Source: a virus
Length of the DNA: 64,000 nt
Virus record (IMG/VR): IMGVR_UViG_3300009314_000003
Coordinates: 64,001 to 128,000 of that record
Strand: one strand, 5' to 3'
In this document: positions 1 to 64,000 of the stretch, in pieces
Layout of the letters: each line of letters begins with the position of its first letter
Numbering within the stretch: position 1 is the first letter of the stretch
Made by a program: the position numbers and the translations under genes
Notes under the pieces: generated by a model
Databases searched by the model: none
What the model was told of the DNA's origin: nothing
What the model saw: the letters and a program-made list of their open reading frames with translations, nothing else

Positions 1-3000
1 GGTTGGGGTGCACACCAGAGGGATGCTCATCAAGGCCCTGCCTGGTGGAATATACCGGGACACGCTGTCAACTTTGCCAGGTGGCTTCCAGGATTCCTGA
101 CAATAGACCTGGGTGCTCGCCTGGGCTTCGGCCTGGTTGGTGCGGCTAAAAGGGCTACATCAAATGCTGTTTTTAAGAGTCAACCCCTCCGAAGCCTTCC
201 GGAGATAATTACCAACGCCCGCCGTTACGCCAAAGACAATCTAGATTCCCCAGTCGTAAATCTCATTACCAGCACACTCGCTTCGGTACGTGCCTTCAGT
301 CATTTTGTGGGAGGTAAGACAGATGCCAATAACCAGACTAAGAGATTTGCCGAGCGTAGTTATAAAACTATCAGTGGGTATCGGCGCACAGGGGCTACTG
401 CTAATGAGTATATAACCGAGAACACACGCCGTCTCTTTAAGGATTATAGACGCTTCAAGGCTAAGGCTAAGAGTGACCTGAAGCGGGCCTTATCCACTGA
501 CTATACCAGGACTGGGGCAGAGTTAACTCGCTTATTTGATCCTGATGCTGCAAAGTCATCTCCTATACACATATTCAAGAAAGGGTTTGGCGTTGAGTAT
601 GGAGGTATGAGGGAAATGTCCAGGCATCTGTTTGAGCGCAAGATGCCTCTGGTGGCCAGGTTATCGGGGTTGGAGAGCCTTCGGATGCGCCATCTCAAGG
701 GGATTGGGCAATCCGAGGAGTGGAAACGCATCTTCAGAGTAATTTACAAGGGAATTCAATCGGCTAGGGAATTTGGTGATGCGGGAAACCAGGTTAGAAA
801 ATTAGTCAAGGGTGGATATTCTGAGGGTGGGAAACGTTCCTTTGACGACCTCATTGTAGATTCCAGACTCTTCTTCGATCCCGTGACTAAGGAAGTTCGT
901 AACCTCTCCGGTTTTACCTTTAAGGACATAATTGGCAGGTCCCTACACTATGCCTCTAAGCGCCTCACCTTTAACACACCCCTCGGTAAGATTGATCTGG
1001 TTAGCATCTTTGGCGGACGTGCTGTAGCTAGTTACGGTATGCCCAGTATAGTTCGCCTGGAGCATGGACGTGTACCGACCAAGGCTATTCAACGGTTGTA
1101 TGGTGTAGAGGTATATCCTACCCCAACAGACCCAAGCGCAAAGCAATTTACTCAGGTACTAGCAATAAAGGATAGGAAGAGCGGCTACACAGTCTGGGCT
1201 GATGTATATGGTGGTGATGCAAGTGGTGGAACTGGGCTGGAAGTGGTGGCAAGGAATATGAGTCTTGTCTCCAGTACCGATAGCACGAAGATGATGAGTG
1301 TCTATGCTATGCGGGAGAGTATGTGGCCTCCGCTTGATAAGAATGCACTTAATGAAAGATTTAAGGGTGGGGGTATAACCCCAACAATTAGAAAGTGGCT
1401 GCATAACAAGTTTGACTTGTTTGGGGGAGGAAAGTTTTATCCATCTGTGTGGGAACTTGCTCTACACCATATGCGCGGTGATTCAAGGGTGTGGACTATA
1501 TTTCATCCGGAGGGTCTTCCTGCCAGGGTAGCCAGCGGTATCTACAAGATGAAGGACCTTGCCGCCTCCGGCGGGCAGAAGGCAAGCTATCAGATTCAGT
1601 ATTTGGACGCCGCCTACAGGAAGGCGCGCACAGAAGCAAGTAAGCTGCTCACAAGGGATGATATACTGAGTCGTATATTACGTAAAGCTTATGAGGGAGA
1701 TACCATAAAACTATGGGGCGTTAAGACAGAATTCAAGATTAAGGATATCATTGATGAGAAGATTGTGGAGGACGGCTTACCAGAACCTCTGCGTCTTGTG
1801 AGGGAGATACTTAAAATTGATGAGACTGCATCCGCTGATAGTAGACTCGGGAGAAATCTTAAGCAGATCATAGATGAGTTGACAGATAGGATGCCTGAGA
1901 TGGGCGGTTTTCATAAGTATGTCTCAGAGGGAGGGGTTGGAGAGACAGCAACTGTAAAAGCCAAAAGGTTCCTGGCCGAAAGAGCTATACTACGTGAGGC
2001 GGATACCCTGGGGGCGGCCAGGCAACTAGATACTCCCCACGCCGGTGATACGGTTAAAAATATTGTAGATGATATCCTCGTGGCATTTGATGATCTGGCC
2101 AAGACAAATGCTATAACCACCAAGGACCTGCTGAAGGTTAAGATGGGAATGCAAGGGATAAGATGGGAGCACGAAGTACGCAACCTAGGCAGCCTGAGTG
2201 GAAAGAGTCAGATAACGGGGCGTGGTATTGATAAACTCTTTCAGGCAGTAGGCGAACGGGGCCTCATGGCTAAGGAGTATAAGGACGTTGAATCGTTATT
2301 TGACTTCCTCAGGAAGGCTAAGATGGAAGATCCAGAGCTGTGGGATTCCTACCGGCGTATGACGGGCAAGTTCAAAACCACAATGATGGTTGACTCTCAG
2401 AGACATGCCCTGGAGATGATGTCTGATGTATTTGGGGAGAGCCCTTACCTGCTCTTCGAAGGGGGCCCGATGGGATGGGCCAAGAATGTCTTTTCATGGG
2501 GTTATGATACCTTCGGACGTACTATGGACCTGGTTGGCCTGGGCTGGGATCGAGGACGTTTCCCGAAGTTCATGGGGAAGGATAGTATAGCCGGACTCTG
2601 GACCAAGAGATTCGCTCTCATGGGTGGTGTTGCAGCCGCTTACCAGACGGTAGACACTGTTACTGATACCACCCCCATATTTGCTGGTTCCTTGGCCCAT
2701 GACGAATTAGTCGCTGTTAGACATAAACGGACTGGACTAGTGAGCCTTGTCAAAATTGGTGAGTTTGTTGAAGATGGTAGAGCCGATAATAATCAATTTG
2801 AAGCCTGGACCAACCATGGCGGCAAAATCGGCTGGTATGACATTACCCAGGGCATTAGACATAAGCGTGAGACCACATTAGTGAGGGTTGAGTTAGAATC
2901 CGGTGCCGATCTATTTGTCACGGATAACCACTCTCTATTCACGGGATCGGAGAGCAACCTACAACTTCAAGCGCCAGAAGTTGGGAAGCATATTGTCGCG

Positions 3001-6000
3001 TTAGAGTCGCAATACCCATCAGGGGCAGGTATATCAAGAGTTGACATCAGTGATCTTGTAACGTCGTTGCCAGAGAAGCTGTACGTGGCTGTTGAGGACC
3101 CGTCCTTAAATCGTGGCAACTACAAACTCCGCGCGGATGCAGAGGATATTTGGGGTAGCAACTATGTGAGGTGGCTACGGGACAGGGTAACATATCATAA
3201 AGCTGTTTATAGGACCACCTATGAAGCCTATACGGAGTGCCCAAAGAAAGAGTTCACTAAGATTCGTCACTTTAGATCTCCTGTGAAGATCCCGTCTGGG
3301 TGGGAGCTAACTAGGGAGTTTGGATATGTGTTGGGTATGTTTGCTGCTGAGGGGTGTGCAACTAAGTCTAATGGTAGTGTGTATGGCGTTCTCTTCAGCG
3401 CCAAGGATTATGGTAGTCTTGGCCACAGATATAAAGGCCATATTAGATCAAGGCTCGTCTCTGCACTCAAGACTGTATTTCCAGATGCCAAGATTTCACA
3501 TTCTCACAAGAAAATAATACTCCACGGGTATCTATACTACTGGCTCTTCCATGACGTATTCAAGATGGGCCATGGCGCGTCCAATAAACGCCTCCCGGAC
3601 TTTGCACTGAATGGCCCGGAAGGGTTTAGGAGAGGACTCATTGATGGATATATTGATGGGGATGGATATCAGAAGCAGACCGGCGACACCATCAGACCGG
3701 CCGGTATTGGGAGTACTTCCCGCGAACTCGTCACTCAAGTTTATCTATTACTCAGGATGGAGGGCTGCCAGGTAAAGCTGTCTAGCAGGGAGCCAAGACA
3801 GGGACAAATTATTGATGGTCGCGTTGTTAATGGTAACTATCGAACCTATGCGATTACCATCAGGGATCTACACACAGATTTGTATGATGTATCAAACTCC
3901 AACCATGCTAGAACTATACGAAGTAACAGGGTCTCGTCCGCAATAGCAAGTATGTCCGCATGTGAGGAGCAGCCAGACTTTGTGTATGATATCTCCGTGG
4001 CTGGTGCGGAGAAGTTCATCGCTGGATTTGGTTTCTTGTATGCACACAACACTGCCCTCGATGAGGGGACTACGGTTTTCTTAGCTGACCAGGCCGTAAG
4101 GGCCAGGTTATTCGCCGGTTACGTATATGATATTACAGGCATCACGGATACAATGAAGTATCTTGAGGGTCTTATGCCGAAGAGTACACAAGTTCTGCCA
4201 GGGGCAGCCATGGGTTTCGCTATGGGTGGTGTACCAGGAGCAATTACCGGCGGTATTCTTAATGCCTGGACCCAACCGGTCCTCAAGGAAGGCCCCCTCT
4301 CCTTCCTCTCCCTCTTACCCCCCACTGCCCCATTTGTCTCTGACATGACTAAGAGCTTCAAGGAGCTACAGGATTTATATTCCGGGAGGGAGCTAGAAGC
4401 CGTTAGAAAAGGATCGGGCTGGCCTTTTGGTTCTGTTCCTATTGAGGGTTGCCTCACCGAGAGAACCGAGGTCTTAGTTGCTGACGGTGGTACCACGTCT
4501 ATAAGGGCCATTAAGGTTGGGGACTGTGTTATTGGGCCGGCTGGTCCCGTTCTTGTAACAGCTACCAAGGATCGATACACCACTCCTAGTGAACAACTCT
4601 ACACAATCATCTCAAGATACAACCGATCTGACGAGGTTGAAATTACAGGCAACCATCCTGTACTAGTAGCAGAAGATCCTTTTAGATGCTCTGTTGTATC
4701 CAATGGGACCTGTTCCCCGAGGCGTAACCAGAAGTGTCACAAATGCAGCCATCCGTATTGGCAGTCCTACAAACTCGGCTGGAAGCGGGCCGATGATATT
4801 ACCAGTGATGACTTACTAGCAATACCACGGCGCAGGTTCAATAGCAGCTCCGAACATGTTATCCGGTGGGTGGACTTCCTTGGTGATGATTATAAATACG
4901 TTGGTGGCCACGTCTGGGTTAATAGTAAACTGGGCACTTTTGGCAATGAGGCTCTCAGAGCAATCGTTGACCTGGTCCTGGATGATCTACCACATAAGGA
5001 TTCTGAGAAGCAACGTAGAATTGAGGCGATCGCTACACAGTCTGGCAGGATGCCCAGACAAGTTCGTCAGAAGATGGTAGATGTGCGGGACAGACTTAGA
5101 GATGGATGCCCTCGAGATTGCATTGATTATGTGGATCTTGGTTCCTTGGCAGAATATCTGCCACTCTCCTATGAGACGGGGCGCTTTCTTGGTCTTTACG
5201 CCGCCGAGGGGAGTGTGTGTGATAATGGCACTATATCATTTGCTTTCCACGCCAACGAAATAGAGTATCACCAGTTTGTTGAGTCGTGCATGCGCAGATA
5301 CTTTGGTTCGGACACAGTTACTCATGTGTCGGGCCCACAAACCGCAGGGACAAATCAGTGGGCTGTTCAATGCTTCTCCACACCTATAGCCAGCATCCTG
5401 GGAAGAATGTTCAACCGCGGAGCTTCTAGTAAGGACATCCCGGCCAGGTTGTTTGAGGCGAACGATGATTTCTTGCGTGGGTTTCTGAGGGGACTATTTG
5501 ATGGGGATGGACACCACAATTTGATAAAACCAAGAGTGGAGATGCGCCTGGCCAGTAAGGATCTGATTAATCAAGTTCAGTTGGTACTGGAGCATTTCGG
5601 TGTCGTGGGATTTGTGTCCCAGGTGGACAATAATGGCTTTGATGCTTACGAAATCCTTGTGAGCAGCTCTAATGCCCGTGCCCTACTCCAGCTTATGGAG
5701 GGCGTACATGAAAGCACATTCTACGATAGCCTGCCTGGTAAAGGAGCCTGGGTTTGCGGAGACTTCATCTTCACGGAAGTTCATAAGATTTCATCCAGGT
5801 CATGTCCTGAAGGAACCCATGTATATGATATCGAAGTCGCAGAGGGTGAATCCTTCCGCACAGTTGGACTCCATCTTCATAATTCAAGAATTACAGCATA
5901 CTCTCCTAACTGGTACCCCATGTTGAAGGCTCAGTATAAAGCCACCCCGGCCCTTTACGGTTCCAAGCTTGAGCAGTGGGCCTTTAAGGACCTTCCCTTT

Positions 6001-9000
6001 GTCGACTTCAGCTTTGGTGACCTTATTGACCCCGACTACCTAACCAGGAAACACTATTACGACAGGCCCTATATTTCGTGTCTAACTCCAGGTACCTTAA
6101 TTATAGGCGATAGAATTACAGCCATAGATAAAATCAGGGAAGGCTCACATGTTTATACTAAGTCAGGAGAACTATCAAAGGTTACCGAGGTACATAGAAG
6201 AAATGTAAAAGAGCATATCACCAACATCCGTATTGCTAAACACTCAGAGCCGCTGAGACTTACCTGGAATCATAAAGTGATGGTGATGCAAACTGAAGTA
6301 TGTAGTCATAGACACAACAGCTCTAAGTCTAGACGAGTGTGTAGATTTGGGTTAACAAACAGTGATTGTGTGAAATGTACAAACAAACTTTATAAGAACT
6401 ATGAACTCGGGTGGGTACGAGCTAAGCATATAGAACCTGGGGACATAGTAGTTAAATCCATACCAGATACGTCAGAAATTGTCGAATCAATCAACATAAG
6501 TGATTTTGTGCTAGATTATCCAGTTTATGATGGTTCAGTATATTATGCGCCGAGAGCAAATAAGCTGTCAGCTAAACTAGCTTGGATTAAAGCTCATATC
6601 CCCCAACACAAAGATAATGAGAAGGGAGCACTAAAGAGATTATCTGCTGCTTACGATATACCACTTGGGTATTTATATAATCACTACTATACTTGTAATA
6701 CTAATCAGTGGGAACGTTGGACTATACCAGATGCTCTACCTCTCGATAAGAACTTATTTACCATACTAGGATACTACCTTGCCGAGGGCTCACTAACAAC
6801 CAAAGGGGTTAGTTTCGTCTTTCATGAGAAAGAGTTGAATACATATGTTAAGGAACTAATCAATGCTGCTTCTAATCTTGGATTCAAATCATCGTCGTGG
6901 CGATATAAAGAAGGCTCAAAGGCTATTGAATTAACCATATACAGCGTAATTCTCAGGAAGATGGTAGATAGCTTATGTGGTAGGGCCGAGCAAAAACACA
7001 TTCACTCGTTATTGATGAAGGCCCCGAGGGAGTCCAGAATTGCATTTGTTAGATCCTATATAAATGGAGACGGTTGTTATACGGCCGTAGATAGGGGTAT
7101 TTGGACGGTAACATATACGAGTGTTGTACCTTCAATTAGTTATCAGATCCAGCAAATGTTGTCAACACTTGGTGTGTTTGCTGGTATCCACAAAAGTGAA
7201 TGTCCCCCATATAAGATCAAAATAAATGATAAAGTAAATGGCATATCCTCTGGTGTATACTATATAGGTACGATAAATGGTGTTGAGTGTAGAAAGCTTC
7301 TCGACTTATTTGAGATGGACCATCCACAAACCAATCCACCAGCTCCGAATAGGTGGGGGTGGATGGATAATAAGTTTATTTATTTAGCTGTTAGAAATGT
7401 AGACCGTGAGTATTATGAGGGACCAGTGTATGATATTACAGTTGATGGTGAGCACAACTACCAAACATCATCTGCAATAGTTCATAACTCCGATATTCCA
7501 TTTTTGGAGGTACCTCTAGTAGGACCGGCCCTGGCGGCAACAGCCGGACAGGCATTCCGGGCCATTCACCCCATGACACTTGATCACCCTATGCACAAGG
7601 AGGAGGTGCAGAGGGCTTTGCAGGAGGGCGTGGCCTACAGTTGGCGAGGGGAGGAGGAGCCCGGCTTCGGTCCCAGGTACACTGGTTCCGTGTATACAGA
7701 TGAATCATACAGTCAGGGTCGTATTATGGGGACACTCGAGGGTCGCAGTCCTACGATCCGCAGCAATATGGATGTACGACAGATCATCTCCGAGCAGATT
7801 TACAGGGGGTGGATTGAGCCGGCAGGTCTGGCTGGCTTCTGCCTACCAGAGGGATCTGAGGTTATTACTTATGGGGGCCTTTATAAGAAGGTGGAGGATA
7901 TTAATCTCGGTGATAAACTTATCACCCATAGGGGCCACCCTGGTAAAGTCACTAGGGTATATAAGAGATTTGTGGATGAGGATATTATTGAGCTTAGTGT
8001 TTCCCACTATGCCGATGTCCCTGTCCAATTGACGGGGGAGCATCCAGTCTTGGTAGCAAAAACGAAGCCCTGCCTGAAAACCCACGACAAACAACATTGC
8101 CTACCACTTCATGGATCTTCTAGGTGTTATTGTTGTCCAAGAGAGTTCAACACCAATCTGGAGTGGGTTGTGGCGAAGGATATTAAGGAGGGTGATTTTG
8201 TTGTTCAACCATCCTCTATAGGCCTTCCACATAGCGGTCTTTTGGATTTAGGTAAGATGGATGAGGTGGTAAATTATAAAAGGGTAAATAACAACAGCCG
8301 GTGCTCAAGAGATAGGGATCACAAATACTTTGTTATCGAGCATGACAATATTAGGTGGTGGAATGGTTCCAAGAAACGATTTCCAAGATACTTGGAGCTA
8401 ACCAAGGATCTTGGGTTCTTCTTCGGTGTATATTTGGCCGAGGGTAGTTTGGATCCTTCTCCCAATAAAGTAAATAAACACAACAGGGGCCCGGAGAGAA
8501 TACAGTTCGCCCTTCATAAAGATGAAACAGATGCCATAGGAAGACGCCTTATTCGTATTGCTCGGGAGTACTTCAATATTGATCCATCTAAATGCCACAT
8601 TACACCCAACCACGGAAATGGCATAAGATTAAGACTCCAATCTCATGCTCAGCTGGCTATAACTATGCATCTCCTTCTAGGATCAAAGGAGAACAAATAT
8701 CTACACCCATCCCTATCCAACGGTCCTACTAAGTTTATTATTGGTTTATTGGAGGGGCTACTAATCGGAGACGGTTGCGCATTTAACAATGAGAATTTAA
8801 CCACTATAACCCCTACAATTAGCCTAACAACCACTGCTTATGGTATTGTCCAGGCAGTACGTTATGCAATGACTAGAATAGGGCTACATCCTCCAGTAAC
8901 AACCAGGGATGATAGTATAGTTGGGAGAAAAACAATAATTAATAGTCACGTAGCGATCCATAAGCTCCCATCATATAGACTGCGGTTATCTGGGTATACA

Positions 9001-12000
9001 GCTGTTAAGCTAAATCAGTTAATACACCTCTACTCTGGGGACGGGGATTTCAATTATAAGCCTATACGCAAGAAGGCCCCAGAGGTTTTTACCTTATATG
9101 ATTACACTTATTTAAAGGTTAAGAAAGTAGTTAGCAAGAGATATAAAGGTCGTGTATATGATTTCGAGATTGGTGGGGATCATAGCTTTATGACTACTGC
9201 TTGTATAGTTCATAACTGTACCAGTGCCCTGTTATGGGATTCTGATGAACCATTCGTAGATGAGCCAGTCTTTGCCCCGGCTAGTGAGATGGACTCAATG
9301 GGACGTGCTTACTGGGATATGAATATTGGTGATCCATTCTTAATTGGCGAGGGTATACGTAGAATGATCCCCCGGCCCAGAACAAGTTATGAGAAGGTTG
9401 ATGACTTACTCAGAAACGATATGCCAGGATGGCTTCCTGAGAACTTTCGGCGTGGCGACCCCTTTTGCATTTCTCCGGATACTATGGTAGAGGTTTATGA
9501 TGGTCTGATTCGGGCGGATGGGGTCAAGGAGGGTGATTTGATTCGTACTATTAGGGGCCGGTATTTCCCTATTAACAAGATTGCTGTAAGAGAGGTAGAT
9601 GAACCGGTATACAAGATTAAACTTGCTGGTGTGGAATATATAACCACCGCAACAGCTGAACATCCATTTAGAATTCATCCTGGAAAATGGGCACTAGCTG
9701 AGGATTTAAGGCCAGGTATGTATGTTGCTTACCCGCGGCTGAAAATAGATTTCCCCACAGAGTTAGAAATTCTAGGTAGAAGGTTTCAGCTTTCCGGCCC
9801 ACTGGCTTACATACTAGGTAATGTACTTAAGTATGGCCGAGTGGGTGATTTGTCCCTGGCTGTTACAGGTGTGCCTGAGGGGGACAGTTTTGCCCGGACG
9901 GTACAAAACATATTAGGAATTAAACTTAGCAAGCAGGGTCATAGCAGAAGTAAAATATTGCTTAGTCTCTTCAAGGATCTTAATCTAAGGCTCCCTCCCA
10001 TGTTTTATGGGGGCCCATTAAATATATTCGCCTCATTCTTAAAACCATTTACGGACGAGCCTCTACCGGGCCGCCGATTCATTACCCTAACCCTACCCAA
10101 TATGTCATTAGCATACCAGGTATGGAATTGTCTAATACAACATGACGTCATAGGACAAATCGATGGATGCCAGATAACAATACCAAGATGGATGCTTGTG
10201 GGTTTCAATAAGAATGCTGTTCTCATAGACTATTTATGTGGAGATAGGGAGATATTACGCTACGGAGATATAAGTACCATACCCTATAAGAAACACGAAA
10301 GGGGTAATGATGATCACCTCTATATAAGAGTGGATGAGGTTGAGGAAATACATTATAAAGGCCCGGTCTATGGTTTTGAGGTTGATAGGGATAATACTTT
10401 TTGTGTTGCGGGCTGTATAAGTCATAACACCCGTATTCCCAGGGGCGAGGCCTTACTCCCTGGGCCGGGGTACGAATCAATGTTTAACATGGTTCTTGAC
10501 TTCCCCACCGGGGCCAGTAGGCTTGGTTATTCAGCCTATGAACAGGCCTTGCATATGATTGGCCTTAAAGATCCCCTCTCCGAGGATGAGGAAGAGATCA
10601 TGAGTGAGGGAACTGCAATCCACAAAATGGTACAGGCTCAGCTGACAAAGGAGGGGGTACTAAAAAAGGTTGAGGCATATGTAACAGATCCCTACAACCG
10701 TGTTTCATCCTATGTTGACGGTGTTATGGGGTCCGCCTACGGCGACATTCCGCTGGAGATTAAGAGCATCTCCAGTAAAGGTTTTCAGCAACTTACCCGG
10801 CCGAAGCACAAACATAACATCCAGTTGAATGCTTACCTGCATATGATGAAGGCACGTGAGGGTAAAATCTTGTATGTTAATAGGACTGACCCATCTCAGA
10901 CTAAGGAATTTAAGGTCCGTTATGACCCACGTCTCTGGGCGCAGACCCTGGCTGAATTGGAGACTGCTAGGGAATATGCCAGTCAGTTCCTGGGTGAGGG
11001 ATATGGCTCCTCCACGAATGGCTACTCATATGTAGATAGAATGCAGGTACTCATGAATGCCGCCCCCTTTTCCACAGAGTATAGAGAGGTAGCTCAAATT
11101 GTAGGGCAGCAGTCTGAGCTCGGACTCTTATCTGATGAGCAGGAGAACCACCTGAAGAGAATGAGGCGTTATCACCAGAACATGATGAGGCGCCATGAGC
11201 TCTATCCACATCGTTTCAAATGGAATCAAATTCTCGATCCGGATCCACAGTACCAGCAACTTAATAGTAATGAACTAATCAAGGCAGCTGCTGAATATCC
11301 ACTCCCGGCCAGAGTAGCTGGTTCGATCTGGGAATACATGACCCATCTCCGTTCGCCACTTCATAGCAAACTTATTGGCCAATACTCCCCCGAGGAACAG
11401 TATGAGAGGACTGTGTTATATGGGAGTACACACAAGAATTGGGCGAATCCCATATCCGATTTCGCTGAGCCTTATATGCGCGGACTTAAGTCTGTAACTG
11501 ATCCGGTACAGGGGGCTCTCTCTTTTGGCCTGGGTGGGTCCCTCTTCGGCGGACTACCTGGGGCCATCCTGGCTGGTACGTTTGGAGCTGTGTATGGCTC
11601 GGCTCATGGTATATACCGAGCAGCTACTGACAGCCGCTATGTGCCGGAGAGATTTGAGGAGATGCAGGAAATGGAGGAGTATTTTGATCGCCTCAAGTAC
11701 TATCGCTCCCATACACTGTACAAAGCCACCGGAGACAGACGTTTCCTGGATGAGATGGGCCGAACTGCAGTTGGTTGGTCAGCAAAAACTCGTGGCGGGA
11801 GGATGACCAGACAACGGAGGGAGGATGATACCAAGCGGAGCCCGTACGCCAATTATGCCAGGCAGCCAACAATATATGATATTACAGGTAATTCATCCAT
11901 ATACACCAGGATGATGAATTGGATGGGCGGTGTATTACCACCAGAGGGCATGACCCAATCCTCTCGCTGGGCTAATCAGTCATACTCTACAGCTGGTGGC

Positions 12001-12669
12001 ACAAACAGGGGCCATATGTCCCCCTGGTCAGGTCAGGATACAGAACGTGACTTGGGATTCAGTGCTAATGAGGAAAACCTGCTTGATTATAGTGGCGCTT
12101 ATGCTGCTATGCCTTACTGGGACAGACCCTTCTTCAACGCCTTTCTAACAACTCCTTATGAAAAGAGGGAAGATATCCTTGGGACGGTGGACAGAACCTT
12201 GGCTAGTATGTTACAGGCAGCCTGGGGTCACGGTGAGCCGGATATTGAGGGTATTGGCAATTACTTTGAGGACCACTATCAACCGCCCGCCGGTCATCCT
12301 ATAATGCTTCCGGGGGCTGAGTTTGAGGACTACAAATATGAGACCATAGATCAGGCTGGCCTGGCTGCTCATGACTTTGGTCTTGGCTGGAGAGATCAGC
12401 TGCGAAGAATTCAATCAAGCCCCATAGATATTAAACCCGTTAACATTAATGCTGAAGGCCCATCGAAGAAAGGCCTATCCCTGGATGCCGGACAAATTAA
12501 GCAATCTATGCACCAGATACTTGCTAGACTAGGTTACCAATCCACCCCTGTCAAGGTGTCAACAACAGAGTCTCTTACCGATTCAGTCTCTCTACGTGTA
12601 AACATCAAGAGGGACTCTACCAATCAAATTATTAACCTACATACAGAGTCAATGCGTTATGGCGGATAA
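1..12669 (+). CDS. Giant virion/ejection (tape-measure-like) protein precursor with five inteins and a C-terminal RecB/Cas4-like nuclease domain; 5'-truncated by the window
   Basis: Frame of the 307..12669 ORF has no stop back to base 1 (GWGAHQRD...), so the true start is upstream. Five intein start/HN-end pairs; Gly-rich hydrophobic segments (VLPGAAMGFAMGGVPGAITGGIL; GALSFGLGGSLFGGLPGAILAGTFGAVYG); GTAIH...VDG...EIK...QLNAY nuclease motifs; lies upstream of baseplate genes. Confidence 0.75.
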   Translation, partial: GWGAHQRDAHQGPAWWNIPGHAVNFARWLPGFLTIDLGARLGFGLVGAAKRATSNAVFKSQPLRSLPEIITNARRYAKDNLDSPVVNLITSTLASVRAFSHFVGGKTDANNQTKRFAERSYKTISGYRRTGATANEYITENTRRLFKDYRRFKAKAKSDLKRALSTDYTRTGAELTRLFDPDAAKSSPIHIFKKGFGVEYGGMREMSRHLFERKMPLVARLSGLESLRMRHLKGIGQSEEWKRIFRVIYKGIQSAREFGDAGNQVRKLVKGGYSEGGKRSFDDLIVDSRLFFDPVTKEVRNLSGFTFKDIIGRSLHYASKRLTFNTPLGKIDLVSIFGGRAVASYGMPSIVRLEHGRVPTKAIQRLYGVEVYPTPTDPSAKQFTQVLAIKDRKSGYTVWADVYGGDASGGTGLEVVARNMSLVSSTDSTKMMSVYAMRESMWPPLDKNALNERFKGGGITPTIRKWLHNKFDLFGGGKFYPSVWELALHHMRGDSRVWTIFHPEGLPARVASGIYKMKDLAASGGQKASYQIQYLDAAYRKARTEASKLLTRDDILSRILRKAYEGDTIKLWGVKTEFKIKDIIDEKIVEDGLPEPLRLVREILKIDETASADSRLGRNLKQIIDELTDRMPEMGGFHKYVSEGGVGETATVKAKRFLAERAILREADTLGAARQLDTPHAGDTVKNIVDDILVAFDDLAKTNAITTKDLLKVKMGMQGIRWEHEVRNLGSLSGKSQITGRGIDKLFQAVGERGLMAKEYKDVESLFDFLRKAKMEDPELWDSYRRMTGKFKTTMMVDSQRHALEMMSDVFGESPYLLFEGGPMGWAKNVFSWGYDTFGRTMDLVGLGWDRGRFPKFMGKDSIAGLWTKRFALMGGVAAAYQTVDTVTDTTPIFAGSLAHDELVAVRHKRTGLVSLVKIGEFVEDGRADNNQFEAWTNHGGKIGWYDITQGIRHKRETTLVRVELESGADLFVTDNHSLFTGSESNLQLQAPEVGKHIVALESQYPSGAGISRVDISDLVTSLPEKLYVAVEDPSLNRGNYKLRADAEDIWGSNYVRWLRDRVTYHKAVYRTTYEAYTECPKKEFTKIRHFRSPVKIPSGWELTREFGYVLGMFAAEGCATKSNGSVYGVLFSAKDYGSLGHRYKGHIRSRLVSALKTVFPDAKISHSHKKIILHGYLYYWLFHDVFKMGHGASNKRLPDFALNGPEGFRRGLIDGYIDGDGYQKQTGDTIRPAGIGSTSRELVTQVYLLLRMEGCQVKLSSREPRQGQIIDGRVVNGNYRTYAITIRDLHTDLYDVSNSNHARTIRSNRVSSAIASMSACEEQPDFVYDISVAGAEKFIAGFGFLYAHNTALDEGTTVFLADQAVRARLFAGYVYDITGITDTMKYLEGLMPKSTQVLPGAAMGFAMGGVPGAITGGILNAWTQPVLKEGPLSFLSLLPPTAPFVSDMTKSFKELQDLYSGRELEAVRKGSGWPFGSVPIEGCLTERTEVLVADGGTTSIRAIKVGDCVIGPAGPVLVTATKDRYTTPSEQLYTIISRYNRSDEVEITGNHPVLVAEDPFRCSVVSNGTCSPRRNQKCHKCSHPYWQSYKLGWKRADDITSDDLLAIPRRRFNSSSEHVIRWVDFLGDDYKYVGGHVWVNSKLGTFGNEALRAIVDLVLDDLPHKDSEKQRRIEAIATQSGRMPRQVRQKMVDVRDRLRDGCPRDCIDYVDLGSLAEYLPLSYETGRFLGLYAAEGSVCDNGTISFAFHANEIEYHQFVESCMRRYFGSDTVTHVSGPQTAGTNQWAVQCFSTPIASILGRMFNRGASSKDIPARLFEANDDFLRGFLRGLFDGDGHHNLIKPRVEMRLASKDLINQVQLVLEHFGVVGFVSQVDNNGFDAYEILVSSSNARALLQLMEGVHESTFYDSLPGKGAWVCGDFIFTEVHKISSRSCPEGTHVYDIEVAEGESFRTVGLHLHNSRITAYSPNWYPMLKAQYKATPALYGSKLEQWAFKDLPFVDFSFGDLIDPDYLTRKHYYDRPYISCLTPGTLIIGDRITAIDKIREGSHVYTKSGELSKVTEVHRRNVKEHITNIRIAKHSEPLRLTWNHKVMVMQTEVCSHRHNSSKSRRVCRFGLTNSDCVKCTNKLYKNYELGWVRAKHIEPGDIVVKSIPDTSEIVESINISDFVLDYPVYDGSVYYAPRANKLSAKLAWIKAHIPQHKDNEKGALKRLSAAYDIPLGYLYNHYYTCNTNQWERWTIPDALPLDKNLFTILGYYLAEGSLTTKGVSFVFHEKELNTYVKELINAASNLGFKSSSWRYKEGSKAIELTIYSVILRKMVDSLCGRAEQKHIHSLLMKAPRESRIAFVRSYINGDGCYTAVDRGIWTVTYTSVVPSISYQIQQMLSTLGVFAGIHKSECPPYKIKINDKVNGISSGVYYIGTINGVECRKLLDLFEMDHPQTNPPAPNRWGWMDNKFIYLAVRNVDREYYEGPVYDITVDGEHNYQTSSAIVHNSDIPFLEVPLVGPALAATAGQAFRAIHPMTLDHPMHKEEVQRALQEGVAYSWRGEEEPGFGPRYTGSVYTDESYSQGRIMGTLEGRSPTIRSNMDVRQIISEQIYRGWIEPAGLAGFCLPEGSEVITYGGLYKKVEDINLGDKLITHRGHPGKVTRVYKRFVDEDIIELSVSHYADVPVQLTGEHPVLVAKTKPCLKTHDKQHCLPLHGSSRCYCCPREFNTNLEWVVAKDIKEGDFVVQPSSIGLPHSGLLDLGKMDEVVNYKRVNNNSRCSRDRDHKYFVIEHDNIRWWNGSKKRFPRYLELTKDLGFFFGVYLAEGSLDPSPNKVNKHNRGPERIQFALHKDETDAIGRRLIRIAREYFNIDPSKCHITPNHGNGIRLRLQSHAQLAITMHLLLGSKENKYLHPSLSNGPTKFIIGLLEGLLIGDGCAFNNENLTTITPTISLTTTAYGIVQAVRYAMTRIGLHPPVTTRDDSIVGRKTIINSHVAIHKLPSYRLRLSGYTAVKLNQLIHLYSGDGDFNYKPIRKKAPEVFTLYDYTYLKVKKVVSKRYKGRVYDFEIGGDHSFMTTACIVHNCTSALLWDSDEPFVDEPVFAPASEMDSMGRAYWDMNIGDPFLIGEGIRRMIPRPRTSYEKVDDLLRNDMPGWLPENFRRGDPFCISPDTMVEVYDGLIRADGVKEGDLIRTIRGRYFPINKIAVREVDEPVYKIKLAGVEYITTATAEHPFRIHPGKWALAEDLRPGMYVAYPRLKIDFPTELEILGRRFQLSGPLAYILGNVLKYGRVGDLSLAVTGVPEGDSFARTVQNILGIKLSKQGHSRSKILLSLFKDLNLRLPPMFYGGPLNIFASFLKPFTDEPLPGRRFITLTLPNMSLAYQVWNCLIQHDVIGQIDGCQITIPRWMLVGFNKNAVLIDYLCGDREILRYGDISTIPYKKHERGNDDHLYIRVDEVEEIHYKGPVYGFEVDRDNTFCVAGCISHNTRIPRGEALLPGPGYESMFNMVLDFPTGASRLGYSAYEQALHMIGLKDPLSEDEEEIMSEGTAIHKMVQAQLTKEGVLKKVEAYVTDPYNRVSSYVDGVMGSAYGDIPLEIKSISSKGFQQLTRPKHKHNIQLNAYLHMMKAREGKILYVNRTDPSQTKEFKVRYDPRLWAQTLAELETAREYASQFLGEGYGSSTNGYSYVDRMQVLMNAAPFSTEYREVAQIVGQQSELGLLSDEQENHLKRMRRYHQNMMRRHELYPHRFKWNQILDPDPQYQQLNSNELIKAAAEYPLPARVAGSIWEYMTHLRSPLHSKLIGQYSPEEQYERTVLYGSTHKNWANPISDFAEPYMRGLKSVTDPVQGALSFGLGGSLFGGLPGAILAGTFGAVYGSAHGIYRAATDSRYVPERFEEMQEMEEYFDRLKYYRSHTLYKATGDRRFLDEMGRTAVGWSAKTRGGRMTRQRREDDTKRSPYANYARQPTIYDITGNSSIYTRMMNWMGGVLPPEGMTQSSRWANQSYSTAGGTNRGHMSPWSGQDTERDLGFSANEENLLDYSGAYAAMPYWDRPFFNAFLTTPYEKREDILGTVDRTLASMLQAAWGHGEPDIEGIGNYFEDHYQPPAGHPIMLPGAEFEDYKYETIDQAGLAAHDFGLGWRDQLRRIQSSPIDIKPVNINAEGPSKKGLSLDAGQIKQSMHQILARLGYQSTPVKVSTTESLTDSVSLRVNIKRDSTNQIINLHTESMRYGG
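2689..4050 (+). mobile_element. Intein 1 (454 aa) with LAGLIDADG homing endonuclease, Ser-initiated
   Basis: FAG|SLAHDELV start, block B VTDNHSL, LGMFAAEG and LIDGYIDGDG, block F VYDISV, end YAHN|T. Confidence 0.93.
4450..5883 (+). mobile_element. Intein 2 (478 aa) with LAGLIDADG homing endonuclease
   Basis: IEG|CLTERTEV start, ITGNHPV, LGLYAAEG, FLRGLFDGDG, VYDIEV, end LHLHN|S. Confidence 0.95.
6079..7488 (+). mobile_element. Intein 3 (470 aa) with LAGLIDADG homing endonuclease
   Basis: YIS|CLTPGTLI start, LTWNHKV, LGYYLAEG, FVRSYINGDG, VYDITV, end IVHN|S. Confidence 0.95.
7840..9216 (+). mobile_element. Intein 4 (459 aa) with LAGLIDADG homing endonuclease
   Basis: AGF|CLPEGSEV start, LTGEHPV, FGVYLAEG, LLEGLLIGDG, VYDFEI, end IVHN|C. 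Confidence 0.95.
9466..10428 (+). mobile_element. Intein 5 (321 aa) with degenerate homing endonuclease
   Basis: DPF|CISPDTMV start, ATAEHPF, VYGFEV, end ISHN|T. LAGLIDADG positions decayed (LAYILGNVLKYG; FLKPFTDE). Confidence 0.92.
10500..10980 (+). other. RecB/Cas4-like PD-(D/E)xK nuclease domain within the giant protein
   Basis: GTAIH (10609), YVDG (D at 10717), LEIKS (E at 10756, K at 10762), HNIQLNAY (Q at 10822), ILYVN strand. No Fe-S cysteines. Boundaries approximate. Confidence 0.85.
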
Positions 12670-15600
12670 AGAGAAAGATACAAGAGACATACTGATATCC
12701 TGGTCCCTAATTCTCCCTACCCTCCTGGGGATTGTAAAGGCTAATAAGAATCTACCTCGCCTGGCAGAGCTACAGGATCTACTTATCAGATACCTCAGGG
12801 GTAGGGTATCTATGTCTGATGTTATTTCAGGCCGTAAGGCTATACGGGCCGTATTAACTAAGGACGTGGAGCTTGAGAAGTTTGTCGAAGCCCGTAAGCA
12901 AGCATGGCAGGATCATCTCACCGGCAAGACTGGAAAGGAATTTAGTTCAAACATATCTGCTAAGTTTGTTGAGGACATAGAGGGCGGAAAAGATTTAGTT
13001 GAGACCAAAATTGATATCCACACCAGGGATACTCTGGCAAGCAGAATCGATGTTGTTAGGGAAAATCTGGGGAAACGGATTGAGGATATCAAGAATAGAA
13101 CTGGTATCAAGACCTCTGTATTGAATAGGAAGGACGCTATCAAGGCAAGGTCCACCTTTGACTTATTTGGAGCGCAGGTATGGTATGATATGTTTGGCAG
13201 TACAGGTCCTATATCTGGGGGTTCTGCCTGGGATATGATGGATGCACATGCGTGGTTCAGGGCCTATAAAACTTCAGGGCATATATCATTTACCGGGAAC
13301 ACACAGGACCTGGAGGTGAATAGTATTAGAAGTCGACTTTCGTCGTTTGATACATCACCCGAGAGTGCTGATGTAGACATACTTAAGAAATATGTTACTG
13401 AGCTGGAGAGAATTGAAAAGCAATTTGAGGCTCCTCAGCTAAAACCCATAAGTGGCAGCAGAGTCAAAGATCCCATATGGACCTCAATTATTGGCAACAG
13501 AGTGGCAACCTCGAATGGTAGGATTACTACTATTGGCGGAAAGGAGGTTATGGGGCTTGGTGCTATTGAGAGTAGTATTCAACAGAGCTTACTTGGCGAG
13601 TTGGAGCAGAACCTCGCACCACCAAAGCAGGGATTCCAAACCAGATTTGAGGATATATTCTATAACTATTCCCCCCAGACACAAAGATTTTATGATGTTG
13701 TATTATCACCTCAGTCACAAGCTAAGGAAGTTGCTAAGGTATTCAGATCGATGTCTGAACACCTGGGGAGATTGAAACGTGGTGGGGCAAATACTGTGGC
13801 TGCTAAGCTTGCGAAGGATGAGAGCACACAACGGGCCCTGACAAAGGTTATAAACAACATGGAGCTGCGACTGGAGGTTACTGAGGAGCACGCCTTAGGA
13901 CGTCCCTTCAAGTACTTTAAGTTCGTACTCGATTCCTCAGGGGCCGAGGTAGATAGGAGTATAAAGGTAGGGGATAAGACACTAGACAAACTGGTTGGTC
14001 GTATGGAGTTCTACTTCCCCACCGTCCAGGAAGGTTATTTAATTACACGCCCCGGCGTTCATCCTCTAACATCTCCCGCCACATGGCCAGCAGGGGCTAA
14101 GGGGATATCCCAGTTCATGTCTATACCAAGTACCGTAGCCTTGGATATAACTCAGCACATGCCAAAGTTCTATAATGAAATGATGGATGCCATGCTCAGA
14201 GGTGATAGGGCCCAAAACTATCTTATGAGACGCATTAATCATGCCATGGAACTGGCATCTCCTGCTAAAGGCACCGTAGGAGATATCTTTCGTATAGCCG
14301 CCGCCAAACATGTCGAGGGTAGAATATATGCTGGGTTGGAAGATTCCAGGATGTATATAAACGCCCTAAAGGCAAAGTCGGCTGTGGAAAACGTTAAAAG
14401 GATGCACACAACAGGTAAATCGCGTATCCTGGTATTTGATACTGAGTATGGTAAGGAAGGCCTTCTCTCCAGATCTTTGGGGGTACAGCGTATGGCACGG
14501 GACCCGGGCGTAAAGGTCTGGTCCATTGGCTATCAGATCCTTGATTATGAGGCCTCTTCAGGGAGGATGACGGGTATTATGGGTAAACCAGGCAAGCTTA
14601 TGATAAAGCCCAAAAACTGGAATAGTATCAAGAGTAATGTGGAGCAGTGGCTACGCAGGCAATTGCCCGATGAGAAAGCTGTGGAGAAGATAATTAATAA
14701 GATTCAGGAGGGTGAAGGACTACGGGAAGCCCTAAAGAAGCTGGTTGATGATATAAGGACCTATGGAAAGAACGATATATATGTCTCTGGTTTTGCTAGT
14801 ATGGATGCGGATTTGAAGAACCTGGCCCAGATGATTGATGCTGAATTCAGTAAGAAGGAGGCCTTAGAATGGAAGACGCAACTGAGTTATCTCCTTGATG
14901 TAGATATGGAACACGGGGCCCGTAGACAAATTGATGTTATGCGTCTTTACCAGGGCTTTTCCTTTGCCAGACCTGAGACAGCTATATCAAATGCCGCAGT
15001 ATTTGAAAGCCTGTATGGTATTGATTCAACGCGCTTCGGTGAGCTATTGACAATGGTAAAGGGGAAGAAGCAGGTGGAGCTAAAGGTCGCAGCGAAGAAG
15101 TTGTGGAGCAGCAGTTCAGAAATAGCCAAGGCCGAGCACGCATTCAAGACCTTTGAGAATATGAAGCTTGGGGTGACGGAGTATCATTCGCACATGGCCG
15201 AGTTTGACTGGACAATACACGCCATGAGTATGAAGAGGTTGTTTGGCCGCGTCATGGGCCCCAATACACTCGATCGTGAGGCTCTGGAACGCCTGTCAAT
15301 TGCTGCTGAGATACAACGTAACAGGTTAGCCGGTTACAAATCACCCTGGCACTACGTAACAGATACCATTCTGAATCCTCTCTTCGCCTCTACTTACTCA
15401 GTAAGTTCGTTTGATGGGGCCGGTACAAGTTATTCAGATCCCAATATGGCCCAACTCTCTCTCCATGCTATGCCTAAGGCACAGGCCGCGCGGATGATTG
15501 GGAGTTTACTGAACCCGGATCGTGTTTTACCTGGTGGTTTACTACATAATCTCCTCCGCCAGAAGTATCAATCCTTCTCAGGGCATATCCTATCTGTTAA

Positions 15601-18600
15601 TACAGGCCTCATGTTCAAGGATATGCACGCAGACATGACCCAGGTCATGAAGGAGGCAGACCTGCCTTTCCTAGGTATTGGTGAAGTAATGGGTACTCCC
15701 CACACCACCGCAATGCGTCAGCACATAATTAATACCTATATGGGCAGCTACGGCAATTATGCAAGGAACAATCTTAGAGTAACCCTAGGAGACAGAGCTG
15801 CGGAGGCGGCCATGAAAAAGACTACGATGCACATGACCGATAGTATCATAGGTCTTGTGGCTTACCTACCGGATAGGCATGGTTACACACACGATGCCGC
15901 CCTAAGAGTTAATAAGGCCATATTCGAATCAGTTAATGTACTTGGTCATGGAGACCGACCAGGCATCCGGAATATAGAATTGGAGATACCAATTCCTGAT
16001 GAATGGAAGAACAAGAGTGGTATGGCCATAAAAGATGTCCTGAAGAGACAAGGTTTTCACCCTGCCATACAAAGGCTTGCACGTGAATATGGAGGAAGAG
16101 TCTCCGGTATAGTTGACAAGAGGTGGGAATATTTCAAGATGGATGTGCTGGGTGAGGGGGATATAAGTGACCGCATCATCCACCCAGGTGATGAACTAAT
16201 TAAGGAGGTACAGGGTAGACGTGAATATCTCCGGTTGACTGATGTAGGTAGGAAATATGATAAGAAGTACCCTGCCGCTGTGGTTGGTATGAAGGTTGAT
16301 CTCGAACAAAATAATATTATAATTACCGTCAGTGAACACTCTCGCCCCATGCTGACCACCAAAATATCAACCGGATCTACTAAAACACTGTGGGGAACTG
16401 CCAGCTCAAAGGTGGAGAATGTAAATACAAAGGGCCGTGCTGTGGGTGGTGGTATGCTCTTGTTGGAGGGGTCAATAAAATCCCTAAAGGACTATGGTGC
16501 TATTGTCATGGCACAAATCGGACGTGTATTGAGGCATGTGTACAGCAGTAACCTCGGGCCTCTTGGGCAGGAGGGAGCTATTAAAAAGGCTTTGACACCT
16601 CTTCTCGGCAAGGACCTGGTTGAGGATATAACATTCCAGGATAACAGGCTGTTGACTACAGGAGGTAGGTCTATAGTCATCAGAAAACCTGAGCTGGGAA
16701 ACAAGATACAGACCCATCTCTCCCGTCACAGTGCCTCCGTACCCAAATTATATGACATGGTGGAGGCAGCTGGTATAACTATCGGTGAGGTGCGTAAGTT
16801 GTTCAATATCATAACGAGTAATATACTGGAGAGTGAAACAGAGAGGGAGAAGCTCTTTAATCAATTAGGCAGGGACCACCTGAACTCTCTGGAGAGAGAG
16901 AAGGACAGGTTACTAGGTAAAATAGCAACAGCCGGTGAGGGGCGAAGTAAGAAAGAGATTGAGAGGAGTAAGAACATGGTCTCGAGACAAATTAGGAGTT
17001 GGAAGGCCTTTGTCGAGAGACAGGATGAATCTGGGACAGCCCTATTTGATTTTATGGCTACCAAACCTTTTGCGGATAGTGCTGTACTAACCTCACATAA
17101 TGCCATAATTGCTCTCGAGAGCTTACATATCGTAGAATCTGGGCCCATCGACTTTATGAGGTCCTTTGACAGGATGGAGAGCTTCTACGGTTTTCCACTG
17201 GGCCCACAGAAATTAAGTCCGGCGGATGCTAATGTCCTGGAGGATGCTGTCCGGCGTGCCGCTGGAGAGGATATAGCAGCACTGGAAATAATGGTCGAAA
17301 TGGACAAGATGCGCGGCTTTGCCTATATAAGTAAAAAGACAGGCAGACCTATAATCAGGGAATCCATACAAGCTGTTAACCTGGCTATGAAATTTCTTAG
17401 AGAAGGCAGGCCGGCCCTGGCAGCGGCCCTTGGTGAGGAGGGGACTACCAAGATATTGAATTATGAGGCTGTGCAACAGCTAGCAGAGAAATCTGGCTTC
17501 ATAGAGCTTATGTCCACCAAGGATATGGAATCTGTTCTGACAAAGCTGGATGCTATTACCGATGAGAGACACGTAGGACGAAAGGTGGCTGACGCCCTGG
17601 TGGATATGGGCATCCTCGGCGCGAAGGAGGGTATGAGTGAGCACGACCTGATGAAACTATTAAATGACTTTGGTATCTCGGGACCAGATGTAGAATACTT
17701 TACAGACGTGATAAACCAGGACAGGATTCACCTTGTGGACAAGACTCTCCTGAATGAGATCAAAATGTTCCGCACTACAAAGGGTAGTATGAAGGACATA
17801 ACCTTGCTGGAAGTTCAAAATACCAGCAGCGCAATCAAGGCTTTGAAAGCTCGTGTGGGAAAGAGTAGGGCAGATGTAAAGAGAGTAGAGAAGCTTGAGG
17901 GATGGCTGAAGAATACAGGTCGGACTAGCTTGTATAAGGAAGGCTTCACCTTTGATCTTAGGGAACATCTATTTGGCTATCTCATGGACAACCCGAATAT
18001 GGCGAAGGGAAAGACAGATATACTTCTACGGCAGGTATCTAACTACCTAGAGCGTATGGCGAAGAGGGGATCCCTGCGGGTCGGTGCAGATTTCATTCCC
18101 ATACCAAAGGCTGCCGTACTGATGTCTATCCTCCAATCCTCTAACCTAAGTAACCTCCTGGGAGGAAAAAATGCCTTCCTTGGAGGGGCCGCAGTGTCTA
18201 CCCTGGAAGTAATGAGAGATGTGATGCAGTTCAATCAAGCAACCAAAGATATTGCTGGTCTTGGTGATGGTGCAAAAAAATCTGTGGAGGAGTTAATTGA
18301 GAACTGGACGTCTAAGGTACAACAGCTGGAGCATTCCATAGGAGTGCTGCAGGAACGGGTAATTGGGCCCTCCGTATCTCAGCTCATCAAGAAGGCCTTT
18401 ACCCTATATGCCCCCACCTCATACGGCAAGTTGTTACACCCCCTCCATCTGCTTCCTACACTCCAGAATAAGTTGTACGGAGCTCCTGGCGGCCTGGAGA
18501 AGGCCCTGAGTAACTTTCCTAAGTCCGAAGTTATCAAGATAAATAATAAGGTGTTTGCAGAGATAGATATTAAGAAGGCCTTTGCTAATCTAGTTGATGC

Positions 18601-20563
18601 ACCCTCCGAGGGGGGTTCCCAGTTGTTTGGACCTATGGACGGCGGTCTGCAGAGAATAAGGTTCAAAGGCCTGGGAGTCAATGAAGCGATCATGCCGATG
18701 CATGTGGCTAAGGAGCAGGTAATTAGAATAGCTAAGCAGCACGGCGGTTCAATACCTAAACCCAAACTGGTGAGGGATTGGCTTATGGGCAAAACTGCCT
18801 CCCCCTTCCCAATCCACCGCGGTAAGCAGCCAATTATATATAGTGGTACCAGCTTGGCCAAGGTGTATGTAGTACCAGATGTTCTGTGGGAACTACATGG
18901 AGGGCTTGATATAGATGTCAAGAAACAGTCAAAGATGGGCAACTTACATGGCCTTGTCTATATAGATCCCGTGGCGGCTATATCAGACCTGGCTGACTGG
19001 GATGGTGATTTAGGGATGATGGTCTTCGCCGGCAATACCCCAAGTACAAGGGCCATACAAGCTGCGACCAATCGGACTGAGGAACTTGTGAAATATCTAA
19101 CCTGGAAGCAGAAGGTATCTGGTGATGCCCCGCTGGATAGGGTAACTGATGCCGTTACTGTCGACCTTGATCCGGAGAACTTTAAGAAGACCGGCAGGGT
19201 AACTTATATGGTACCTAATAAGAATTACAAGAAGGTAATTGATACAACTGCTACGTTGGACATTTTCCCTGTGAAAGACTTCTACGATCGCTCCAATCAT
19301 GATTTCACTGTTCTCAAGACATCTCTGATTGATGAATATATTACCAACGAATTGGTGACCGGCAGGCTTGGAAATATGCACAAGTACCTACAGTCACAGG
19401 TCCTTGGCAAACCATCTGTCTGGGAGCAGTTGTCACATGAACTCTCCGACAATAAGAAATTGGCTAAGTTTCTTAAGGAGGAAGGCATCTCTGCCTTAGA
19501 GGTACAGGAGGCTGTGCACTATATCCTTAATAAGGAGGCCAAATCGGGTATGAAATTTGCCACTGCTGTTGAGAAGTGGTCAGGAAACCTGGTTGAGGTA
19601 ATGACTGTCCAGAAGATCCTTGGGGGTGAACAGATTAGTGGATCCTCCGCAAGATTGAAGAAGGATCTTATCAATAAAATACTCAGCAGCAATCAAAGTC
19701 TGCTGAGTGGCTCAATTGTAGATGAATCTCAGGGTGTTGTGAATAGGCTGGCATTAATGCCGGAAAAGCCGGATGCATCCCTGATGCAATTTATCTCGCC
19801 CGACAAGATAAGCAGGTTAAGCGACGCAGATGTAAGGGATATGGCTAGGGTATCCAGGAAACTGACAGTGGATGTTGGCCTTATAATACTTGCCTCGCAA
19901 AAGGCAGCTGAATTCTTGAATAAACCGGATGCCTTCGGTGTTACCTATATAAAAAAGGCCCTGGACTCCTCCACAGCTGCAATACAGGGTAACATAGGAT
20001 TCCACTTCTCCCTTATGGCGGGGCTGGGGGCCTCGGCAAAGTGGGAGGACTTCGCCTCAGGTATATTTGGTAAGGACAATCTTGCCTACAGCCTAAGTGA
20101 ATTTCAGCGGGGTATGCCGATGTCCGGCCGCCGCACAATATTAGAATCCATTAAGACAGGTATACGTGAGCATGTAGGTGAAGAGGGTTACAGATCCCTA
20201 GGTAAGAGTGTGAAATGGGCAGGCCTCGCAGCCTTAGCCCTAATGGCCCTTGATCCTAATGCTAATAGTAAACTCCTAGGACCTACCCCCGGTGAGGGAG
20301 GTGAAAAATATGATCTCCCAACCATCCAATCCATCTTGGATGTGTATAAGCAGAAGAAGCCAAGGCTGCTCGAGCCCAGTGCTACTATGATGGATAAGTT
20401 GGCTACACTGACAGGGCTGCCAATAGAGTCCTTGCCACAACTAAAACAAGGGAGGAATCTTCCTCCACGACCGAGTATACGCTACAATAATAGAAGGAAG
20501 AAATACAGCCGTCATAATATCGGACAATACATCCGTGATGGAAACGGAGTACTACTGACCTAA
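12659..20563 (+). CDS. Putative single-chain two-barrel (beta+beta'-like) RNA polymerase with N-terminal DEDDh 3'-5' exonuclease domain, likely virion-associated
   Basis: Exonuclease motifs ILVFDTE (14438), [20 protein letters not shown] (15191). Beta-like [16 protein letters not shown] (15857-15902) and [14 protein letters not shown] (16343-16384). Beta'-like [13 protein letters not shown], RGKQP and [15 protein letters not shown] (18965-19009). Overlaps the end of the upstream gene. Confidence 0.78.
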   Translation: [2634 protein letters not shown]

Positions 20564-20565
20564 TT

Positions 20566-20751
20566 ATGCATATTACTATAGAGGTTGACCTAAATAATAT
20601 TCCCTATGATGTTGATGTCACTGAGATTATTGGCTATCTACAATCATATCTTCAAGAGACATACCAGGTTGATGTGAATATGATGGTGGATGACTACGAC
20701 TTCGTCAATAAGATTGACCTGGGCCGGCAGATGAAGGCTATGAAGCGTTAA
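20566..20751 (+). CDS. Small hypothetical protein (61 aa)
   Basis: Fills the gap exactly; starts 2 nt after the upstream stop and has a TAATG overlap with the next gene. Confidence 0.65.
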   Translation: MHITIEVDLNNIPYDVDVTEIIGYLQSYLQETYQVDVNMMVDDYDFVNKIDLGRQMKAMKR

Positions 20752-23700
20752 TGTCTATTTACAACACCACTGACAGAATCAACTATCTCTCAACCGTTGA
20801 GCGCATCTCCAAGGAAAACGGCATTGATCCTGACTTTGTAGATGCCATGATAGGTGCAGAGTGCTCCTGGGACCTCAATTTGGCTGGCGGGACAGGCGCA
20901 CTTGGATTAATGCAACTTATTTCGGACAGCAGTATTGTGGAGATTATACAATGGCGGGAATCTCAATTCCATGGACAAGATCTGAAGGAATTAACAACCA
21001 AAGCAGGAGAAGATCCAGAAATCAATATTCGGATTGGTATTGACTATTTGAGGTATATTGACCTTCACCCCAGCACTTATGTCAGACCGAATGCTGCTCT
21101 CCTCGCCGCATCATATAATCAGGGTTGGCCCACTGTGGGGGACGCCGGCTGGACGGTCCCTACAGATGCTCAGGTCTACGTAAATAATATTCAAAAGCAG
21201 ATGCGTGTCTTGAAGAATAACAGTAGCTTCCTGCTGGCTGAGTATTATCCCATCGAGCTTGAGGACACCTCCGCCGACGATCTCGAGAAGAAGAAGCTAT
21301 ACTACAAGATGAGCGACCCCAAGGAGTTGGGCCTCCTGGTTATTGGTGACCTGCAATTCACCGTCCCACCCACAGCCATTAACTTCTCCTCAGACAGTCA
21401 GGCCATCTCTATTCCCACCCTTCGCTCCTCAGGTGATCCAGTCATTACCAGCAACACAGCAGTACCAAGGGCCCAGGTGGTTCTTTACTTCACAGGTGTG
21501 AATGCAATTAATAGGGAACTGAGACCCCTTTACGCTATGTTCCATAAGGCACCCTTCACCACGGTGCAGAACAACACCCTCCACAAACTTATGGTAGGTA
21601 AGAAGCAGGAGCAGTTGATGAATACATCTACTAAAGATTTTTCCCCTATCCCTATTATGCTGGAAGGAATTACCCTACACACCGTTCCAGGATTTCCTGG
21701 TACGATACAGGCCAATGTCTCCCTGGCATTTATAAATCACTTCCCCCATGTATCGGAGATGAAGTTCTTCAAAAAGACAGAAGACGCCAAGGCCCAAGCC
21801 AGGTATATGACTTACCGAAGTAGTAAGGCCTACAACACCATCAACCTTAGGGAGGATGGTAACCTCACATACATTACAGCGGAGGGAACCCCTGGTACCG
21901 CAGGTAAACCAGCGGGTGGTAAAACTACTCTCTATCCCGGGGGTAGTTGGCCCTTCATACGTCACTACAGGGGTCTCCTAAGGGAGTTTAAGGAGTCATA
22001 CTTTGCTGATATGTCTAATAGGGTAGAACCTTGGTGTGAATATAATGCAACTTCTGCGCAAGGTATAAAAATCCAATACAATAGCATCTTAGTCTACGAC
22101 ACAATGGAGCAAAACCTACTACGCAACCTGCGAGGAATAAGTGACATGTTGCACCGCCTCAAGGTAATGAGGGCATTGGCCACCAAGGACATTGCCATTA
22201 ACGCGGCCACGGGAGGTGGGCCTAAGAGCGTACTTATTGATGGTAAAGAAGTAGACGTTCAACCGACTGATATTGGAATGTTTACCTTTGAAGGTAGAGG
22301 AGCAGAAATATTAGAAAAGTATTTTAGTTTCTGGGAGCATTATATCGATGCCTTCGCGGGTATAAGATATACACTTAATGAGCTGAGGACAGAGATTACA
22401 CAGGCTTATAACCAATTTAAAACGATAACGGAGGAAAAGGCAGAAGGCATCGAGGTTGATTTCACCTTCCTAAGTGATGACGACCAACTCACAAATAACA
22501 GTGAGGTGATTAAGAAGAGCCTGTTACAATATGTTTATCTCCTACGTAAGAGAAAAGAACTCGCCAGTGAGACGGGAATGGATGAGGAGAAAAGTAAGCT
22601 AAATATTGCAATAGATAAGTATCATAAACTCTATGAAGCTATGGGACAGCACTTTAATGATTCCGTTGAGGACTGGGCAAAGGAGGAAAAGGTTAATCCT
22701 AAGATAGTCCATCCCATCGAATTTACTCTGGGGTGGGATGATACACTTAGTCCCAAATACAATGAGAATGCACTAAAGGAGGCACTAGAGAAACAGAAGG
22801 ATACGGCGGTTCAGAAGGCTAAACTACGATATAATACTGTCGTCAACTCTATAGGTGTTTCGTATCAGAATAATATTACTCCTATTCCTATTCTCGCCTT
22901 CGAGAACCCAACTTTCCAACATATGGGAATATCTAACGCAGTGGTCACTATCAATCTCAAGACAAAAGACGAAGATCTCCTTGCCCGTTTGACTGATGTA
23001 AGGCAAAGTATAGCTCATATCTCACGTGCTGTTGCGTCCGGCGGCAATAACGACCTGGCTGATCTGGAGCTATCAAAAATCACCATCACTGATGGCCTAT
23101 TGAACTCCCTCGGCCTGAACGAATTTGCCCTCAGGGACCTGGATGTACGGAGTATCTCCGGCTCTCCGGGATGGTACGAGATTACTTTGGAGCTTGTACA
23201 AAATGAAATGGATCTTACTAAGTTTGAACAGTTAAGCAGTATTCCCTCCTACCAACTTCCGAGGGATGCAGTGGCAACCCTCTTTCCATCCAAGGATTTT
23301 GAGCCGTATGACTTTTTTGACTCGCTTAAGGAGGAATATAATAAGAAAAACAAAGCACTTCGTGAGCGTATAATGGATTACAGATTCTATACGTCAGAAG
23401 TATGCAGGAGGGTGATAAAGAAACATTATGCAAGGCCTACAGCGAAAGACGCATTTGGGGAATATGTACTTGGCTCGGAGTATGGAGTAAGTGTCGAGCT
23501 AATTAGAGAACTGCCGGGGGGTAACCCATATTACGAATTCATTATCGAGGTGTATAATATCGATACCGGGGTGAAAGATACCTCCAGGACAAAATTCTAC
23601 AGGAGTATGGTTGGGCCATTACTCAGACGAGCAACCATTATCTGCCAAATGGCCCGTGCCTTTGAGAATGAAAAGAATTACGAACTAGGTGTCGGGTCCT

Positions 23701-26700
23701 TAACTGTTCAACTTGAAGCTCATTACCTAAGATATATTAGCAGGGTTGCTAATGGTATTGATACCCTCCTAAAGCTTGATCCAGAGGTAGTATCCTTACC
23801 TGCTACTATTTTTGGAACGGAAGTTGCCGGGGTCGGTGATATTGAAATTAAGTTACAACAACCGGGGATAATAGACACTACCCTCGATCAGATGAGATTA
23901 AAGAGCCTTTACATTCTCTTAAGCCGAAAGGACTTCCGCGATTTCCTTGATTCCTGTGAGGATTTGAATATAAGTAGCTTCGATACACCAGGTTATTTTA
24001 CAAGCAGTACACCAGTAAGTAGCTTCGATACACCAGGTTATTTTAGTTATCTTACAAGCAGTATATTGGGGTTTGGACAACAATACCTTGTTGGACCAGA
24101 GCCTCCCACCACATATGATAAATACCTTACCAACGAGGAGGAAGATCATCTCACCAAGCTCGCGAAGAGTATAGGCAAATATTTCGAAGAGGCACACAAA
24201 ATGATCAAGGGTAATTACCCTGACCTGGATTTACCTCCGGACGTGCTTGAGGAGAATGGCCATTATATCTTTGGCCCGTCCTTCTATTTGAAGGCTAAAG
24301 GCAGTCTGCAAGAGGATGCTATGAAGAAGACGAGTGAGCTTTTATCAGGTTATCGCTTGTCTGTGGCTTTACAGCTTGCCATTATCCAGGGTCAGATTAC
24401 CAATAAAATGTTTATTGATAAACACAACAAGATAGGGGAACGTATAAATGACCTTCTCACTAAACTAAAGGTAGATGAGAAGGTGAAAGATATACTTAAG
24501 CTAGAGAATGTTAGGGATGAGTATGAGCAAATCAATAATGTGATTGGCGTTGAAACGGACACAGGTGGCAATATAACAAATGAAACTGTATTAGCCTATA
24601 AATCGCTAATAGATGCTGATTTACTAAAGGATATAGGTGTAATGGCCGCCGGACGTGTATTTGTTGATGAGAATGGGGTGGAGCGTGATATAACACCACA
24701 AATGACAAGTAGGCAATTCAGAAGACTTATAATACGCTCCGCGTGTTTTGAGTACGCTTACTTTATGAGTATACTTGAGGAAGCCTTGAACGAGAAGATA
24801 GGACTTAACGGATTGAAGATAGTATATTTTAATGCGGAGGGGGAAACAACCGAGGCTGGTAATGCGGTTAGTGCTGCAATCGGAGGGTCCGGTGTTAATA
24901 CAGAAATAAGTCTTGTCAAATTACTTGACAATACACTAAACTTCCAGAACAAGGGCCTCGCAAAAGGCGCCGGTGAATTACAGCGATATATAAGGATCAC
25001 CTCCGCTACCGATACCGATGGGGTTGATTTTGAAGGGGAAGCTATACAGAATATACTCATCAAACTTTATAATGATGCTGTACGCCTTATCAAGAATGAA
25101 AATCCTGAAGCGTTGATGAATTACTTTGGCTTCAGCGACCTCGGTTCTGCGAAGGAGCGTTATGAATTAGATAAGAAGTTAGCTAAGATTGTAGATACAT
25201 CCACCAACGGTACTATGGATAGGGCATTCCCAACATTTAAGCTTTTCTTCATTGAGGAGGATACACCGAACTGGCTCTTGTTTGATGATTTCTATACTTA
25301 TGACGCTGTTAACTCCATAGATGTTGTCGAGTCAAAGCACGCTGCTAGCTCGACCGCTGTTATTAAACTTTCTAACGTCACAAACAAACTCACGGGGGAT
25401 CCTTTTCAGGATATGTGGAAGGATTCTGATGTTCCCGCCACCTTGCCACGTATTCGCCTCAGGCCTGGCACACCAATCCTGCTTCGACTTGGCTACGGCC
25501 CTGATTATCGTCATCTTCCTGTTGTTTTTATGGGCACAATCACAGAGGTGAAGCCGGGGCCTGTGCTTGAGTTCACTGCCCAAAGCTGGGGAGCAGAACT
25601 AACAAATTCCGTTGGCTCTAATAAGGGAATGAAATTTGGTGCTTTGTCTCCTGAGAAAACTATTGGTAGTGTTGTGGTCAGTGTTTTAGACCAACTACCG
25701 GGGATGCATCACTTTGGCCGCTGGACAATGAAGGCGCTTGATGATGCAGACCCTAATATGATACCAAATTCCTTTTACAAGATGGCTCACTTTGCTAAGA
25801 GTGGACCGGCAAAGTGGTTAGCCGGCTGGGGATTGGATTTTGCTGGTGTAGATACGGATATGTATAAGAAACTAATCGGCGATATAACTTCTTCCCAGAA
25901 GGATTTAGAGAATCTTCTCTCAGGCAGAAGACCAGACCACCTAATGCTAAATATAGGTAATGAACTATATGATAATGTGTACCTGAACGGGATAAGGTCT
26001 TCGGGGTACGGATGGGCCAATTTCTTGGGAATAGGAAATTTAGATCACCTAAACAACAGAGGTAATTTTGACTGGGTTATATATAACCAGACAGGCTGGG
26101 ATGCTCTCTGGGAAGCTTGTCTACATCTGGGGGATTATATTGTACGGCCACTCCCTTATAATGAAGGAACTAATATGCTTCAACAACCCCCGAGGATGAC
26201 CCTTTACATTGGCCCGCGTGAGGGATACTACCAACACTCTGACCAGATGTTGTCAAACATGTCTTTAACTGACCAAATTACTGAGGCGATGGAGAAGGAA
26301 CTTAAGGAATTGTTAGATGGGAGTAATAATGGCCCTACTACTACTACAGTTGAACAATTATTTAAGGAGGAACTCCTTGCCCACGCGGCTGAATTATTTG
26401 AGGGGTATACCAGCCCAGGTATTATGGTAGGCATCTACTGGTTAGCAAAACAAGTGCTTTTGGATATGCACCCCGTAGCTCCATGTATTACCACAAGAGC
26501 TCTTGACATACTGGAAGAGATATTTCCATCTATGCGTAGGGGGCAGCATGCAGGTGTAAAAGTAGGAGGTTTTACAACGTCTGATAGGGCCGGAGTTTGG
26601 CGAATCCTTTGTGTTCTCTTAACGGGTAATCTTGAGGAAACTACTTTTACTGGTATGATTAACAAATACCGACCACAGTCTTTGAAGAAGTTTACTCAGA

Positions 26701-27887
26701 GGAACTCAAGTTCCTTTCTTGACTCTGTAAATAAGGAGAAGGCTGAGGTGTATTTCAGTAATTACACAGATTACTACGAATCTGACTTGACCGCTAGTAT
26801 TTCCGATCTCTTTACAACCAACTACTCATCTCAAGATACAACCGACTCCCTTATAAATCGTGTTATGAGGAGGGCTAATGTCGAAAAGTTTGCGGCGAAT
26901 AAACACTTTACCCCTGTCGTTGAACATCATTTCGTTAATAGCTGGGAAGATATTATGTCTAATGACATTATTGCCACGTCTGATTCCATGTACAACCACG
27001 TCAGGTTATTATTCAGTGGTGAGCCAACAGCCCATAAATCTTTAGAGGATCAGGATAAGCTTAAATCTTATGACACCTTCATTGGTTATGATATTGATCC
27101 TAACCATATCCGAACCTATGTTAGTTATCAGAAGAATGTTGATCCTAACATAATATTCAACTTTTTGGAGGCCAAGAACTTCACGAAGTATGAAAATGAG
27201 GTCATTCTTCCTAACTACATGAATATTGCTAACCAGATATTATCTAATGTGGTCAAGCCTATGTATCAGGGCAGCCTTACATTGGTAGGTAATCCACATA
27301 TCCGGCCCTGGCATATTGTTCATATGTATGACGACATAACTAATATGGATGGGCCGGTGGAGGTAGAAGAGGTGGTTCATTCCTTCTCCTCAGAGCGTGG
27401 ATATACCACAACCATAGTTCCAAACCTGGTTATCTATGATAGAGATATTAATACCCAGGCCGACCTTCTCTATCTTGAGATGCTTGGTAGGTACCGGAGT
27501 CATCGCCTTGGTTGGGATATAGTAATTGGTGGAGGTAAAGCACTAGGTAAGACGGCAATAGTAGCAGCCACAGCTGCTCTGTTTTCATTGGCCGTCCCAG
27601 CGGCTATACTAGGAGGGACCTACTTCATAATCAAAGGGGGTTGGAATATATTCGAGAATTATGCAAATCAAACAATAGGCATGGCCGGCATTATTGCAGG
27701 GAATAATCCCCTTACCTTTGCCTATCTTAATTATAATGGTAAACCTTACATAGCTGGAATGGAAGGTATTTACGATATGGGTCGCAGTATATCCAGTATT
27801 GTGGTTGGTCAGTTACAAAAAGATGGTGAGAAGACTGGTATTTCTCCTTTTGTGTGGAATAGGCTCATGTCAAATATAACGGAGTGA
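20751..27887 (+). CDS. Tail-associated lytic transglycosylase fused to baseplate hub-like protein (2378 aa)
   Basis: N-terminal SLT motifs (IDPDFVDAMIGAECSW, GALGLMQL, NIRIGIDYL, AASYNQG). Hub-like motifs (ILLRLGYG...VVFMGTITEV; LTLVGNPHIRP...VEEVVHSFSSERGYTTTI). Hydrophobic C-terminal helices. Confidence 0.8.
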   Translation: MSIYNTTDRINYLSTVERISKENGIDPDFVDAMIGAECSWDLNLAGGTGALGLMQLISDSSIVEIIQWRESQFHGQDLKELTTKAGEDPEINIRIGIDYLRYIDLHPSTYVRPNAALLAASYNQGWPTVGDAGWTVPTDAQVYVNNIQKQMRVLKNNSSFLLAEYYPIELEDTSADDLEKKKLYYKMSDPKELGLLVIGDLQFTVPPTAINFSSDSQAISIPTLRSSGDPVITSNTAVPRAQVVLYFTGVNAINRELRPLYAMFHKAPFTTVQNNTLHKLMVGKKQEQLMNTSTKDFSPIPIMLEGITLHTVPGFPGTIQANVSLAFINHFPHVSEMKFFKKTEDAKAQARYMTYRSSKAYNTINLREDGNLTYITAEGTPGTAGKPAGGKTTLYPGGSWPFIRHYRGLLREFKESYFADMSNRVEPWCEYNATSAQGIKIQYNSILVYDTMEQNLLRNLRGISDMLHRLKVMRALATKDIAINAATGGGPKSVLIDGKEVDVQPTDIGMFTFEGRGAEILEKYFSFWEHYIDAFAGIRYTLNELRTEITQAYNQFKTITEEKAEGIEVDFTFLSDDDQLTNNSEVIKKSLLQYVYLLRKRKELASETGMDEEKSKLNIAIDKYHKLYEAMGQHFNDSVEDWAKEEKVNPKIVHPIEFTLGWDDTLSPKYNENALKEALEKQKDTAVQKAKLRYNTVVNSIGVSYQNNITPIPILAFENPTFQHMGISNAVVTINLKTKDEDLLARLTDVRQSIAHISRAVASGGNNDLADLELSKITITDGLLNSLGLNEFALRDLDVRSISGSPGWYEITLELVQNEMDLTKFEQLSSIPSYQLPRDAVATLFPSKDFEPYDFFDSLKEEYNKKNKALRERIMDYRFYTSEVCRRVIKKHYARPTAKDAFGEYVLGSEYGVSVELIRELPGGNPYYEFIIEVYNIDTGVKDTSRTKFYRSMVGPLLRRATIICQMARAFENEKNYELGVGSLTVQLEAHYLRYISRVANGIDTLLKLDPEVVSLPATIFGTEVAGVGDIEIKLQQPGIIDTTLDQMRLKSLYILLSRKDFRDFLDSCEDLNISSFDTPGYFTSSTPVSSFDTPGYFSYLTSSILGFGQQYLVGPEPPTTYDKYLTNEEEDHLTKLAKSIGKYFEEAHKMIKGNYPDLDLPPDVLEENGHYIFGPSFYLKAKGSLQEDAMKKTSELLSGYRLSVALQLAIIQGQITNKMFIDKHNKIGERINDLLTKLKVDEKVKDILKLENVRDEYEQINNVIGVETDTGGNITNETVLAYKSLIDADLLKDIGVMAAGRVFVDENGVERDITPQMTSRQFRRLIIRSACFEYAYFMSILEEALNEKIGLNGLKIVYFNAEGETTEAGNAVSAAIGGSGVNTEISLVKLLDNTLNFQNKGLAKGAGELQRYIRITSATDTDGVDFEGEAIQNILIKLYNDAVRLIKNENPEALMNYFGFSDLGSAKERYELDKKLAKIVDTSTNGTMDRAFPTFKLFFIEEDTPNWLLFDDFYTYDAVNSIDVVESKHAASSTAVIKLSNVTNKLTGDPFQDMWKDSDVPATLPRIRLRPGTPILLRLGYGPDYRHLPVVFMGTITEVKPGPVLEFTAQSWGAELTNSVGSNKGMKFGALSPEKTIGSVVVSVLDQLPGMHHFGRWTMKALDDADPNMIPNSFYKMAHFAKSGPAKWLAGWGLDFAGVDTDMYKKLIGDITSSQKDLENLLSGRRPDHLMLNIGNELYDNVYLNGIRSSGYGWANFLGIGNLDHLNNRGNFDWVIYNQTGWDALWEACLHLGDYIVRPLPYNEGTNMLQQPPRMTLYIGPREGYYQHSDQMLSNMSLTDQITEAMEKELKELLDGSNNGPTTTTVEQLFKEELLAHAAELFEGYTSPGIMVGIYWLAKQVLLDMHPVAPCITTRALDILEEIFPSMRRGQHAGVKVGGFTTSDRAGVWRILCVLLTGNLEETTFTGMINKYRPQSLKKFTQRNSSSFLDSVNKEKAEVYFSNYTDYYESDLTASISDLFTTNYSSQDTTDSLINRVMRRANVEKFAANKHFTPVVEHHFVNSWEDIMSNDIIATSDSMYNHVRLLFSGEPTAHKSLEDQDKLKSYDTFIGYDIDPNHIRTYVSYQKNVDPNIIFNFLEAKNFTKYENEVILPNYMNIANQILSNVVKPMYQGSLTLVGNPHIRPWHIVHMYDDITNMDGPVEVEEVVHSFSSERGYTTTIVPNLVIYDRDINTQADLLYLEMLGRYRSHRLGWDIVIGGGKALGKTAIVAATAALFSLAVPAAILGGTYFIIKGGWNIFENYANQTIGMAGIIAGNNPLTFAYLNYNGKPYIAGMEGIYDMGRSISSIVVGQLQKDGEKTGISPFVWNRLMSNITE
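23971..24045 (+). repeat. 30-bp in-frame direct duplication (period 45)
   Basis: taagtagcttcgatacaccaggttatttta at 23971-24000 and 24016-24045 (SSFDTPGYF twice). Confidence 0.95.
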
Positions 27888-27893
27888 TCCTTT

Positions 27894-28658
27894 ATGAGAC
27901 GAAATCTAGATAGGTTACAGAAGGAAGTACAAGAGGGAACCACAGTAGATAGTGCTGCTGTGATTGTCTCGGAGATTATGCAGGAGACAGAAGATGGAGG
28001 TCACTGGTCTGATTGGTATAGCCCCCGCACCAATATTGTTTCCGTAAAGGGTGAGCGAACCGGTGAGAGATACTTGATCTGGCTTATAAACAAACCGGAG
28101 AATGGTTACCCACACCCCCACAAGGATGTTGTGGAGTGGATGCCCTACAGCAACAGAAGTAAGGCAAAATTTACAACTCACAAAATGCCCGCTGCACAGA
28201 TTGGTGTAGACGGAATAGGCTTCATACGGCAAAAGACAGACTATCGGGTGGATATTGTTAGCACCACCTCCTCCCTTCTGTATGGTGGAGATTCTAGCAG
28301 TCCCCCTCACGAGCAGAAAGTCATTTCAGGGCGACAGTCGACGGATATTAATGAACGTACAGGCATCTCTTTTGATCTAATTAATGGGAGTGTTTTAATT
28401 AAGGGGCATGACAGCGCAATTGAACTTAAAAGTGGTGGAAGTGTGTATGTGCAAGGACCTATCAACACAGAGGAAATGAATTCAACAGGACCACTGACAG
28501 AAAACTGGCTCGGCAAATTACTCCCCGAGTGTCTCCCTATCTTTCCAGCATCTCTAACAATGCTTCCAGATCCTAATAAACTACTTAACATAGCTGGGAA
28601 GGTTGCAACAATAATTGAAGGTCTGAAGACAATGCAGAAACTAGCAGAGGAAATGTAG
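27894..28658 (+). CDS. Putative baseplate spike / gpV-like protein
   Basis: Position between hub and gp25-like gene; short beta-repeat-like segment (SVLIKGHDSAIELKSGGSVYVQG). Confidence 0.45.
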   Translation: MRRNLDRLQKEVQEGTTVDSAAVIVSEIMQETEDGGHWSDWYSPRTNIVSVKGERTGERYLIWLINKPENGYPHPHKDVVEWMPYSNRSKAKFTTHKMPAAQIGVDGIGFIRQKTDYRVDIVSTTSSLLYGGDSSSPPHEQKVISGRQSTDINERTGISFDLINGSVLIKGHDSAIELKSGGSVYVQGPINTEEMNSTGPLTENWLGKLLPECLPIFPASLTMLPDPNKLLNIAGKVATIIEGLKTMQKLAEEM

Positions 28659-28662
28659 CTCT

Positions 28663-29160
28663 GTGTTTAATATAGCGGACAAAACCCTAGGCTGGACAGA
28701 AGATGGTGATCTCCTAATACACAAACCAAGTGATAGGCTCGCTTCTGTCGTAGGTTTTGATAGTTTGAAACGGAGAATCATGTTCTATTTAAGGACCCAA
28801 CCTGGTGATTACGGCTATGATGTTGGGGCGGGAATAGGTCTAGAGAACTTTGCCGGCCGTCCTAATACAGACGAAAATAGAGAAATGATATACCAAAATA
28901 TCTTTGACAATTTGTATGACGACAGCGTTACGTATCCATACCATTTTAGTGTTGATGTGAAGAAGGCTGAACGCCATGATGTAAGTATTACTATAAATGT
29001 AACAGGACCAACAGGCACAACAGAGGTGGCGCTCATCTTTGATTTGGAACGTGGATACATAAGAACGAAGGAGGAATTTATAAGCGACATAGAAGAAATT
29101 ACCCTACCCTATGGGCAAGAGGAAAATGAGAATATATATCTTAAGAGGAAGAATAGCTAA
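28663..29160 (+). CDS. Baseplate wedge protein, gp25-like
   Basis: GDLL...SLKRRIMFYLRTQPGD...GIGLENFAGRPN pattern; immediately before baseplate J. Confidence 0.8.
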   Translation: MFNIADKTLGWTEDGDLLIHKPSDRLASVVGFDSLKRRIMFYLRTQPGDYGYDVGAGIGLENFAGRPNTDENREMIYQNIFDNLYDDSVTYPYHFSVDVKKAERHDVSITINVTGPTGTTEVALIFDLERGYIRTKEEFISDIEEITLPYGQEENENIYLKRKNS

Positions 29161-30366
29161 ATGCCACTTGTAACACGAACGAGGAGTGAGGTCTTAACCA
29201 GGCTCCGTAAACACTTTGAGAATGCCGGGCTCAATGCCTTTAATGAGTCTGGAACACCGGAACACGCCATCTTAAACATGATTGCTGATGAGATGTCGAG
29301 TATTTATTCGTTTGTAGAGCTGAGTTACAATGGTCTGCAGATATCAACAGCAATAGGTATAGATTTGGATAACCTGGCTGCTATTTTTGGTATCACAAGG
29401 AATATATCCCAACCGGCTATGGATAATAGTGACTCCAATTTCAAATTCTATATTGACCCCATCCTGGGAATTGACGCGAGTACTCTAGCAGCACAACATG
29501 GCCTCAGCTCCATAATTATACCGGAGGGGACAATTGTGTCCAATGCGGGTACAAAACAGTACCGCACTACAGCGTCGGTCTCTATGTCCGGAAGTGATAC
29601 ACAGGTATTTGCCCCTATAGTCGCAATGTCTGTCGGATCACAATACAATGTTGAGGCGGGTATACTAACTGCGCATAATTTAGGGTCTATGCCAACACTT
29701 AGAAATATTGCTACCAGTATTAGATGTACTAACCTCCTTCCTATTACTTCGGGGGAAAGTACTGAAACAGATGCCGATCTGAGAGTAAGAGTAACCAGTG
29801 CGTATTCCATAGGAGCCACCAGCAACCTCCTGGCAATTTTGGAAGCGGCTCGGGGAGTCGCGGGAGTAGCTGATGCAAGTATTGTGCCTTATGTCTATGG
29901 CTCTGGTACACTTGCTGTCTTTGTAGAGAGTACTGCCCCTGTTGTTGCTGTTGGTACAGTACGTGCTGTGCAAGAGGCGGTCGATAATGTTGTGGCCGTC
30001 GGCAACCGTGCTTTTGTTAGGTATCCAGATTATAAGGCCTTGAAGATTAGGGCTGAGGTAACTCTTGTTGCTGGTACTGATGGAGACTCTTACATACAAA
30101 GTACCAGGACACAGATCACAAACTTTATAAACAACCTCCCCCGGGGGACAGCATTTAACCCTGACCATCTATTATCCATCCTAGAAGGTCCTAATGTTAT
30201 TAATGCTACTATCCTGCGGGTTCAGTATGGTGATTTTGATATTTACACCAGGAAGATACTGAATTTACAAACCTTCCTACCAGTTACACAGGAACTTGGA
30301 CAGACAGAGAAATGGTACACTAATTCTACAATGATAGATATTTGTTTCCCTGGAGCGAATGAGTAA
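29161..30366 (+). CDS. Baseplate J-like protein
   Basis: TAIGIDLDNLAAIFGITR, IIPEGTIV, GSQYNVEAG, GESTETDADLRVR, GVAGV...GSGTLAVFV motifs. Confidence 0.92.
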   Translation: MPLVTRTRSEVLTRLRKHFENAGLNAFNESGTPEHAILNMIADEMSSIYSFVELSYNGLQISTAIGIDLDNLAAIFGITRNISQPAMDNSDSNFKFYIDPILGIDASTLAAQHGLSSIIIPEGTIVSNAGTKQYRTTASVSMSGSDTQVFAPIVAMSVGSQYNVEAGILTAHNLGSMPTLRNIATSIRCTNLLPITSGESTETDADLRVRVTSAYSIGATSNLLAILEAARGVAGVADASIVPYVYGSGTLAVFVESTAPVVAVGTVRAVQEAVDNVVAVGNRAFVRYPDYKALKIRAEVTLVAGTDGDSYIQSTRTQITNFINNLPRGTAFNPDHLLSILEGPNVINATILRVQYGDFDIYTRKILNLQTFLPVTQELGQTEKWYTNSTMIDICFPGANE

Positions 30367-32524
30367 GCTTAATAACAGAGATAACCACAACTCCTCTAGA
30401 ACACCCTTACGTCTGTCACGCCTTCCAGAGTGGATCAAGAAGGGCACAGATTCAACTATCTGGTCAGTAATTAATCCTGCCTGCCTATCTGTAGAAGATG
30501 CTATTGAGTACATTGGGTATGCTTTTGGGGACGCCACACCAGCCGCATTTGACCCACATAACCAGAATCCTACCTACGTTGCTGGCCCCCTAACTGGAGA
30601 TATTAACGCTACTTACCATGTTAGTGGGGATATAGATATTATTAAGACACAGGAATTAGAGGAATTCTTCTTTGGACCACCTACGCAGGTAGTTGCGGAG
30701 GATGTTATAAGGCCAATCCCGTATGCAAAGCGTATACCTACCGATATTCATTATATACACAATTGGCAGATGGACGGGACTGGTGAGTCATTAAGTGCTT
30801 TTGCTTTATTACAAGAGAATGCTTATACCGATAGGGATGCCTTTCTCTTTTATGATACCAACTGGACCCCTGTGGGAATGAGTAATGTTGACAAGAAAAC
30901 ACAGAATTATAATAACACCGGCGCGGATGAGTGGTTAGGTCTCTCCACAGATGGTTTACAAGCAACACTTAATCATATACCTATATCTGGTACCATTCAG
31001 GTGTTAAATATTATGGATCTGGACGATGGTGGACAAGCACAGCCAATCAACACCAATTTCTCTGTTCAAGGGTGTGATATAGTGTTTGATAACCCCATCA
31101 TAGGATCTGGTATGTATATAGTTGAATATGACTATGTACCCAATTACACACTTCGTTGTTTTACCCCATACGCCTGGGTAAGTGATAGTTACATGCAAGA
31201 GTCTCCAAGCTTCAAAGCTAGTTACCGCGGAGTTTCTTCAGACGATATAATACTTGATCCCGATGTCTCAACCTATTTAGCTAGTGGAGACTTACACAGC
31301 CTCGTTAAGCTGAGAGGTACAACTACCACAATTCATCCGAGGGAAATACTTTTTAAGGACAGTATGCCCTACCTACGCAGCCATGCTAGTGTTCTACGCC
31401 CTGGAATGTCGGCCCTGGTAAATTATTCAGGGACACGATACTGTGTTGAGGAGTGGACGAACCCAACCTCAGGCGATTTTCTGTACGAGGTGGGAATTTT
31501 AGATGACTTTGTGAGTACAAATGTTAATATGGTGAGCGTCTTTAATACTGGCGGGGCCGATATTACTTCAGACAATGCGATAAGTATTTCGGGTGATTGG
31601 GTAGTTATTGACTCAAATGATACCCTTTTGGAGCCGGTTAATGTAAGAATCAATTATGAGTATAGTAGTAGTGGTTGGTACACGGCAGAGACTTTACCGG
31701 GGGCTTATGATATTTACGAGGGCTCCTTAGCAATATCAGGTAATTTTGAGGGCGCTGTGATGCCGGCAGTTGGAGTACCTGTTGGAGAGGTTGTATCGGG
31801 AGCTATATCTGATCTTCAGGTGCCCAGATTCACACTAGAGAAACATCAGGACATAGTTAGTACATCCTATGGGAAAGAACCTATGCTGATAGAGGATATA
31901 TCCGCCGAGATACCTGTTTATACCCTGGACCGTGTTGGTCAATATCTGAAAAGGACTGCACCCCTTAGTATGAGGGAAGAAAATTATATGGCAGCGGTAG
32001 ATATAGAACCGTTCCCAGGCCCCTTATCTGGCTTACTATACCTAGATTATCCAGAGGTGTATGAACAGCTTGAGAAATGTAATAACTACCTCGACCCAAC
32101 ACTGAGGAACAGGGAATTCCTTTCAGTTCGAAAATGGAGGAAGTGGTTGGTCCTACTCTCAAAACAAGGCCTTCCAGAGCCAGAGACTAATTACTGGACC
32201 ACCAGTAGTACTGATACTTGTTACCTAAACTTTATTAATATGGATACCAACCAAACGGATAGGCTGAGTAATGGAGACAAAATGGAATATGAAATATCAG
32301 TCCCGAACCTTGAGATAACTTCCTTCACCTTTGACTGGGATGGCAATATATGGATTGTTGGTTTCAAAGTAGGAGAGGGGGGTAATTATACTTCCCACTA
32401 TGTAAAATTACAGCCAAGATATGATTACTGCATTAGTGTCCCAGAGGAGGACGATGCAATGATGGAACGGGTATACTTCCGCGAGTATTATCCAGAGGGC
32501 GTGGAGAGAACATCAGATGTCTAA
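30359..32524 (+). CDS. Baseplate/tail structural protein (721 aa)
   Basis: Overlaps the baseplate J gene end; acidic, beta-rich composition. Confidence 0.6.
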   Translation: MSKLNNRDNHNSSRTPLRLSRLPEWIKKGTDSTIWSVINPACLSVEDAIEYIGYAFGDATPAAFDPHNQNPTYVAGPLTGDINATYHVSGDIDIIKTQELEEFFFGPPTQVVAEDVIRPIPYAKRIPTDIHYIHNWQMDGTGESLSAFALLQENAYTDRDAFLFYDTNWTPVGMSNVDKKTQNYNNTGADEWLGLSTDGLQATLNHIPISGTIQVLNIMDLDDGGQAQPINTNFSVQGCDIVFDNPIIGSGMYIVEYDYVPNYTLRCFTPYAWVSDSYMQESPSFKASYRGVSSDDIILDPDVSTYLASGDLHSLVKLRGTTTTIHPREILFKDSMPYLRSHASVLRPGMSALVNYSGTRYCVEEWTNPTSGDFLYEVGILDDFVSTNVNMVSVFNTGGADITSDNAISISGDWVVIDSNDTLLEPVNVRINYEYSSSGWYTAETLPGAYDIYEGSLAISGNFEGAVMPAVGVPVGEVVSGAISDLQVPRFTLEKHQDIVSTSYGKEPMLIEDISAEIPVYTLDRVGQYLKRTAPLSMREENYMAAVDIEPFPGPLSGLLYLDYPEVYEQLEKCNNYLDPTLRNREFLSVRKWRKWLVLLSKQGLPEPETNYWTTSSTDTCYLNFINMDTNQTDRLSNGDKMEYEISVPNLEITSFTFDWDGNIWIVGFKVGEGGNYTSHYVKLQPRYDYCISVPEEDDAMMERVYFREYYPEGVERTSDV
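31136..31174. repeat. 39-bp sequence present as an exact inverted copy at 47008-47046
   Basis: gtacccaattacacacttcgttgttttaccccatacgcc is the reverse complement of 47008-47046. Confidence 0.95.
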
Positions 32525-35027
32525 CCAGGAAACTATCCAACCTAAAGAATCACAGGTATGGAATTCTCTCGATGATTGGGGACTTGCCTTTGGTATTGAA
32601 CGCTTACCCGCCGAGGAAAATAAGGAATTTAGGGAGAGACTGTACAAAGTAGCCGGGGCCCATGGAAATGCTAGTCTCCAGGGTATTGTGGATGGAATTT
32701 CAGCCAGTCTTGGATTGGAAAGTTGGAAAACATCTGGTAAGAAGCATTTTTACTTACGATTTACCCCTGTAGAGAGGGACGACGATAGTAACACCTTCCC
32801 CATCACCGTAACTATTGATGGAGTTCCGCAGACACAACTCATTGAGTATCTGGAGCCTCCACGGGATTGGATGGCGGGCTCATATATGTATACAGCCCCC
32901 GCGGGGTTCATTGTCTGGCGCGATGATGAGGGATACTACACCAGACACCTGGAGTTTCTGGAGGCACCAAAAACAGGAACTGATATTACAGTTACCTATT
33001 ATACCAGAACAGAGTCTGACGAAATTGTAAAGGTAGTAGAGACTGAGGCCGAGAATAAAGATATTATACCGGAAGGTGTGGAACTACCTGCCGACAATCA
33101 AATTAAGGTGGACATACTCAGTGATTTTGATTTTCAGTCCAGACATATGGCTATGAATAATATGATCAGCAATGATCTGATGAGTTATGTGGACGAGGTT
33201 AATTCTCCTTACCCCTTTCAGTGGGGTACCTTTGAGTGGGATAACTTCCGCTGGGAGGTGGGCGGAGATACTTCTGTTATACCGTCTTATTTCGATTGTG
33301 TATCCGCCTCTGGAGATCTAACCTCCGGAACCGGGTACGGCAATGATCTTAAGGTTGTAGGAATAGATGACTTTACCCAACAACCACACATTATGCCGGG
33401 CTTTGTATACTACAGGGATAGAGAATACTATTTCTACAACTCCCTACAGATGCAGGATATTCCATCCGGGGATATTAGTATAGTCCTATCTGGTAGTATT
33501 AATGCCTCAGGAGCGTATGGCCCGCCAATCGATCCGGCTCCTGTTGTCTGTACTGCCGGACTAAGTACCGAAGGGCTTATAATCGGCCATCCCAGTCACT
33601 ACATAGATGGAGATAGTCAGACATTTAATGCGTCAGGAGAGTATATCTTCGGACTTGATTCAATACCTTCTGATATGTCCACCATAAGAGCACAGCGCAC
33701 CACTCCGGGAAGTGGTGGTGAGCTGGACACTACTAAGCCGGAGCCTGCTGCCTACTTTCCCTGGAATAATAGTGTCATAATAAGATCGCCCCTGACAGCC
33801 GGACAAACACTGAAGGTTACTTGGGCTACTGAAAAAACAAGGCTATTCCTTAATGATGTTCTCGATGGTGCGGTGGGTGGCTATAACCTGGCAATGAACT
33901 ACCGCTATGATCATCGTATCCCATCTGAATCTCTTACCACATTAGATACTGTGGTAAATCCTGGGGATGGTTCTCTCGGCTGGCCGGCGAGTGGCGCACA
34001 CCACCATACTGTGATCTTTAGTAATACTAAACTACTGAGAGGTCGTTTACTTCCTACCATTTTGGTAACTGAGGATGAATACGATCAAATCTTCGACTAT
34101 GCTGACGAAGAATTCACCTCCGGCCTAATGTCCGAATATATGGCCCTCGGTGGATTCGATCATGAACACAAAATAACTGATGGTGGTTATATTAGTTACG
34201 AGGTCGTTGCTTTACCTGATGGCACAGAACTCCAACATACACACACCATAGTTGTGCCGGGAGATTATGGTTGGTATGACCCCACACCAAACAAGCTCCG
34301 CAGACGTTCGGACTTAACCACAATCGACCTGGGTACAAAGGCTGCAGAGACTTACTTAGGGCACATAAAGGATCAGGCTAATGCTATACCCAGAGTTGAG
34401 GCAGATTATTTCACCACCTACCCAACCTCCGGGGGATTACAGGTATCTTTTGACAAAGAAATTATTGAAGGCACAATACAGTATGAGGGAGCTGAAGAAG
34501 CAACACCCATACCAGTCCCACCTAACCATTGTCCACCGATAGATGAAAGTGCCGTTGGTAAAATACTTGCCATAGGTGGAACCCTAGCAGCTACCCGACT
34601 TGATTTGTATCCCAGTACCTCAGCCGTAGCATCAGGTGATTTCGCCCTTACTATACGGGCCACGGATTATGAGAGTGGTGGGGTACCAGATGCTCAAGTT
34701 ACATTATCCTGTCCCACTAACAGTTCTGGGAATTATTGGGTAATGGATTCAGATGACGGCTCCCCCATAGAAGGAGAGAATGTTCCAAAGACAAACACCG
34801 CCGGCCTACTTCATAGGAGGCTGGTACTCAATCCTTCTGATCCAGCCATAACTAAGGGGGAGATATTACCTATTAAAGCAACAGCAATATCTAGGACTCC
34901 TTACGAGATAAGACCACTACCAAGTGGCATTAACGAAACCGGGACTACACTTAATGAAGCTGAAAATATTACATATTATATTTATGAGGTCTCTAAGACC
35001 ATACCAATTTACTACGTAGGAGATTAA
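32517..35027 (+). CDS. Baseplate wedge-type structural protein (836 aa)
   Basis: N-terminal LDDWGLAFGIERLPAEENKEFRERL resembles the LD..G...R...E.D..R.R motif of wedge proteins. Confidence 0.6.
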   Translation: MSNQETIQPKESQVWNSLDDWGLAFGIERLPAEENKEFRERLYKVAGAHGNASLQGIVDGISASLGLESWKTSGKKHFYLRFTPVERDDDSNTFPITVTIDGVPQTQLIEYLEPPRDWMAGSYMYTAPAGFIVWRDDEGYYTRHLEFLEAPKTGTDITVTYYTRTESDEIVKVVETEAENKDIIPEGVELPADNQIKVDILSDFDFQSRHMAMNNMISNDLMSYVDEVNSPYPFQWGTFEWDNFRWEVGGDTSVIPSYFDCVSASGDLTSGTGYGNDLKVVGIDDFTQQPHIMPGFVYYRDREYYFYNSLQMQDIPSGDISIVLSGSINASGAYGPPIDPAPVVCTAGLSTEGLIIGHPSHYIDGDSQTFNASGEYIFGLDSIPSDMSTIRAQRTTPGSGGELDTTKPEPAAYFPWNNSVIIRSPLTAGQTLKVTWATEKTRLFLNDVLDGAVGGYNLAMNYRYDHRIPSESLTTLDTVVNPGDGSLGWPASGAHHHTVIFSNTKLLRGRLLPTILVTEDEYDQIFDYADEEFTSGLMSEYMALGGFDHEHKITDGGYISYEVVALPDGTELQHTHTIVVPGDYGWYDPTPNKLRRRSDLTTIDLGTKAAETYLGHIKDQANAIPRVEADYFTTYPTSGGLQVSFDKEIIEGTIQYEGAEEATPIPVPPNHCPPIDESAVGKILAIGGTLAATRLDLYPSTSAVASGDFALTIRATDYESGGVPDAQVTLSCPTNSSGNYWVMDSDDGSPIEGENVPKTNTAGLLHRRLVLNPSDPAITKGEILPIKATAISRTPYEIRPLPSGINETGTTLNEAENITYYIYEVSKTIPIYYVGD

Positions 35028-35029
35028 CA

Positions 35030-37414
35030 ATGGATAACATCCAACTTATTAGTTCAGGACAGTATTTCAAAGAAGATGGCACAGAACTAGCTACACCGGG
35101 GCGCTTCAATTCCATCTTTGATGAAATTAATACTAATGCGACTAAACAATTTACTCCTAACCCAAGTTGCGATGCGCAGTCCGACCTCGTGACTTATATT
35201 GAAGACACACTTTCACCTACAACTTACCCAAGTTCGGTGGTAATAAGAGATGTAACTACCTGGCCCATACGCATGCTTAATAATGTTAATATCCAATTCA
35301 GTCTCGCCGACGGCCCAGGCCGGTTAGAAGTACCAGCGGGTAATAATGGCCCCGGAGCATACGTCGAATGGGATATAGGAACATACACAGGGGACCTGGG
35401 TAGCCATGGTGTTCGGGCAGTGACCGTCCAGATGACAGCTACCTGGGATGATAAAACTAAGGTGTCCTACACAACATTCAACCTGGTAAGCCCTCCTGAG
35501 AAAGGCGATCCGGCACTTACGCAAATTCATACTATGTGTCATGTTAATGATACTGATATACCTCTTAATTCTCCAGTCTCAGGGGAAGCAGAATTCACCT
35601 TTCAGGATATATCTTTATACCCATTTGGTGATACCATAGAAAGAGCATGGCAATTATACCGTGCTGATGACTTTTCCACCGAGCTCTTAAGTACTGCCCC
35701 TAATTCCTATGTCGGGACACTAACAGGTACACCAGGCGACCCAAATTTCTCGGGGGGTGTCAATGGTACTCCAACTTTACGGGTTCCTGTAAAGATACCA
35801 GGGGCATACAGGCTTCGGCAGGCAGTAAAGGGAAATTTTGATGAATCCTCAGGGGATCCATTCACTACAACTATGCCGGTTGAGTCACTTACTGGCGTTA
35901 ATGTTCATCCCTACGCAGCATTTACCTTAACAAATGTAGGCGGTCAACCTATATCTCCCACGCGGTTGTATATAAACCAATCCAAGGGCAGCTCCACCAT
36001 TGAACACCCAGACTATACAAACGCAAAATCCCTTTTTCAATCTAGTGACCAATACCATTACATCGAGGTTAGATGGGGCAGAGACTCCGATCAGGCAGGT
36101 AATAATAGTGATGCCCGGCTTTTTTCAATGTCGGTATTAGACCTTGGGGACCTCAATATAATTCCCGAGGATAACACTGATTACTTTCTGGTAAATCTTA
36201 ACGACGGCGGCAGTGGTTCGGATTGGTGGAACGGTAACTATTTCTGGATCCTGGGTCTGAATATTTCTGGCTACTCCATAATTGATACGCTTACTTATAG
36301 TGAGGTTCCTGCTGGCGGCGGTAAAGTTGGAAGCTACTATCAAAGTAGTATACGTAGTGATAGTTTCTTCAGTAACCTGGTCATAAAAGTCCCAGCGGGT
36401 ACCTTACCCGCCACAACTATAAACAACATACACTCTATCTCTACATGGCAGATAGGCCCCGGAGCTGAGAAATATAAGGTGGAACTAAAGGTAATCTCCT
36501 CGGAGGGTGGGACTTCGACTATTATTGAACCATGGAAACAAGTTTCTTTTCTAGGCCTGGATGGGTTACGACCCGCCCCAATTAGGTACCGCTTCCTCAA
36601 TATACCTGAGGGACTAGAGTTATTCGCCTCGGTAACTAGTATTAATGGTTCAGTTGCTTCTACTCCAAATACCACAGAGTCCCTTATTGTAGGATATTCC
36701 ACCGATTGGCTACCAGAGGCTCCTACTAATCTCTCTTTCACACCCCATACCTTTGGGGTACAGCTCTCCTTCGATCCTGTTGCTGGTGACCCAGTTGCTG
36801 GTGTCGATTATTATGAGATTGCTTATGGAGATAATGCTAATATACAGTTTGATAGTAGTAACATGGTGATCTGCACACGTAGTACTATGGTCAACCTAAA
36901 TGCTGAGGCAGGCTCCAATGTGTATGTTAAGGTTCGAGCAGTTTGCAGTTCAGGACTAGCAGGCCCATCAACTTCTGGTATGCACAGTGTTGCTGCGGGG
37001 TATATGGATACTCCCGCAGTTCAAATGAATACAGGTTCCCGGGTAATAGATTCATCCAAGACATCAAGGGAGGAAAGGACAATTAGCTATCATGCAAATA
37101 AAAATCCCGGGACCATAATAAGTATGGGCGTCTATGTTTATAGTATGACTAACAACACAGGGCTCGATGATTTTGTCACTATCTATAATGGAGATAAAAC
37201 CTCTTACTATTCCATTCCTATCTCCGGAGTCGGATATTATACGGATGATAACTTCCCCGAAATGTCTATAGGAACAAATGAGAACGTATGTATTGCCAAC
37301 TGGCATACCTCATGGGACAATACTGTACCTCAACAGTTCAATGATATTGAGGTGAGTGTTGATTACACAATTAAACCCCTAACCCCTCCCACTGTTATTA
37401 AACAGTCCAGGTAA
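35030..37414 (+). CDS. Structural protein with PKD-like and fibronectin type III-like domains (794 aa)
   Basis: FTFQDIS...IERAWQ...PGAYRL (PKD-like); PEAPTNLSF...VDYYEIAY...YVKVRAV...G..S (FN3-like). Confidence 0.65.
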   Translation: MDNIQLISSGQYFKEDGTELATPGRFNSIFDEINTNATKQFTPNPSCDAQSDLVTYIEDTLSPTTYPSSVVIRDVTTWPIRMLNNVNIQFSLADGPGRLEVPAGNNGPGAYVEWDIGTYTGDLGSHGVRAVTVQMTATWDDKTKVSYTTFNLVSPPEKGDPALTQIHTMCHVNDTDIPLNSPVSGEAEFTFQDISLYPFGDTIERAWQLYRADDFSTELLSTAPNSYVGTLTGTPGDPNFSGGVNGTPTLRVPVKIPGAYRLRQAVKGNFDESSGDPFTTTMPVESLTGVNVHPYAAFTLTNVGGQPISPTRLYINQSKGSSTIEHPDYTNAKSLFQSSDQYHYIEVRWGRDSDQAGNNSDARLFSMSVLDLGDLNIIPEDNTDYFLVNLNDGGSGSDWWNGNYFWILGLNISGYSIIDTLTYSEVPAGGGKVGSYYQSSIRSDSFFSNLVIKVPAGTLPATTINNIHSISTWQIGPGAEKYKVELKVISSEGGTSTIIEPWKQVSFLGLDGLRPAPIRYRFLNIPEGLELFASVTSINGSVASTPNTTESLIVGYSTDWLPEAPTNLSFTPHTFGVQLSFDPVAGDPVAGVDYYEIAYGDNANIQFDSSNMVICTRSTMVNLNAEAGSNVYVKVRAVCSSGLAGPSTSGMHSVAAGYMDTPAVQMNTGSRVIDSSKTSREERTISYHANKNPGTIISMGVYVYSMTNNTGLDDFVTIYNGDKTSYYSIPISGVGYYTDDNFPEMSIGTNENVCIANWHTSWDNTVPQQFNDIEVSVDYTIKPLTPPTVIKQSR

Positions 37415-39520
37415 ATGAGCCAACTACGTTTCAAATTGGTTGATAATGTAACCTCAACAGCTTCACTTGCTGCTATTTACTCAACGGCGGGACAGGGCAG
37501 TTACTCCCTAAAATTAGAGCCCGGAGTGGCGGCTAAACTACGAGCCGCACAGAGTTATAATGCTTCCTCGGGGGAAAGCGACTACGGACATTTTGAGTTC
37601 GGGAATAATCAACCGGCGAGTGGTTACTACAGTCTTCCCTTTCCCTGGCCAGTTCCAAACTCAGATAGTTATGATGATGTTAAGTCAGATATGTTGGTGG
37701 GGCCACGAGACCAAAACGTTTGTTGGGTTATTTCTGAACCTAATGGTACCCATATAAAGTGCGGAGATATTAGTAATATACGGGTAAATAATCTTAGAAC
37801 AGGGGGTTATCTACCAATAACAGAGACACAATACCGAGGAACTCAAGAGGATCTATGGGATAGTACCCCTCTCAATACTACCTCTGGTCAATATGTCAGA
37901 TTGGTAATGGGCGCTGATCAAGTTGTTGATGCTGTACCGATGGCTTCCTTCACCGAATATGTTGTAGAGGATAGTTCTCTCGTAGATAGACAGCGCCTCT
38001 TTCAACCCATACCAACCTTCACCGACTGGAGTCTCGAGAATGTAGAAGGCACTTGTGTTATGAAGGTAGAGGAAAATTATGTAGACGAGTTTAGTATATC
38101 AGGACAACTGAGAGATATTACATGGCAAAACGATCCATTTAATCTTATAGAGGTTAGAGTCCCACGCAGGAACTGGTATCAGCCATGGTTCGCACAGGTT
38201 AAAAAGGCATCCGAATTCTTTAAAGGCACATTCATCTCTACAGAGGATATTAACCAATCACCAAGACCTCCACTCGTTGTGGACGAAGTTCCATCCTTTG
38301 TTAATCGTTCCCTTCTCGCCCTCTGTCAGGGTAACGTCAATATCTTGGGCAATGGGAACGATATTATAGATCTTGAGGGGGATGGTAATTGGGCCGCGGG
38401 AATTGTGTTAAAGATAAATGGTGTAAAGAGGAATGACCTCATCAAAGATGTTCTCGAAGAAACAGGACACGTACTTCTCAGGCGGCCAATTGGAAGGGCC
38501 AGCCGAGTTACTACATCCTACGCGGTCGATCCAGACTCCTGGGTCGAGATATCCTCCGTGGACCTAAATCCCAGACCTAACCACCTAAAACCACAATGGA
38601 TGGATGGTTTCACCATTAAGGATAGTACTCTCACACTTTATGTTCAGTCTGGAGAGACAGGGCAACTTCTTATAGGGGCCTCAATTAAGCCCGGCAGCCT
38701 TTACTACTACGACGCCGATTCTGGTGATCCCAGTGACTACCTGCAAGAGGACAAACATATCTCAATCGCAAAGATATTTATACCTCAAAACTCCAAGCCT
38801 ATCCTAATCGATGTACGCCAACAAGGCGGCGGTTTAAGACCTGAAGATCAACTACAGAATCACCTTTATGATATTAAAAGCCATACCAAACTCGGTTTCT
38901 ATTACGGGTACCCCATTAAGGGTAATGCTGTTATTATAACTCTTCCACAACTGTTATTCGAATCCTTTTACCGTCGCTTCCTGGATAAGAAGGTAAATAC
39001 CGTAGATAACAAAACAGACACCAGCAATAGACCCCTGGAGGTGTTCGCCCTTACCGAAGAGCCTTACCTCGATTATTCCCAATACAACTGGGTAAGAAGA
39101 ACATGGACTACCCAACCATTTACAGTTACCATAACAAAAGAAGGTACAAATCACATAGCCCTTGATACTACTGACTATTCCAACCGTACCCAATTACCTA
39201 CCCTCGACCCTTATGCAAACACAGAAGAGTATCTCTTTTACTATAGAGACGGAAAGATATATATAAATAATAGTGACTACGATAGTTTGGCTGTCGACTA
39301 TACCTATCTATCCGAGGAGGAAGAGATTATTGAGGATGCATACGTAACAACCAGGAACTTCATAGCCGAGGCAATTAGTAGGATGTTTCCAGCTGGCACA
39401 TATTTAGTACTACGTTACGAAGAGGAAAAGGATTTTGGCCCGCAAGCTAAGGCTCGTATGCAACAATATGTATATACCACCGATGACTCCGGCAACCTTA
39501 TAGATGTAGGTAAGATATAA
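37415..39520 (+). CDS. Hypothetical virion structural protein (701 aa)
   Basis: Long ORF abutting the upstream stop; IDVRQQGGGL motif; operon context. Confidence 0.55.
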   Translation: MSQLRFKLVDNVTSTASLAAIYSTAGQGSYSLKLEPGVAAKLRAAQSYNASSGESDYGHFEFGNNQPASGYYSLPFPWPVPNSDSYDDVKSDMLVGPRDQNVCWVISEPNGTHIKCGDISNIRVNNLRTGGYLPITETQYRGTQEDLWDSTPLNTTSGQYVRLVMGADQVVDAVPMASFTEYVVEDSSLVDRQRLFQPIPTFTDWSLENVEGTCVMKVEENYVDEFSISGQLRDITWQNDPFNLIEVRVPRRNWYQPWFAQVKKASEFFKGTFISTEDINQSPRPPLVVDEVPSFVNRSLLALCQGNVNILGNGNDIIDLEGDGNWAAGIVLKINGVKRNDLIKDVLEETGHVLLRRPIGRASRVTTSYAVDPDSWVEISSVDLNPRPNHLKPQWMDGFTIKDSTLTLYVQSGETGQLLIGASIKPGSLYYYDADSGDPSDYLQEDKHISIAKIFIPQNSKPILIDVRQQGGGLRPEDQLQNHLYDIKSHTKLGFYYGYPIKGNAVIITLPQLLFESFYRRFLDKKVNTVDNKTDTSNRPLEVFALTEEPYLDYSQYNWVRRTWTTQPFTVTITKEGTNHIALDTTDYSNRTQLPTLDPYANTEEYLFYYRDGKIYINNSDYDSLAVDYTYLSEEEEIIEDAYVTTRNFIAEAISRMFPAGTYLVLRYEEEKDFGPQAKARMQQYVYTTDDSGNLIDVGKI

Positions 39521-39526
39521 TAGCTT

Positions 39527-40717
39527 ATGCCTGTTAGCAACAAATTAAAACAAGTCCGGGATGAGGAGATTCTACGCCTGGCCAGTAGCATGGCTCGGCA
39601 ATTTGGGGTTACAGACCCGCTGGAGATACAAGAGGTAACAGAAGCCGTTCAGTTATCCTTTGACACAACAGGGCCCCTATTAAAGTATTCACCCTCCACC
39701 ATGGCCGACAGTGGGAAGTTTCGTAACGATACACGTAATGCACTGATTAATATTATAGCCTTCCTCATACAAATAGAGGAGATAGAAAGAGGCAGGACAG
39801 AGCTTGAGAGTAACAGTCGTAAATCCTTAGATAGTAACGAGACACAGGTCAAATTATTAGAAGACTCCTACATACAAACTGACAGAGACTTGCTTCAGAT
39901 AGAATCCTTCTCCATTAGAAAAGCACGAGGTAGTTATCAGGGCGTCCAGGTTGATGGAGGTGTCCTTAAGATAATCTCCCACGATGATGCAGCTGCAAGG
40001 CGGGTAAAAGGTATTGAGGCGGCAATCTACCCAACAGCGGCAAGTAATCAATTTATAGTACACGAAACCGTGGGTGACATTAATTCTGTTCTTAATACCG
40101 AACCTGGTTCAGGAATCTGGGGAGTTAATGTGTATACACCTGCTCAAGAATTAACCACGTACTGGAGCCAACCCCTCTCCAGATCTAGTATGTCAGAGGG
40201 AGCGATGCGTGCTTACCATGGAATATTAATTGATCTAACACTAAAACTAAAGGACCCAATAGACGTAAATTACCTCGGAGCTAAATTTCTTACGCCTAGT
40301 AAATTAATAAGAGTATATACATACAGCGGACAGGGGAGCGACGACACCCCCTCATGGCAACCAGCGGTAGACGCCGGGAACCGATTTGTGCAGTCTGAGG
40401 GGTATGAATATGATATGGAACTTTACAATTTCGGGGAAGTGTCTGGGGTCACTGATGTTCGTATGGTATTTAATGTGGCCCGGCCGGAGGACACGGTTCC
40501 TCAACTATATTTACTGGAGAAAATGTATACTCGCGGAGAAGTATTCCGTGGTATAGCTACAGATGACTTGAATTTTGAGGAGTATATACGCATGGAGGAT
40601 AACTTTCTTTACCATTTTGGCCTACACAACATTAAAGTCCGTAATCGCAAATTGGGTGCAATAACCTCACAACCAGCTCCGACTCCGAGCCTGAAGAAGT
40701 ACCCGAGGATGATATAA
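39527..40717 (+). CDS. Structural protein, N-terminal half of a paralogous family member
   Basis: N-terminal coiled-coil-like region, then beta domain ending YHFGLHNIKVRNR. Confidence 0.55.
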   Translation: MPVSNKLKQVRDEEILRLASSMARQFGVTDPLEIQEVTEAVQLSFDTTGPLLKYSPSTMADSGKFRNDTRNALINIIAFLIQIEEIERGRTELESNSRKSLDSNETQVKLLEDSYIQTDRDLLQIESFSIRKARGSYQGVQVDGGVLKIISHDDAAARRVKGIEAAIYPTAASNQFIVHETVGDINSVLNTEPGSGIWGVNVYTPAQELTTYWSQPLSRSSMSEGAMRAYHGILIDLTLKLKDPIDVNYLGAKFLTPSKLIRVYTYSGQGSDDTPSWQPAVDAGNRFVQSEGYEYDMELYNFGEVSGVTDVRMVFNVARPEDTVPQLYLLEKMYTRGEVFRGIATDDLNFEEYIRMEDNFLYHFGLHNIKVRNRKLGAITSQPAPTPSLKKYPRMI

Positions 40718-40722
40718 TAGCG

Positions 40723-41715
40723 ATGAGCGGTGGAGGTACAGGAGCGGGGTATAGCTCAGGTACTACCTACATATCCCCGGGCCATAAAGTAGAGGGGAAA
40801 GCTATAATAGGCGCTGGAATCATAAATGTACAGGAAAGCAACCAGGATATATACGGTGCGCAAAACTATACAACCCTCTTCCAGACAGAAGAGGGGGTAA
40901 CTATATCCTCAATGCCTTTACTACCTGAAGGACGAAGTGTGGATAAGATACAAGAGAAGATATGGGTACGGGGTGATGGGTCTTTTGAAACCCTTTTCCC
41001 GGTGCTCACACTTAATCAAGGCGAGTCAGACTTAACCACTCTAACCGGTCGTTTTTCACAAGGAAGCATTTCTACGAGGACAACATTTCAGGCTCCCCCT
41101 GTTCACAAAAACACCTATATTACCCTGGTATACAGTACTTACCTAGTGTCTAGTTTTGCCTGTTGGGATCAAGATGATGATGAGATTGTGGCGCCGTCTG
41201 ATGTAATGTTATCTGATCATACATATAAGGTAATTAGAATTACCGCAGGGTATGCTGATGTTGTTTATGACGAAAGCGGACCCGCGGTTTCCGTTTATGA
41301 CGCCGCTGCGCCTATATCCACAGAGGTACAGGAGACTTTTGAGTCCTCAGGTTCAACCGTTTTAGAACTTAGAACAACACCATGGATAGACTTCCAGAGG
41401 TACTGGAGTGGTGGTGACAGTTATACCCCCATAGAGGTTTTCCTTACTCCCTCCGGAGGAGGCGACCCAATTTCTCTCCCGGATAGAACTTTCTACTCCA
41501 ACCGATTACTACAGCCTACTCTCTCAGGTATTGACCTGGAATTCTTTCTCCGGGGTAATTTAGTCTTCTTAAACACGGCAGATTTCGCAGGAGCTCAGGT
41601 CATCTACCACACGAAGTGTGAGAAGGCCAAGGTCCAAATTGATATGCATCCTAAGGGCGACATGACACCATGGGTTAGTGAATATACCATTAAATTCAGA
41701 GCACAAATTGACTAA
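40723..41715 (+). CDS. Structural protein, C-terminal half of a paralogous family member
   Basis: Ends in the TP motif (DMTPWVSEYTIKF) shared with three neighbouring proteins; frame is open from 40645. Confidence 0.55.
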   Translation: MSGGGTGAGYSSGTTYISPGHKVEGKAIIGAGIINVQESNQDIYGAQNYTTLFQTEEGVTISSMPLLPEGRSVDKIQEKIWVRGDGSFETLFPVLTLNQGESDLTTLTGRFSQGSISTRTTFQAPPVHKNTYITLVYSTYLVSSFACWDQDDDEIVAPSDVMLSDHTYKVIRITAGYADVVYDESGPAVSVYDAAAPISTEVQETFESSGSTVLELRTTPWIDFQRYWSGGDSYTPIEVFLTPSGGGDPISLPDRTFYSNRLLQPTLSGIDLEFFLRGNLVFLNTADFAGAQVIYHTKCEKAKVQIDMHPKGDMTPWVSEYTIKFRAQID

Positions 41716-42823
41716 GCAGATCATAAAAGCACGTGAGCTATACCTGGAGAAGCTGGGAGAGTTCCTGGCTGAGAATAAAAACCAGAGTGAGGAGGGTAAG
41801 TACTTCCAGGCCCTACGCCTATTAGTTGAGGCATTTAGGGATAGGCCTTATATTCACCTCCCCGTAGAGGGAGAGCGGGCTACCAGCAAGCCCTTGGATG
41901 ATGTCTTCCAACTTCTTGAATCAGAGCACGGCGATATTGAGGGTAGTGTCGACAGCATTATAAACAGTTTGGAGGAGGTAGAGAGTTCCTTGGGGCTGCA
42001 AGTTGATGAGGTTCAAGCCCTCGTAACCAGTCTTGAAATGGATATAAATAGCCGCCGTCTTAAATCAGGGGCCGGAGAAGAGGAAACGGACTATATAGAG
42101 CTGGAGGAAAACTTTGCAAGGTATGGCCTTACTCTGGAGGAAATTAGTTCATTGGATCAGACTTCCTTCATTGATTCTGTCGAGTGGATACCAGCAACAG
42201 GGATGGGAGGTTATCTTTGGTTCGGTGATGTCTCAACTAATCATACCTCACCAACAACACAGGGACTCATTGATATTAACAATGAGGTCGTAACAATTCA
42301 ACATTTATGGATGACTGGTACTCTAAGTACTTCTCCACTAGAGCAAGAGCTTATAGCAATTATAGGAGACGATACCGGGCTTGGACCGGAAGATGATATG
42401 GAGTTTAGTACAGATGCCACAGAGTCAGAAAACCCACCCCCATTTGCGGAGGGTGTTTTGGAAGTCAACCTAACAATCCCCAAACAAATTAGTACTGTAT
42501 CTCTAGGTACTGACCCGACGGATATGGTAGAGAAGGTTATCATCACTGATTTTCAAGGAGCGGAACAGGTTTATCCAATGAACAATGGTACTGTGACCCT
42601 CCCTTCTACAACAACCTCTAAAATTGCGTTTCATATTAGTCGTAGTAATAGCCTATCTCCAATGCCCTTCTGGCTTAGAGCCCTTATTATTTCCATCAGT
42701 GACTCTGATGGAAACTCTTCCCTCTATGCTCAATTTCACGATGCCACAGGGGATCTAGTGACATCTAGTGGCACGAACAGGAGTATACCAAACAAGAAAA
42801 TAATACTCCCGGGGCTGGGATAA
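41678..42823 (+). CDS. Structural protein with N-terminal coiled coil (381 aa; start possibly TTG 41708)
   Basis: Long acidic ORF; its last residues (PGLG*) lie in the 59-bp repeat. Confidence 0.6.
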   Translation: MNIPLNSEHKLTKQIIKARELYLEKLGEFLAENKNQSEEGKYFQALRLLVEAFRDRPYIHLPVEGERATSKPLDDVFQLLESEHGDIEGSVDSIINSLEEVESSLGLQVDEVQALVTSLEMDINSRRLKSGAGEEETDYIELEENFARYGLTLEEISSLDQTSFIDSVEWIPATGMGGYLWFGDVSTNHTSPTTQGLIDINNEVVTIQHLWMTGTLSTSPLEQELIAIIGDDTGLGPEDDMEFSTDATESENPPPFAEGVLEVNLTIPKQISTVSLGTDPTDMVEKVIITDFQGAEQVYPMNNGTVTLPSTTTSKIAFHISRSNSLSPMPFWLRALIISISDSDGNSSLYAQFHDATGDLVTSSGTNRSIPNKKIILPGLG

Positions 42824-42867
42824 TATATGAAGCAAGGACCTACATATCAACGATATAATATACCGCC
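42809..42867 (+). repeat. 59-bp direct repeat, copy 1
   Basis: ccggggctgggataatatatgaagcaaggacctacatatcaacgatataatataccgcc, identical to 49784-49842. Confidence 0.97.
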
Positions 42868-42967
42868 AGATGGAAGTTTCACTGAGAATTCTGGTTATGG
42901 TGCAAAATGTAAAGTAGAATTTATTTCAAAATCAGATCTCTTGAGAGCTCGCGGTTATAAAACTTGA
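42827..42967 (+). pseudogene. Chimeric 46-aa mini-ORF: first 15 codons of the 88-aa gene fused to AT-rich foreign DNA
   Basis: MKQGPTYQRYNIPPD matches the start of 49802..50068, then diverges (GSFTENSGYG...RGYKT*). Confidence 0.6.
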
Positions 42968-42990
42968 AAAATCAATGAGAAATTATTGCG

Positions 42991-45900
42991 ATGCCTATTT
43001 TTAATTGTCCAGATAATAATTGTAATCATTGTGGAACAGATTTATGTATTTGTTGTCCAAATGGATATGAATCTTTTGATGCTGGTGATACAATTGAAGT
43101 AAAATGGCAAGCTCCATATAATTCTACTGATTATGTTGTAAATGTCACACTTTATAAAGGAAATGAATTTGCAGCAATAATAGCAGAATATTTTAATGCC
43201 CATCCAACAAGCTATTATCGTAAAAGCTCAATTCCTTGGACAATTCCAACATTTCTTGAACAGCGAGATGATTATAGAATTAAGGTAACTATTATTGCTG
43301 GAGACAATCTTGGTCAATCGGATTTTAGTGATAATTATTTTGAAATCGTTAATACTATAAATCAACCTCCTGTAGCTGATGCTGGAGATGATCAAACTGT
43401 TGTGGAAAATAGTATTGTACAACTTGATGCTTCAGGTTCATACGATCCAGATGGTGATACAATAACATATGCTTGGAGTGCTCCTGTTGGAATTACACTT
43501 ACCAATGCAAATAGTGTGAATCCAATTTTTACAGCTCCAGAAGTTACTGAAGATACAGAATATCAATTCATACTTGTTGTTAATGATGGGGAATTTGATT
43601 CAAGTCAAGATGCTGTAACTATTACAGTAGAAAACTTCATTCCTAATCAGGCTCCAACTGCAGATGCAGGGGAAGACCAGGATATCAATGAAGGTATGTT
43701 TGTTACTCTTGATGGTACAGGTTCATTTGACCCTGAAGGTAGTAATCTAACTTATACTTGGACTGCTCCGGTAGGAATTACATTAAGTAATGTTAATGCT
43801 GTTTCTCCAACATTTACTGCACCAAATGTAGATGATGATACTCCTTACTCGTTTACTTTAGAAGTATCAGATGGAGATTTAACAGATACAGATGATGTAA
43901 CAATAACTGTTCTCAATGTAGCAGTACCGCAGCCTCCTGTAGCGGATGCCGGGGATAACCAGACAGTTGATGAAGGAGATTTAGTTACGCTAGATGGGTC
44001 TGGTTCATATGATCCTGAAGGTGAAGATGTGACATATATGTGGACTGCTCCAGATGGAATTACTTTATCAGATCAATCAATTGTAAATCCTACATTTACA
44101 GCTCCGGAAGTCATTAGTGTTACTGATTATATATTTACTCTAACTGTAGAAGATCCACACGGATTGTCAGATACAGATAATGTTACAATAACTGTAAATC
44201 CAGTTGCTGATCCACCAGTTCTTGGTGGACAATATAATTATAATAATGACGACTATTATACTGCTGTTAGCCTAATTCGGACTAATAGTGGTGTATATAA
44301 CTTTACGCCTGAATACTTTTTAGGTCCTGGTAATCCATGCAGCCATTGGCGCATTTGCCCTGATGGCCATGAAGGTGCTAACTACGATATTAGCGGTTCT
44401 TTCCCTTTCCCTGAATGGGAAGATGTTATCTACTTCAATCATACATATACCGACATTCCAAGTGGTGACTTACTTGGAACGTGGCGCTCATATGTAAAAT
44501 ATATAGGTGATGACTCCTGGACGGAATTCCTTGGAGGCTTGGAGATTACCCAGGATATGTTACCTCAAGCTCTCCCCGCGGAGCTAACTATTGAGGCATC
44601 ATCTATCCAAAACCACGTTAATATCACTCTTGGAGATGATTTTACCTGGATGTATACCGCCGGGGGTGTATGGAGTGATATTACACACTGTATATACCCC
44701 GAGGAGTACTCTAGTCCTTACCTCCTTGCTGATATAGTCCCTGATCAAAGTAATTGTGTTAATTATAGTGATGGGGGTCTATGTCATAATCCTAACGATC
44801 TGATGGCAGGTAGTGTAATATCTCAGTATAACTTGTCTACGACGGCGTATGGGCCTTACAACTTAGAACTAACAATAAGGGGAATGACACAAGGATCAAT
44901 AACATGCCGGCTTGGGTTGGAATCTCCAAGTGCAACATTTAATTCTAACGGAACACACTCAGGAAACATAGAAGCATCCTCTTTGTCCCCAAACACCTTC
45001 TATATCTACCCTACTCCCGACTTTAACGGGATAATTGATAATGTCTCTCTCAAACTTTCTGGAGGAGGAGATGAATTAATAAGTAACGGTGATTTTTCCA
45101 ACAGTCTCCAAGATTGGAGTGGAACTACTTGTTGGGAACATGCCTATTTTCCTTTCCCGATCCCGAAAAATACTGTATCACAGGAAGATTGGTGTGTGAA
45201 TACCCATGGTCTATGTTTACACACATTTTCCGACGATGTAACGACATGGCACGTTCCCACTTATTATGCCCGGGGGTATTTAGCGGGGGCCTTTTCTGTC
45301 TTCCTCGGAACCTCCTCCTATTCTTCGTCAATAAACTATGAAAACTATCCCTTAAACCCTTATGAACTCACAATAACCTGTGATGTTAGTGATATACTTA
45401 CTGTATACTCAAACGCCCAATTCTATATCTATAATAATACTTACCAGAGCGAGGCACTTACACCTGGTAATGGTATTATCACCTACACAGTAACTGCAAC
45501 TGCAGGTAATTCAGCTAACTTGGAGGGTAATTGGACAATAGAATGGCAGGATGGTAGTGGTTCTACACTAGAATCTATTACCCAATCTGTTCCAGCCGAC
45601 ACCTTCTCACCACCACCCGATTTCGGGAATGTAGATTATTCACTTGAGCATCCAAATGATTGGAACCTCACAATTACCTGTGATGTTAGTGATATACTTA
45701 CTGAACACTCAGACGCCTTATTCTATATCTATAAAGAGGGTTCCACAGGTACATCTATACAACCCAATGATAATAACACGATCACCTACACAGAAACTGC
45801 AGGTAATTCAACGGACTTGGAAGGTAATTGGATAATAAAATGGCAGAACGGTGGAGGTGAGGTAATAAATTCCACCACTTGCACGGTTTCAAGTCTTCCA

Positions 45901-47664
45901 CAGTTTGAGGATGTAACAGATAACCTCTCAATAGATTATAACAATTGGCCCGCCACCCCCTTTGAACTCACCATAGAATGTAATGTTGCGGCTATAATTA
46001 ATGATTCCCAATACCTAGGGACTGATGAGTTCTATATCTCTAATAGTAACTACTCAAGTGATCCGCTTCCACCTGATAATAATGATATTATCACCTACAC
46101 AGCTGCAGGCGACGAGGGAGGTTTAGAAGGGATCTGGACAATAGAATGGCAGGATAGTGAGGGTGGTTTAATAAATTCCACTGACTATCCTATCACTATC
46201 AACCACACCCTACCTAATTTTGTATCAGATGAACATTATACATCAATAAACTATGAGGACTGGAGTGGAAATCCCTATGAACTCGCCATAACCTGTGATG
46301 TTAGTGATATACTTACTGAACACTCAGACGCCTTATTCTATATCTATAAAGAGGGTTCCACAGGTACATCTATACAACCCAATGATAATAATATTATCAC
46401 CTACACAGTAACTGCAAGTGATTCAGCGGATTTGGAAGGTAATTGGATAATAAAATGGGGAAATAGTAATGATTATTCAATACGTTCTATTAGTCACCAA
46501 GTAACTGAATTCCCCTCTCCCCTCGTCTTAAATACTCCTACATCCGATTGGCAGGTAGATTATAATAACTATTCCTCAAACCCTTATGGGCTCACAATTA
46601 CCTGTGATGTTAGTGATATACTTACTGCGCACTCATACGCCCAATTCTATATCTATAAAGAGGGTTCCACAGGTACATCTATACAACCCAATGATAATAA
46701 TATTATCACCTACACAGTAACTGCAACTGCAGGTAATTCAGCTAACTTGGAGGGTGATTGGACAATAGAATGGCAGGACAGTGGGGGTAATGTAATAAAT
46801 TCTGCTACCTGCTCAGTCAGCACCTCCCCGTCCCTTCCCACCTTTGGGGAGGTAGAATACACCATCATACCAGATCTTAGCGTGTCACCGGTACGATATG
46901 ATTTTAGTATAGAGTGTGATGTTGATGATATACTTACTGAACACTCAGACGCCCAATTCTATATCTATAATAATACTTACCAGAGCGGGGCACTTACGCC
47001 TGGTAGTGGCGTATGGGGTAAAACAACGAAGTGTGTAATTGGGTACCTTGCGGAGAACGAGTTAGAAGGGACCTGGACAATAGAATGGCGGAACAGTGGG
47101 GGTGAGGTAATAAATTTTCATAATGAAGAAATAGATCAGGACGTTATTCAAGGAGTAACGCTTGATGGTACTACATACAACACACCCCAGGGCAACTCAT
47201 TTTACATTCAAATACCAGGAGGTTCCTCTCCATACAAACAAAATACTACTGATATTGGCCCAATACAACTACAATTAACTCAGTATGAAACTACCAAGAC
47301 CTGGACTTCTCCACAGCCGTACAACTCTGATACTGGTGTATCAATGCTCTCCCTGCACTCCTATGACCTGGTTCCATTTACAACAGGAGATAGAGAAACC
47401 TGGCTCAAATATGAGATAGTAACAGAAGGAGGAGATACCTACCCAATAACCCCCGTAAATAGGCCCGGGCAATACCCGGTCATATATAATGTGAATAGTA
47501 CCCTACCGGAGGAGCTTAGAAGTGATAGGCAACAAAACTTTAATGAGGGGTTCATAGACCAGAAGGTGTTTTCCTGGAAAGTTAGAATTACAATGCTCCG
47601 CCCGGGGAATGAGGTTAATAGAACCCCTATAGTTTATACATACCGGATGAGATATTATGAGTGA
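42991..47664 (+). CDS. Mosaic adhesin-like virion protein: N-terminal beta-sandwich domain, three PKD/K319-like domains, six ~95-aa repeats, phage-type C-terminal domain
   Basis: NQPPVADAGDDQTV, NQAPTADAGEDQDI and PPVADAGDNQTV, each followed by LD.SGS.DP.G..TY.W; repeated LTITCDVSDILT...LEG.W.I.WQ; C-terminal NRTPIVYTYRMRY. Confidence 0.8.
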   Translation: MPIFNCPDNNCNHCGTDLCICCPNGYESFDAGDTIEVKWQAPYNSTDYVVNVTLYKGNEFAAIIAEYFNAHPTSYYRKSSIPWTIPTFLEQRDDYRIKVTIIAGDNLGQSDFSDNYFEIVNTINQPPVADAGDDQTVVENSIVQLDASGSYDPDGDTITYAWSAPVGITLTNANSVNPIFTAPEVTEDTEYQFILVVNDGEFDSSQDAVTITVENFIPNQAPTADAGEDQDINEGMFVTLDGTGSFDPEGSNLTYTWTAPVGITLSNVNAVSPTFTAPNVDDDTPYSFTLEVSDGDLTDTDDVTITVLNVAVPQPPVADAGDNQTVDEGDLVTLDGSGSYDPEGEDVTYMWTAPDGITLSDQSIVNPTFTAPEVISVTDYIFTLTVEDPHGLSDTDNVTITVNPVADPPVLGGQYNYNNDDYYTAVSLIRTNSGVYNFTPEYFLGPGNPCSHWRICPDGHEGANYDISGSFPFPEWEDVIYFNHTYTDIPSGDLLGTWRSYVKYIGDDSWTEFLGGLEITQDMLPQALPAELTIEASSIQNHVNITLGDDFTWMYTAGGVWSDITHCIYPEEYSSPYLLADIVPDQSNCVNYSDGGLCHNPNDLMAGSVISQYNLSTTAYGPYNLELTIRGMTQGSITCRLGLESPSATFNSNGTHSGNIEASSLSPNTFYIYPTPDFNGIIDNVSLKLSGGGDELISNGDFSNSLQDWSGTTCWEHAYFPFPIPKNTVSQEDWCVNTHGLCLHTFSDDVTTWHVPTYYARGYLAGAFSVFLGTSSYSSSINYENYPLNPYELTITCDVSDILTVYSNAQFYIYNNTYQSEALTPGNGIITYTVTATAGNSANLEGNWTIEWQDGSGSTLESITQSVPADTFSPPPDFGNVDYSLEHPNDWNLTITCDVSDILTEHSDALFYIYKEGSTGTSIQPNDNNTITYTETAGNSTDLEGNWIIKWQNGGGEVINSTTCTVSSLPQFEDVTDNLSIDYNNWPATPFELTIECNVAAIINDSQYLGTDEFYISNSNYSSDPLPPDNNDIITYTAAGDEGGLEGIWTIEWQDSEGGLINSTDYPITINHTLPNFVSDEHYTSINYEDWSGNPYELAITCDVSDILTEHSDALFYIYKEGSTGTSIQPNDNNIITYTVTASDSADLEGNWIIKWGNSNDYSIRSISHQVTEFPSPLVLNTPTSDWQVDYNNYSSNPYGLTITCDVSDILTAHSYAQFYIYKEGSTGTSIQPNDNNIITYTVTATAGNSANLEGDWTIEWQDSGGNVINSATCSVSTSPSLPTFGEVEYTIIPDLSVSPVRYDFSIECDVDDILTEHSDAQFYIYNNTYQSGALTPGSGVWGKTTKCVIGYLAENELEGTWTIEWRNSGGEVINFHNEEIDQDVIQGVTLDGTTYNTPQGNSFYIQIPGGSSPYKQNTTDIGPIQLQLTQYETTKTWTSPQPYNSDTGVSMLSLHSYDLVPFTTGDRETWLKYEIVTEGGDTYPITPVNRPGQYPVIYNVNSTLPEELRSDRQQNFNEGFIDQKVFSWKVRITMLRPGNEVNRTPIVYTYRMRYYE
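45330..47120 (+). repeat. Six tandem ~300-bp coding repeats with mosaic near-identity
   Basis: 45676-45776 is identical to 46291-46391 (101 bp); 45474-45528 is identical to 46701-46755. Outer boundaries approximate. Confidence 0.9.
47008..47046. repeat. 39-bp inverted copy of 31136-31174, in frame in the sixth repeat
   Basis: ggcgtatggggtaaaacaacgaagtgtgtaattgggtac encodes GVWGKTTKCVIGY, the antisense translation of the 721-aa gene. Confidence 0.95.
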
Positions 47665-49798
47665 AAATAGAAGAAAACAGGTGTATACCACTCTGGTAAA
47701 AGAATTTGTAAGACGTTGGGGCCGAGTTCCAACCCAGGCAGAGCTATATCGTTCAATTCAGGACTCATTCTACAAACCACTGGCTAAACCTCTGGTACCG
47801 AAGAACAAGGCAAGAAGTAGTGCAGAGTATTTTGGGCAAACAATGAAAGGCCTGCTCGGGGACACTAAAGACGTCCTGGAGATACTTAAGGGAACTGAAG
47901 ATGCCAATCTGCAATTGAGGGTCGGTGTTGAAGACGGGGCAAGAGACGTGGCTAATCAAGCTCGTGCTGCAATAAAACGTATTCGGCATCAAGACACAAT
48001 ACACAAAAGCAAGGTAGCGCTTGTTGATGTTCTACCGGAACCTATTAAGCGTCTATCCCCTTATACTCGCTATGGTACCAGTGTTACCCTTCTACAGGAT
48101 TCACTAGCGCCGATCTCCTATATCCCCACCGTTATCCCAACCTCTGATAAAACAATTGATAGATACGAGCTAAATGAATTCTCCCTTCCTTACTCAGCCT
48201 TTGTAAGGGCTAAGGAAGATGCCTCGTACTCCGGATTCACTCTGGAACTGTTAATACAGGATGATGGAACAGATATACAGGGCCCTATAAATATTACTCG
48301 CCTCTATTATGACGGTTCACCAGTTATGATGACTATTGAAGTATCCGGGGATGATGGTGAATGGACTACAGTAACCACAGTAAATCCAATTGGCCGTACG
48401 GAATATATTATCAATGAATCTACCACAAAACTCCGGCTCACATTTACTCAATCGGGAAATTACAGTAAGATATACATCAAAGACCTACAGGTGTACCGAG
48501 AAAGGTATCAGCCCGAGGGAATTTATGTCTCCGGGCCATATGATCTTAGTAAGGCCGCCGGGCGGCTCAAGGTTGAACCAAATCAATACATACCCAGTGA
48601 TACGTCAGTGATATGGGAATATGGATTGGACTATCCCCTATCCGGGAGGTATGTTAGTACTTCAGGAGATATAGTTCATCCGGATAGTCCACTATTTACA
48701 AACAATACCACCTATGATACCTCAGTGGAAAGTGGGTCTTTACACTATTCAGATATAGTTCCTTTTGATGCTTTGTCAGAGAACTTTCACTCTCCGGGTT
48801 GGAAAAGTATCCCCACCCGAGGAACCCTCTTTAATGCTGAGCTGGATGAAAGTAATAGCACCTCACTATATAATGGTGCTGGCGGGTCATACAATAACTC
48901 CATACGCCATATCGCCACCTTAGATAGTAAGGTAATAGATGAATCAATTAAGATCACCTATGGTAAGGATTGCTGGAAGTTTAGTGAGACAGATGCCCCG
49001 GTAATAATACTGAATGAGGATGGAACACAAACCCAAATTTCAACCCCCTTTCATCACTGGATGACACACTTAATTGTCAGAGGACAAACGTCTTCAGTGA
49101 GATTCAACAATCCGGCCCACCCAAGGGACGCTGCTAAAAGCGCCATCAAAGAAATAATCCTACAAAACACATCCACAGGGGAAATTATTATAGACCAACT
49201 CTTCGACGACCCCATTACTATCGTTAAGGGAATATGGAAATGTATTCTGGTCTATAATCTTCTAGATAGTGAAAGCCCACCAGAGAGCTTCCCCCTTGAT
49301 CCCAGAGCCGCCGCCTGGACCGGTATAGATCCCTTCCAGGTAGTTACACCCGGTGACGATATATCTTTCATGATTCAGCCTTTTCCTGCCACACGGGTCA
49401 GTATTGAAAATATAATAGATGCCGCATCTCTTTGTACAAACATAAACCGATTTGCCATTGAAGTACAAGATGGGGGTCAGAAGAAGATCCTTATGCCACA
49501 GGCATATACTTTAGGCCTTACTGATATACTTGGTAGCGAGCCGTGGTTTATATACTCGACCGAAGATACCCTAGCAGGCTTCTATGACATATCTTATATG
49601 AAGGAAGTTGATGAGCCCATAGATAATATATTTCTCAGGGCAAGGTTAGAGACAGAAGATCCAAACAAGACACCAATCATTCGCGGGGTTACTTTGTCTG
49701 TTGATGAACATCTATGGGACACAGTGCAGCAGGAAGAAGCAGGCATAACTGATTACACAGAAGGAGAGGAGCCGGAACAACAGCCGGGGCTGGGATAA
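47657..49798 (+). CDS. Structural protein, paralogous family (713 aa)
   Basis: IYIKDLQVYRERYQPEGIYVSGP and C-terminal NKTPIIRGVTL motifs shared with neighbours. Confidence 0.6.
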   Translation: MSENRRKQVYTTLVKEFVRRWGRVPTQAELYRSIQDSFYKPLAKPLVPKNKARSSAEYFGQTMKGLLGDTKDVLEILKGTEDANLQLRVGVEDGARDVANQARAAIKRIRHQDTIHKSKVALVDVLPEPIKRLSPYTRYGTSVTLLQDSLAPISYIPTVIPTSDKTIDRYELNEFSLPYSAFVRAKEDASYSGFTLELLIQDDGTDIQGPINITRLYYDGSPVMMTIEVSGDDGEWTTVTTVNPIGRTEYIINESTTKLRLTFTQSGNYSKIYIKDLQVYRERYQPEGIYVSGPYDLSKAAGRLKVEPNQYIPSDTSVIWEYGLDYPLSGRYVSTSGDIVHPDSPLFTNNTTYDTSVESGSLHYSDIVPFDALSENFHSPGWKSIPTRGTLFNAELDESNSTSLYNGAGGSYNNSIRHIATLDSKVIDESIKITYGKDCWKFSETDAPVIILNEDGTQTQISTPFHHWMTHLIVRGQTSSVRFNNPAHPRDAAKSAIKEIILQNTSTGEIIIDQLFDDPITIVKGIWKCILVYNLLDSESPPESFPLDPRAAAWTGIDPFQVVTPGDDISFMIQPFPATRVSIENIIDAASLCTNINRFAIEVQDGGQKKILMPQAYTLGLTDILGSEPWFIYSTEDTLAGFYDISYMKEVDEPIDNIFLRARLETEDPNKTPIIRGVTLSVDEHLWDTVQQEEAGITDYTEGEEPEQQPGLG

Positions 49799-49842
49799 TA
49801 TATGAAGCAAGGACCTACATATCAACGATATAATATACCGCC
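49784..49842 (+). repeat. 59-bp direct repeat, copy 2
   Basis: Identical to 42809-42867; spans the stop of the 713-aa gene and the start of the 88-aa gene. Confidence 0.97.
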
Positions 49843-50068
49843 CGATGCGCCACTCTCCAGCCAGATGCTTAATGATATATTTGATGGGTGGTTGGTTGGT
49901 TTTGCTGTTATATTTAATACACCTCTGCAGAATATGACTGACCTCAGAGAAATTTGTGGGGACATAGCCAAAAACCTGGCCACGTTTGATAAGCAGGATG
50001 CAATGGCCCGTGGAATATTAGGCGACATTGACCAAGATGATCATACCAGTAACTGGAGACATGTATAA
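49802..50068 (+). CDS. Hypothetical protein (88 aa)
   Basis: Tightly packed between neighbouring genes. Confidence 0.6.
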   Translation: MKQGPTYQRYNIPPDAPLSSQMLNDIFDGWLVGFAVIFNTPLQNMTDLREICGDIAKNLATFDKQDAMARGILGDIDQDDHTSNWRHV

Positions 50069-51208
50069 GTGAAGAAATTTGATTATGGCGAGAATATAGA
50101 TCCTGTAGAACTTAATAACAATCTACGGGATGTGGAGACCCTCCTCTCCCAGGCATACAAATACAATAATGAACTAAAAGTCCGGCAGAATATGCTCGAT
50201 ATGGCCCTGGGGCACATTCTTAACGCCGCTGATTCTTATGTGGATACGGCTCAACCAGATGCAACTATGTATAATGCTGCTACCACAAACAATGGCCCCT
50301 ACAATACCTTCTGGGCAGGTAATCCCCCCAGACTGGTTACACCAATTACCTTTGATGGTACAGAAACCATGAACAATCTGGATGTGGTTAGGGGTAAATT
50401 AGTTCTTAAGTCCAAGGCCTCCCACTCTAAAATTCCTCTTGTCAAGAATGACTATAATGAAGACCGCCCAGCGGCGGGGACAACTATTCTTATGGAAGCT
50501 GGCTCTGAAAAGATTGAATTGGGCGACCAGGAACTTGCCTGGGCCATTCTCTCACCAGATCTCATCTGGTGTTATAGATCGAGTACCTCTTCCATAACCT
50601 TGAGTATATCCACACCGCCCAGTAGTTCCCCTGTTGTTAATCACATATCCACAGATGCTATCTTCCCAAATAAAGAACACACCATAAAATATGTAAACGC
50701 CGCCGGTCGCACAGTACCCCTAGGATCCCAAAGGGGTAGCAGTGACTTCTATTTCCCAGGAGACAAATTTGGCGGCAGAATTGTACTTATCCTCAATGGT
50801 ATTAGCGTTGGTAGTAATACCTATGTCTACGGCCTCTCCCAGGTAAGAGCATCTGAAGAGGTATTTCAACCCTCAGGGTACCTTCTCAAGGAAATTAGTC
50901 TTTATAACAATGCAACCTACCTGGGGGATAAGTCTCTTTTCCTTGATGCTATTAATTATAATGGCACCATTCCAGCTTCCAGATTCAGTGACGCAGTAAG
51001 AATTCAATTAGGACATGGGTTGAACGAGGAGCGGCAGGATCTTGTTAGTGTGCTCTTTGACTCGGACATTCACCCTCTTGAGAACCCATCCGGCATCGAT
51101 TTAGGAATCGGAGGTACGATATGGGCCAAAATTACACTTAACCTGGTAAATAAGGATACAACACCCTCCTTATCAGGCCTCTTGATGGAGTACTCAGTAG
51201 GTGTCTAA
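50069..51208 (+). CDS. Structural protein, paralogous family (379 aa)
   Basis: YVYGLSQVRASEEVFQPSGYL and C-terminal DTTPSLSGLLMEY. Confidence 0.6.
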   Translation: MKKFDYGENIDPVELNNNLRDVETLLSQAYKYNNELKVRQNMLDMALGHILNAADSYVDTAQPDATMYNAATTNNGPYNTFWAGNPPRLVTPITFDGTETMNNLDVVRGKLVLKSKASHSKIPLVKNDYNEDRPAAGTTILMEAGSEKIELGDQELAWAILSPDLIWCYRSSTSSITLSISTPPSSSPVVNHISTDAIFPNKEHTIKYVNAAGRTVPLGSQRGSSDFYFPGDKFGGRIVLILNGISVGSNTYVYGLSQVRASEEVFQPSGYLLKEISLYNNATYLGDKSLFLDAINYNGTIPASRFSDAVRIQLGHGLNEERQDLVSVLFDSDIHPLENPSGIDLGIGGTIWAKITLNLVNKDTTPSLSGLLMEYSVGV

Positions 51209-51263
51209 AGAGATGAATAAATTAAGTGAGTTGGCTGGCGCGTTAAACAAGTAAGGAGATGAT

Positions 51264-51620
51264 ATGTCAGTAAGTGATACAAGTTTCATGGCTTTAGAAT
51301 ATAAGGTGGACACACTAACAAGAGAACTGCAGCAGCTTAAGACAGATCTCACAAACTATCAAACACAGTCTGCGGCCAGTGCAGAAGCACATGACCTCTC
51401 AAGTAGGATTAACATTATAGCCGATGACCTAAGCAATATGGACGCGAAGCTGGCCCTTGTTAAATTACCCTCGGAGACACAGTACTACCTCAAAGAAAAT
51501 GATATACGTGGACTTAAGAGTGTAGTAGACCAAGCAAGAGCCCTAAAGGCTTATGTCGATAGCACCCTCAAGGGTATTTTAGCTGTGGTAACTAAGATGG
51601 AACAGGATAGGAACAGTTAG
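51264..51620 (+). CDS. Coiled-coil hypothetical protein (118 aa)
   Basis: TAAGGAG Shine-Dalgarno-like sequence upstream; heptad-like pattern. Confidence 0.65.
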   Translation: MSVSDTSFMALEYKVDTLTRELQQLKTDLTNYQTQSAASAEAHDLSSRINIIADDLSNMDAKLALVKLPSETQYYLKENDIRGLKSVVDQARALKAYVDSTLKGILAVVTKMEQDRNS

Positions 51621-51621
51621 A

Positions 51622-52017
51622 ATGTCCGCGGTAAGATATGCAACAACTATTCCCTTCCCTCGTGCCACGGTAAGTATAACCAGACAGGGCACACTCATCC
51701 GGTACTTCCGGGCCTCCGATGAGGACGGACAAGTTGAATTCTATGACTATGAACTCCCTTATGGTTATAAGTGGGATGTGAAGTATCGCCCATCAGGACA
51801 GAGTTATTGGAACTTTCACGAGGCTGTAGAATTACTGGAAGGTTTTGATGAGGGAGGTGTTGATATAGCACCCCCAGATGGCTCCACATATAGCACTACT
51901 TACACTGGTCTTGATGATGAAGGAGGTAATGGTATAGCACCCCCAGGTGGCCCCACATATAACATAACACCCCCAGATGGCTCCACATATAGCACTACTT
52001 ACACTGGTCTTGACTAA
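51622..52017 (+). CDS. Hypothetical protein with C-terminal repeats (131 aa)
   Basis: PPDGSTYSTTYTGLD occurs twice. Confidence 0.6.
   Translation: MSAVRYATTIPFPRATVSITRQGTLIRYFRASDEDGQVEFYDYELPYGYKWDVKYRPSGQSYWNFHEAVELLEGFDEGGVDIAPPDGSTYSTTYTGLDDEGGNGIAPPGGPTYNITPPDGSTYSTTYTGLD
51869..52013 (+). repeat. 46-bp direct repeat with a partial copy between
   Basis: cacccccagatggctccacatatagcactacttacactggtcttga at 51869-51914 and 51968-52013. Confidence 0.93.
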
Positions 52018-52019
52018 AT

Positions 52020-53324
52020 ATGTCACAAGAGGTTCACGAAAAGGCCTACAGTATTGCATGCACGGGAGCTGTCGACAATATCGGTGGAACAAATGTAGAC
52101 ACATACAAGATATTCGCCGAGGAGATTATTGGTAATCCAGGCGATCCCGCCGTAGGAGATTTCAACTCTGCCTCCTTCATTGGGGAAATAAATAACCTTC
52201 CCTACCTCCCTTGTTACTATAAATTTCCCACCCAACCCGATTATAATCAACTTAAGCTTAGGAATTCAAACGGAGAATCTATTTCCCCCGGCGAGGCTCC
52301 TGTCTACGGCCCTGACAATGTTTACATCTTCAAATGGCGCACCTGGGAACATGGTAAGTGGTATAGAGTATGGATCCTAGCCGTTGACCAAACAGGGAAT
52401 ATGGAGAGCCTTAACGCCTCTGGTATTCCCAATAGCCTGGATAAAGCCCTCTTCACCACACCTATCCTGGAGGAAGATGAACTCATTTTCAATGCAGCTC
52501 CAATCCTATCTGTTCTAGAAGGTGTATCTGGGGAGGATGAGGCTGATGCTGATGTAAATAAAGCAGAAACTTCAACAGCAATCTTCACCTTCGATAACCT
52601 AACTACGTTCCTGGGAAAGTTGTCTAAGATTGTCATCCATTATAAGAAGTCCGTGGATACTATCTATCACCCATTTTCTGAGTTTAAATACCATACAGAT
52701 ATGGATGATGTAACCTCCTCCACAGCCACATACCGTAAATCATTCACAATAGAGGATAAGCCTACAAACTACGACTTCAGGGCTATATTTCTTAATCCAT
52801 ATGATATTCCAGCCAAGGTTGGTGGGGATATTTTACAGGTAAACGATTCTTCAGTCACTTTCAATGGTGTACCAGACTTCTCTGAGTTTGCGGGAGTTAC
52901 AAACCTTGAGGTGAGAATTGGTGATAACTGGAGTGAAGCAGGGGGCCATCTGCCAGGCCTCACAGCCTATTTACGATGGGATAATATGTACAATCATTCT
53001 GATATACAGGGCCATCCCCACGCAGATGGAATTGATAGAGATACCACACAAGCACAATGGGATTCTATTTCCCATTACATAATCTTCATGTATAAGGCAG
53101 GGGCCGCAGGCCTTACTCCTGCTAATACATATCCTGATCCTGATGAGGTTAATGGAGAGTGGTTCGTAGTTGGTGAGATCCCAAGTCCACACGACCTATC
53201 TATTGGTAGTATAGAATATCCTGTCAAGTGCCCAGCCGGCGCCTCATTGGCCTTCTGGGTAGGCGCCGCAACAAACACTACAAAAACTACGACAGAACAA
53301 ATTACAAGGGGTATAGTAGAATAA
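52020..53324 (+). CDS. Structural protein with FN3/Ig-like segments (434 aa)
   Basis: YRVWILAVDQTGNME FN3-like terminal motif; operon context. Confidence 0.55.
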   Translation: MSQEVHEKAYSIACTGAVDNIGGTNVDTYKIFAEEIIGNPGDPAVGDFNSASFIGEINNLPYLPCYYKFPTQPDYNQLKLRNSNGESISPGEAPVYGPDNVYIFKWRTWEHGKWYRVWILAVDQTGNMESLNASGIPNSLDKALFTTPILEEDELIFNAAPILSVLEGVSGEDEADADVNKAETSTAIFTFDNLTTFLGKLSKIVIHYKKSVDTIYHPFSEFKYHTDMDDVTSSTATYRKSFTIEDKPTNYDFRAIFLNPYDIPAKVGGDILQVNDSSVTFNGVPDFSEFAGVTNLEVRIGDNWSEAGGHLPGLTAYLRWDNMYNHSDIQGHPHADGIDRDTTQAQWDSISHYIIFMYKAGAAGLTPANTYPDPDEVNGEWFVVGEIPSPHDLSIGSIEYPVKCPAGASLAFWVGAATNTTKTTTEQITRGIVE

Positions 53325-53327
53325 ATT

Positions 53328-54299
53328 ATGCCTAGTGGTAATAACACCAGCTTCATAAGTAATATAACCACCGACACGGGTCTATTTAAGGATGACCGGG
53401 TTGTTAAATTGATTGATACATCTTCCGGAGTAATAAAGCCTGACCTGGGAGATGGGGATGATAAAGCTCTTACAGACACACTTCTAAACGCCAGAAGCAC
53501 GTCAAACAATATAGCAGGGGCGAGTATTGAGGGGTTCCTTGTTACCTTCGACAACGAGACATACGCCGCCAGAACAGGCTCGAATATAGGTAATGATACC
53601 AGGCCCATCGAAGGACAAGACATACGTAGCAGGATCCCCGCAGAAGGTATCCGTATAGGCAACGTAGGTCGGTTAGAAGATTTAGTAGAACACGATGGCA
53701 CATACGCCAAAGTTAAAAATACGGCCAGGATAGGTAATACCCCCGTCACCTCGGTTGAGGTGGGTACCGACCGTTCAACTACCCACCTAAACACAGACGG
53801 GCTTAACCCAGAAAGCGCCATCGGGCGAGCGGTGATGCAAACAGTTATCTGGTCTGACAACTCAGTCGCCCGTACGAGTGGAGTTGAGGCATCCGCAAAT
53901 AGTGCAATAGAGGAAGGCAGTTCATCCTGGAAGGTAAAGGCCGTAATCCCGTACACATATGACCCAGAGGATAAGGCTCTGGCTCTGACCTCTCAAATGG
54001 GATCGGACAATCTTGACTGGGGTGGATATATGCGCTTATCAATACATGAAATGAACTCAGATGGTACATTAGGAAATAATAAAGGGGATTCGCCGTACGC
54101 AACCGGTGGTGGCACTAATTACTCTGAGAAAAACACCGTCCTCAATCTTACCGGCCTCGGTCTGGTAGAAGGTACTATGTACTATCTAACGATAAAGGCT
54201 ATGAGTTACGCGGGTAAAATCCTCCTCTTAAACCCAGTTATAAAGACATCGGGCATAACTGATTATTGGCAACCTGCAGACCAAAATTCCTCCTCATAA
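53328..54299 (+). CDS. Putative tail fibre-associated protein (323 aa)
   Basis: Long ORF with TAATG coupling to the next gene; Gly/Asn/Thr-rich. Confidence 0.5.
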   Translation: MPSGNNTSFISNITTDTGLFKDDRVVKLIDTSSGVIKPDLGDGDDKALTDTLLNARSTSNNIAGASIEGFLVTFDNETYAARTGSNIGNDTRPIEGQDIRSRIPAEGIRIGNVGRLEDLVEHDGTYAKVKNTARIGNTPVTSVEVGTDRSTTHLNTDGLNPESAIGRAVMQTVIWSDNSVARTSGVEASANSAIEEGSSSWKVKAVIPYTYDPEDKALALTSQMGSDNLDWGGYMRLSIHEMNSDGTLGNNKGDSPYATGGGTNYSEKNTVLNLTGLGLVEGTMYYLTIKAMSYAGKILLLNPVIKTSGITDYWQPADQNSSS

Positions 54300-55096
54300 T
54301 GCCTTTCACTAGACACAGTAAAAGACCTAATAACACGAATGGAGAAGTGTCCTCCTATCACTCCCAACTGTTTCGACGCGGAATTGGAGGCCACTCTGCA
54401 GGACAAATAAATCAAGCCGGAAAGAATTACTATAACCCACAGGACAATAGTCTGGTTGGGTGTTGGTTGTTTGACGGCGGTGTTGGTACAATAGTAAATG
54501 ATGAAAGTCTGTACAATAGTACTGCATACCCAGGGACAATAGGGAATTGGGTTAATGATGGTATGCAGTTTGATGCTAGTCAAGAGCAATACCTATCCGT
54601 TCTCCCAGACAGCCACCTGGATCAGGACAGCTCCCTATCAATACTCAGCTGGATAAAGCTGGATACAATTACAACATCTATGTGCGTTCTATGTAAGAGT
54701 TCACAAAACAACACCTCCGTGGACTATTACCTGGAGGTAACAACAACTGGCAAGTTAATTATGGGTTGTTATGATGGTGTATGGCATCCAACGGAGGGAG
54801 CAACTTCACTCACAACGGACCGGTGGTACTTAGTTGGTGGTACCTTCGATGGTTCTATTTTTAGGATTTACCTTGATGGGGTTATGGATAATAATACCAC
54901 AGAAAGTGTTTCTAAACTACCAATGGGCGGAACGTTGGAGTTTGGCCGGTTTAATAATGGTATACCGGGCAACTATTTTAATGGTACAATACACAGTATC
55001 TTCATCTGTGCACGTAATCTTTCAGCTCAAGAAATCGAGAATATATATGACGCAGGGCCTTACTACTCTACAGAGACTCTCTCCTATGAGTTATAA
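54299..55096 (+). CDS. LamG / concanavalin A-like lectin domain protein (likely start ATG 54299)
   Basis: LVGCWLFDGG, SILSWIK, RWYLVGGTFDG...IYLDG, YFNGTI...RNLSAQEI. TAATG overlap supports the start. Confidence 0.85.
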   Translation: MPFTRHSKRPNNTNGEVSSYHSQLFRRGIGGHSAGQINQAGKNYYNPQDNSLVGCWLFDGGVGTIVNDESLYNSTAYPGTIGNWVNDGMQFDASQEQYLSVLPDSHLDQDSSLSILSWIKLDTITTSMCVLCKSSQNNTSVDYYLEVTTTGKLIMGCYDGVWHPTEGATSLTTDRWYLVGGTFDGSIFRIYLDGVMDNNTTESVSKLPMGGTLEFGRFNNGIPGNYFNGTIHSIFICARNLSAQEIENIYDAGPYYSTETLSYEL

Positions 55097-55134
55097 CACA
55101 GAAGACAGGAAAACTAGGAGATAGAAAGTACATA

Positions 55135-56805
55135 ATGCCATATTCAAAGGCAAAAGGAAGTATCATAGTCAAACCCTCCTTCATCAGAGATGCGCCGCGT
55201 ATTAAGGTTGGGGCATCACCCATTATCACACTACAAGATACTGAAACAGGAGATCAATGCATGTTAGGTTATAATCCCCCCTGCATAGTCCCCGGCTGCA
55301 TTGGATTATGGGATTTTAGTGATGCCAGCAGTGCGGGTTTGTATGATAAGAGCAGAGCAGGTAATAATCTCTTGCTCTATAACACATGGACCCCAGAACA
55401 ATATAAGGACTCAATATTTGGTGCTTCTTACACCTTTAATAGCAATAATTACACAGGCATAGTTGATAACTTCTCTGTAGGAGGTGCCTTTACTATCGAG
55501 GTCCTTCTAAGAATTATAACCGATGGCTCAGATAAGTGGATCATTGATTTTGATCAGGGTGGACAGTATGGCTGCTATCTAATGCAGGTCGGAGGTAATG
55601 ATTTTCGATTTAGTGCCTACGGAACGGAAATTAGTTCGGGTTTTATAGTTGGAGATCAAATAGATAAGTGGGTACACCTGGCTGGTACTTATGATGGTAC
55701 ATCACTGTATCTATATATCAACGGAAAGAAATGGAATAGTGGAACTGCATCTTCTCAAGACCTAGTAAATAAAACCCTAACAATAGCCGCAAGGAATGAT
55801 GGGTCTTCCCCAGCAGACTATGAAATAGCAGCAGTACGTATATGCCTTAGGGCTCTAAGACCCTACGAATTTATACATCATTGGTATTTTAACTCGATAG
55901 TTGGTGGGTATATAAGTTCAAATGGCGCAGTGTTATTCAATGATCAGATATCAACCTTCAGAAGCGGAAAGGTGTTTACCGTACAAGCTGATTGGAATAG
56001 CGAAAACAGTTTTAAATCAAGTAATATAATAGTTAACGGCATCAGAGGTATCCCTGATGAGGGTTTTGTACAAAGTCAAAAGGATTTCTCCAAACTTGTA
56101 GTTGGCGGAACACCATACAGTAACAGCAAGACAGTGGGTATGTGGGTTTTCGATGGTAGTCTTACTTCCGAGGGAAAAGTAGTTGATTGGTCCGCAAATA
56201 GTAACCCCGCCGACCTTATCGGATTAACTGAAGAGGACCTGGTAAATACTTACTACGGAAGGTATTATGAAACAGACACCTCCAAGTATGTAAGTATTCC
56301 TAACAATAATATGTCCCTTGACTTCCTATCAGGGGATGCAACAATAGACATACTGGTATCAATACCGGACACATCTCTGGATACTGTATTACTATCTAGA
56401 TTTGAGGATGAAAATAACTTTCTCATTCTCAAATACAATTCCACAGCCGAGGAATTAGAAGCATCCATCAAACTTGGCGGGGCCTATATACACCAAGCCA
56501 TCGCTGGTTGGTCTCCTATTCAGGAGAATTGGTATCACATTGCGTGGGCCATTGAAAATGGGTTAGCTAATCACTTATTCGTTGATGGGGTTGAAGCAGC
56601 ACTAACAACCGATATACACACCGGGGGAAATATATTAATCTCTGCTCCAATTGAGATAGCCAAGTATGATACTTCATTTAGCGGACTGAGAATGGCATTC
56701 CTTAGAGTCTCTTCCTGTGTCATGACCTCTGACGAAGCTTCTGTACATGGCCAGTGTTTGTTCAAGGGTGACATATCCGTGCAGGACTTACTACTACCGA
56801 GTTAA
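55135..56805 (+). CDS. Protein with two LamG-like domains (556 aa)
   Basis: FTIEV...KWVHLAGTYDGTSLYLYING; WYHIAW...LFVDG. Confidence 0.85.
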   Translation: MPYSKAKGSIIVKPSFIRDAPRIKVGASPIITLQDTETGDQCMLGYNPPCIVPGCIGLWDFSDASSAGLYDKSRAGNNLLLYNTWTPEQYKDSIFGASYTFNSNNYTGIVDNFSVGGAFTIEVLLRIITDGSDKWIIDFDQGGQYGCYLMQVGGNDFRFSAYGTEISSGFIVGDQIDKWVHLAGTYDGTSLYLYINGKKWNSGTASSQDLVNKTLTIAARNDGSSPADYEIAAVRICLRALRPYEFIHHWYFNSIVGGYISSNGAVLFNDQISTFRSGKVFTVQADWNSENSFKSSNIIVNGIRGIPDEGFVQSQKDFSKLVVGGTPYSNSKTVGMWVFDGSLTSEGKVVDWSANSNPADLIGLTEEDLVNTYYGRYYETDTSKYVSIPNNNMSLDFLSGDATIDILVSIPDTSLDTVLLSRFEDENNFLILKYNSTAEELEASIKLGGAYIHQAIAGWSPIQENWYHIAWAIENGLANHLFVDGVEAALTTDIHTGGNILISAPIEIAKYDTSFSGLRMAFLRVSSCVMTSDEASVHGQCLFKGDISVQDLLLPS

Positions 56806-56815
56806 ATATATCTAT

Positions 56816-57574
56816 ATGGGCAAAATACTCACACGTAACCAGATAGCAACAATTACCCGGGCTGAGAAACCACTTAGTATGTTGGGGACGGCGGACTACT
56901 TCGCTCCTACCCAACACCTTGGGTACCACCCGGAAGAGTTCTCGGTGGAGGCTGGTACTTTACTATGTATGAATTTCACACAGGAAAGTAGTGATGGGGG
57001 AACAACACTGTATGATCTATCAACAGGTAACCATCACGGGACAATAACTGGAGCTACATGGTCAACAAATTCTGTGTGGCGTGAGAGTTTAGAATTTAAT
57101 GGAGTTGATAACTACATTGATCTAGGTAGTTATGAAAATATGCAGAGTGCTGCGCTCAATATAACCCTCGAGGCCTGGGTAAAGATTAACCTAATCCAGA
57201 CGGGGGGAGTAATTACTTTTATAGATACCAGCTTGATACCAACCTTCTCGCTCTCCATCTTAGTTTCGGGGTCAACTACCTACCCAAGTTTTGAAATTAA
57301 TAATACGACTACATACAGCGACACCTACGATATAAACGATGGTAACTGGCATTATCTCGCTGCTACTTACAATGGTACCGCTATAGCACTCTATGATCAA
57401 GGGGAGAGGATTAGCTCAACCAATCTACACGGGGCCATAAATTACAATGGCGATGAAAATATGTATATAGGTAAGACAGGTACGGACATATTTGGTGGAA
57501 ACATCGCGGGGGTTCGCATAACCAGAAGATATAAGCCGACGCTCGCCTTACATAAGTACTACCATGGAGGATAA
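56816..57574 (+). CDS. LamG domain protein (likely start ATG 56816)
   Basis: SLEFNGVDNYI, ITLEAWVK, DGNWHYLAATYNG, FGGNIAGVRI. Confidence 0.87.
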   Translation: MGKILTRNQIATITRAEKPLSMLGTADYFAPTQHLGYHPEEFSVEAGTLLCMNFTQESSDGGTTLYDLSTGNHHGTITGATWSTNSVWRESLEFNGVDNYIDLGSYENMQSAALNITLEAWVKINLIQTGGVITFIDTSLIPTFSLSILVSGSTTYPSFEINNTTTYSDTYDINDGNWHYLAATYNGTAIALYDQGERISSTNLHGAINYNGDENMYIGKTGTDIFGGNIAGVRITRRYKPTLALHKYYHGG

Positions 57575-58896
57575 TGGCCATGCCTGAACAATGTATGTGT
57601 TACATACCCTTTGATAACAGTAATGCTGGCGGGCGGGTAGTATCAGAATGGTATAACCAGAATCTACCCATAGAAGGAAAACCACCCCTACTGAGAGGTA
57701 AGCCCTGGGCCCATTCAGGTAGACATGGAATGATGCTGGCGGAGGCTACCACTAACCTGAAGAGCCTTGGTGATTTCTCAGATGGTTCCCTTGGCAGCTT
57801 AACGGCCGGGGGAAATAATTCATTGGAAATAGCCACAGAGTTAGCTCTCTTTGGAAATTACTCCGCCAAGGTAGAGTACCAAAACTCCAACGAATTATGC
57901 ACCGATAGTCTAACCCTATCAGGCAATATTACTTACCACGTTAGTTGCTATATTTGGGTTCCCCCCACCTGGGACTCCAATGATACAATTCGCATTGAGC
58001 CAGATACATCCGCATTTAATGGATATTACTCGGTCAAGAGTAATTGGGCCGGAAACGCTCCAGAGATGTATGGAACCTGGCACAGACTTGTAACAGAGGT
58101 AACAACTCAAGATTTAGTCGGTAGCCCTGTAGCTGCCTACTTCAAACTTCAAACATATTCAGGGCCTACGCCGGGTAGGTTTCTTTATTTAGATGGAATA
58201 CAACTTGAAGAGAAAGCATATGCCACACCCTTTGATGTTACTAACAAGGATGGAATCACACCTAGAAAGACGCAACATCTTCGTATTCCAACTGCTGGAA
58301 ACTTTCCCGGGCCTGGAGGAGGTTCAATATCAATCAACCTCCGGCCCTGTTGGAATAATAATACAACCGGTAAAGACAGAGTTCTATTTTCCATGGAGGA
58401 TTCCCTTACGGATAGCTGGCTTATATTTTACGATAACATGAACGAACAATTTGTCTTTAGGATGCAGAGTGGAGACAACTTTACAGATATAAGAAGCCCA
58501 ACGCAAACCATTTCCACGGGGGAACTTGTTACACTCATTACCACGTGGAATGGTACGGAGGGACAATTGTATGTCAATGGACTAGAAGCTAAAACTGATA
58601 GTAGAATACAATGCAGCATAAGAACACCGAGTACCATAGTACTTGGAGATCGTCAGGCAGAACTTGGTAGTTGGACGGCTAATGCCTCCTTCAATGAGGT
58701 GGGTATATTTAACTTCCCCCTCACGCATAGACAGGTGTTAGACATCAACCATATAGCAGAGGCCGGTTACTTGCTTAGCAACCATGGCAATATCGCGAGG
58801 GACCCCAAGTACCACCCTACAATCACTGATCCGGAGAGTGGAATGATTTTCATAGGCACGGACTACAACATTAATGGTACTAATGTGGCCTACTAG
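57574..58896 (+). CDS. Carbohydrate-binding / LamG domain tail protein (440 aa)
   Basis: EATTNL...YLDGIQLEEKAYATPF (phage fibre CBM-like) and ITTWNG...LYVNG...FNEVGIFNFPLT (LamG-like). Confidence 0.8.
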   Translation: MAMPEQCMCYIPFDNSNAGGRVVSEWYNQNLPIEGKPPLLRGKPWAHSGRHGMMLAEATTNLKSLGDFSDGSLGSLTAGGNNSLEIATELALFGNYSAKVEYQNSNELCTDSLTLSGNITYHVSCYIWVPPTWDSNDTIRIEPDTSAFNGYYSVKSNWAGNAPEMYGTWHRLVTEVTTQDLVGSPVAAYFKLQTYSGPTPGRFLYLDGIQLEEKAYATPFDVTNKDGITPRKTQHLRIPTAGNFPGPGGGSISINLRPCWNNNTTGKDRVLFSMEDSLTDSWLIFYDNMNEQFVFRMQSGDNFTDIRSPTQTISTGELVTLITTWNGTEGQLYVNGLEAKTDSRIQCSIRTPSTIVLGDRQAELGSWTANASFNEVGIFNFPLTHRQVLDINHIAEAGYLLSNHGNIARDPKYHPTITDPESGMIFIGTDYNINGTNVAY

Positions 58897-59025
58897 CGGC
58901 AGTGCAGGGCCATACACGTTTCTCGGTATATACCATTGACATATCTATAGTAGAGAAACAATTTTAACACAACTTCCTCGAGGAGATTGTTGTTAAACTC
59001 ATACAAAATAGGATAACTAATAATA

Positions 59026-59694
59026 ATGCCAGATGTAAACACAGTAACTATTTACGGCGGGGCGCTGGCGGGCACCGTGATCGGCGAGGCAACATATAAT
59101 GCTGCAGCACAAACCTGGACCTATAGTGCCTCGGGTCTCAGTGGTTTTAACATGCTTAAGGCAGTATCCGAGGATTTAGCCGGTAACATAGCCGCTAGTA
59201 GTGTAATCAAAGCATATTTCGGGGCTACACAGATACCAAGTGCGGATCTAATTGATGATAGTGGAGCAAGTGATACTGATAACATCACTAATGACAATAG
59301 CCCCCGGATCAACTTTGCTCTTGATCTATCCTCCTGTGTAACTGCTATGGGTGTAAATATGTCTGCTTCCTCTATAACAACAGTATACCTGGAACGAAAA
59401 CCTAATAGCGATGCCGATTGGGCTGACGCAGTAGAAATGTCTACCGACGCACCAACTATAACTGTGGCAACCGGAGCTGTTTCACACGACTTCACCCAGG
59501 CAACTCTTGCTGATGATGATTATGACGTTCGGCTCCGATGGAAAGATGCATTGGGTACTTACTCAAGTTATAGTGACATACTTACCTTCAGAGTAGATAC
59601 CTCAGTCCCCGCACCAACTATAACCACACCGGGATGGGGTGATGGGGTGATATATATTGGTAGTACCATCAATATGGCAGGTACCGCTACTTAA
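59026..59694 (+). CDS. Bacterial Ig-like (Big) domain protein
   Basis: AVSEDLAGN, DDSGASDTDNITNDNSP, LADDDYDV...DALG, VDTSVPAPTIT. Confidence 0.75.
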   Translation: MPDVNTVTIYGGALAGTVIGEATYNAAAQTWTYSASGLSGFNMLKAVSEDLAGNIAASSVIKAYFGATQIPSADLIDDSGASDTDNITNDNSPRINFALDLSSCVTAMGVNMSASSITTVYLERKPNSDADWADAVEMSTDAPTITVATGAVSHDFTQATLADDDYDVRLRWKDALGTYSSYSDILTFRVDTSVPAPTITTPGWGDGVIYIGSTINMAGTAT

Positions 59695-59730
59695 ATAGTA
59701 ATAACACACACACATGCATAGGTAGTATAT

Positions 59731-59756
59731 GAGGGTCCGGATAACCCTGGGCCCTC
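59731..59756 (+). terminator. GC-rich hairpin, possible terminator
   Basis: gagggtccgg-ataacc-ctgggccctc, 10-bp stem with two G-U pairs; no clear U tract. Confidence 0.4.
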
Positions 59757-59805
59757 TCTACCTTGATTTAAATAACATAATAACAATGGAGGAGAGACAC
59801 CAATT

Positions 59806-60162
59806 ATGAAACTTAGTGAACTAATTAATTCAGCAGACGCCCTTGGACGTCTCATGGAACAACCCATAAAAGCCAAGGGTTCCTTTAGACTTGCCAAGGC
59901 AGTAAAACAGGTACAGCCGCTAGTTGCGTCGTATGAAGAGACACGATACAGGCTTATAAAGAAGTATGGAGAAAAGGGCGAAGAGGGTGAATACTCCGTA
60001 GAGCCCGGCTCTAAGAACTGGGACAAGTTTGTGACTGAGCTAGATAAGCTCTTGAATGAGGATGTAGAGGTCAAGCTCAACAAAGTTACATTATCGAGTA
60101 TAGTTCAGGCTGAATTAACCGCGGCTGACGCAATGCAATTAAGGTGGTTGGTAAAGGAATAA
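59806..60162 (+). CDS. Phage protein, DUF1617-like (118 aa)
   Basis: GGAGGAG upstream; L..L....P.K.SFRLAK...YEE.R..LI.KYGEK pattern common beside tail fibre genes. Confidence 0.6.
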   Translation: MKLSELINSADALGRLMEQPIKAKGSFRLAKAVKQVQPLVASYEETRYRLIKKYGEKGEEGEYSVEPGSKNWDKFVTELDKLLNEDVEVKLNKVTLSSIVQAELTAADAMQLRWLVKE

Positions 60163-60165
60163 GTT

Positions 60166-60471
60166 ATGCCAATGGATACCACAGAGGTTAAGCTATATAA
60201 TCAGATTGGAGGATCGCCCGACCCAAATACTGATACCTACCTGGGTAATGATGTTACCTTTGATCAGTCCGGCGGATGGGAAATAAATGTGACCTCTCTT
60301 GGAGAGGGGCGATATACAATATATGCTGAGTCACAAGATATGGCAGGGAATAAAGCTTTATCCGATGCTTGTGCTATTAACAAAGTACCTGATCCTATGA
60401 AAGTTTCCGGACTTGTGTCGTGGACAGTAGGTGAGTTTGACGGGGTTCAGATTGGAAGCTTTTTCTCTTAA
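60166..60471 (+). CDS. Small Ig-like domain protein (101 aa)
   Basis: GGWEI...LGEGRYTIYAESQDMAGN Big-type motif. Confidence 0.65.
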   Translation: MPMDTTEVKLYNQIGGSPDPNTDTYLGNDVTFDQSGGWEINVTSLGEGRYTIYAESQDMAGNKALSDACAINKVPDPMKVSGLVSWTVGEFDGVQIGSFFS

Positions 60472-60509
60472 CAGCTAGAACAACATAAAAAGGAGAATAT
60501 ATATAACTG

Positions 60510-61163
60510 ATGGCTATTACATCTATAAACCTTGGAACCGCGGGGACACAATCGGGTGACACTATTCGCGCCGCTTTTGGTATATGTAATTCTAACTTCT
60601 CAGATTTAGACACTGGGAAGATGTCAACATCTCACGCTGCTAACTCCATCACAGGTTTTGGCACAAGTGGAGCTGCTACAACTGTAGCAAGGTCTGACCA
60701 CGCTCATAGTGGTTCAGATATATCATCTGGGACAATATCTGCAGACAGATTGAATGATGAGGCAAAGGGCTGGCATGGTTATGCTAAGATTATGATTAAG
60801 CCTGCAGACTTCATTCCTAATGATGACGACGTTAATGCCAATGTCGCCATGGTAGATAACGGTGCAAAGATAAAAGTGACTAATGCCGCGCTTGAAGCTT
60901 ATGCACAGTATACTATTCCAAAGGGCTACAAAGCAACAGAGATTATGTTGTACGGAAACACTGCTAACGCAGTAGATGTGGCAACCAGCGGCATAGACAG
61001 CTCAACCATAACACTTGTTTCGCCCGCCGAGTCAGTAGTAGGTACAGCTATCAATATTACAGATGTCACTGGTACTGATGCAGGATATTTGATTGTTAAG
61101 TGGTCACCAACAGCAACAACCCACTATCTCTATGGTGGTTATATACAGTTGGTAGCCGTGTAG
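60510..61163 (+). CDS. Fibre-type protein with T4 gp9/gp10-like N-terminal attachment motif
   Basis: INLGT.GT.SGDTIRAAFGICNSNFSDL; ARSDHAH fibre motif; AGGAG upstream. Confidence 0.6.
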   Translation: MAITSINLGTAGTQSGDTIRAAFGICNSNFSDLDTGKMSTSHAANSITGFGTSGAATTVARSDHAHSGSDISSGTISADRLNDEAKGWHGYAKIMIKPADFIPNDDDVNANVAMVDNGAKIKVTNAALEAYAQYTIPKGYKATEIMLYGNTANAVDVATSGIDSSTITLVSPAESVVGTAINITDVTGTDAGYLIVKWSPTATTHYLYGGYIQLVAV

Positions 61164-61299
61164 TTATTACATAACAATTCCTACCCATTACCCTTTCTCT
61201 CCTCACTTATAACCTACTCCAAACCTAGCTGATTAGCTAAGCCTACTTCTTATATGACATAACTAAAATAAGACAGGAAAAGGAGAATACTATATACAT

Positions 61300-61599
61300 A
61301 TGACTATACTAGATGATAAGGGTTTACCGGCCCAACAAGGAAATATCTGTGATATTAATAATAAGAAATCATTAATTGTTATCTCTGAAGTATCATTAGA
61401 GAAAGGGAAAAAAGCTTTGGCCCTGGATGTTATGGAAAAGGAACTTACTCCTATAGACATACTGCAAATTATAAAGATCGTTGCAGATCAAGTAGGCCCG
61501 GCGGCTATGAAACAGATGCAGGAACAGGGTTCAGCTATACAAACTGTACCTGCAAGTACCCTGGAGGATGTTAAGAGGCGGGTCAAATTAGATAGATGA
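61300..61599 (+). CDS. Hypothetical protein (99 aa)
   Basis: AGGAG upstream; ATGA overlap with the next gene. Confidence 0.6.
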   Translation: MTILDDKGLPAQQGNICDINNKKSLIVISEVSLEKGKKALALDVMEKELTPIDILQIIKIVADQVGPAAMKQMQEQGSAIQTVPASTLEDVKRRVKLDR

Positions 61600-62201
61600 C
61601 AGAGAAGCTCCTCAAATCTATCCACATTTTTTTCACCGTGGCCCTGGTATTTGTGGTACTTTACTACTATTCCCGCGGGCCTGTCAAGGAGATACTTATT
61701 GAGAGGGAAGTAGAAACAATAATTGATACCGTTACCATCACAGAGATTGAAGAGCGTTGGCAGGAAATTGTAACCATGGTTCACGACACGGTAATTACTA
61801 CCCAACCGGATACTATTCTAGTAACCCAGGAAGTCCCGCTTTGGTCCATTAAACAATTAATATATCGCCTTTACTATTCCCCACCTAAGTTAGAGTATTC
61901 CATTATTCAGAGGTATGATAGTACTCAACAACTAATTCACTACCAGTATTCAGATGTCCCATGGGGCTTCGCTTTGTCCCCCCAAGAAACAGGCCCACCA
62001 CAACTAACAAGCTTTAATCTCCCAGAACCACCGGCCCTGGCCTATGGCCCCCGTTGGGGCCTGGGAATATCTCTGACTCAGGAAGGTATTTCACCGGCAG
62101 GCTTTGCCGAGTACTATCTCCGCTGGAAGAGATGGACCCTTACAGGCCGTAGTAATATTACTCTTCAAGGTGTAACAGCAGATATCTACCTAAGTTGGTA
62201 G
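61596..62201 (+). CDS. Membrane-anchored protein, possible spanin-like lysis protein (201 aa)
   Basis: N-terminal TM (IFFTVALVFVVLYYY), DT-rich extended linker, amphipathic C-terminal strands ending in Trp. Confidence 0.5.
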   Translation: MTEKLLKSIHIFFTVALVFVVLYYYSRGPVKEILIEREVETIIDTVTITEIEERWQEIVTMVHDTVITTQPDTILVTQEVPLWSIKQLIYRLYYSPPKLEYSIIQRYDSTQQLIHYQYSDVPWGFALSPQETGPPQLTSFNLPEPPALAYGPRWGLGISLTQEGISPAGFAEYYLRWKRWTLTGRSNITLQGVTADIYLSW

Positions 62202-62320
62202 GTATGCACATAGCAAACAAACTCTCTCTCTCTGCCGTTATTACTGTTCTTATGTCTCTTCTCATTAACTTGCACGCAAGACGTAGGAATACCCGATGAT
62301 CCGTCTTGCAGTCAAACAGT

Positions 62321-62348
62321 TTGACACTCCGCATACACTCTATAGACT
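62321..62348 (+). promoter_or_regulatory. Possible sigma70-type promoter for the nuclease gene
   Basis: TTGACA, 16-nt spacer, TAGACT, about 80 nt upstream of 62430. Confidence 0.35.
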
Positions 62349-62429
62349 GGAACACATAATCGAGTCAAATAAAGATTTTGAGTGTTGGGGCATATAAAAC
62401 AACAGTACCATCCTAATTCAAAGTAGTTT

Positions 62430-62993
62430 ATGAACAAGCTATGGTCTAGTCCGCGTACAAACAAGACTAATAGTACTACTATTAAATATGCCGGGGGAAA
62501 GAAGAGTAGGGATAAGTTCAGGAAGGCCAGGAAACGTAGAAAGCCGAAAGGATCAAAGTTACAAACTAAGCTTGCACATCTAGCTAAAGCTATATTAAAA
62601 GGACACCCTAAATACCACCAGGAAGCTACTTGGCCCTGGTTATTGTCACCTAAACAAGCACCGATGTTTGTTGATATATATTTCCCATCACTTAAACTCT
62701 GCATCGAGCTGAATGGCCCACAGCATTATAATTGGCCTAACAGATTTCACCGAACTAAGAAAGCCTTTGAGGAACAACTAAAGAGGGATAAACTTAAGAA
62801 AAAGCTCTTGAAGGAGCATGGCTACACAGTAATAGTCTGGCCCCATACAACATTTCTGTCGAAGAGAGCTGTCTATCTACAGTTGAAGGAGTTGGGGTAT
62901 GAAGTGGAGATACCGCCGCGAGCTAAGCCTGGGACCAGGAAGAAGAAGAAGAGAAAGGGATCAAGGAAGCACAAGCTTCTCCGTATGTCCTAA
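62430..62993 (+). CDS. Vsr/DUF559-like endonuclease with basic tails
   Basis: QE...FVDIYFPSLKLCIELNGPQHY...RDKLKKKLLKEHGYTVIVW. Confidence 0.8.
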   Translation: MNKLWSSPRTNKTNSTTIKYAGGKKSRDKFRKARKRRKPKGSKLQTKLAHLAKAILKGHPKYHQEATWPWLLSPKQAPMFVDIYFPSLKLCIELNGPQHYNWPNRFHRTKKAFEEQLKRDKLKKKLLKEHGYTVIVWPHTTFLSKRAVYLQLKELGYEVEIPPRAKPGTRKKKKRKGSRKHKLLRMS

Positions 62994-63218
62994 CCTCCCC
63001 AGGAAGTTCTTTTAACTGCTGACCGGCTTCTTTCTGTAACCCACCAAAGGTATACCGAGTTCAATCTCTTCCTGGAGTACCGTGAACTACCCACCCGCGC
63101 AACAGGCAACACCGCAGGGACTGGAGATGGTAGTCAATGGCCTCTGGATAGTTCCCCTGCTTAAAATGGAGGTAGGCTAAGTTCTGGAGGGCTGGGACAT
63201 CTGATTGATATTCAGAAG

Positions 63219-63296
63219 TGGTAGCGGGAACCGGATTCGAACCTGCGGCCCCCTGCTCCCAAAGCAGGTGCGCTGCCCGGGCTGCGCCACTATCCG
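63219..63296 (-). tRNA. tRNA-Pro(TGG)-derived chimeric pseudo-tRNA
   Basis: Minus strand reads CGGATAG TG GCGC AGCCCGGGCA GCGC A CCTGC TTTGGGA GCAGG GGGCC GCAGG TTCGAAT CCGGT TCCCGCT A CCA. D and anticodon arms pair perfectly; the acceptor stem does not pair. Confidence 0.8.
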
Positions 63297-63314
63297 ATAT
63301 TGCTATGTAGGTAA

Positions 63315-63349
63315 GCTGGGTATGAAGCTTTTTACACTACATACCCAGC
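63315..63349. repeat. 10-bp perfect inverted repeat (hairpin) between the holin-like gene and the tRNA
   Basis: gctgggtatg...catacccagc with a 15-nt loop. Confidence 0.6.
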
Positions 63350-63397
63350 ACAACTCTACCTGCCCGGCAGACTAGAGCGGTTAAAAGCTCTGCCGAT

Positions 63398-63598
63398 TTA
63401 CTTCTTCTTTGGTTCTTCTGGATTAAGAGCTAGGTACTTGCTTATAAAAGCAACCATGTTAGCCAGCCAAATATCATCCTTAGTTGAAGGAGTTATTTTG
63501 ACTACTATACTGGCAACTGCAACGATATAGATATATATCTCTGCAATATTTGCCCAATTAACCTTAAACCAGGAAAGCAAATCAAATATGAAACTCAT
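63398..63598 (-). CDS. Holin-like small membrane protein (66 aa)
   Basis: NW...IYIYIVAVASIVVKITPSTKDD...LALN with basic C-terminus; AGGAG upstream on the minus strand. Confidence 0.6.
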   Translation of the reverse strand: MSFIFDLLSWFKVNWANIAEIYIYIVAVASIVVKITPSTKDDIWLANMVAFISKYLALNPEEPKKK

Positions 63599-63687
63599 GA
63601 GATTAGTCCTCCTATATTAGTTTCGTGGAAACCCTTTAATGTTGGGGCCGTCTTTTCCCTCATTCTTTATCAGGGGCATCTGTTTAG

Positions 63688-63993
63688 TTATGTCATGTTA
63701 GTTTTCATTCCTATGTTGTTCTCGGCCTCTAGTAACCGGCGGGCCTTCTTGGTAGTTCTGCTTTTCCTTTTCTCCTTTTTATCATTCCCTGGTACATAGA
63801 TAACTTCACAGTCTGCACATACCTCCTCATTGGGAATAGGCGTATACAATTCATTGTGTGAAGAGGAATAAGCTCCGGGATTCTCTATAGCGGTCTCAAC
63901 CATATCAATAAACCTATCAAACAAAGAATTAATATAGTTAGCGTACCTTGTGTACTCCCTTAAAACCTTTGTTATTATAGTAGGTTCAAGCAT
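63688..63993 (-). CDS. Hypothetical protein (101 aa)
   Basis: ORF on the same strand as the adjacent holin-like gene; no recognisable motif. Confidence 0.5.
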   Translation of the reverse strand: MLEPTIITKVLREYTRYANYINSLFDRFIDMVETAIENPGAYSSSHNELYTPIPNEEVCADCEVIYVPGNDKKEKRKSRTTKKARRLLEAENNIGMKTNMT

Positions 63994-64000
63994 AATCTTA

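Follow-up and report, generated by a model that had tools for sequence, protein, structure and literature searches.

The Prp8 protein of Anaeramoeba ignava contains five inteins, a load that was called remarkable against a previous one-protein maximum of four (PMC10710043), and four are known from the ribonucleotide reductase of Trichodesmium erythraeum (Liu et al. 2003, as cited in PMC10710043). Four neighbouring intein sites have been described in haloarchaeal MCM (PMC10643990), and an actinophage survey reported inteins in tape-measure proteins as well as in Cas4-family exonucleases, with six or seven in the genomes richest in them (bioRxiv 10.1101/2025.01.02.630785). Here we analyzed a giant gene with five inteins that lies among the tail genes of a marine phage known from uncultured material, using a window of 64,000 nt (the whole stretch of DNA examined). 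Five per protein equals the largest published count that we found. The host is a phage tail-module protein, whereas Prp8 is a eukaryotic spliceosomal one; its inteins are packed around 398 extein residues (133 + 65 + 117 + 83 aa), and one homologue (P0115) appears to carry six. As in the Trichodesmium ribonucleotide reductase and haloarchaeal MCM, several non-allelic inteins are crowded into the conserved motifs of one gene, and in all three cases the homing of one intein should be influenced by those beside it. In contrast to those cellular enzymes of replication or nucleotide metabolism, the host family here offers at least ~25 insertion sites within ~1050 aa (177 homologues and four further loci), with 5 to 133 aa separating adjacent inteins and, in some members, two just 5 aa apart. 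The locus resembles the actinobacteriophage cases in its tail-length or tail-lumen host, its Cas4-type nuclease and its class-1 inteins with LAGLIDADG endonucleases, but here a single gene has five inteins and the 148-kb genome eight (including two in ribonucleotide reductase and one in the large terminase), and the host family is unrelated in sequence. The locus is probably best explained as a 4392-aa gp145-like precursor, in the tail module of a marine myovirus resembling phage 0305phi8-36, that has been invaded by five class-1 selfish homing inteins.

Reading frame 1 is open throughout window positions 1-12669 (plus strand, as are all features below), and its start is an ATG 510 nt upstream of the window (G000 63491), giving a full ORF of 4392 aa and a spliced product of 2210 aa. 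The identical 4392-aa product was recorded from 17 contigs, and an assembly chimera can therefore be dismissed. A preliminary description had listed five inteins of 454, 478, 470, 459 and 321 aa at positions 2689-10428, with intervening exteins of 133, 65, 117 and 83 aa and +1 residues T, S, S, C and T; motif and Pfam analysis reproduced all of these values exactly, as well as the statement that inteins fill over half of the ORF visible in the window (2182 of 4222 aa, 51.7%). The inteins are also lower in GC content than the exteins (0.440 vs 0.499), in keeping with homing elements.

Boundaries were placed by motif, and all five elements contain block A (C/S1), block B (T-x-x-H; TDNH, TGNH, TWNH, TGEH and TAEH in inteins 1 to 5) and block G (H-N, then a nucleophile at +1). 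Intein 1 (2689..4050; aa 897-1350 of the window-frame protein) begins with Ser1 and ends in HN before Thr+1 at site A (PIFAG/TALDEG, the slash marking the insertion point), and the following three begin with Cys1: intein 2 (4450..5883) ends in HN before Ser+1 at site B3 (VPIEG/SRITAY) and has a Cys-rich CxxC..CxxC insert past block B, intein 3 (6079..7488; GC 0.389) ends in HN before Ser+1 at site C2 (RPYIS/SDIPF), and intein 4 (7840..9216; GC 0.418) ends in HN before Cys+1 at site D (GLAGF/CTSALL), the last two also with a Cys-rich insert. Both LAGLIDADG motifs are intact in each of these four, with helices of the form ..AEG(C/S) and ..DGDG or IGDG and an acidic residue before the Gly in both. 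Intein 5 (9466..10428), with Cys1 and HN before Thr+1 at site F2 (GDP[FY]/[ST]), has two degenerate motifs instead (LKYGRV and PGRRF), and its endonuclease is therefore dead. Block F reads VYD in inteins 1-4 and VYG in intein 5, whose orthologues have Ala in their consensus; Asp is the usual residue at this position in class-1 inteins, from which intein 5 and its orthologues depart with Gly or Ala. In the whole protein, Pfam detected Intein_splicing in five stretches (E=4e-42) and LAGLIDADG_3 in four (E=1e-36). Scanned singly, inteins 1 to 5 matched Intein_splicing at E values of 7e-8, 2e-7, 2e-11, 7e-9 and 2e-9, and inteins 1-4 matched LAGLIDADG_3 at 3e-8 to 1e-13, with no Pfam LAGLIDADG match in intein 5. 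Such values put the five-intein signal far beyond chance. In alignments with L014, L015 and L013, three homologues free of inteins, the extein fragments abut with zero gap or overlap, so that the boundaries are residue-exact. The splicing in silico proposed in the preliminary description gave a product colinear with the intein-free gp145 of Bacillus phage 0305phi8-36 and with CDS0026 of Moorella phage MTATph1, both of which align across junctions 2-5, and L014 aligns across all five. By these sequence features the five elements are canonical class-1 inteins, and they are predicted to be active in splicing and, where the endonuclease is intact, in homing.

The host protein is conserved over its C-terminal ~1100 aa and poorly so over its N-terminal ~1000 aa, for which the family profile matches designed helical-repeat proteins only. 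The N-extein (1..2688; 896 aa visible) is poorly conserved and basic, has a Gly-rich hydrophobic segment close to the N-terminus, and gave no match in a tblastn search of phage records. Extein 2 (4051..4449; 133 aa) contains a Y(L/M)EGLMP motif, a further Gly-rich hydrophobic segment and VRKGxGW; extein 3 (5884..6078; 65 aa) reads PNWY...YGS...DP.Y...KHYYDRPY; extein 4 (7489..7839; 117 aa) includes a variable loop modelled with low AlphaFold2 confidence; and extein 5 (9217..9465; 83 aa) reads S..R.YWD...G...E..RR..PRPR...N.MP.W.P...GDPF. In the C-extein (10429..12669; 746 aa plus stop), a nuclease domain is accompanied by another conserved region and by a hydrophobic segment of the Gly-zipper type, and the C-terminus is conserved as well.

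Searches connected this protein to gp145 of 0305phi8-36 (ORF145, ABS83703.1), both by tblastn (E=3e-16, the C-terminal half being conserved) and by blastp of the spliced product, which aligned in four colinear stretches (~25-29% identity; E=1e-28 to 2e-9). The gene order is sheath, tube paralogue, gp142-like, gp143/144-like, the gp145-like host, a giant ORF and the gp147 hub, so that the host gene lies between tail-chaperone-like genes and a giant gene upstream of a gp27-like hub; it is conserved and syntenic in relatives. Similarly, gp145 follows the chaperones gp143/144, precedes gp146/gp147 and has the PD-(D/E)XK motifs, but it is an intein-free protein of 1930 aa from a Bacillus phage. Its record reads 'virion structural protein identified by mass spectrometry' and gives no further function; that annotation documents virion presence for gp145 itself, and by analogy the host protein may be a virion component too. 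The host had been described beforehand as apparently structural, which agrees with its tail-module position and its mass-spectrometry-verified homologue but is incomplete, given that it also contains a PD-(D/E)XK nuclease domain. Its most likely role is inside the tail or in ejection, where it would bring the nuclease into the cell along with the DNA, a tail-lumen location and ejection being suggested by gene order, the hydrophobic segments and the annotation of gp145.

That the host is instead the tail tape measure (a length ruler, possibly one of two) and not a separate ejected enzyme carrier seems to us unlikely, although it would account for several features. The gene directly follows chaperone-like genes, the usual tape-measure position, the poorly conserved N-terminal ~1000 aa with their helical-repeat profile and the Gly-rich hydrophobic segments would suit such a protein, and tape measures with enzyme domains are known. 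However, the conserved C-terminal ~1100 aa and the confidently modelled core are unlike a simple extended ruler, and in 0305phi8-36 the tape-measure role was assigned from tail length to the next gene, gp146, and the chaperones were described as lying one gene away from gp146 (PMC2147016).

The nuclease core (10570..10983) begins ~20-50 aa past intein 5 and contains GTAIH, YVDG, LEIKS and QLNAY motifs, corresponding to D...ExK with a GxxxH helix upstream and QxxxY downstream; these are conserved family-wide, and a test for the PD-(D/E)XK fold was positive. The domain is of the Cas4/lambda-exonuclease type, within the RecB/Cas4/lambda-exonuclease branch, and would be expected to act as a nuclease. 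Its closest known relatives are Cas4 (SSO0001, PDB 4ic1; Pcal_0546, 4r5q), lambda exonuclease (3slp) and LHK-Exo (3syy), from which it differs in forming part of a virion protein of ~2000 aa, where a conserved region of ~400 aa without a recognisable family precedes it. Since the nuclease stretch has no cysteines, it has no Fe-S cluster, and an assignment to Cas4 proper was rejected (no Fe-S cysteines; TIGR00372 34 bits vs an NCBIfam cut-off of 65). Structure prediction, suggested in the preliminary description, was carried out on the 641-aa core of an intein-free homologue (the intein-bearing core plus the nuclease) and returned one AlphaFold2 model (pLDDT 85, pTM 0.85); some structural alignments of known exonucleases stretch back over site 5. 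A nuclease domain so near intein 5 and a single confident core model indicate that the host is at least partly a nucleic-acid enzyme. The region had initially been taken for an uncharacterised domain with no recognisable motif, and a match to a known enzyme family was named as the result that would make the sites ordinary; the ~400 aa before the nuclease, most of the core, indeed gave no family match in Pfam, NCBIfam and PDB sequence profiles, but a Cas4/lambda-exonuclease-type nuclease begins shortly after intein 5, so that the refuting result was obtained in half. A known family may yet account for the first ~400 aa of the core. Among its BFVD structural neighbours, one bears the name 'Large polyvalent protein associated domain-containing protein'. 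LPD domains are among those by which polyvalent proteins are recognised (Iyer et al. 2017, PMC5512222), and the LPD Pfam families gave no match at E<=0.1 in any of five members of the host family.

We further compared intein occupancy across the gp145-like family, which comprises 1544 cluster representatives from marine and Firmicute-infecting myoviruses and is invaded by inteins unusually often. Windows around intein sites averaged 2.52 bits of conservation across the family vs 1.82 +/- 0.14 at random positions, and 4 of the 5 sites in the window lie above the median, site 5 reaching the 97th percentile. The early claim of a strongly conserved domain thus applies to the core of a large family but not to every site, as the site A window is at the 25th percentile family-wide. 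Site A is also filled in P0115 (a 449-aa Ser1 intein) and site B3 in P0093 (a 144-aa mini-intein), C2 is common to P0060, P0082 and L018, and F2 is filled in 39 of the homologues examined; site D is filled so far here alone, with Ile, Leu or Ala at +1 in intein-free homologues. None of the sites found falls in the catalytic motifs; the stretch immediately preceding the nuclease core has several, and a single one immediately follows it. In the tree built from exteins, the F2 intein required 5 changes vs 27.6 with shuffled labels and was present in 26/26 members of the clade of this phage, whereas inteins at other sites required 17 vs 20.1. Orthologues of intein 5 are 28-34% identical, compared with up to 53% for the flanking C-extein. 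Intein 5 is therefore an old, clade-bound element with a dead endonuclease, and the scatter of the others fits recent invasion. Given this scatter and the lack of inteins 1-4 in the nearest relatives, P0002 and P0003, these four are dispensable.

Together, these findings are consistent with an ordinary homing cycle in a gene lying between the tail-assembly chaperones and a giant gene at the tape-measure position. Each intein would excise and ligate its flanks through an acyl shift at Cys1 or Ser1, transesterification to the +1 Ser, Thr or Cys and Asn cyclisation, and the mature 2210-aa protein would comprise the Gly-rich hydrophobic segments, the conserved ~400 aa and the Cas4/lambda-exonuclease-type nuclease. 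Inteins 1-4, whose two-motif LAGLIDADG endonucleases keep both acidic catalytic residues, would be selfish homing elements; intein 5, its endonuclease decayed, would persist only because it still splices. The clustering in the core would reflect the better survival of endonuclease targets where the coding sequence is under the strongest constraint, and a giant virion protein, probably of low copy number, may tolerate the combined yield loss from several splicing steps.

An earlier proposal that the five splicing events gate virion maturation found no support. Such co-opted inteins would act as conditional switches, letting the tail protein mature and virions assemble only if conditions such as redox state or temperature allow all five splicings, which we regard as improbable. 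Intein 4 does combine Cys1 with Cys+1, a pairing that can form a regulatory disulfide in other inteins, a series of five reactions could in theory form a steep gate, and intein 5 is kept across its whole clade despite its dead endonuclease. However, the homing cycle is expected to end in just such a fixed intein, its loss requiring precise deletion, and the scattered non-F2 inteins and the relatives lacking inteins 1-4 do not suit a switch. No conserved feature was seen besides the splicing blocks, and the inteins in ribonucleotide reductase and terminase are better explained by general parasitism. An equally speculative extension, to which we give little credence, is that the gp145-like family, with up to six inteins per polypeptide, is the most intein-invaded known so far, that its core is a new and essential DNA-handling module injected via the tail and that serial splicing has become a rate-limiting tail-assembly checkpoint in the most heavily loaded lineages. 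It is very improbable that the elements are Hint or bacterial-intein-like autoproteolytic domains that cut a polyprotein apart without splicing: weak Pfam matches to Hint, Hint_2 and Vint occur beside Intein_splicing, but each of the five closes with HN ahead of a Ser, Thr or Cys, their flanks rejoin residue for residue with intein-free homologues, and 4 of 5 carry homing endonucleases. Least plausible of all is that mobile elements have overrun a pseudogene in decay that yields no functional protein, since, for all its extreme intein load (over half of the ORF), the frame runs for 13.2 kb free of stops and frameshifts, every catalytic splicing residue and the nuclease motifs are intact, the gene is conserved and syntenic in relatives, and the identical protein occurs on 17 contigs. 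A second, intein-free copy was found neither in a six-frame scan of the genome for intein termini nor among the retrieved homologues.

Inteins sit where constraint is greatest in proteins that are indispensable to a genome. Those described here flag a large family with no functional annotation as essential, and point to the VRKGxGW, KHYxDRPY, GLxGF and GDPY-x-K..GE.RLPG motifs beside a virion-associated nuclease. The family also offers a test bed for homing interference among crowded inteins and for the number of splicing steps that one protein tolerates, with a fixed dead-endonuclease intein beside apparently active invaders in one gene and with +1 residues that can differ from those of intein-free alleles (e.g., Ile to Cys at site D). 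These results strengthen the case that this phage lineage loads enzymes into its tail module.

Frame 1 was open throughout bases 1-12669 of the window, and on the complete contig of 147,988 bp, of which the window covers 64001-128000, the ORF began at an ATG 510 nt upstream of the window and encoded a product of 4392 aa, a sequence recorded identically from 17 contigs. Using motif-anchored boundaries, we delimited five canonical inteins in this ORF, namely intein 1 (window 2689-4050; 454 aa; +1 extein residue Thr), intein 2 (4450-5883; 478 aa; Ser), intein 3 (6079-7488; 470 aa; Ser), intein 4 (7840-9216; 459 aa; Cys) and intein 5 (9466-10428; 321 aa; Thr), separated in order by exteins of 133, 65, 117 and 83 aa; the sizes, spacings and +1 residues of the preliminary description were thus reproduced exactly. 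In a Pfam scan of the whole protein, Intein_splicing matched five stretches at E = 4e-42 and LAGLIDADG_3 matched four at E = 1e-36, and each intein was also significant by itself. In a five-way alignment, position 1 was Cys in inteins 2-5 and Ser in intein 1, while all five kept Thr-x-x-His in block B and ended in His-Asn. Inteins 1-4 have an acidic residue at the end of both LAGLIDADG helices (..AEG.. and ..DGDG/IGDG). In intein 5, LKYGRV and PGRRF replace the two LAGLIDADG motifs and Pfam gave no endonuclease match, which marks its endonuclease as dead. Directly after block B, inteins 2-4 have in common a Cys-rich insert (CxxC...CxxC; window about 4720-4800, 6350-6440 and 8100-8190) that may be a zinc-ribbon-type DNA-recognition element and that inteins 1 and 5 lack. 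Readings of the five elements as bacterial-intein-like or autoprotease domains, and of the host gene as a pseudogene, were considered and rejected.

We spliced the host protein in silico (2210 aa) and searched it against phage proteins, the check originally proposed, and the product matched two intein-free proteins, gp145 (ORF145) of Bacillus phage 0305phi8-36 and CDS0026 of Moorella phage MTATph1, in alignments over junctions 2-5. Against the intein-free IMG/VR homologue L014, it aligned in a single 863-column segment (33% identity) spanning all five junctions, and exteins aligned one by one to intein-free homologues abutted to the residue with zero gap or overlap. A tblastn search with the C-extein (window 10429-12669) likewise led to ORF145, annotated as 'virion structural protein; identified by mass spectrometry', while the N-extein had zero matches to phage records. 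Gly-rich hydrophobic segments were found at spliced-protein residues 22-40, about 1114-1136 and 1827-1845.

The gene order also parallels that of 0305phi8-36, running from a tail sheath gene (gp139-like) through a tube paralogue (gp141-like), a gp142-like gene and a 140-aa gp143/144-like chaperone to the gp145-like host gene, then a 2634-aa ORF located where that phage has its tape-measure gene (gp146), a hub resembling gp147 with a lysin domain, and baseplate genes; endonuclease genes are present in the tube region. The tape measure of 0305phi8-36 was assigned to orf146, with the chaperone genes 'one gene removed' from it (Hardies et al., PMC2147016), and the gene between them is orf145. IMG/VR relatives have the same trio, in which the gp145-like gene is preceded by an ORF of ~180-200 aa and always followed by one of 2500-2640 aa (window 12659-20563; L014 13324-20829; L005, another related locus, 17293-25218). 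Despite the same position, blastp detected no similarity between this ORF and 0305phi8-36 gp146. The hub gene (window 20751-27887; 2378 aa) shows homology over four segments to gp147, the 0305phi8-36 baseplate hub, and has an endolysin-type domain (PHROG 20474, E = 1.5e-61).

We further focused on the host domain, which had been described as strongly conserved, essential and uncharacterised, in an apparently structural protein. In PHROGs, window-frame residues 3524-3661, about 50 aa past intein 5, matched a Cas4/exonuclease family (E = 7e-20), and the motifs GTAIH, YVDG, LEIKS and QLNAY are kept throughout the host family. PDB sequence profiles of the core (the conserved 641-aa region) and of the whole family gave significant matches to Cas4 structures only (4ic1, 4r5q), alongside designed helical proteins with insignificant E-values. 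Pfam (E ≤ 0.1) and NCBIfam (E ≤ 0.05) returned nothing meaningful for intein-free family members, and the window's own C-extein had a sub-threshold NCBIfam match to Cas4. The nuclease domain contains zero cysteines and therefore lacks the Cas4 Fe-S cluster; because of this and the score under the NCBIfam Cas4 cut-off, we class it as a PD-(D/E)XK domain of exonuclease type rather than Cas4 proper. AlphaFold2 modelled the 641-aa core of L014 with a pLDDT of 85.1 and a pTM of 0.85 from a 61-row alignment (a shallower 31-row alignment gave a poor model, pLDDT 63.9), and model residues from about 402/440 to 617 resemble, with lower scores, the AdnAB nuclease, MGME1 and RecE. In Foldseek and VIA-align searches with this model, matches were dominated by the nuclease domain, and residues 1 to about 400 were hardly represented.

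Numbered as in the model, the window's insertion sites lie at 39|40, 161|162, 226|227, 337|338 and 419|420. Sites 1-4 fall in the ~400 aa ahead of the nuclease, for which we found no sequence relatives in Pfam, NCBIfam or the PDB, and site 5 lies just ahead of the nuclease core, within range of some exonuclease alignments. The ESM Atlas gave zero matches at ≥ 0.9 and no informative family. One structural neighbour of the core over 501 columns was BFVD A0A6J5MAW2 from an uncultured Caudovirales phage, recorded as 'Large polyvalent protein associated domain-containing protein', a name that hints at some connection with injected polyvalent proteins; no confirmation of this came from scanning five family members with Pfam, and inteins, Cas4 and tape measures go unmentioned in the polyvalent-protein paper (PMC5512222). 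The invaded domain is thus conserved, evidently of importance and for the most part uncharacterised. It nevertheless adjoins a known nuclease type, with which it was modelled, and this makes site 5, at least, a usual sort of target for inteins. The homologue gp145 is a virion protein, as the structural assignment would have it, but with its PD-(D/E)XK domain the host is not purely structural.

The host family proved large. A related-locus search with the single C-extein recovered 0 loci and one with an 18-sequence alignment 16, and when the core of L014 was used in a full HMMER scan, 1544 cluster representatives passed E ≤ 1e-3 and 385 passed E ≤ 1e-30. Most are about 1900-2200 aa long, the core lying around residues 1000-1650. 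We scanned 177 homologues with small HMMs for the terminal blocks (N and C) of inteins, built from 24 clean examples, and 66 of them had at least one intein. P0095, the protein of this window, has five, P0093 has four mini-inteins that are 144-246 aa long and lack endonucleases, and P0115 (4920 aa; JGI metagenome; source name 'intein/homing endonuclease') has six predicted inteins. For P0115 and P0093, Pfam gave independent confirmation of Hint/intein and LAGLIDADG content. In P0115 it lists only three Intein_splicing stretches above its per-stretch threshold, so the six are counted from our own HMMs together with canonical boundaries. Tandem inteins just five extein residues apart occur in P0006, P0029 and P0093 (HN|SGDPY|C and HN|SPYQG|C).

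Across the scanned homologues and four IMG/VR loci, junctions mapped to 28 coordinates on the spliced protein, or about 25 after merging neighbours within one residue. Site A (intein 1) is common to P0115, also with a Ser1 intein, site B3 (intein 2) to P0093, site C2 (intein 3) to P0060, P0082 and the locus L018, and site F2 (intein 5) to 39 proteins, while site D (intein 4) is so far confined to this window. That insertion sites lie in conserved sequence was borne out family-wide: intein-site windows averaged 2.52 bits versus 1.82 ± 0.14 at random positions, and 0 of 10,000 random draws were as conserved, a count that overstates significance as the sites are clustered.

We then mapped the inteins onto a tree built from the exteins of 99 core sequences, the inteins having been excised. 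On this tree, F2 required 5 changes versus 27.6 with shuffled labels (0/500 shuffles as low), and the window's protein lay inside a supported clade in which 26/26 rows were F2-positive. Inteins at all non-F2 sites required 17 changes, close to the 20.1 of shuffled labels, and are therefore essentially scattered. F2 is the only intein that the nearest relatives, P0002 and P0003, have in common with the window's protein, to which the P0002 core is 61% identical. Identity between intein 5 and its F2 orthologues is 28-34%, and that of the adjoining C-extein reaches 53%. A recent within-gene duplication was rejected as the origin, because inteins 2, 3 and 4 are mutually only 22-26% identical and are thus not recent copies; nor are they close to the inteins that this genome has in its ribonucleotide reductase and terminase.

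The GC content of inteins 3-5 (0.389-0.427) is lower than that of the exteins (0.499). At site D, the +1 residue is Cys (GLAGF|CTSALLW) versus Ile, Leu or Ala in intein-free homologues (e.g., GLPGFITSA.LW), and at site B3 it is Ser versus Gly, Asn or Asp, changes expected if flanking extein was co-converted with the intein. The +1 Cys at site D (window 9217-9219) looks like an extein change that arrived with intein 4; a disulfide with Cys1 (7840-7842) could in principle form. Taken together, the clade-bound F2 and scattered non-F2 inteins, orthologue identities, GC content and +1 changes argue, at the sequence level, for an ordinary homing cycle, with one ancient fixed intein carrying a dead endonuclease and four younger, active-looking ones. 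Given this pattern, the idea that five splicing events gate virion maturation received zero support.

The 148-kb genome holds eight inteins: besides the five here, its ribonucleotide reductase, of class II (B12-dependent), has two and its large terminase one. Both of these genes lie outside the window: the reductase (whole-contig 139786-143976, minus strand; locus L020), whose inteins (CLPKDT...VHN|S and CVTGDT...VHN|C) both have endonuclease domains, and the terminase (Terminase_6N; 36136-38424, plus strand; locus L021), with a mini-intein at about residues 157-294. In a 2025 actinophage survey, the intein hosts listed included Cas4 exonucleases as well as tape-measure proteins, and the richest genome had seven inteins (bioRxiv 10.1101/2025.01.02.630785), and four neighbouring intein sites have been treated in MCM (PMC10643990). 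In the literature on gp145 and intein-rich phage tail proteins, we found no description of the gp145-like family as an intein host. Five inteins are reported for Anaeramoeba Prp8, with an earlier per-protein maximum of four (PMC10710043); the load here equals the published maximum, and the six inteins of P0115, if true, would exceed it. These findings are notable for this intein load, for a host that is a tail-module virion protein and for the large unannotated family that they expose.

Follow-up and report, generated by a model that had tools for sequence, protein, structure and literature searches.

Genomic context of the P0001 locus

The window, the 64,000-nucleotide stretch of DNA analysed here, comes from an uncultured marine myovirus (a contractile-tailed phage) represented by a 148-kb contig that is ~77% complete. 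At 12659..20563 on the plus strand it carries a 2,634-aa ORF with an ATG start and no internal stops, whose Cys-free product, P0001, is a candidate exonuclease/two-barrel RNA polymerase (RNAP) with three full-length collinear homologues. The 5' neighbour (1..12669, plus strand) is a giant ORF of 4,392 aa that starts 509 nt before the window. It harbours five inteins, a Cas4/RecB-like nuclease occupies aa 3694-3831 (window ~10570-10983), and its last 11 nt, with the stop, overlap the start of P0001. On the 3' side, a tightly packed 61-aa ORF (20566..20751, plus strand), which has a 61-66 aa counterpart in the same place in the relatives, is followed by a downstream giant of 2,378 aa (20751..27887, plus strand), which has an SLT lytic transglycosylase at its N-terminus and matches tail/endolysin PHROGs, and then by baseplate genes. 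Start and stop codons overlap or abut across P0001 and its neighbours. The sequence-only reading had located P0001 between a giant gene and the lysin-hub gene, which is right, and the slot order is kept in all relatives: intein-bearing giant, P0001 homologue, small ORF, lysin/hub giant of ~2,400-2,440 aa and baseplate J. The identification of P0001 as the tape-measure protein was rejected, as it is the upstream 4,392-aa giant that comes first among the large genes behind the tail chaperones; P0001 also has no match among the tape-measure families of Pfam and PHROG. In its early arm, the same phage encodes a second candidate, a DFDFD protein (1,041 aa).

Conservation within the family

An exhaustive HMMER search recovered only three relatives (P0003, P0004 and P0005), which are 25-29% identical to P0001, and 11.7% of the columns are invariant among the four proteins. 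These include the A-D-x-D-x-D motif, K1235 and the residues D594, E596, D718, H845 and D850; all ten catalytic-type residues of the two enzyme signatures described below are invariant while 88% of the columns vary. Cys is absent from the 10,599 residues of the four proteins (~2,640 each), as opposed to a frequency of 0.78% in the other large proteins of the phage. The most conserved parts are the termini, rather than the catalytic blocks. In the N-terminal segment (residues 1-40, KDTRDILIS..., 12659..12778, plus strand), 16 of 40 columns are invariant and hydropathy analysis reveals a hydrophobic stretch at residues 11-29, making it a candidate assembly or ejection signal. The C-terminal residues 2500-2634 (20156..20560, plus strand) are the best conserved part of all, with 13-19 invariant columns per 40 and the motifs GK..KWAGLAALALMALDPNAN, GGE.YD.P and P.RP.IRY, and represent a candidate tail/hub anchor or ejection module. 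The lack of Cys, together with the conserved termini, fits an ejected virion protein. Additionally, a helix-like block at residues 2221-2260 (19319..19438, plus strand; D2225, Y2227, T2229, G2235, G2238, K2242, Q2247), with 10 of 40 columns invariant, is possibly equivalent to the bridge helix. Searches of the family against Pfam, PHROG, NCBIfam and PDB profiles gave no hit, and neither did one aimed specifically at PF05183.

The β′-like region and the Asp triad

Residues 1955-2150 (18521..19108, plus strand) may form a β′-like double-psi barrel, with the landmarks F-K-G-L-G-x-N (2002-2008), (R/K)-x-P (2056-2058) and IDP (2102-2104). Within this region, A2112-D2113-W-D2115-G-D2117 (18992..19009, plus strand) is a candidate Mg2+-binding catalytic triad, in which the Ala and the three Asp are invariant in 4/4 members; it takes the form ADFDGD in P0003 and P0004, ADFDRD in P0005 and ADWDGD in P0001. 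The peptides on which an RNAP had originally been proposed are all found at the residues given for them, namely GLVAYLPDRHGYTHDAALRVN (1065-1085, containing D1079), the peptide with K1235 and K1242 (1222-1242), a 13-residue peptide (2005-2017), RGKQP (2054-2058) and IDPVAAISDLADWDGDLG (2102-2119, containing D2113/2115/2117), and the E. coli strings to which they were compared are genuine (β 800 and 1052, β′ 424 and 450). The β′-type context pointed out at that time, IDP-x7-AD with the Asp triad, recurs in every homologue, and two of them share ADFDGD with β′. By itself, the D-x-D-G-D pattern is weak evidence, since it is expected 0.04 times by chance per protein of P0001 composition.

When windows were scanned with hhalign, family residues 2001-2301 alone matched β′ 300-520 (scores 29-31, P~0.001), over a background of 10-17 for other family windows and of at most 22 for other β/β′ windows. 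Reciprocally, E. coli β′ 331-661 is the only part of β/β′ that matches the family, at residues ~2000-2300. Most of this similarity stems from ~20-40 residues around ADFDGD, and it is no longer significant when ADFDGD is removed (P ~0.1). In such motif-removed scans the first rank, albeit weakly (P~0.06-0.11), corresponds to the NRxPxxH block, which reads NREP..H, NRDP..H and GRQP..H in the three relatives and GKQP..Y in P0001; in two homologues NR(E/D)P...H precedes IDP-x7-ADFDGD, as in β′. E. coli RpoC 340-500 contains NRxPxxH and (I/L)xP-x7-NADFDGD, and the family consensus NRxP..H and IDP-x7-ADFDGD, although the spacing from RxP to DxDGD is 59 residues in the family versus 34 in β′, the zinc-binding Cys of β′ are missing and the rest of β′ is undetectable. 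In the ESM atlas, the three top named clusters for residues ~1950-2300 are phage proteins with Pfam RdRP PF05183 (score 0.89), which is a two-barrel family. Taken at the level of motifs, a β′-type barrel with a DxDxD metal-binding triad is predicted.

AlphaFold models have a mean pLDDT of 37.5 for P0001 residues 950-2149 and of 48.4 for the β′-like region of P0003, with ~30 at the DxDGD loop, and Foldseek and VIA-align searches with these low-pLDDT models returned no meaningful fold match, because both models are poor. The P0001 model contains long helices within residues 1270-1950, as might be expected if P0001 were a purely structural, tape-measure-like ruler whose motifs are a chance likeness. 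This explanation, to which the silence of every profile library and the many chances for short motifs in a long protein also lend something (even at the 0.04 expected for DxDGD), is the least probable of those considered here and would be surprising: it would have to account for ten invariant catalytic-type residues among largely variable columns and for a β′ barrel match that is specific and reciprocal, in a protein that resembles no tape-measure PHROG or Pfam family and that, unlike the upstream giant, does not directly follow the tail chaperones.

The β-like region and the deviations of P0001

A putative β-like half spans residues 940-1300 (15476..16558, plus strand) and contains invariant residues, with landmarks at LPGGL (957-961), LPD (1070-1072), K1235..G1239..T1241 and an SR..G..LE-like stretch (1275-1290). 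Here hhalign sets K1235 in the expected β register and S1275 on PSRMNIGQ with P=0.22, which is not significant, and window scans of this half did not single out the predicted register. Hence, of the proposal that P0001 has the landmarks of both large RNAP subunits, the β′ part is supported at motif level by reciprocal hhalign comparisons, whereas the β-like barrel amounts to motif resemblance. The second Lys belongs to K-x4-G-x-T-G-N-K-G in P0003 and is shifted to K1242 in P0001. As had been noticed from the sequence, P0001 deviates from known enzymes, and at almost all motifs next to catalytic positions it departs further than any other family member: W replaces F, K replaces R and Y replaces H, the second Lys is shifted, and in its SR..G..LE motif R has become L and E has become M.

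The exonuclease signature and the tail giants of phage 0305phi8-36

Upstream of the β-like half, residues ~585-860 (14411..15238, plus strand) carry a DEDDh-type 3'-5' exonuclease signature; alignments A1 and A3 show no variation at its five catalytic positions. As judged from the residues, ExoI (FDTE; D594, E596), ExoII (D718) and ExoIII (H845-x4-D850) occur in the order of DnaQ/RNase T-type enzymes, with spacings of 122 and 127 residues that are longer than in DnaQ. Neither Pfam profiles (RNase_T included) nor PDB profiles match this region, while its comparison with the equivalent region of gp146 from the Bacillus phage 0305phi8-36 gives a weak match (P=0.024).

Phage 0305phi8-36 shows the same slot order: chaperones, gp145, gp146, the peptidoglycan-degrading hub giant gp147 and a gpV/gpJ-like baseplate. 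Both gp145 and gp146 are Cys-free like P0001 and are annotated as virion proteins verified by mass spectrometry, gp146 being annotated as a hypothetical tape measure. The latter, the positional counterpart of P0001, combines the exonuclease motifs DIETTG and GQN..AD with a C-terminal GK..KW.AG segment like that of P0001, although the similarity between the two proteins, this segment included, is not significant (P 0.02-0.14). It has no DxDxD motif, which indicates that a tail giant with an exonuclease needs no polymerase, and the YonO-like RNAP of this phage has been reported as a different protein (PMC7824862). P0001 may likewise be an ejected or internal tail giant whose sole enzyme is the DEDDh exonuclease, with ADxDGD acting as a metal or structural site that has no part in RNA synthesis, or representing a decayed polymerase relic. 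Besides the precedent of gp146, this would agree with the conservation of the termini over the catalytic blocks, the absence of statistical support for the β-like barrel, the loss in P0001 of several β/β′-like residues kept by its relatives and the ADFDRD variant of P0005. However, Ala and all three Asp of the motif persist unchanged at 25% identity, IDP and RxP..H on its flank follow the order and roughly the spacing seen in β′, and the ESM features indicate RdRP clusters, so that we regard this explanation as rather unlikely, while giving it more weight than any other alternative.

Comparison with known two-barrel polymerases

By analogy, the closest precedent of P0001 is gp96 of the Thermus phage P23-45, a tape-measure-fused virion RNAP that was found through its DFDGD motif and is paired with the non-virion gp64 (Chaban et al. 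2024, PMC10770324). It is delivered with the DNA and transcribes the pre-early genes (PMC10770324). Both are giants encoded in the tail module, and apart from a DFDGD-type motif they bear hardly any likeness to known RNAPs. P23-45 is, however, a siphovirus in which the first 1,200 residues of the tape measure itself are the RNAP, whereas P0001 belongs to a myovirus, is a separate ORF downstream of the giant in the tape-measure slot and differs from gp96 in its N-terminal DEDDh signature. The best local hhalign alignment between them pairs RxPxxH with RNPVMGH and ADFDGD with VDFDGD, at a probability below 1%. A second precedent is gp66 of the crAss-like phage phi14:2, reported to be a 2,180-aa, virion-packaged, single-chain two-barrel RNAP that is ejected and transcribes the early genes, and annotated by mass spectrometry as 'structural protein'. 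Both gp66 and P0001 are giant structural-module proteins whose Asp triad is the only obvious RNAP feature, but gp66 comes from a podovirus, has DFDID instead of ADFDGD and lacks an exonuclease. HMMER found no match between the P0001 family and the P23-45 and crAss gp66 genomes, and a gp66-family profile (57 sequences) has no similarity to it. Membership of P0001 in the gp96 or gp66 families was rejected for this lack of sequence homology; at most, it works like them.

Two-barrel enzymes also include the archaeal DNA polymerase PolD and the RNA-dependent QDE-1 (PMC7281927, PMC9508822). P0001, packaged or not, might therefore be a two-barrel polymerase with another job (PolD-like DNA synthesis, priming or RNA-templated synthesis), proofread by its own exonuclease. 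Exonuclease-polymerase fusions are typical of DNA polymerases, and the 148-kb contig shows no DNA polymerase of family A, B or C, although, given its incompleteness, one may lie in the missing part. In each of the relatives, however, the gene lies within the tail operon, the Cys-free composition and conserved termini point to an ejected protein, and the tail- or virion-encoded two-barrel precedents are transcriptases. All this argues against such a role, which we hold to be improbable, if marginally less so than a chance likeness.

Proposed function

A giant that is encoded among tail genes and keeps the metal-binding signature of cellular RNAP besides an exonuclease signature makes it probable that the phage injects a transcription enzyme of its own. 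P0001 is thus interpreted, with somewhat better than even confidence, as a tail-module, probably injected exonuclease/two-barrel RNAP. It would be expressed late, translated with the tail genes and carried in the virion, from which it would exit through the tail together with the DNA. Packaging is suggested indirectly by the place of the gene in the tail operon of all relatives, by the absence of Cys and by the virion status of gp145 and gp146, which fill the corresponding slots in 0305phi8-36. Inside the cell, it would act as a single-chain two-barrel RNAP that starts phage transcription, with a β-like half at ~940-1300, and a β′-like half at ~1955-2260, where D2113/D2115/D2117 would bind Mg2+; unlike in cellular RNAP, the β and β′ equivalents would lie on one chain. 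The N-terminal DEDDh exonuclease (~585-860) may serve the polymerase by trimming nucleic-acid 3' ends, or else be directed at the nucleic acid of the host.

A more far-reaching version, which we consider unlikely, is that of a tail-injected proofreading polymerase. The exonuclease and the two-barrel core would act together, as the first two-barrel RNAP with a built-in DnaQ-type 3'-5' nuclease for editing or end processing, and would be delivered beside the Cas4/RecB-like and lysin giants in a three-protein enzyme cassette that replaces the simple tape measure in a class of myoviruses that is widespread yet undescribed. The exonuclease might then resect the entering DNA end, exposing single-stranded template, or replace Gre-type transcript cleavage.

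Significance

Experiments have demonstrated virion-delivered two-barrel RNAPs for crAss-like podoviruses and P23-45-like siphoviruses, and phiKZ-like jumbo myoviruses package multisubunit RNAPs. If the interpretation of P0001 is true, the strategy would reach a new morphotype, that of a contractile-tailed phage, and take on a new architecture, in which a separate single-chain RNAP encoded in the tail operon is fused to a proofreading-type exonuclease. This would also suggest that the tape-measure slot of large myoviruses could hold cargo enzymes and not a ruler alone. The complete absence of Cys might serve as a simple, testable marker for proteins that travel through the tail. As searches of Pfam, PHROG, NCBIfam and PDB fail to reveal the P0001 family, such polymerases may be systematically missed, which would affect how the dependence of a phage on host transcription is judged.

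Genomic context

The 2,634-residue protein P0001 is encoded by an intact ORF on the plus strand (window 12659-20563) of a viral IMG/VR contig of 147,988 bp, of which the window covers bases 64001-128000. The contig is about 77% complete according to CheckV and terminal repeats are absent. As the sequence-only reading had placed it, the gene lies between a giant upstream ORF and an ORF encoding an SLT lysin, with baseplate genes beyond. The upstream giant (4,392 aa; window 1-12669, genome 63491-76669, starting 509 nt before the window) occupies the tape-measure slot, and its stop overlaps the ATG of P0001 by 11 nt. It contains five intein splicing domains with LAGLIDADG endonucleases, and its residues 3694-3831 (window ~10570-10983) match a Cas4/RecB/RecE-like PD-(D/E)XK nuclease. 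On the other side, an acidic 61-aa ORF (window 20566-20751), which could encode a chaperone or adaptor serving the giants, starts 3 nt past the P0001 stop and abuts a 2,378-aa ORF with an SLT lytic transglycosylase at its N-terminus, followed by baseplate genes (PHROG baseplate wedge). Comparison of the three giants revealed no paralogy among them. Since the upstream giant bears both inteins and a Cas4/RecB-like nuclease, the three giants together resemble a cargo-enzyme cassette, made up of a nuclease, an exonuclease/polymerase and a lysin.

Other genes of the contig encode a RecD2 helicase, a clamp-loader-like ATPase, and a terminase and a ribonucleotide reductase that both bear inteins: one in the large terminase (genome 36145-38427, plus strand), and several, with homing endonucleases, in the reductase (genome 139783-143952, minus strand). 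Self-splicing elements are unusually numerous in this phage. Repeated 14-mers at a spacing of ~300 bp also disclosed five or six tandem coding repeats of that length at window positions 45390-46970 (genome 109390-110970), within a 1,557-aa ORF (window 42991-47664). Targeted searches of the contig gave no match to PF05183 or PF00929, nor to DNA polymerase families A, B and C, the latter absence being uninformative because the contig is only ~77% complete.

A rare family of giant proteins

Neither the whole of P0001 nor its sub-regions matched Pfam, PHROG or PDB sequences, and protein homology searches returned solely a truncated copy of P0001 itself. An exhaustive HMMER search with residues 1000-2199 against 1.84 billion cluster representatives recovered, beyond this copy, only three proteins (E values from 1e-24 to 3e-33), namely P0003 (2,636 aa), P0004 (2,634 aa) and P0005 (2,695 aa), which align with P0001 over its whole length at 25-26% identity. 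Searches of all four members against Pfam and NCBIfam yielded only noise, and tblastn with P0001 and P0003 against 50,697 phage records found nothing even at E<=1. The gene order around the relatives comprises an intein-bearing giant (at least one intein in each case), the P0001 homologue, an ORF of 61-66 aa present at the same spot in all of them, an ORF of ~2,440 aa, small ORFs and baseplate J. A scan of IMG/VR contigs added one locus, near-identical to that of P0004, and a scan of JGI metagenomes contained no family locus. The family is rare, old and syntenic, with four known lineages.

In the four-member alignment, 307 of the 2,634 columns (11.7%) are invariant, and conservation of P0001 peaks at its ends, in the first 40 and the last 135 residues. 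The peptides quoted in the sequence-only reading do occur at the residue numbers assigned to them, and the E. coli strings set beside them are genuine sequences of beta and beta', the large subunits of cellular RNA polymerase. Within the putative beta'-like block, A2112, D2113, D2115 and D2117 are invariant. P0003 and P0004 read NR(E/D)P-x3-H followed by IDP-x7-ADFDGD, which matches the layout of beta' (NRAPTLH ... HPL-x6-NADFDGD), and P0005 reads ADFDRD at the Asp-triad site. In the putative beta-like half, K1235, G1239 and T1241 are invariant, and the relatives present K-x3/4-G-x-T-x2-KG (...GNKG in P0003) and then SR-x2-LG-x2-LE-x-Q, motifs that recall a 12-residue stretch of beta and its PSRMNIGQILE. 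Throughout, P0001 departs furthest from the other members: it has W for F, K for R and Y for H; WG stands in place of KG, with a Lys three positions before; and in SR..LE the R has become L and the E has become M.

The exonuclease signature occupies residues ~585-860 of P0001, where ExoI (FDTE, F593-D594-T595-E596), ExoII (D718, within a GQN..AD-type block in the relatives) and ExoIII (H-x-A-x2-D, with H845, A847 and D850) appear in the right order and are all invariant. Profile libraries did not recognise this region, and the case for a putative DEDDh-type exonuclease is built on five invariant catalytic-type residues. Both this signature and the beta'-type catalytic block are real and conserved features of the alignment. 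Chance motifs in a structural ruler would agree with the silence of the profile libraries, but the retention of catalytic-type residues among proteins sharing a quarter of their sequence makes such an origin very improbable.

Comparison with two-barrel RNA polymerases

Profiles of beta and beta' were built from E. coli and 56 proteobacterial rpoBC loci and scanned by windows with hhalign. Among the family windows, only residues 2001-2301 match beta' (scores of 29.3 and 28.7 at positions 300-520), against 10.5-16.9 for the remaining 23. In the reverse scan, only beta' windows 331-661 match the family, at 1960-2160 (scores 30.2 and 30.9), and all remaining windows of beta and beta' score at most 22. 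The match to beta' has a P of about 0.001. Its alignment of 151 columns brings RxP..H and IDP..ADFDGD into register with their beta' counterparts; ADFDGD and its neighbourhood (~20-40 residues) supply most of the signal. When this stretch is taken out, NRxP..H keeps the top rank both ways, though no longer significantly (P 0.06-0.11). Against beta, hhalign places K1235 on the Lys of GDK and S1275 on PSRM, the predicted register, at P=0.22. This value is not significant, and a rival register pairing PGERLFGE with PGDKMAGR scores equally. Hence, of the single-chain two-barrel RNA polymerase proposed from sequence, the beta'-type block stands, as conserved and reciprocally matched, whereas the beta-like half does not reach significance.

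Known single-chain enzymes were also compared. The best local alignment of the family profile with gp96, the virion RNA polymerase of phage P23-45, pairs RxP..H with RNPVMGH and ADFDGD with VDFDGD, at a probability below 1%. No relation to a crAss gp66 profile (57 sequences) was detected by hhalign, nor any HMMER match of the family profile to the genomes of P23-45, phi14:2 and 0305phi8-36. As homology was tested and not found, P0001 falls outside the gp96 and gp66 families. A language-model search with residues ~1950-2300 gave, as its three best named clusters, phage proteins carrying Pfam PF05183 (RdRP, the two-barrel family of QDE-1 and YonO); the score of 0.89 lies just under the 0.9 line of the tool, so that these clusters constitute a lead and not proof. 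AlphaFold2 modelling of P0001 residues 950-2149 from the 4-sequence alignment reached a mean pLDDT of 37.5, and that of the more canonical beta'-like region of P0003 reached 48.4, falling to about 30 in the Asp loop. Foldseek and VIA-align on the latter low-confidence model retrieved only noise, a technical failure and not a negative result. For P0001, a two-barrel fold and a beta-like half are putative, as is any activity.

Proposed delivery through the tail

None of the 10,599 residues of the four family members is a Cys. Because eleven other large proteins of the phage average 0.78% Cys, ~20 would be expected per family protein. Strict avoidance of this kind and the strong conservation of the termini fit passage in an unfolded state through the tail and an oxidising periplasm, both of which we infer P0001 would have to cross.

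The cultured Bacillus phage 0305phi8-36 has its slots in matching order: sheath and tube come first, then two chaperones, gp145, gp146, gp147, and gpV- and gpJ-like proteins. The annotation of its gp145 (1,930 aa) and gp146 (2,537 aa, 'hypothetical tape measure') records both as virion proteins by mass spectrometry, and gp147 is a hub with peptidoglycan-degrading domains. Both gp145 and gp146 (L176:14786-28236) are Cys-free, as are the four family proteins, all within 1,930-2,695 residues, while the Cys content of their neighbours is normal; absence of Cys may be a general mark of tail-travelling proteins. In gp146, ExoI takes the form DIETTG, ExoII lies in GQNVADAD, and the C-terminal segment contains GK..KW.AG and resembles that of P0001; the similarity is not significant (P 0.02-0.14), and gp146 is without DxDxD. 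An ejected tail giant bearing an exonuclease and devoid of polymerase activity would resemble gp146 and agree with the P=0.22 of the beta-like half; the reciprocal beta' match and the invariant Asp triad speak against it, and we consider it rather unlikely. The tail-cargo context of P0001 is strong.

Proposed role in early transcription

By function and by location, the nearest precedent for P0001 is gp96 of P23-45, a tail giant whose DFDGD motif pointed to what proved to be a virion RNA polymerase, working alongside a second, non-virion one (PMC10770324). P0001 differs in belonging to a myovirus, in being a separate ORF, in its DEDDh signature and in its more beta'-like catalytic block. For 0305phi8-36 and for phage c-st, YonO-like single-chain RNA polymerases are listed by Iyer et al. 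2021 (PMC7824862), in whose searched passages a tail-module exonuclease fusion does not appear. The literature searched contained no description of a tail-module fusion of an exonuclease and a two-barrel RNA polymerase.

The contig sequence is present in seawater and marine metagenomes. Short contigs at least 99% identical to window 11000-22000 occur in two seawater metatranscriptomic libraries, and DNA libraries from these studies contain such contigs too; as DNA carry-over is possible, transcription of the region is unproven. The 12-mer TGACATAACTAA has five exact and six one-mismatch copies, against ~0.65 expected. These lie at genome positions 13338, 14602, 17927, 39734, 44280, 53938, 62261, 68341, 91332 and 125255 (plus strand) and 127695 (minus strand), those inside the window being at 4341, 27332 and 61255 (plus) and 63695 (minus). 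All copies run with the local genes and the majority are intergenic, with sites before the tail-tube block and before the chaperone/giant block, which makes TGACATAACTAA a candidate phage promoter read by a phage-encoded polymerase. In the early arm, a 1,041-aa ORF (genome 6747-9872, minus strand) encodes a protein with NSDFDFD that matched nothing in Pfam, PHROG or PDB, nor beta or beta' by hhalign, and whose DFDFD region aligns weakly with the ADWDGD region of P0001 (E 0.12).

The observations concern sequence features and synteny, and each functional step built on them is inferential. A two-barrel polymerase in another role, such as proofread DNA synthesis or RNA-templated synthesis, would accommodate the exonuclease signature, but seems improbable beside the gp96 precedent. 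We lean, by a small degree, towards P0001 being a late tail-gene product that is ejected with the DNA and transcribes the first phage genes. Expressed late, together with the tail genes, P0001 would be installed in the tail or particle via its conserved termini and ejected along with the DNA. Once in the cytoplasm, the two-barrel core (D2113/2115/2117 and K1235) would transcribe the first phage genes, possibly including that of the 1,041-aa early-arm protein, and its exonuclease may trim the 3' end of the transcript or DNA, or attack host nucleic acid.

Follow-up and report, generated by a model that had tools for sequence, protein, structure and literature searches.

A divergent DEDDh-type exonuclease domain predicted in a giant tail-module protein of an uncultured phage, together with a conserved polymerase-like Asp triad

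The window, the whole stretch of DNA analysed here, comprises 64,000 nucleotides (positions 64,001 to 128,000 of IMG/VR record IMGVR_UViG_3300009314_000003) from an uncultured phage (148 kb, the record being ~77% complete). It contains a virion structural (tail) module, away from the replication genes on the other arm, in which several very large open reading frames lie on the same strand:

1..12669, + strand: upstream giant ORF (4,392 aa in the whole genome), intein-rich and in a tape-measure-like position
12659..20563, + strand: giant ORF (P0001) with a product of 2,634 aa (2,634-2,695 aa in full-length homologues)
20566..20751, + strand: 61-aa ORF, whose position is kept in all homologue loci (61-66 aa)
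20751..27887, + strand: downstream giant ORF of 2,378 aa, in which residues 17-132, at the N-terminus, form an SLT lytic transglycosylase domain (PF01464, E 6e-8)
29161..30366, + strand: baseplate wedge or baseplate J-like gene (phrog_6, E 4.5e-32), which closes the conserved block

The 2,634-aa ORF shares its first 11 nt with the end of the upstream giant ORF. With an overlap as short as this and no obvious slippery site, a programmed frameshift between the two was considered and not favoured. All homologue loci, three of which are long enough for the comparison, share the order of an intein-rich giant ORF, a 2,634-aa-type ORF, the 61-aa-type ORF and a further giant ORF, and run on to baseplate J where the contig reaches; the SLT domain is established in the ORF of the window only. 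This conserved order suggests that the product is delivered by the virion, like the crAss gp66 or P23-45 tape-measure RNA polymerases (RNAPs), and most likely it is packaged and reaches the envelope or cytoplasm of the host along with the DNA.

A full HMMER scan of ~1.84 billion representative sequences identified three other lineages as the only relatives of the 2,634-aa protein, all with the same length and architecture. Word-indexed protein searches returned the window's own protein and nothing else, IMG/VR scans only a near-identical copy of one of these three lineages, a metagenome scan zero homologues, and tblastn against 50,697 phage records no match. Overall identity among the four lineages is ~25%, with 11.7% of alignment columns invariant. 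Both ends of the protein are hydrophobic and conserved:

12689..12742, + strand: N-terminal hydrophobic helix (residues ~11-28), conserved in all homologues and a possible membrane segment
20213..20560, + strand: C-terminal hydrophobic stretch AGLAALALMAL, then a tail that is strongly conserved, from the alignment and hydropathy

Hydropathy exceeds 1.5 only at the N-terminal helix, where residues L12, I13, S14, P20, T21, G24, V26, K27 and A28 are invariant in the four-lineage alignment. The C-terminal tail is marked by the conserved motifs DPNAN, GGE.YD.P, PQL and PPRP.IRY.

The original prediction had placed a DnaQ/RNase T-type 3'-5' exonuclease domain at residues ~585-870, on the basis of four motifs whose positions are all borne out by the translation of the ORF at 12659-20563 (+):

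14411..15268, + strand: divergent DEDDh (DnaQ-like) 3'-5' exonuclease domain, residues ~585-870, predicted from an AF2 model and its Foldseek PDB, VIA and BFVD matches
14423..14446, + strand: ExoI, RILVFDTE, residues 589-596 (D594, E596), with FDTE invariant in all four lineages
14780..14812, + strand: ExoII, YVSGFASMDAD, residues 708-718 (D718 invariant), with Ala here in place of the Asn present in the homologues
14930..14941, + strand: IDVM, residues 758-761 (D759 and M761 invariant), in a low-confidence part of the model
15191..15208, + strand: ExoIII, HMAEFD, residues 845-850 (H845-x4-D850; H845, A847 and D850 invariant), with model pLDDT <50

By themselves these motifs are weak evidence for an exonuclease: shuffling a protein as long as this yields a loose D.E...D...H....D pattern in 71% of cases and a strict one (a hydrophobic strand with DxE, then HxAxxD) in 0.45%. 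They rise above chance because they are conserved across the homologous lineages: D594, E596, D718, D759, H845, A847 and D850 are invariant in all four, and H845 is the sole invariant His out of 55. The ExoII motif had been described as lacking its usual Asn, which is true of P0001 and not of the family, as the homologues carry Q-N-x4-D, with the N-x4-D spacing of the active E. coli oligoribonuclease (Orn). The ExoIII spacing is H-x5-D in the homologues versus H-x4-D (HxAxxD) in P0001, and neither the N-to-D nor the H-to-D spacing is regular within the family. We read IDVM as the counterpart of the IDT-type strand in DnaQ-like exonucleases.

Searches of Pfam, PHROGs, NCBIfam and PADLOC gave no match to the whole protein or to the exonuclease region, and neither did PDB sequences searched by phmmer and by profile; PF00929 (RNase_T) had no match on the genome even at E <= 10. 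Alignment by hhalign of the exonuclease-region profile with E. coli DnaQ, RNase T and Orn gave P ~0.45, with ExoI and ExoII lined up, and ESM Atlas look-ups yielded nothing usable. Comparison with the RNase_T/DnaQ families, the route by which the original prediction proposed to recognize the domain, leads to no family profile that matches it. The catalytic fold is invisible to every sequence profile tried, and was found only through motif conservation and structure prediction.

The AF2 model of residues 560-900 is of middling confidence (mean pLDDT 57.5), with core blocks at 65-85, and its elements run in the order strands, helices, strand, helix, with a helical insertion of ~55-70 residues ahead of ExoIII. 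ExoI lies on strand 28-40 and D718 opens helix 154-170, following strand 148-150 (all in model numbering). A Foldseek search of the PDB has 3'hExo and Pol III epsilon in its ten best rows (best E 9e-4), and the remaining rows, which include the C-terminal half of UvrC, are mostly DEDD exonucleases too. The best match to an active enzyme is 3'hExo/ERI1; VIA aligns the model with human 3'hExo (1w0h) at Z 9.4 over 140 aa with an rmsd of 3.3 A, and the offset between the matched ranges (24..208 versus 123..266) places D594 on catalytic D134 of 3'hExo, assuming no intervening gap. When VIA was run on 48,161 chains without the Foldseek prefilter just five reached Z >= 8, all of them DnaQ-like, the top one being the inactive RNase H-like domain of ESRP1 (Z 9.5). 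The VIA matches overall have Z 9.4-9.5 over 139-140 aa at 3.2-3.3 A; the unfiltered run also lists Maelstrom, Exuperantia, QIP, B-family exonuclease domains and nsp14, and the structural neighbours include the Orn/REXO2 nanoRNases and the CBASS-associated Cap18. Named rows in a search of the viral library BFVD are mostly exonucleases.

Unrelated models occasionally score close to a VIA Z of 9.

Since an RNase H-like fold is predicted and the homologues retain the acidic residues, the proposal of a DnaQ/RNase T-type domain at ~585-870 holds up against both of the objections set out for it in the original prediction. We are highly confident that these residues contain an exonuclease fold, and the model points to a genuine 3'-5' exonuclease of the DnaQ type, very divergent and probably active.

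The rest of the protein contains the features that bear on a polymerase:

16184..16408, + strand: candidate beta-type barrel, residues ~1176-1250 (K1235 invariant), from a by-eye resemblance to GDK...KG and without statistical support
18656..19033, + strand: beta'-barrel-like segment, residues ~2000-2125, ending in the Asp triad and with no leftover similarity when the motif is removed
18995..19009, + strand: DWDGD, residues 2113-2117, with D2113, D2115 and D2117 invariant in the four-lineage alignment

A2112 is invariant too, such that the motif reads A-D-[FW]-D-[GR]-D (2112-2117), with DFDGD in two homologues and DFDRD in one. Comparison with E. coli beta' by hhalign aligns the Asp triad with the NADFDGD loop at P 0.002-0.004, scoring 30.7 versus 15.4 +/- 2.7 for 200 column shuffles (maximum 26.1); once the motif is excluded it falls to 13.2, the same as the null mean. 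For the second (beta-type) barrel candidate the hhalign score is 15.6 versus a null of 12.8 +/- 2.6. A conserved VD.YLTQ.L..G..G at 2224-2242 is a candidate for the bridge helix or trigger loop. The AF2 model of residues 1100-2260 (1,161 residues) has a pLDDT of 36 and is unusable, its Foldseek list being meaningless. The Pfam families PF00623 and PF05183 have no match on the genome, and Pfam, PDB-sequence and profile searches gave no match to any RNAP. Profile comparison with crAss gp66, the P23-45 gp96 family and this genome's other RNAP candidate, a 1,041-aa ORF with DFDFD, revealed nothing past the motif. The absence of this other RNAP candidate from one homologue contig, a 28% fragment, is uninformative.

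The exonuclease had been described as fused to the N-terminal side of an RNA polymerase core. The Asp triad is conserved, whereas no beta' similarity past the motif and no match to an RNAP profile were found and a second barrel is not supported; the claim of a fusion to an RNA polymerase depends solely on the conserved Asp-x-Asp-Gly-Asp motif. We put the presence of a two-barrel polymerase in this protein at close to, or a little under, even odds.

The reading we prefer, at a probability of roughly 0.45, is that this is an injected polymerase-bearing protein with a divergent, probably active DEDDh exonuclease that would act on 3' ends where the DNA enters; we consider it the most likely one because the Asp motif is of the same kind as that which marked the crAss and P23-45 virion RNAPs. 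The 2,634-aa protein, with its hydrophobic helices at both ends, would be packed in the virion and enter the host with the DNA. Two divalent metals would be bound by D594, E596, D718 and D850, and nucleotides would be removed from a free 3'-OH end with H845 as the general base; in the C-terminal third A-D-[FW]-D-[GR]-D would be the metal-binding motif of the polymerase. The substrate may be of two kinds. In one version the exonuclease would trim or edit the 3' end of the linked polymerase's product, as in DNA polymerases; in the other it would resect the 3'-ended strand of the entering genome end, leaving a single-stranded template of the type that single-chain two-barrel virion RNAPs prefer in vitro. 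The crAss protein gp66, for example, transcribes single-stranded and not double-stranded DNA in vitro (10.1101/2020.03.07.982082). That the protein is a virion-delivered single-chain two-barrel polymerase with its own active DEDDh exonuclease, either editing the nascent chain or resecting the genome end, is a tentative and on balance unlikely proposal.

Other readings differ from this one in what they make of either domain. Chance motifs in a long protein combined with a fold match from a mediocre model would leave no exonuclease at all, and the frequency of the loose pattern in shuffles, the low mean pLDDT, a Z of 9 that unrelated models sometimes reach and the lack of a profile match are all compatible with this; we nonetheless consider it very improbable, since the catalytic residues are jointly invariant, the strict pattern is rare in shuffles, three structure searches are each led by DEDD exonucleases, unfiltered VIA gives only DnaQ-like chains at Z >= 8, and ExoI falls on the ExoI of 3'hExo by range offset. 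A domain that is DnaQ-like and catalytically dead, serving as a scaffold or nucleic-acid-binding module that holds the DNA end or another virion protein (cf. ESRP1, Maelstrom and Exuperantia), is less far-fetched though still improbable. The top VIA match is to the inactive ESRP1 domain and Maelstrom and Exuperantia are also listed, the ExoII Asn is missing in P0001, the family spacings are irregular and ExoIII is not confidently modelled. Dead domains usually lose their catalytic residues, whereas here the His and all four carboxylates are kept in a family in which 88% of columns vary. The homologues also have the N-x4-D spacing of an active enzyme, E. coli oligoribonuclease.

An active exonuclease without a polymerase is the alternative that we take most seriously, even if we judge it unlikely. 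The protein would then be an ejected tail-lumen or ejectosome component with a nuclease directed against host nucleic acids or nucleotide immune signals, and DxDGD would be an unrelated metal site. The exonuclease fold and its conserved catalytic residues fit this reading, as do the loss of RNAP similarity without the motif, the unsupported second barrel, and the presence of Orn/REXO2 nanoRNases and Cap18 among the structural neighbours. T7 gp16-type ejection proteins carry an N-terminal SLT domain, and the adjoining giant ORF has one too. Against it, four lineages are unlikely to share an invariant A-D-[FW]-D-x-D by chance, and the same kind of motif rightly predicted two virion RNAPs; moreover, our searches found no DEDDh anti-defence effector, PADLOC gave no match, and an enzyme that forms part of a 2,634-aa chain is ill-suited to bulk degradation. 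DEDD exonucleases are typically fused to DNA polymerases in known enzymes, and the protein could instead be a two-barrel DNA polymerase with an attached DEDDh proofreader, a phage counterpart of archaeal PolD with a role in replicating the genome or in end repair, and not in transcription. PolD provides the precedent of a two-barrel core that can make DNA (PMC6355029), and a search of the 148 kb for DNA polymerases of family A or B found none, although clamp-loader genes are present. As the record is only ~77% complete a DNA polymerase gene may simply be missing, the gene lies in the tail module between the tape-measure-like and SLT ORFs and not with the replication genes, and the two-barrel core itself is unproven; this reading is the most improbable of those considered.

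The virion RNA polymerases of phages (N4, phiKZ-like, crAss-like and P23-45) start viral gene expression without the host enzyme, and we know of no nuclease reported in any of these. A conserved and, as predicted, probably active DEDDh exonuclease in a giant tail-module protein widens the range of activities that phages may deliver with their DNA. If the Asp-triad region turns out to be a two-barrel polymerase, no earlier RNA (or DNA) polymerase of that class would have an exonuclease covalently attached to it; in line with the original prediction, our literature search turned up no description of a DEDDh domain fused to a two-barrel polymerase. It would then bear on the supply of single-stranded template or on fidelity in minimal two-barrel polymerases, and on the relationship of RNA to DNA polymerases that PolD represents.

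Among DEDDh exonucleases (3'hExo/ERI1, ERI2/ERI3, Orn/REXO2, the PolC and Pol III epsilon domains, and RNase T), the phage domain is predicted to share the RNase H-like fold and, in the canonical order, ExoI DxE and the residues assigned to ExoII (Asp) and ExoIII (HxAxxD), and its homologues share the N-x4-D spacing of E. coli Orn. It differs in having no detectable sequence or profile similarity to them, a 55-70-residue helical insertion, Ala for the ExoII Asn, H-x5-D in the homologues, and a location embedded at 585-870 of a tail-module protein of 2.6k aa, which was found nowhere else. Coupling of a DEDD exonuclease to a polymerase, as we infer here, is shared with family A, B and C DNA polymerases and with the coronavirus nsp14 ExoN and RdRp, although those polymerases have right-hand or Pol-beta-like folds and not two-barrel cores. 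In eukaryotic RNAi, RRF-3 with ERI-1 and the QDE-1 pathway with QIP each pair a two-barrel RdRP with a separate DEDDh exonuclease. The phage protein resembles these in combining a two-barrel polymerase, putative here, with a 3'hExo-family exonuclease; unlike it, the RNAi pairs are separate proteins in a complex that act on RNA, and common descent with the phage protein is unsupported.

The closest parallels in setting are with virion RNAPs. The tape-measure-fused virion RNAP of P23-45 (gp96) was recognized by its DFDGD motif, the only similarity that could be detected (PMC10770324), and like the protein described here is a giant tail-module protein with a DFDGD-type motif and membrane segments, which in our case are putative. 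They differ in that the motif-bearing protein here is a separate ORF following the tape-measure-like one, and does not form the N-terminus of the tape measure, and gp96 is without an exonuclease domain, the word 'nuclease' being absent from PMC10770324; similarity to the gp96 family by hhalign is confined to the motif, at P 0.015. The gp66 protein of phi14:2 (2,180 aa; 10.1101/2020.03.07.982082) has no described exonuclease, shows no similarity to the 2,634-aa protein in profile comparison and belongs to a crAss-type podovirus module, unlike the baseplate-bearing module here. In common with the 2,634-aa protein it is a single giant virion-type polypeptide with an Asp triad (DFDID in gp66) and ~1,600 residues of unknown domains, and giant structural ORFs adjoin it.

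The source is a single IMG/VR virus record of 147,988 bases, estimated to be 77% complete, of which the window is bases 64001-128000. The whole record carries terminase, portal, baseplate, clamp-loader, helicase and ribonucleotide reductase genes, and the window contains three very large ORFs arranged head to tail on the + strand, the second of which encodes the protein studied here, P0001.

Genes (window coordinates, strand) and motifs (residues of P0001)
1-12669, +, upstream giant ORF; 4,392-aa product when the whole genome is considered, rich in intein and LAGLIDADG domains
12659-20563, +, P0001 ORF; 2,634 aa
20566-20751, +, 61-aa acidic ORF filling the gap between the P0001 ORF and the downstream giant ORF
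20751-27887, +, downstream giant ORF; 2,378 aa, N-terminal SLT lytic transglycosylase domain (residues 17-132, E 6e-8)
29161-30366, +, baseplate-wedge gene, downstream of the SLT-bearing giant ORF
Residues 589-596, ExoI, RILVFDTE
Residues 708-718, ExoII, YVSGFASMDAD
Residues 758-761, IDVM
Residues 845-850, ExoIII, HMAEFD
Residues 2113-2117, Asp triad, DWDGD

P0001 starts, in the +1 frame, at an ATG 11 nt before the stop codon of its giant upstream neighbour (window 12659-12669), and this overlap, with similar ones of 14-23 nt at the homologue loci, suggests translational coupling. Repeated Intein_splicing, LAGLIDADG_3 and Hint matches at window 307-12669 (+) indicate that the upstream giant ORF carries several inteins; its counterparts at the homologue loci are also intein-bearing, in differing numbers, with products of 2,571 to more than 3,390 aa. 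The genome (148 kb) has two clamp-loader-like genes, a Dda/RecD-like helicase and a ribonucleotide reductase (a 1,389-aa ORF that probably has an insertion), and yields no profile match to a family A or B DNA polymerase; because the record is only ~77% complete, a DNA polymerase may sit in the missing part.

Residues 575-880 were searched by a full HMMER scan against 1.84 billion representative proteins, which yielded, besides a 1,949-aa variant of P0001 itself, only three other clusters (2,634-2,695 aa, 34-36% identical to P0001 within these residues), and scans of IMG/VR and metagenome contigs added solely a near-identical copy of one known homologue. Gene context is the same at all loci: an intein-bearing giant ORF is followed by a P0001-type gene, an ORF of 61-66 aa and then a second giant ORF. 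At three of the four loci, two further ORFs (233 and 167 aa) lead on to Baseplate_J, and the fourth contig stops inside the second giant ORF. The 1,949-aa variant (P0002, on a 42.5-kb contig) is identical to P0001 until about residue 1915, then changes frame and ends early, so that the Asp-triad region would be lost; its final residues resemble the same nucleotides moved by one base, and it represents a frameshifted variant or else an error in a separate assembly of this phage.

The original prediction placed a DEDDh 3'-5' exonuclease at residues ~585-870, N-terminal to an RNA polymerase core, and on re-location RILVFDTE, YVSGFASMDAD, IDVM, HMAEFD and DWDGD all lie where claimed. The exonuclease motifs alone are weak evidence, since in so long a protein the loose pattern D.E...D...H....D arises in 71% of shuffles (0.45% for a strict version). 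Conservation is more selective: only 11.7% of columns in the four-way alignment are invariant, and these include F593, D594, T595, E596, D718, D759, M761, H845, A847 and D850, the acidic residues D594, E596, D718, D759 and D850 thus holding in all four lineages and H845 being the sole invariant histidine out of 55. The reported lack of the usual ExoII Asn is true of P0001 and not of the homologues, which have G-Q-N-x4-D, with the N-to-D spacing of E. coli oligoribonuclease. ExoIII spacing is H-x4-D in P0001 and H-x5-D in the homologues, IDVM is followed by a conserved block S-N-x-A-x-F-x-x-L-Y-G, and ~55-70 residues ahead of ExoIII form a helical insertion.

A check of the exonuclease region (residues ~585-870) by profile search gave no match in any profile library searched. 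The four-sequence alignment served to build an AlphaFold2 model of residues 560-900, whose mean pLDDT is 57.5, with values of 65-85 across most of the sheet-and-helix core and below 50 around IDVM and from about residue 835 on, ExoIII included. In three independent searches this predicted model matches DEDD/DnaQ-like exonucleases, in keeping with an RNase H-like fold. The best ten Foldseek rows against the PDB (best E 9e-4) are 3'hExo and Pol III epsilon. Among the remaining rows, most are RNase T, ERI3, CRN-4, Orn, REXO2, Caf1 or exonuclease domains of DinG and Cas2-DnaQ; the UvrC C-terminal half also appears. VIA-align to the 3'hExo nuclease domain gives Z 9.4 and an rmsd of 3.3 A over 140 aligned residues, and the aligned ranges (model 24..208, 3'hExo 123..266) place D594 on the catalytic D134, assuming no gap between. 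A Foldseek-independent search of 48,161 representative chains returns only five at Z >= 8, all of DnaQ-like fold, followed by thirty that are nearly all DEDD exonuclease domains; in a viral structure library, exonucleases make up most of the rows that bear a name, and many rows bear none. From the model, with its middling scores and poorly modelled ExoIII, and from conservation, we put the probability of an exonuclease fold in P0001 at about 0.85.

The presence of the inactive relatives ESRP1, Maelstrom and Exuperantia among the structural neighbours is the main source of doubt about activity. Inactive DnaQ-like domains are usually without catalytic residues, whereas these are invariant in the P0001 family, and the predicted domain is likely to be catalytically competent. 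Model and conservation together indicate a genuine exonuclease domain whose sequence is novel and whose location is unusual.

At the Asp triad, A2112, D2113, D2115 and D2117 are invariant. The motif reads DWDGD in P0001, two homologues have DFDGD and one has DFDRD; the DFDRD lineage (P0004, locus L002) also differs in flanking residues (DLLEI vs DIG.L). Aligned by hhalign to E. coli beta' 300-520, the family profile of residues 1895-2260 pairs the "R.P..H" and "hPL.....ADFDGD" stretches (P 0.004 against the single beta' sequence, 0.002 against an 81-sequence beta' profile), and none of 200 column shuffles (mean 15.4, sd 2.7, max 26.1) reaches its score of 30.7. Scores this high are limited to alignment windows holding the motif, and cutting both profiles just before the triad drops the score to 13.2, the null mean, so the whole statistical signal is the motif itself, with no similarity to beta' beyond it; the motif is also what first drew attention to the region. 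A candidate beta-type barrel at ~1176-1250, resembling one by eye, is not above null (15.6 vs 12.8 +/- 2.6), comparisons with crAss gp66, the P23-45 gp96 family and the phage's own 1,041-aa DFDFD ORF yield nothing beyond the motif, Pfam RNA_pol_Rpb1_2 and RdRP do not match, and a model of the 1,161-residue segment 1100-2260 is unusable (pLDDT 36). No Pfam family matches the 1,041-aa ORF (locus L006, G000:C1:6747-9872, - strand; DFDFD at residue 501), which aligns only weakly with the Asp-triad region of P0001 (P ~0.05).

The P23-45 tape-measure RNAP was discovered by a DxDxD search of virion proteins and has no other detectable similarity (PMC10770324), and similarity in crAss gp66 is limited, around its DFDID (10.1101/2020.03.07.982082). 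Because these precedents still count, a two-barrel polymerase in P0001, not established, is given close to an even chance. The exonuclease half of the original prediction is borne out by fold searches and conservation, and the polymerase half rests on one motif, leaving the fusion plausible; its main rival, an injected nuclease effector that lacks a polymerase, has the loss of signal outside the triad on its side and the invariant triad and its precedents against it. If the 1,041-aa ORF and P0001 were both polymerases, the phage would mirror the P23-45 pair of virion and non-virion RNAPs.

P0001 has a conserved hydrophobic helix at residues 11-28 and, at its C-terminus, a hydrophobic stretch and a highly conserved tail. 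These conserved ends, the tail-module position, the tight coupling to neighbours and the SLT-bearing giant neighbour all agree with a protein carried inside the virion and released together with the DNA, which would parallel T7 gp16, N4 gp50, crAss gp66 and P23-45 gp96; T7 gp16 has an SLT N-terminus. If delivered, a tethered 3'-5' exonuclease would work on 3' ends at the entry site. It might edit or trim the product 3' end of the linked putative polymerase; to our knowledge, all other DEDD domains linked to a polymerase have this role, including nsp14, which works with the coronavirus RdRp. Alternatively, as the genome end enters, it might resect the 3'-ended strand there and so lay bare single-stranded template, for which gp66 and QDE-1 show a strong preference in vitro (10.1101/2020.03.07.982082).

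Full-text literature searches turned up no account of a two-barrel polymerase with a fused DEDDh domain, or of such a domain inside a virion RNAP or tape-measure-type protein, in agreement with the original view that no such fusion is described, and neither the P23-45 RNAP paper (PMC10770324) nor the gp66 preprint (10.1101/2020.03.07.982082) mentions a nuclease. Functionally, the two closest parallels are PolD, where the exonuclease is separate (DP1) and has a different fold, and the RNAi RdRPs with ERI-1/QIP, exonucleases that are likewise separate from the polymerase.
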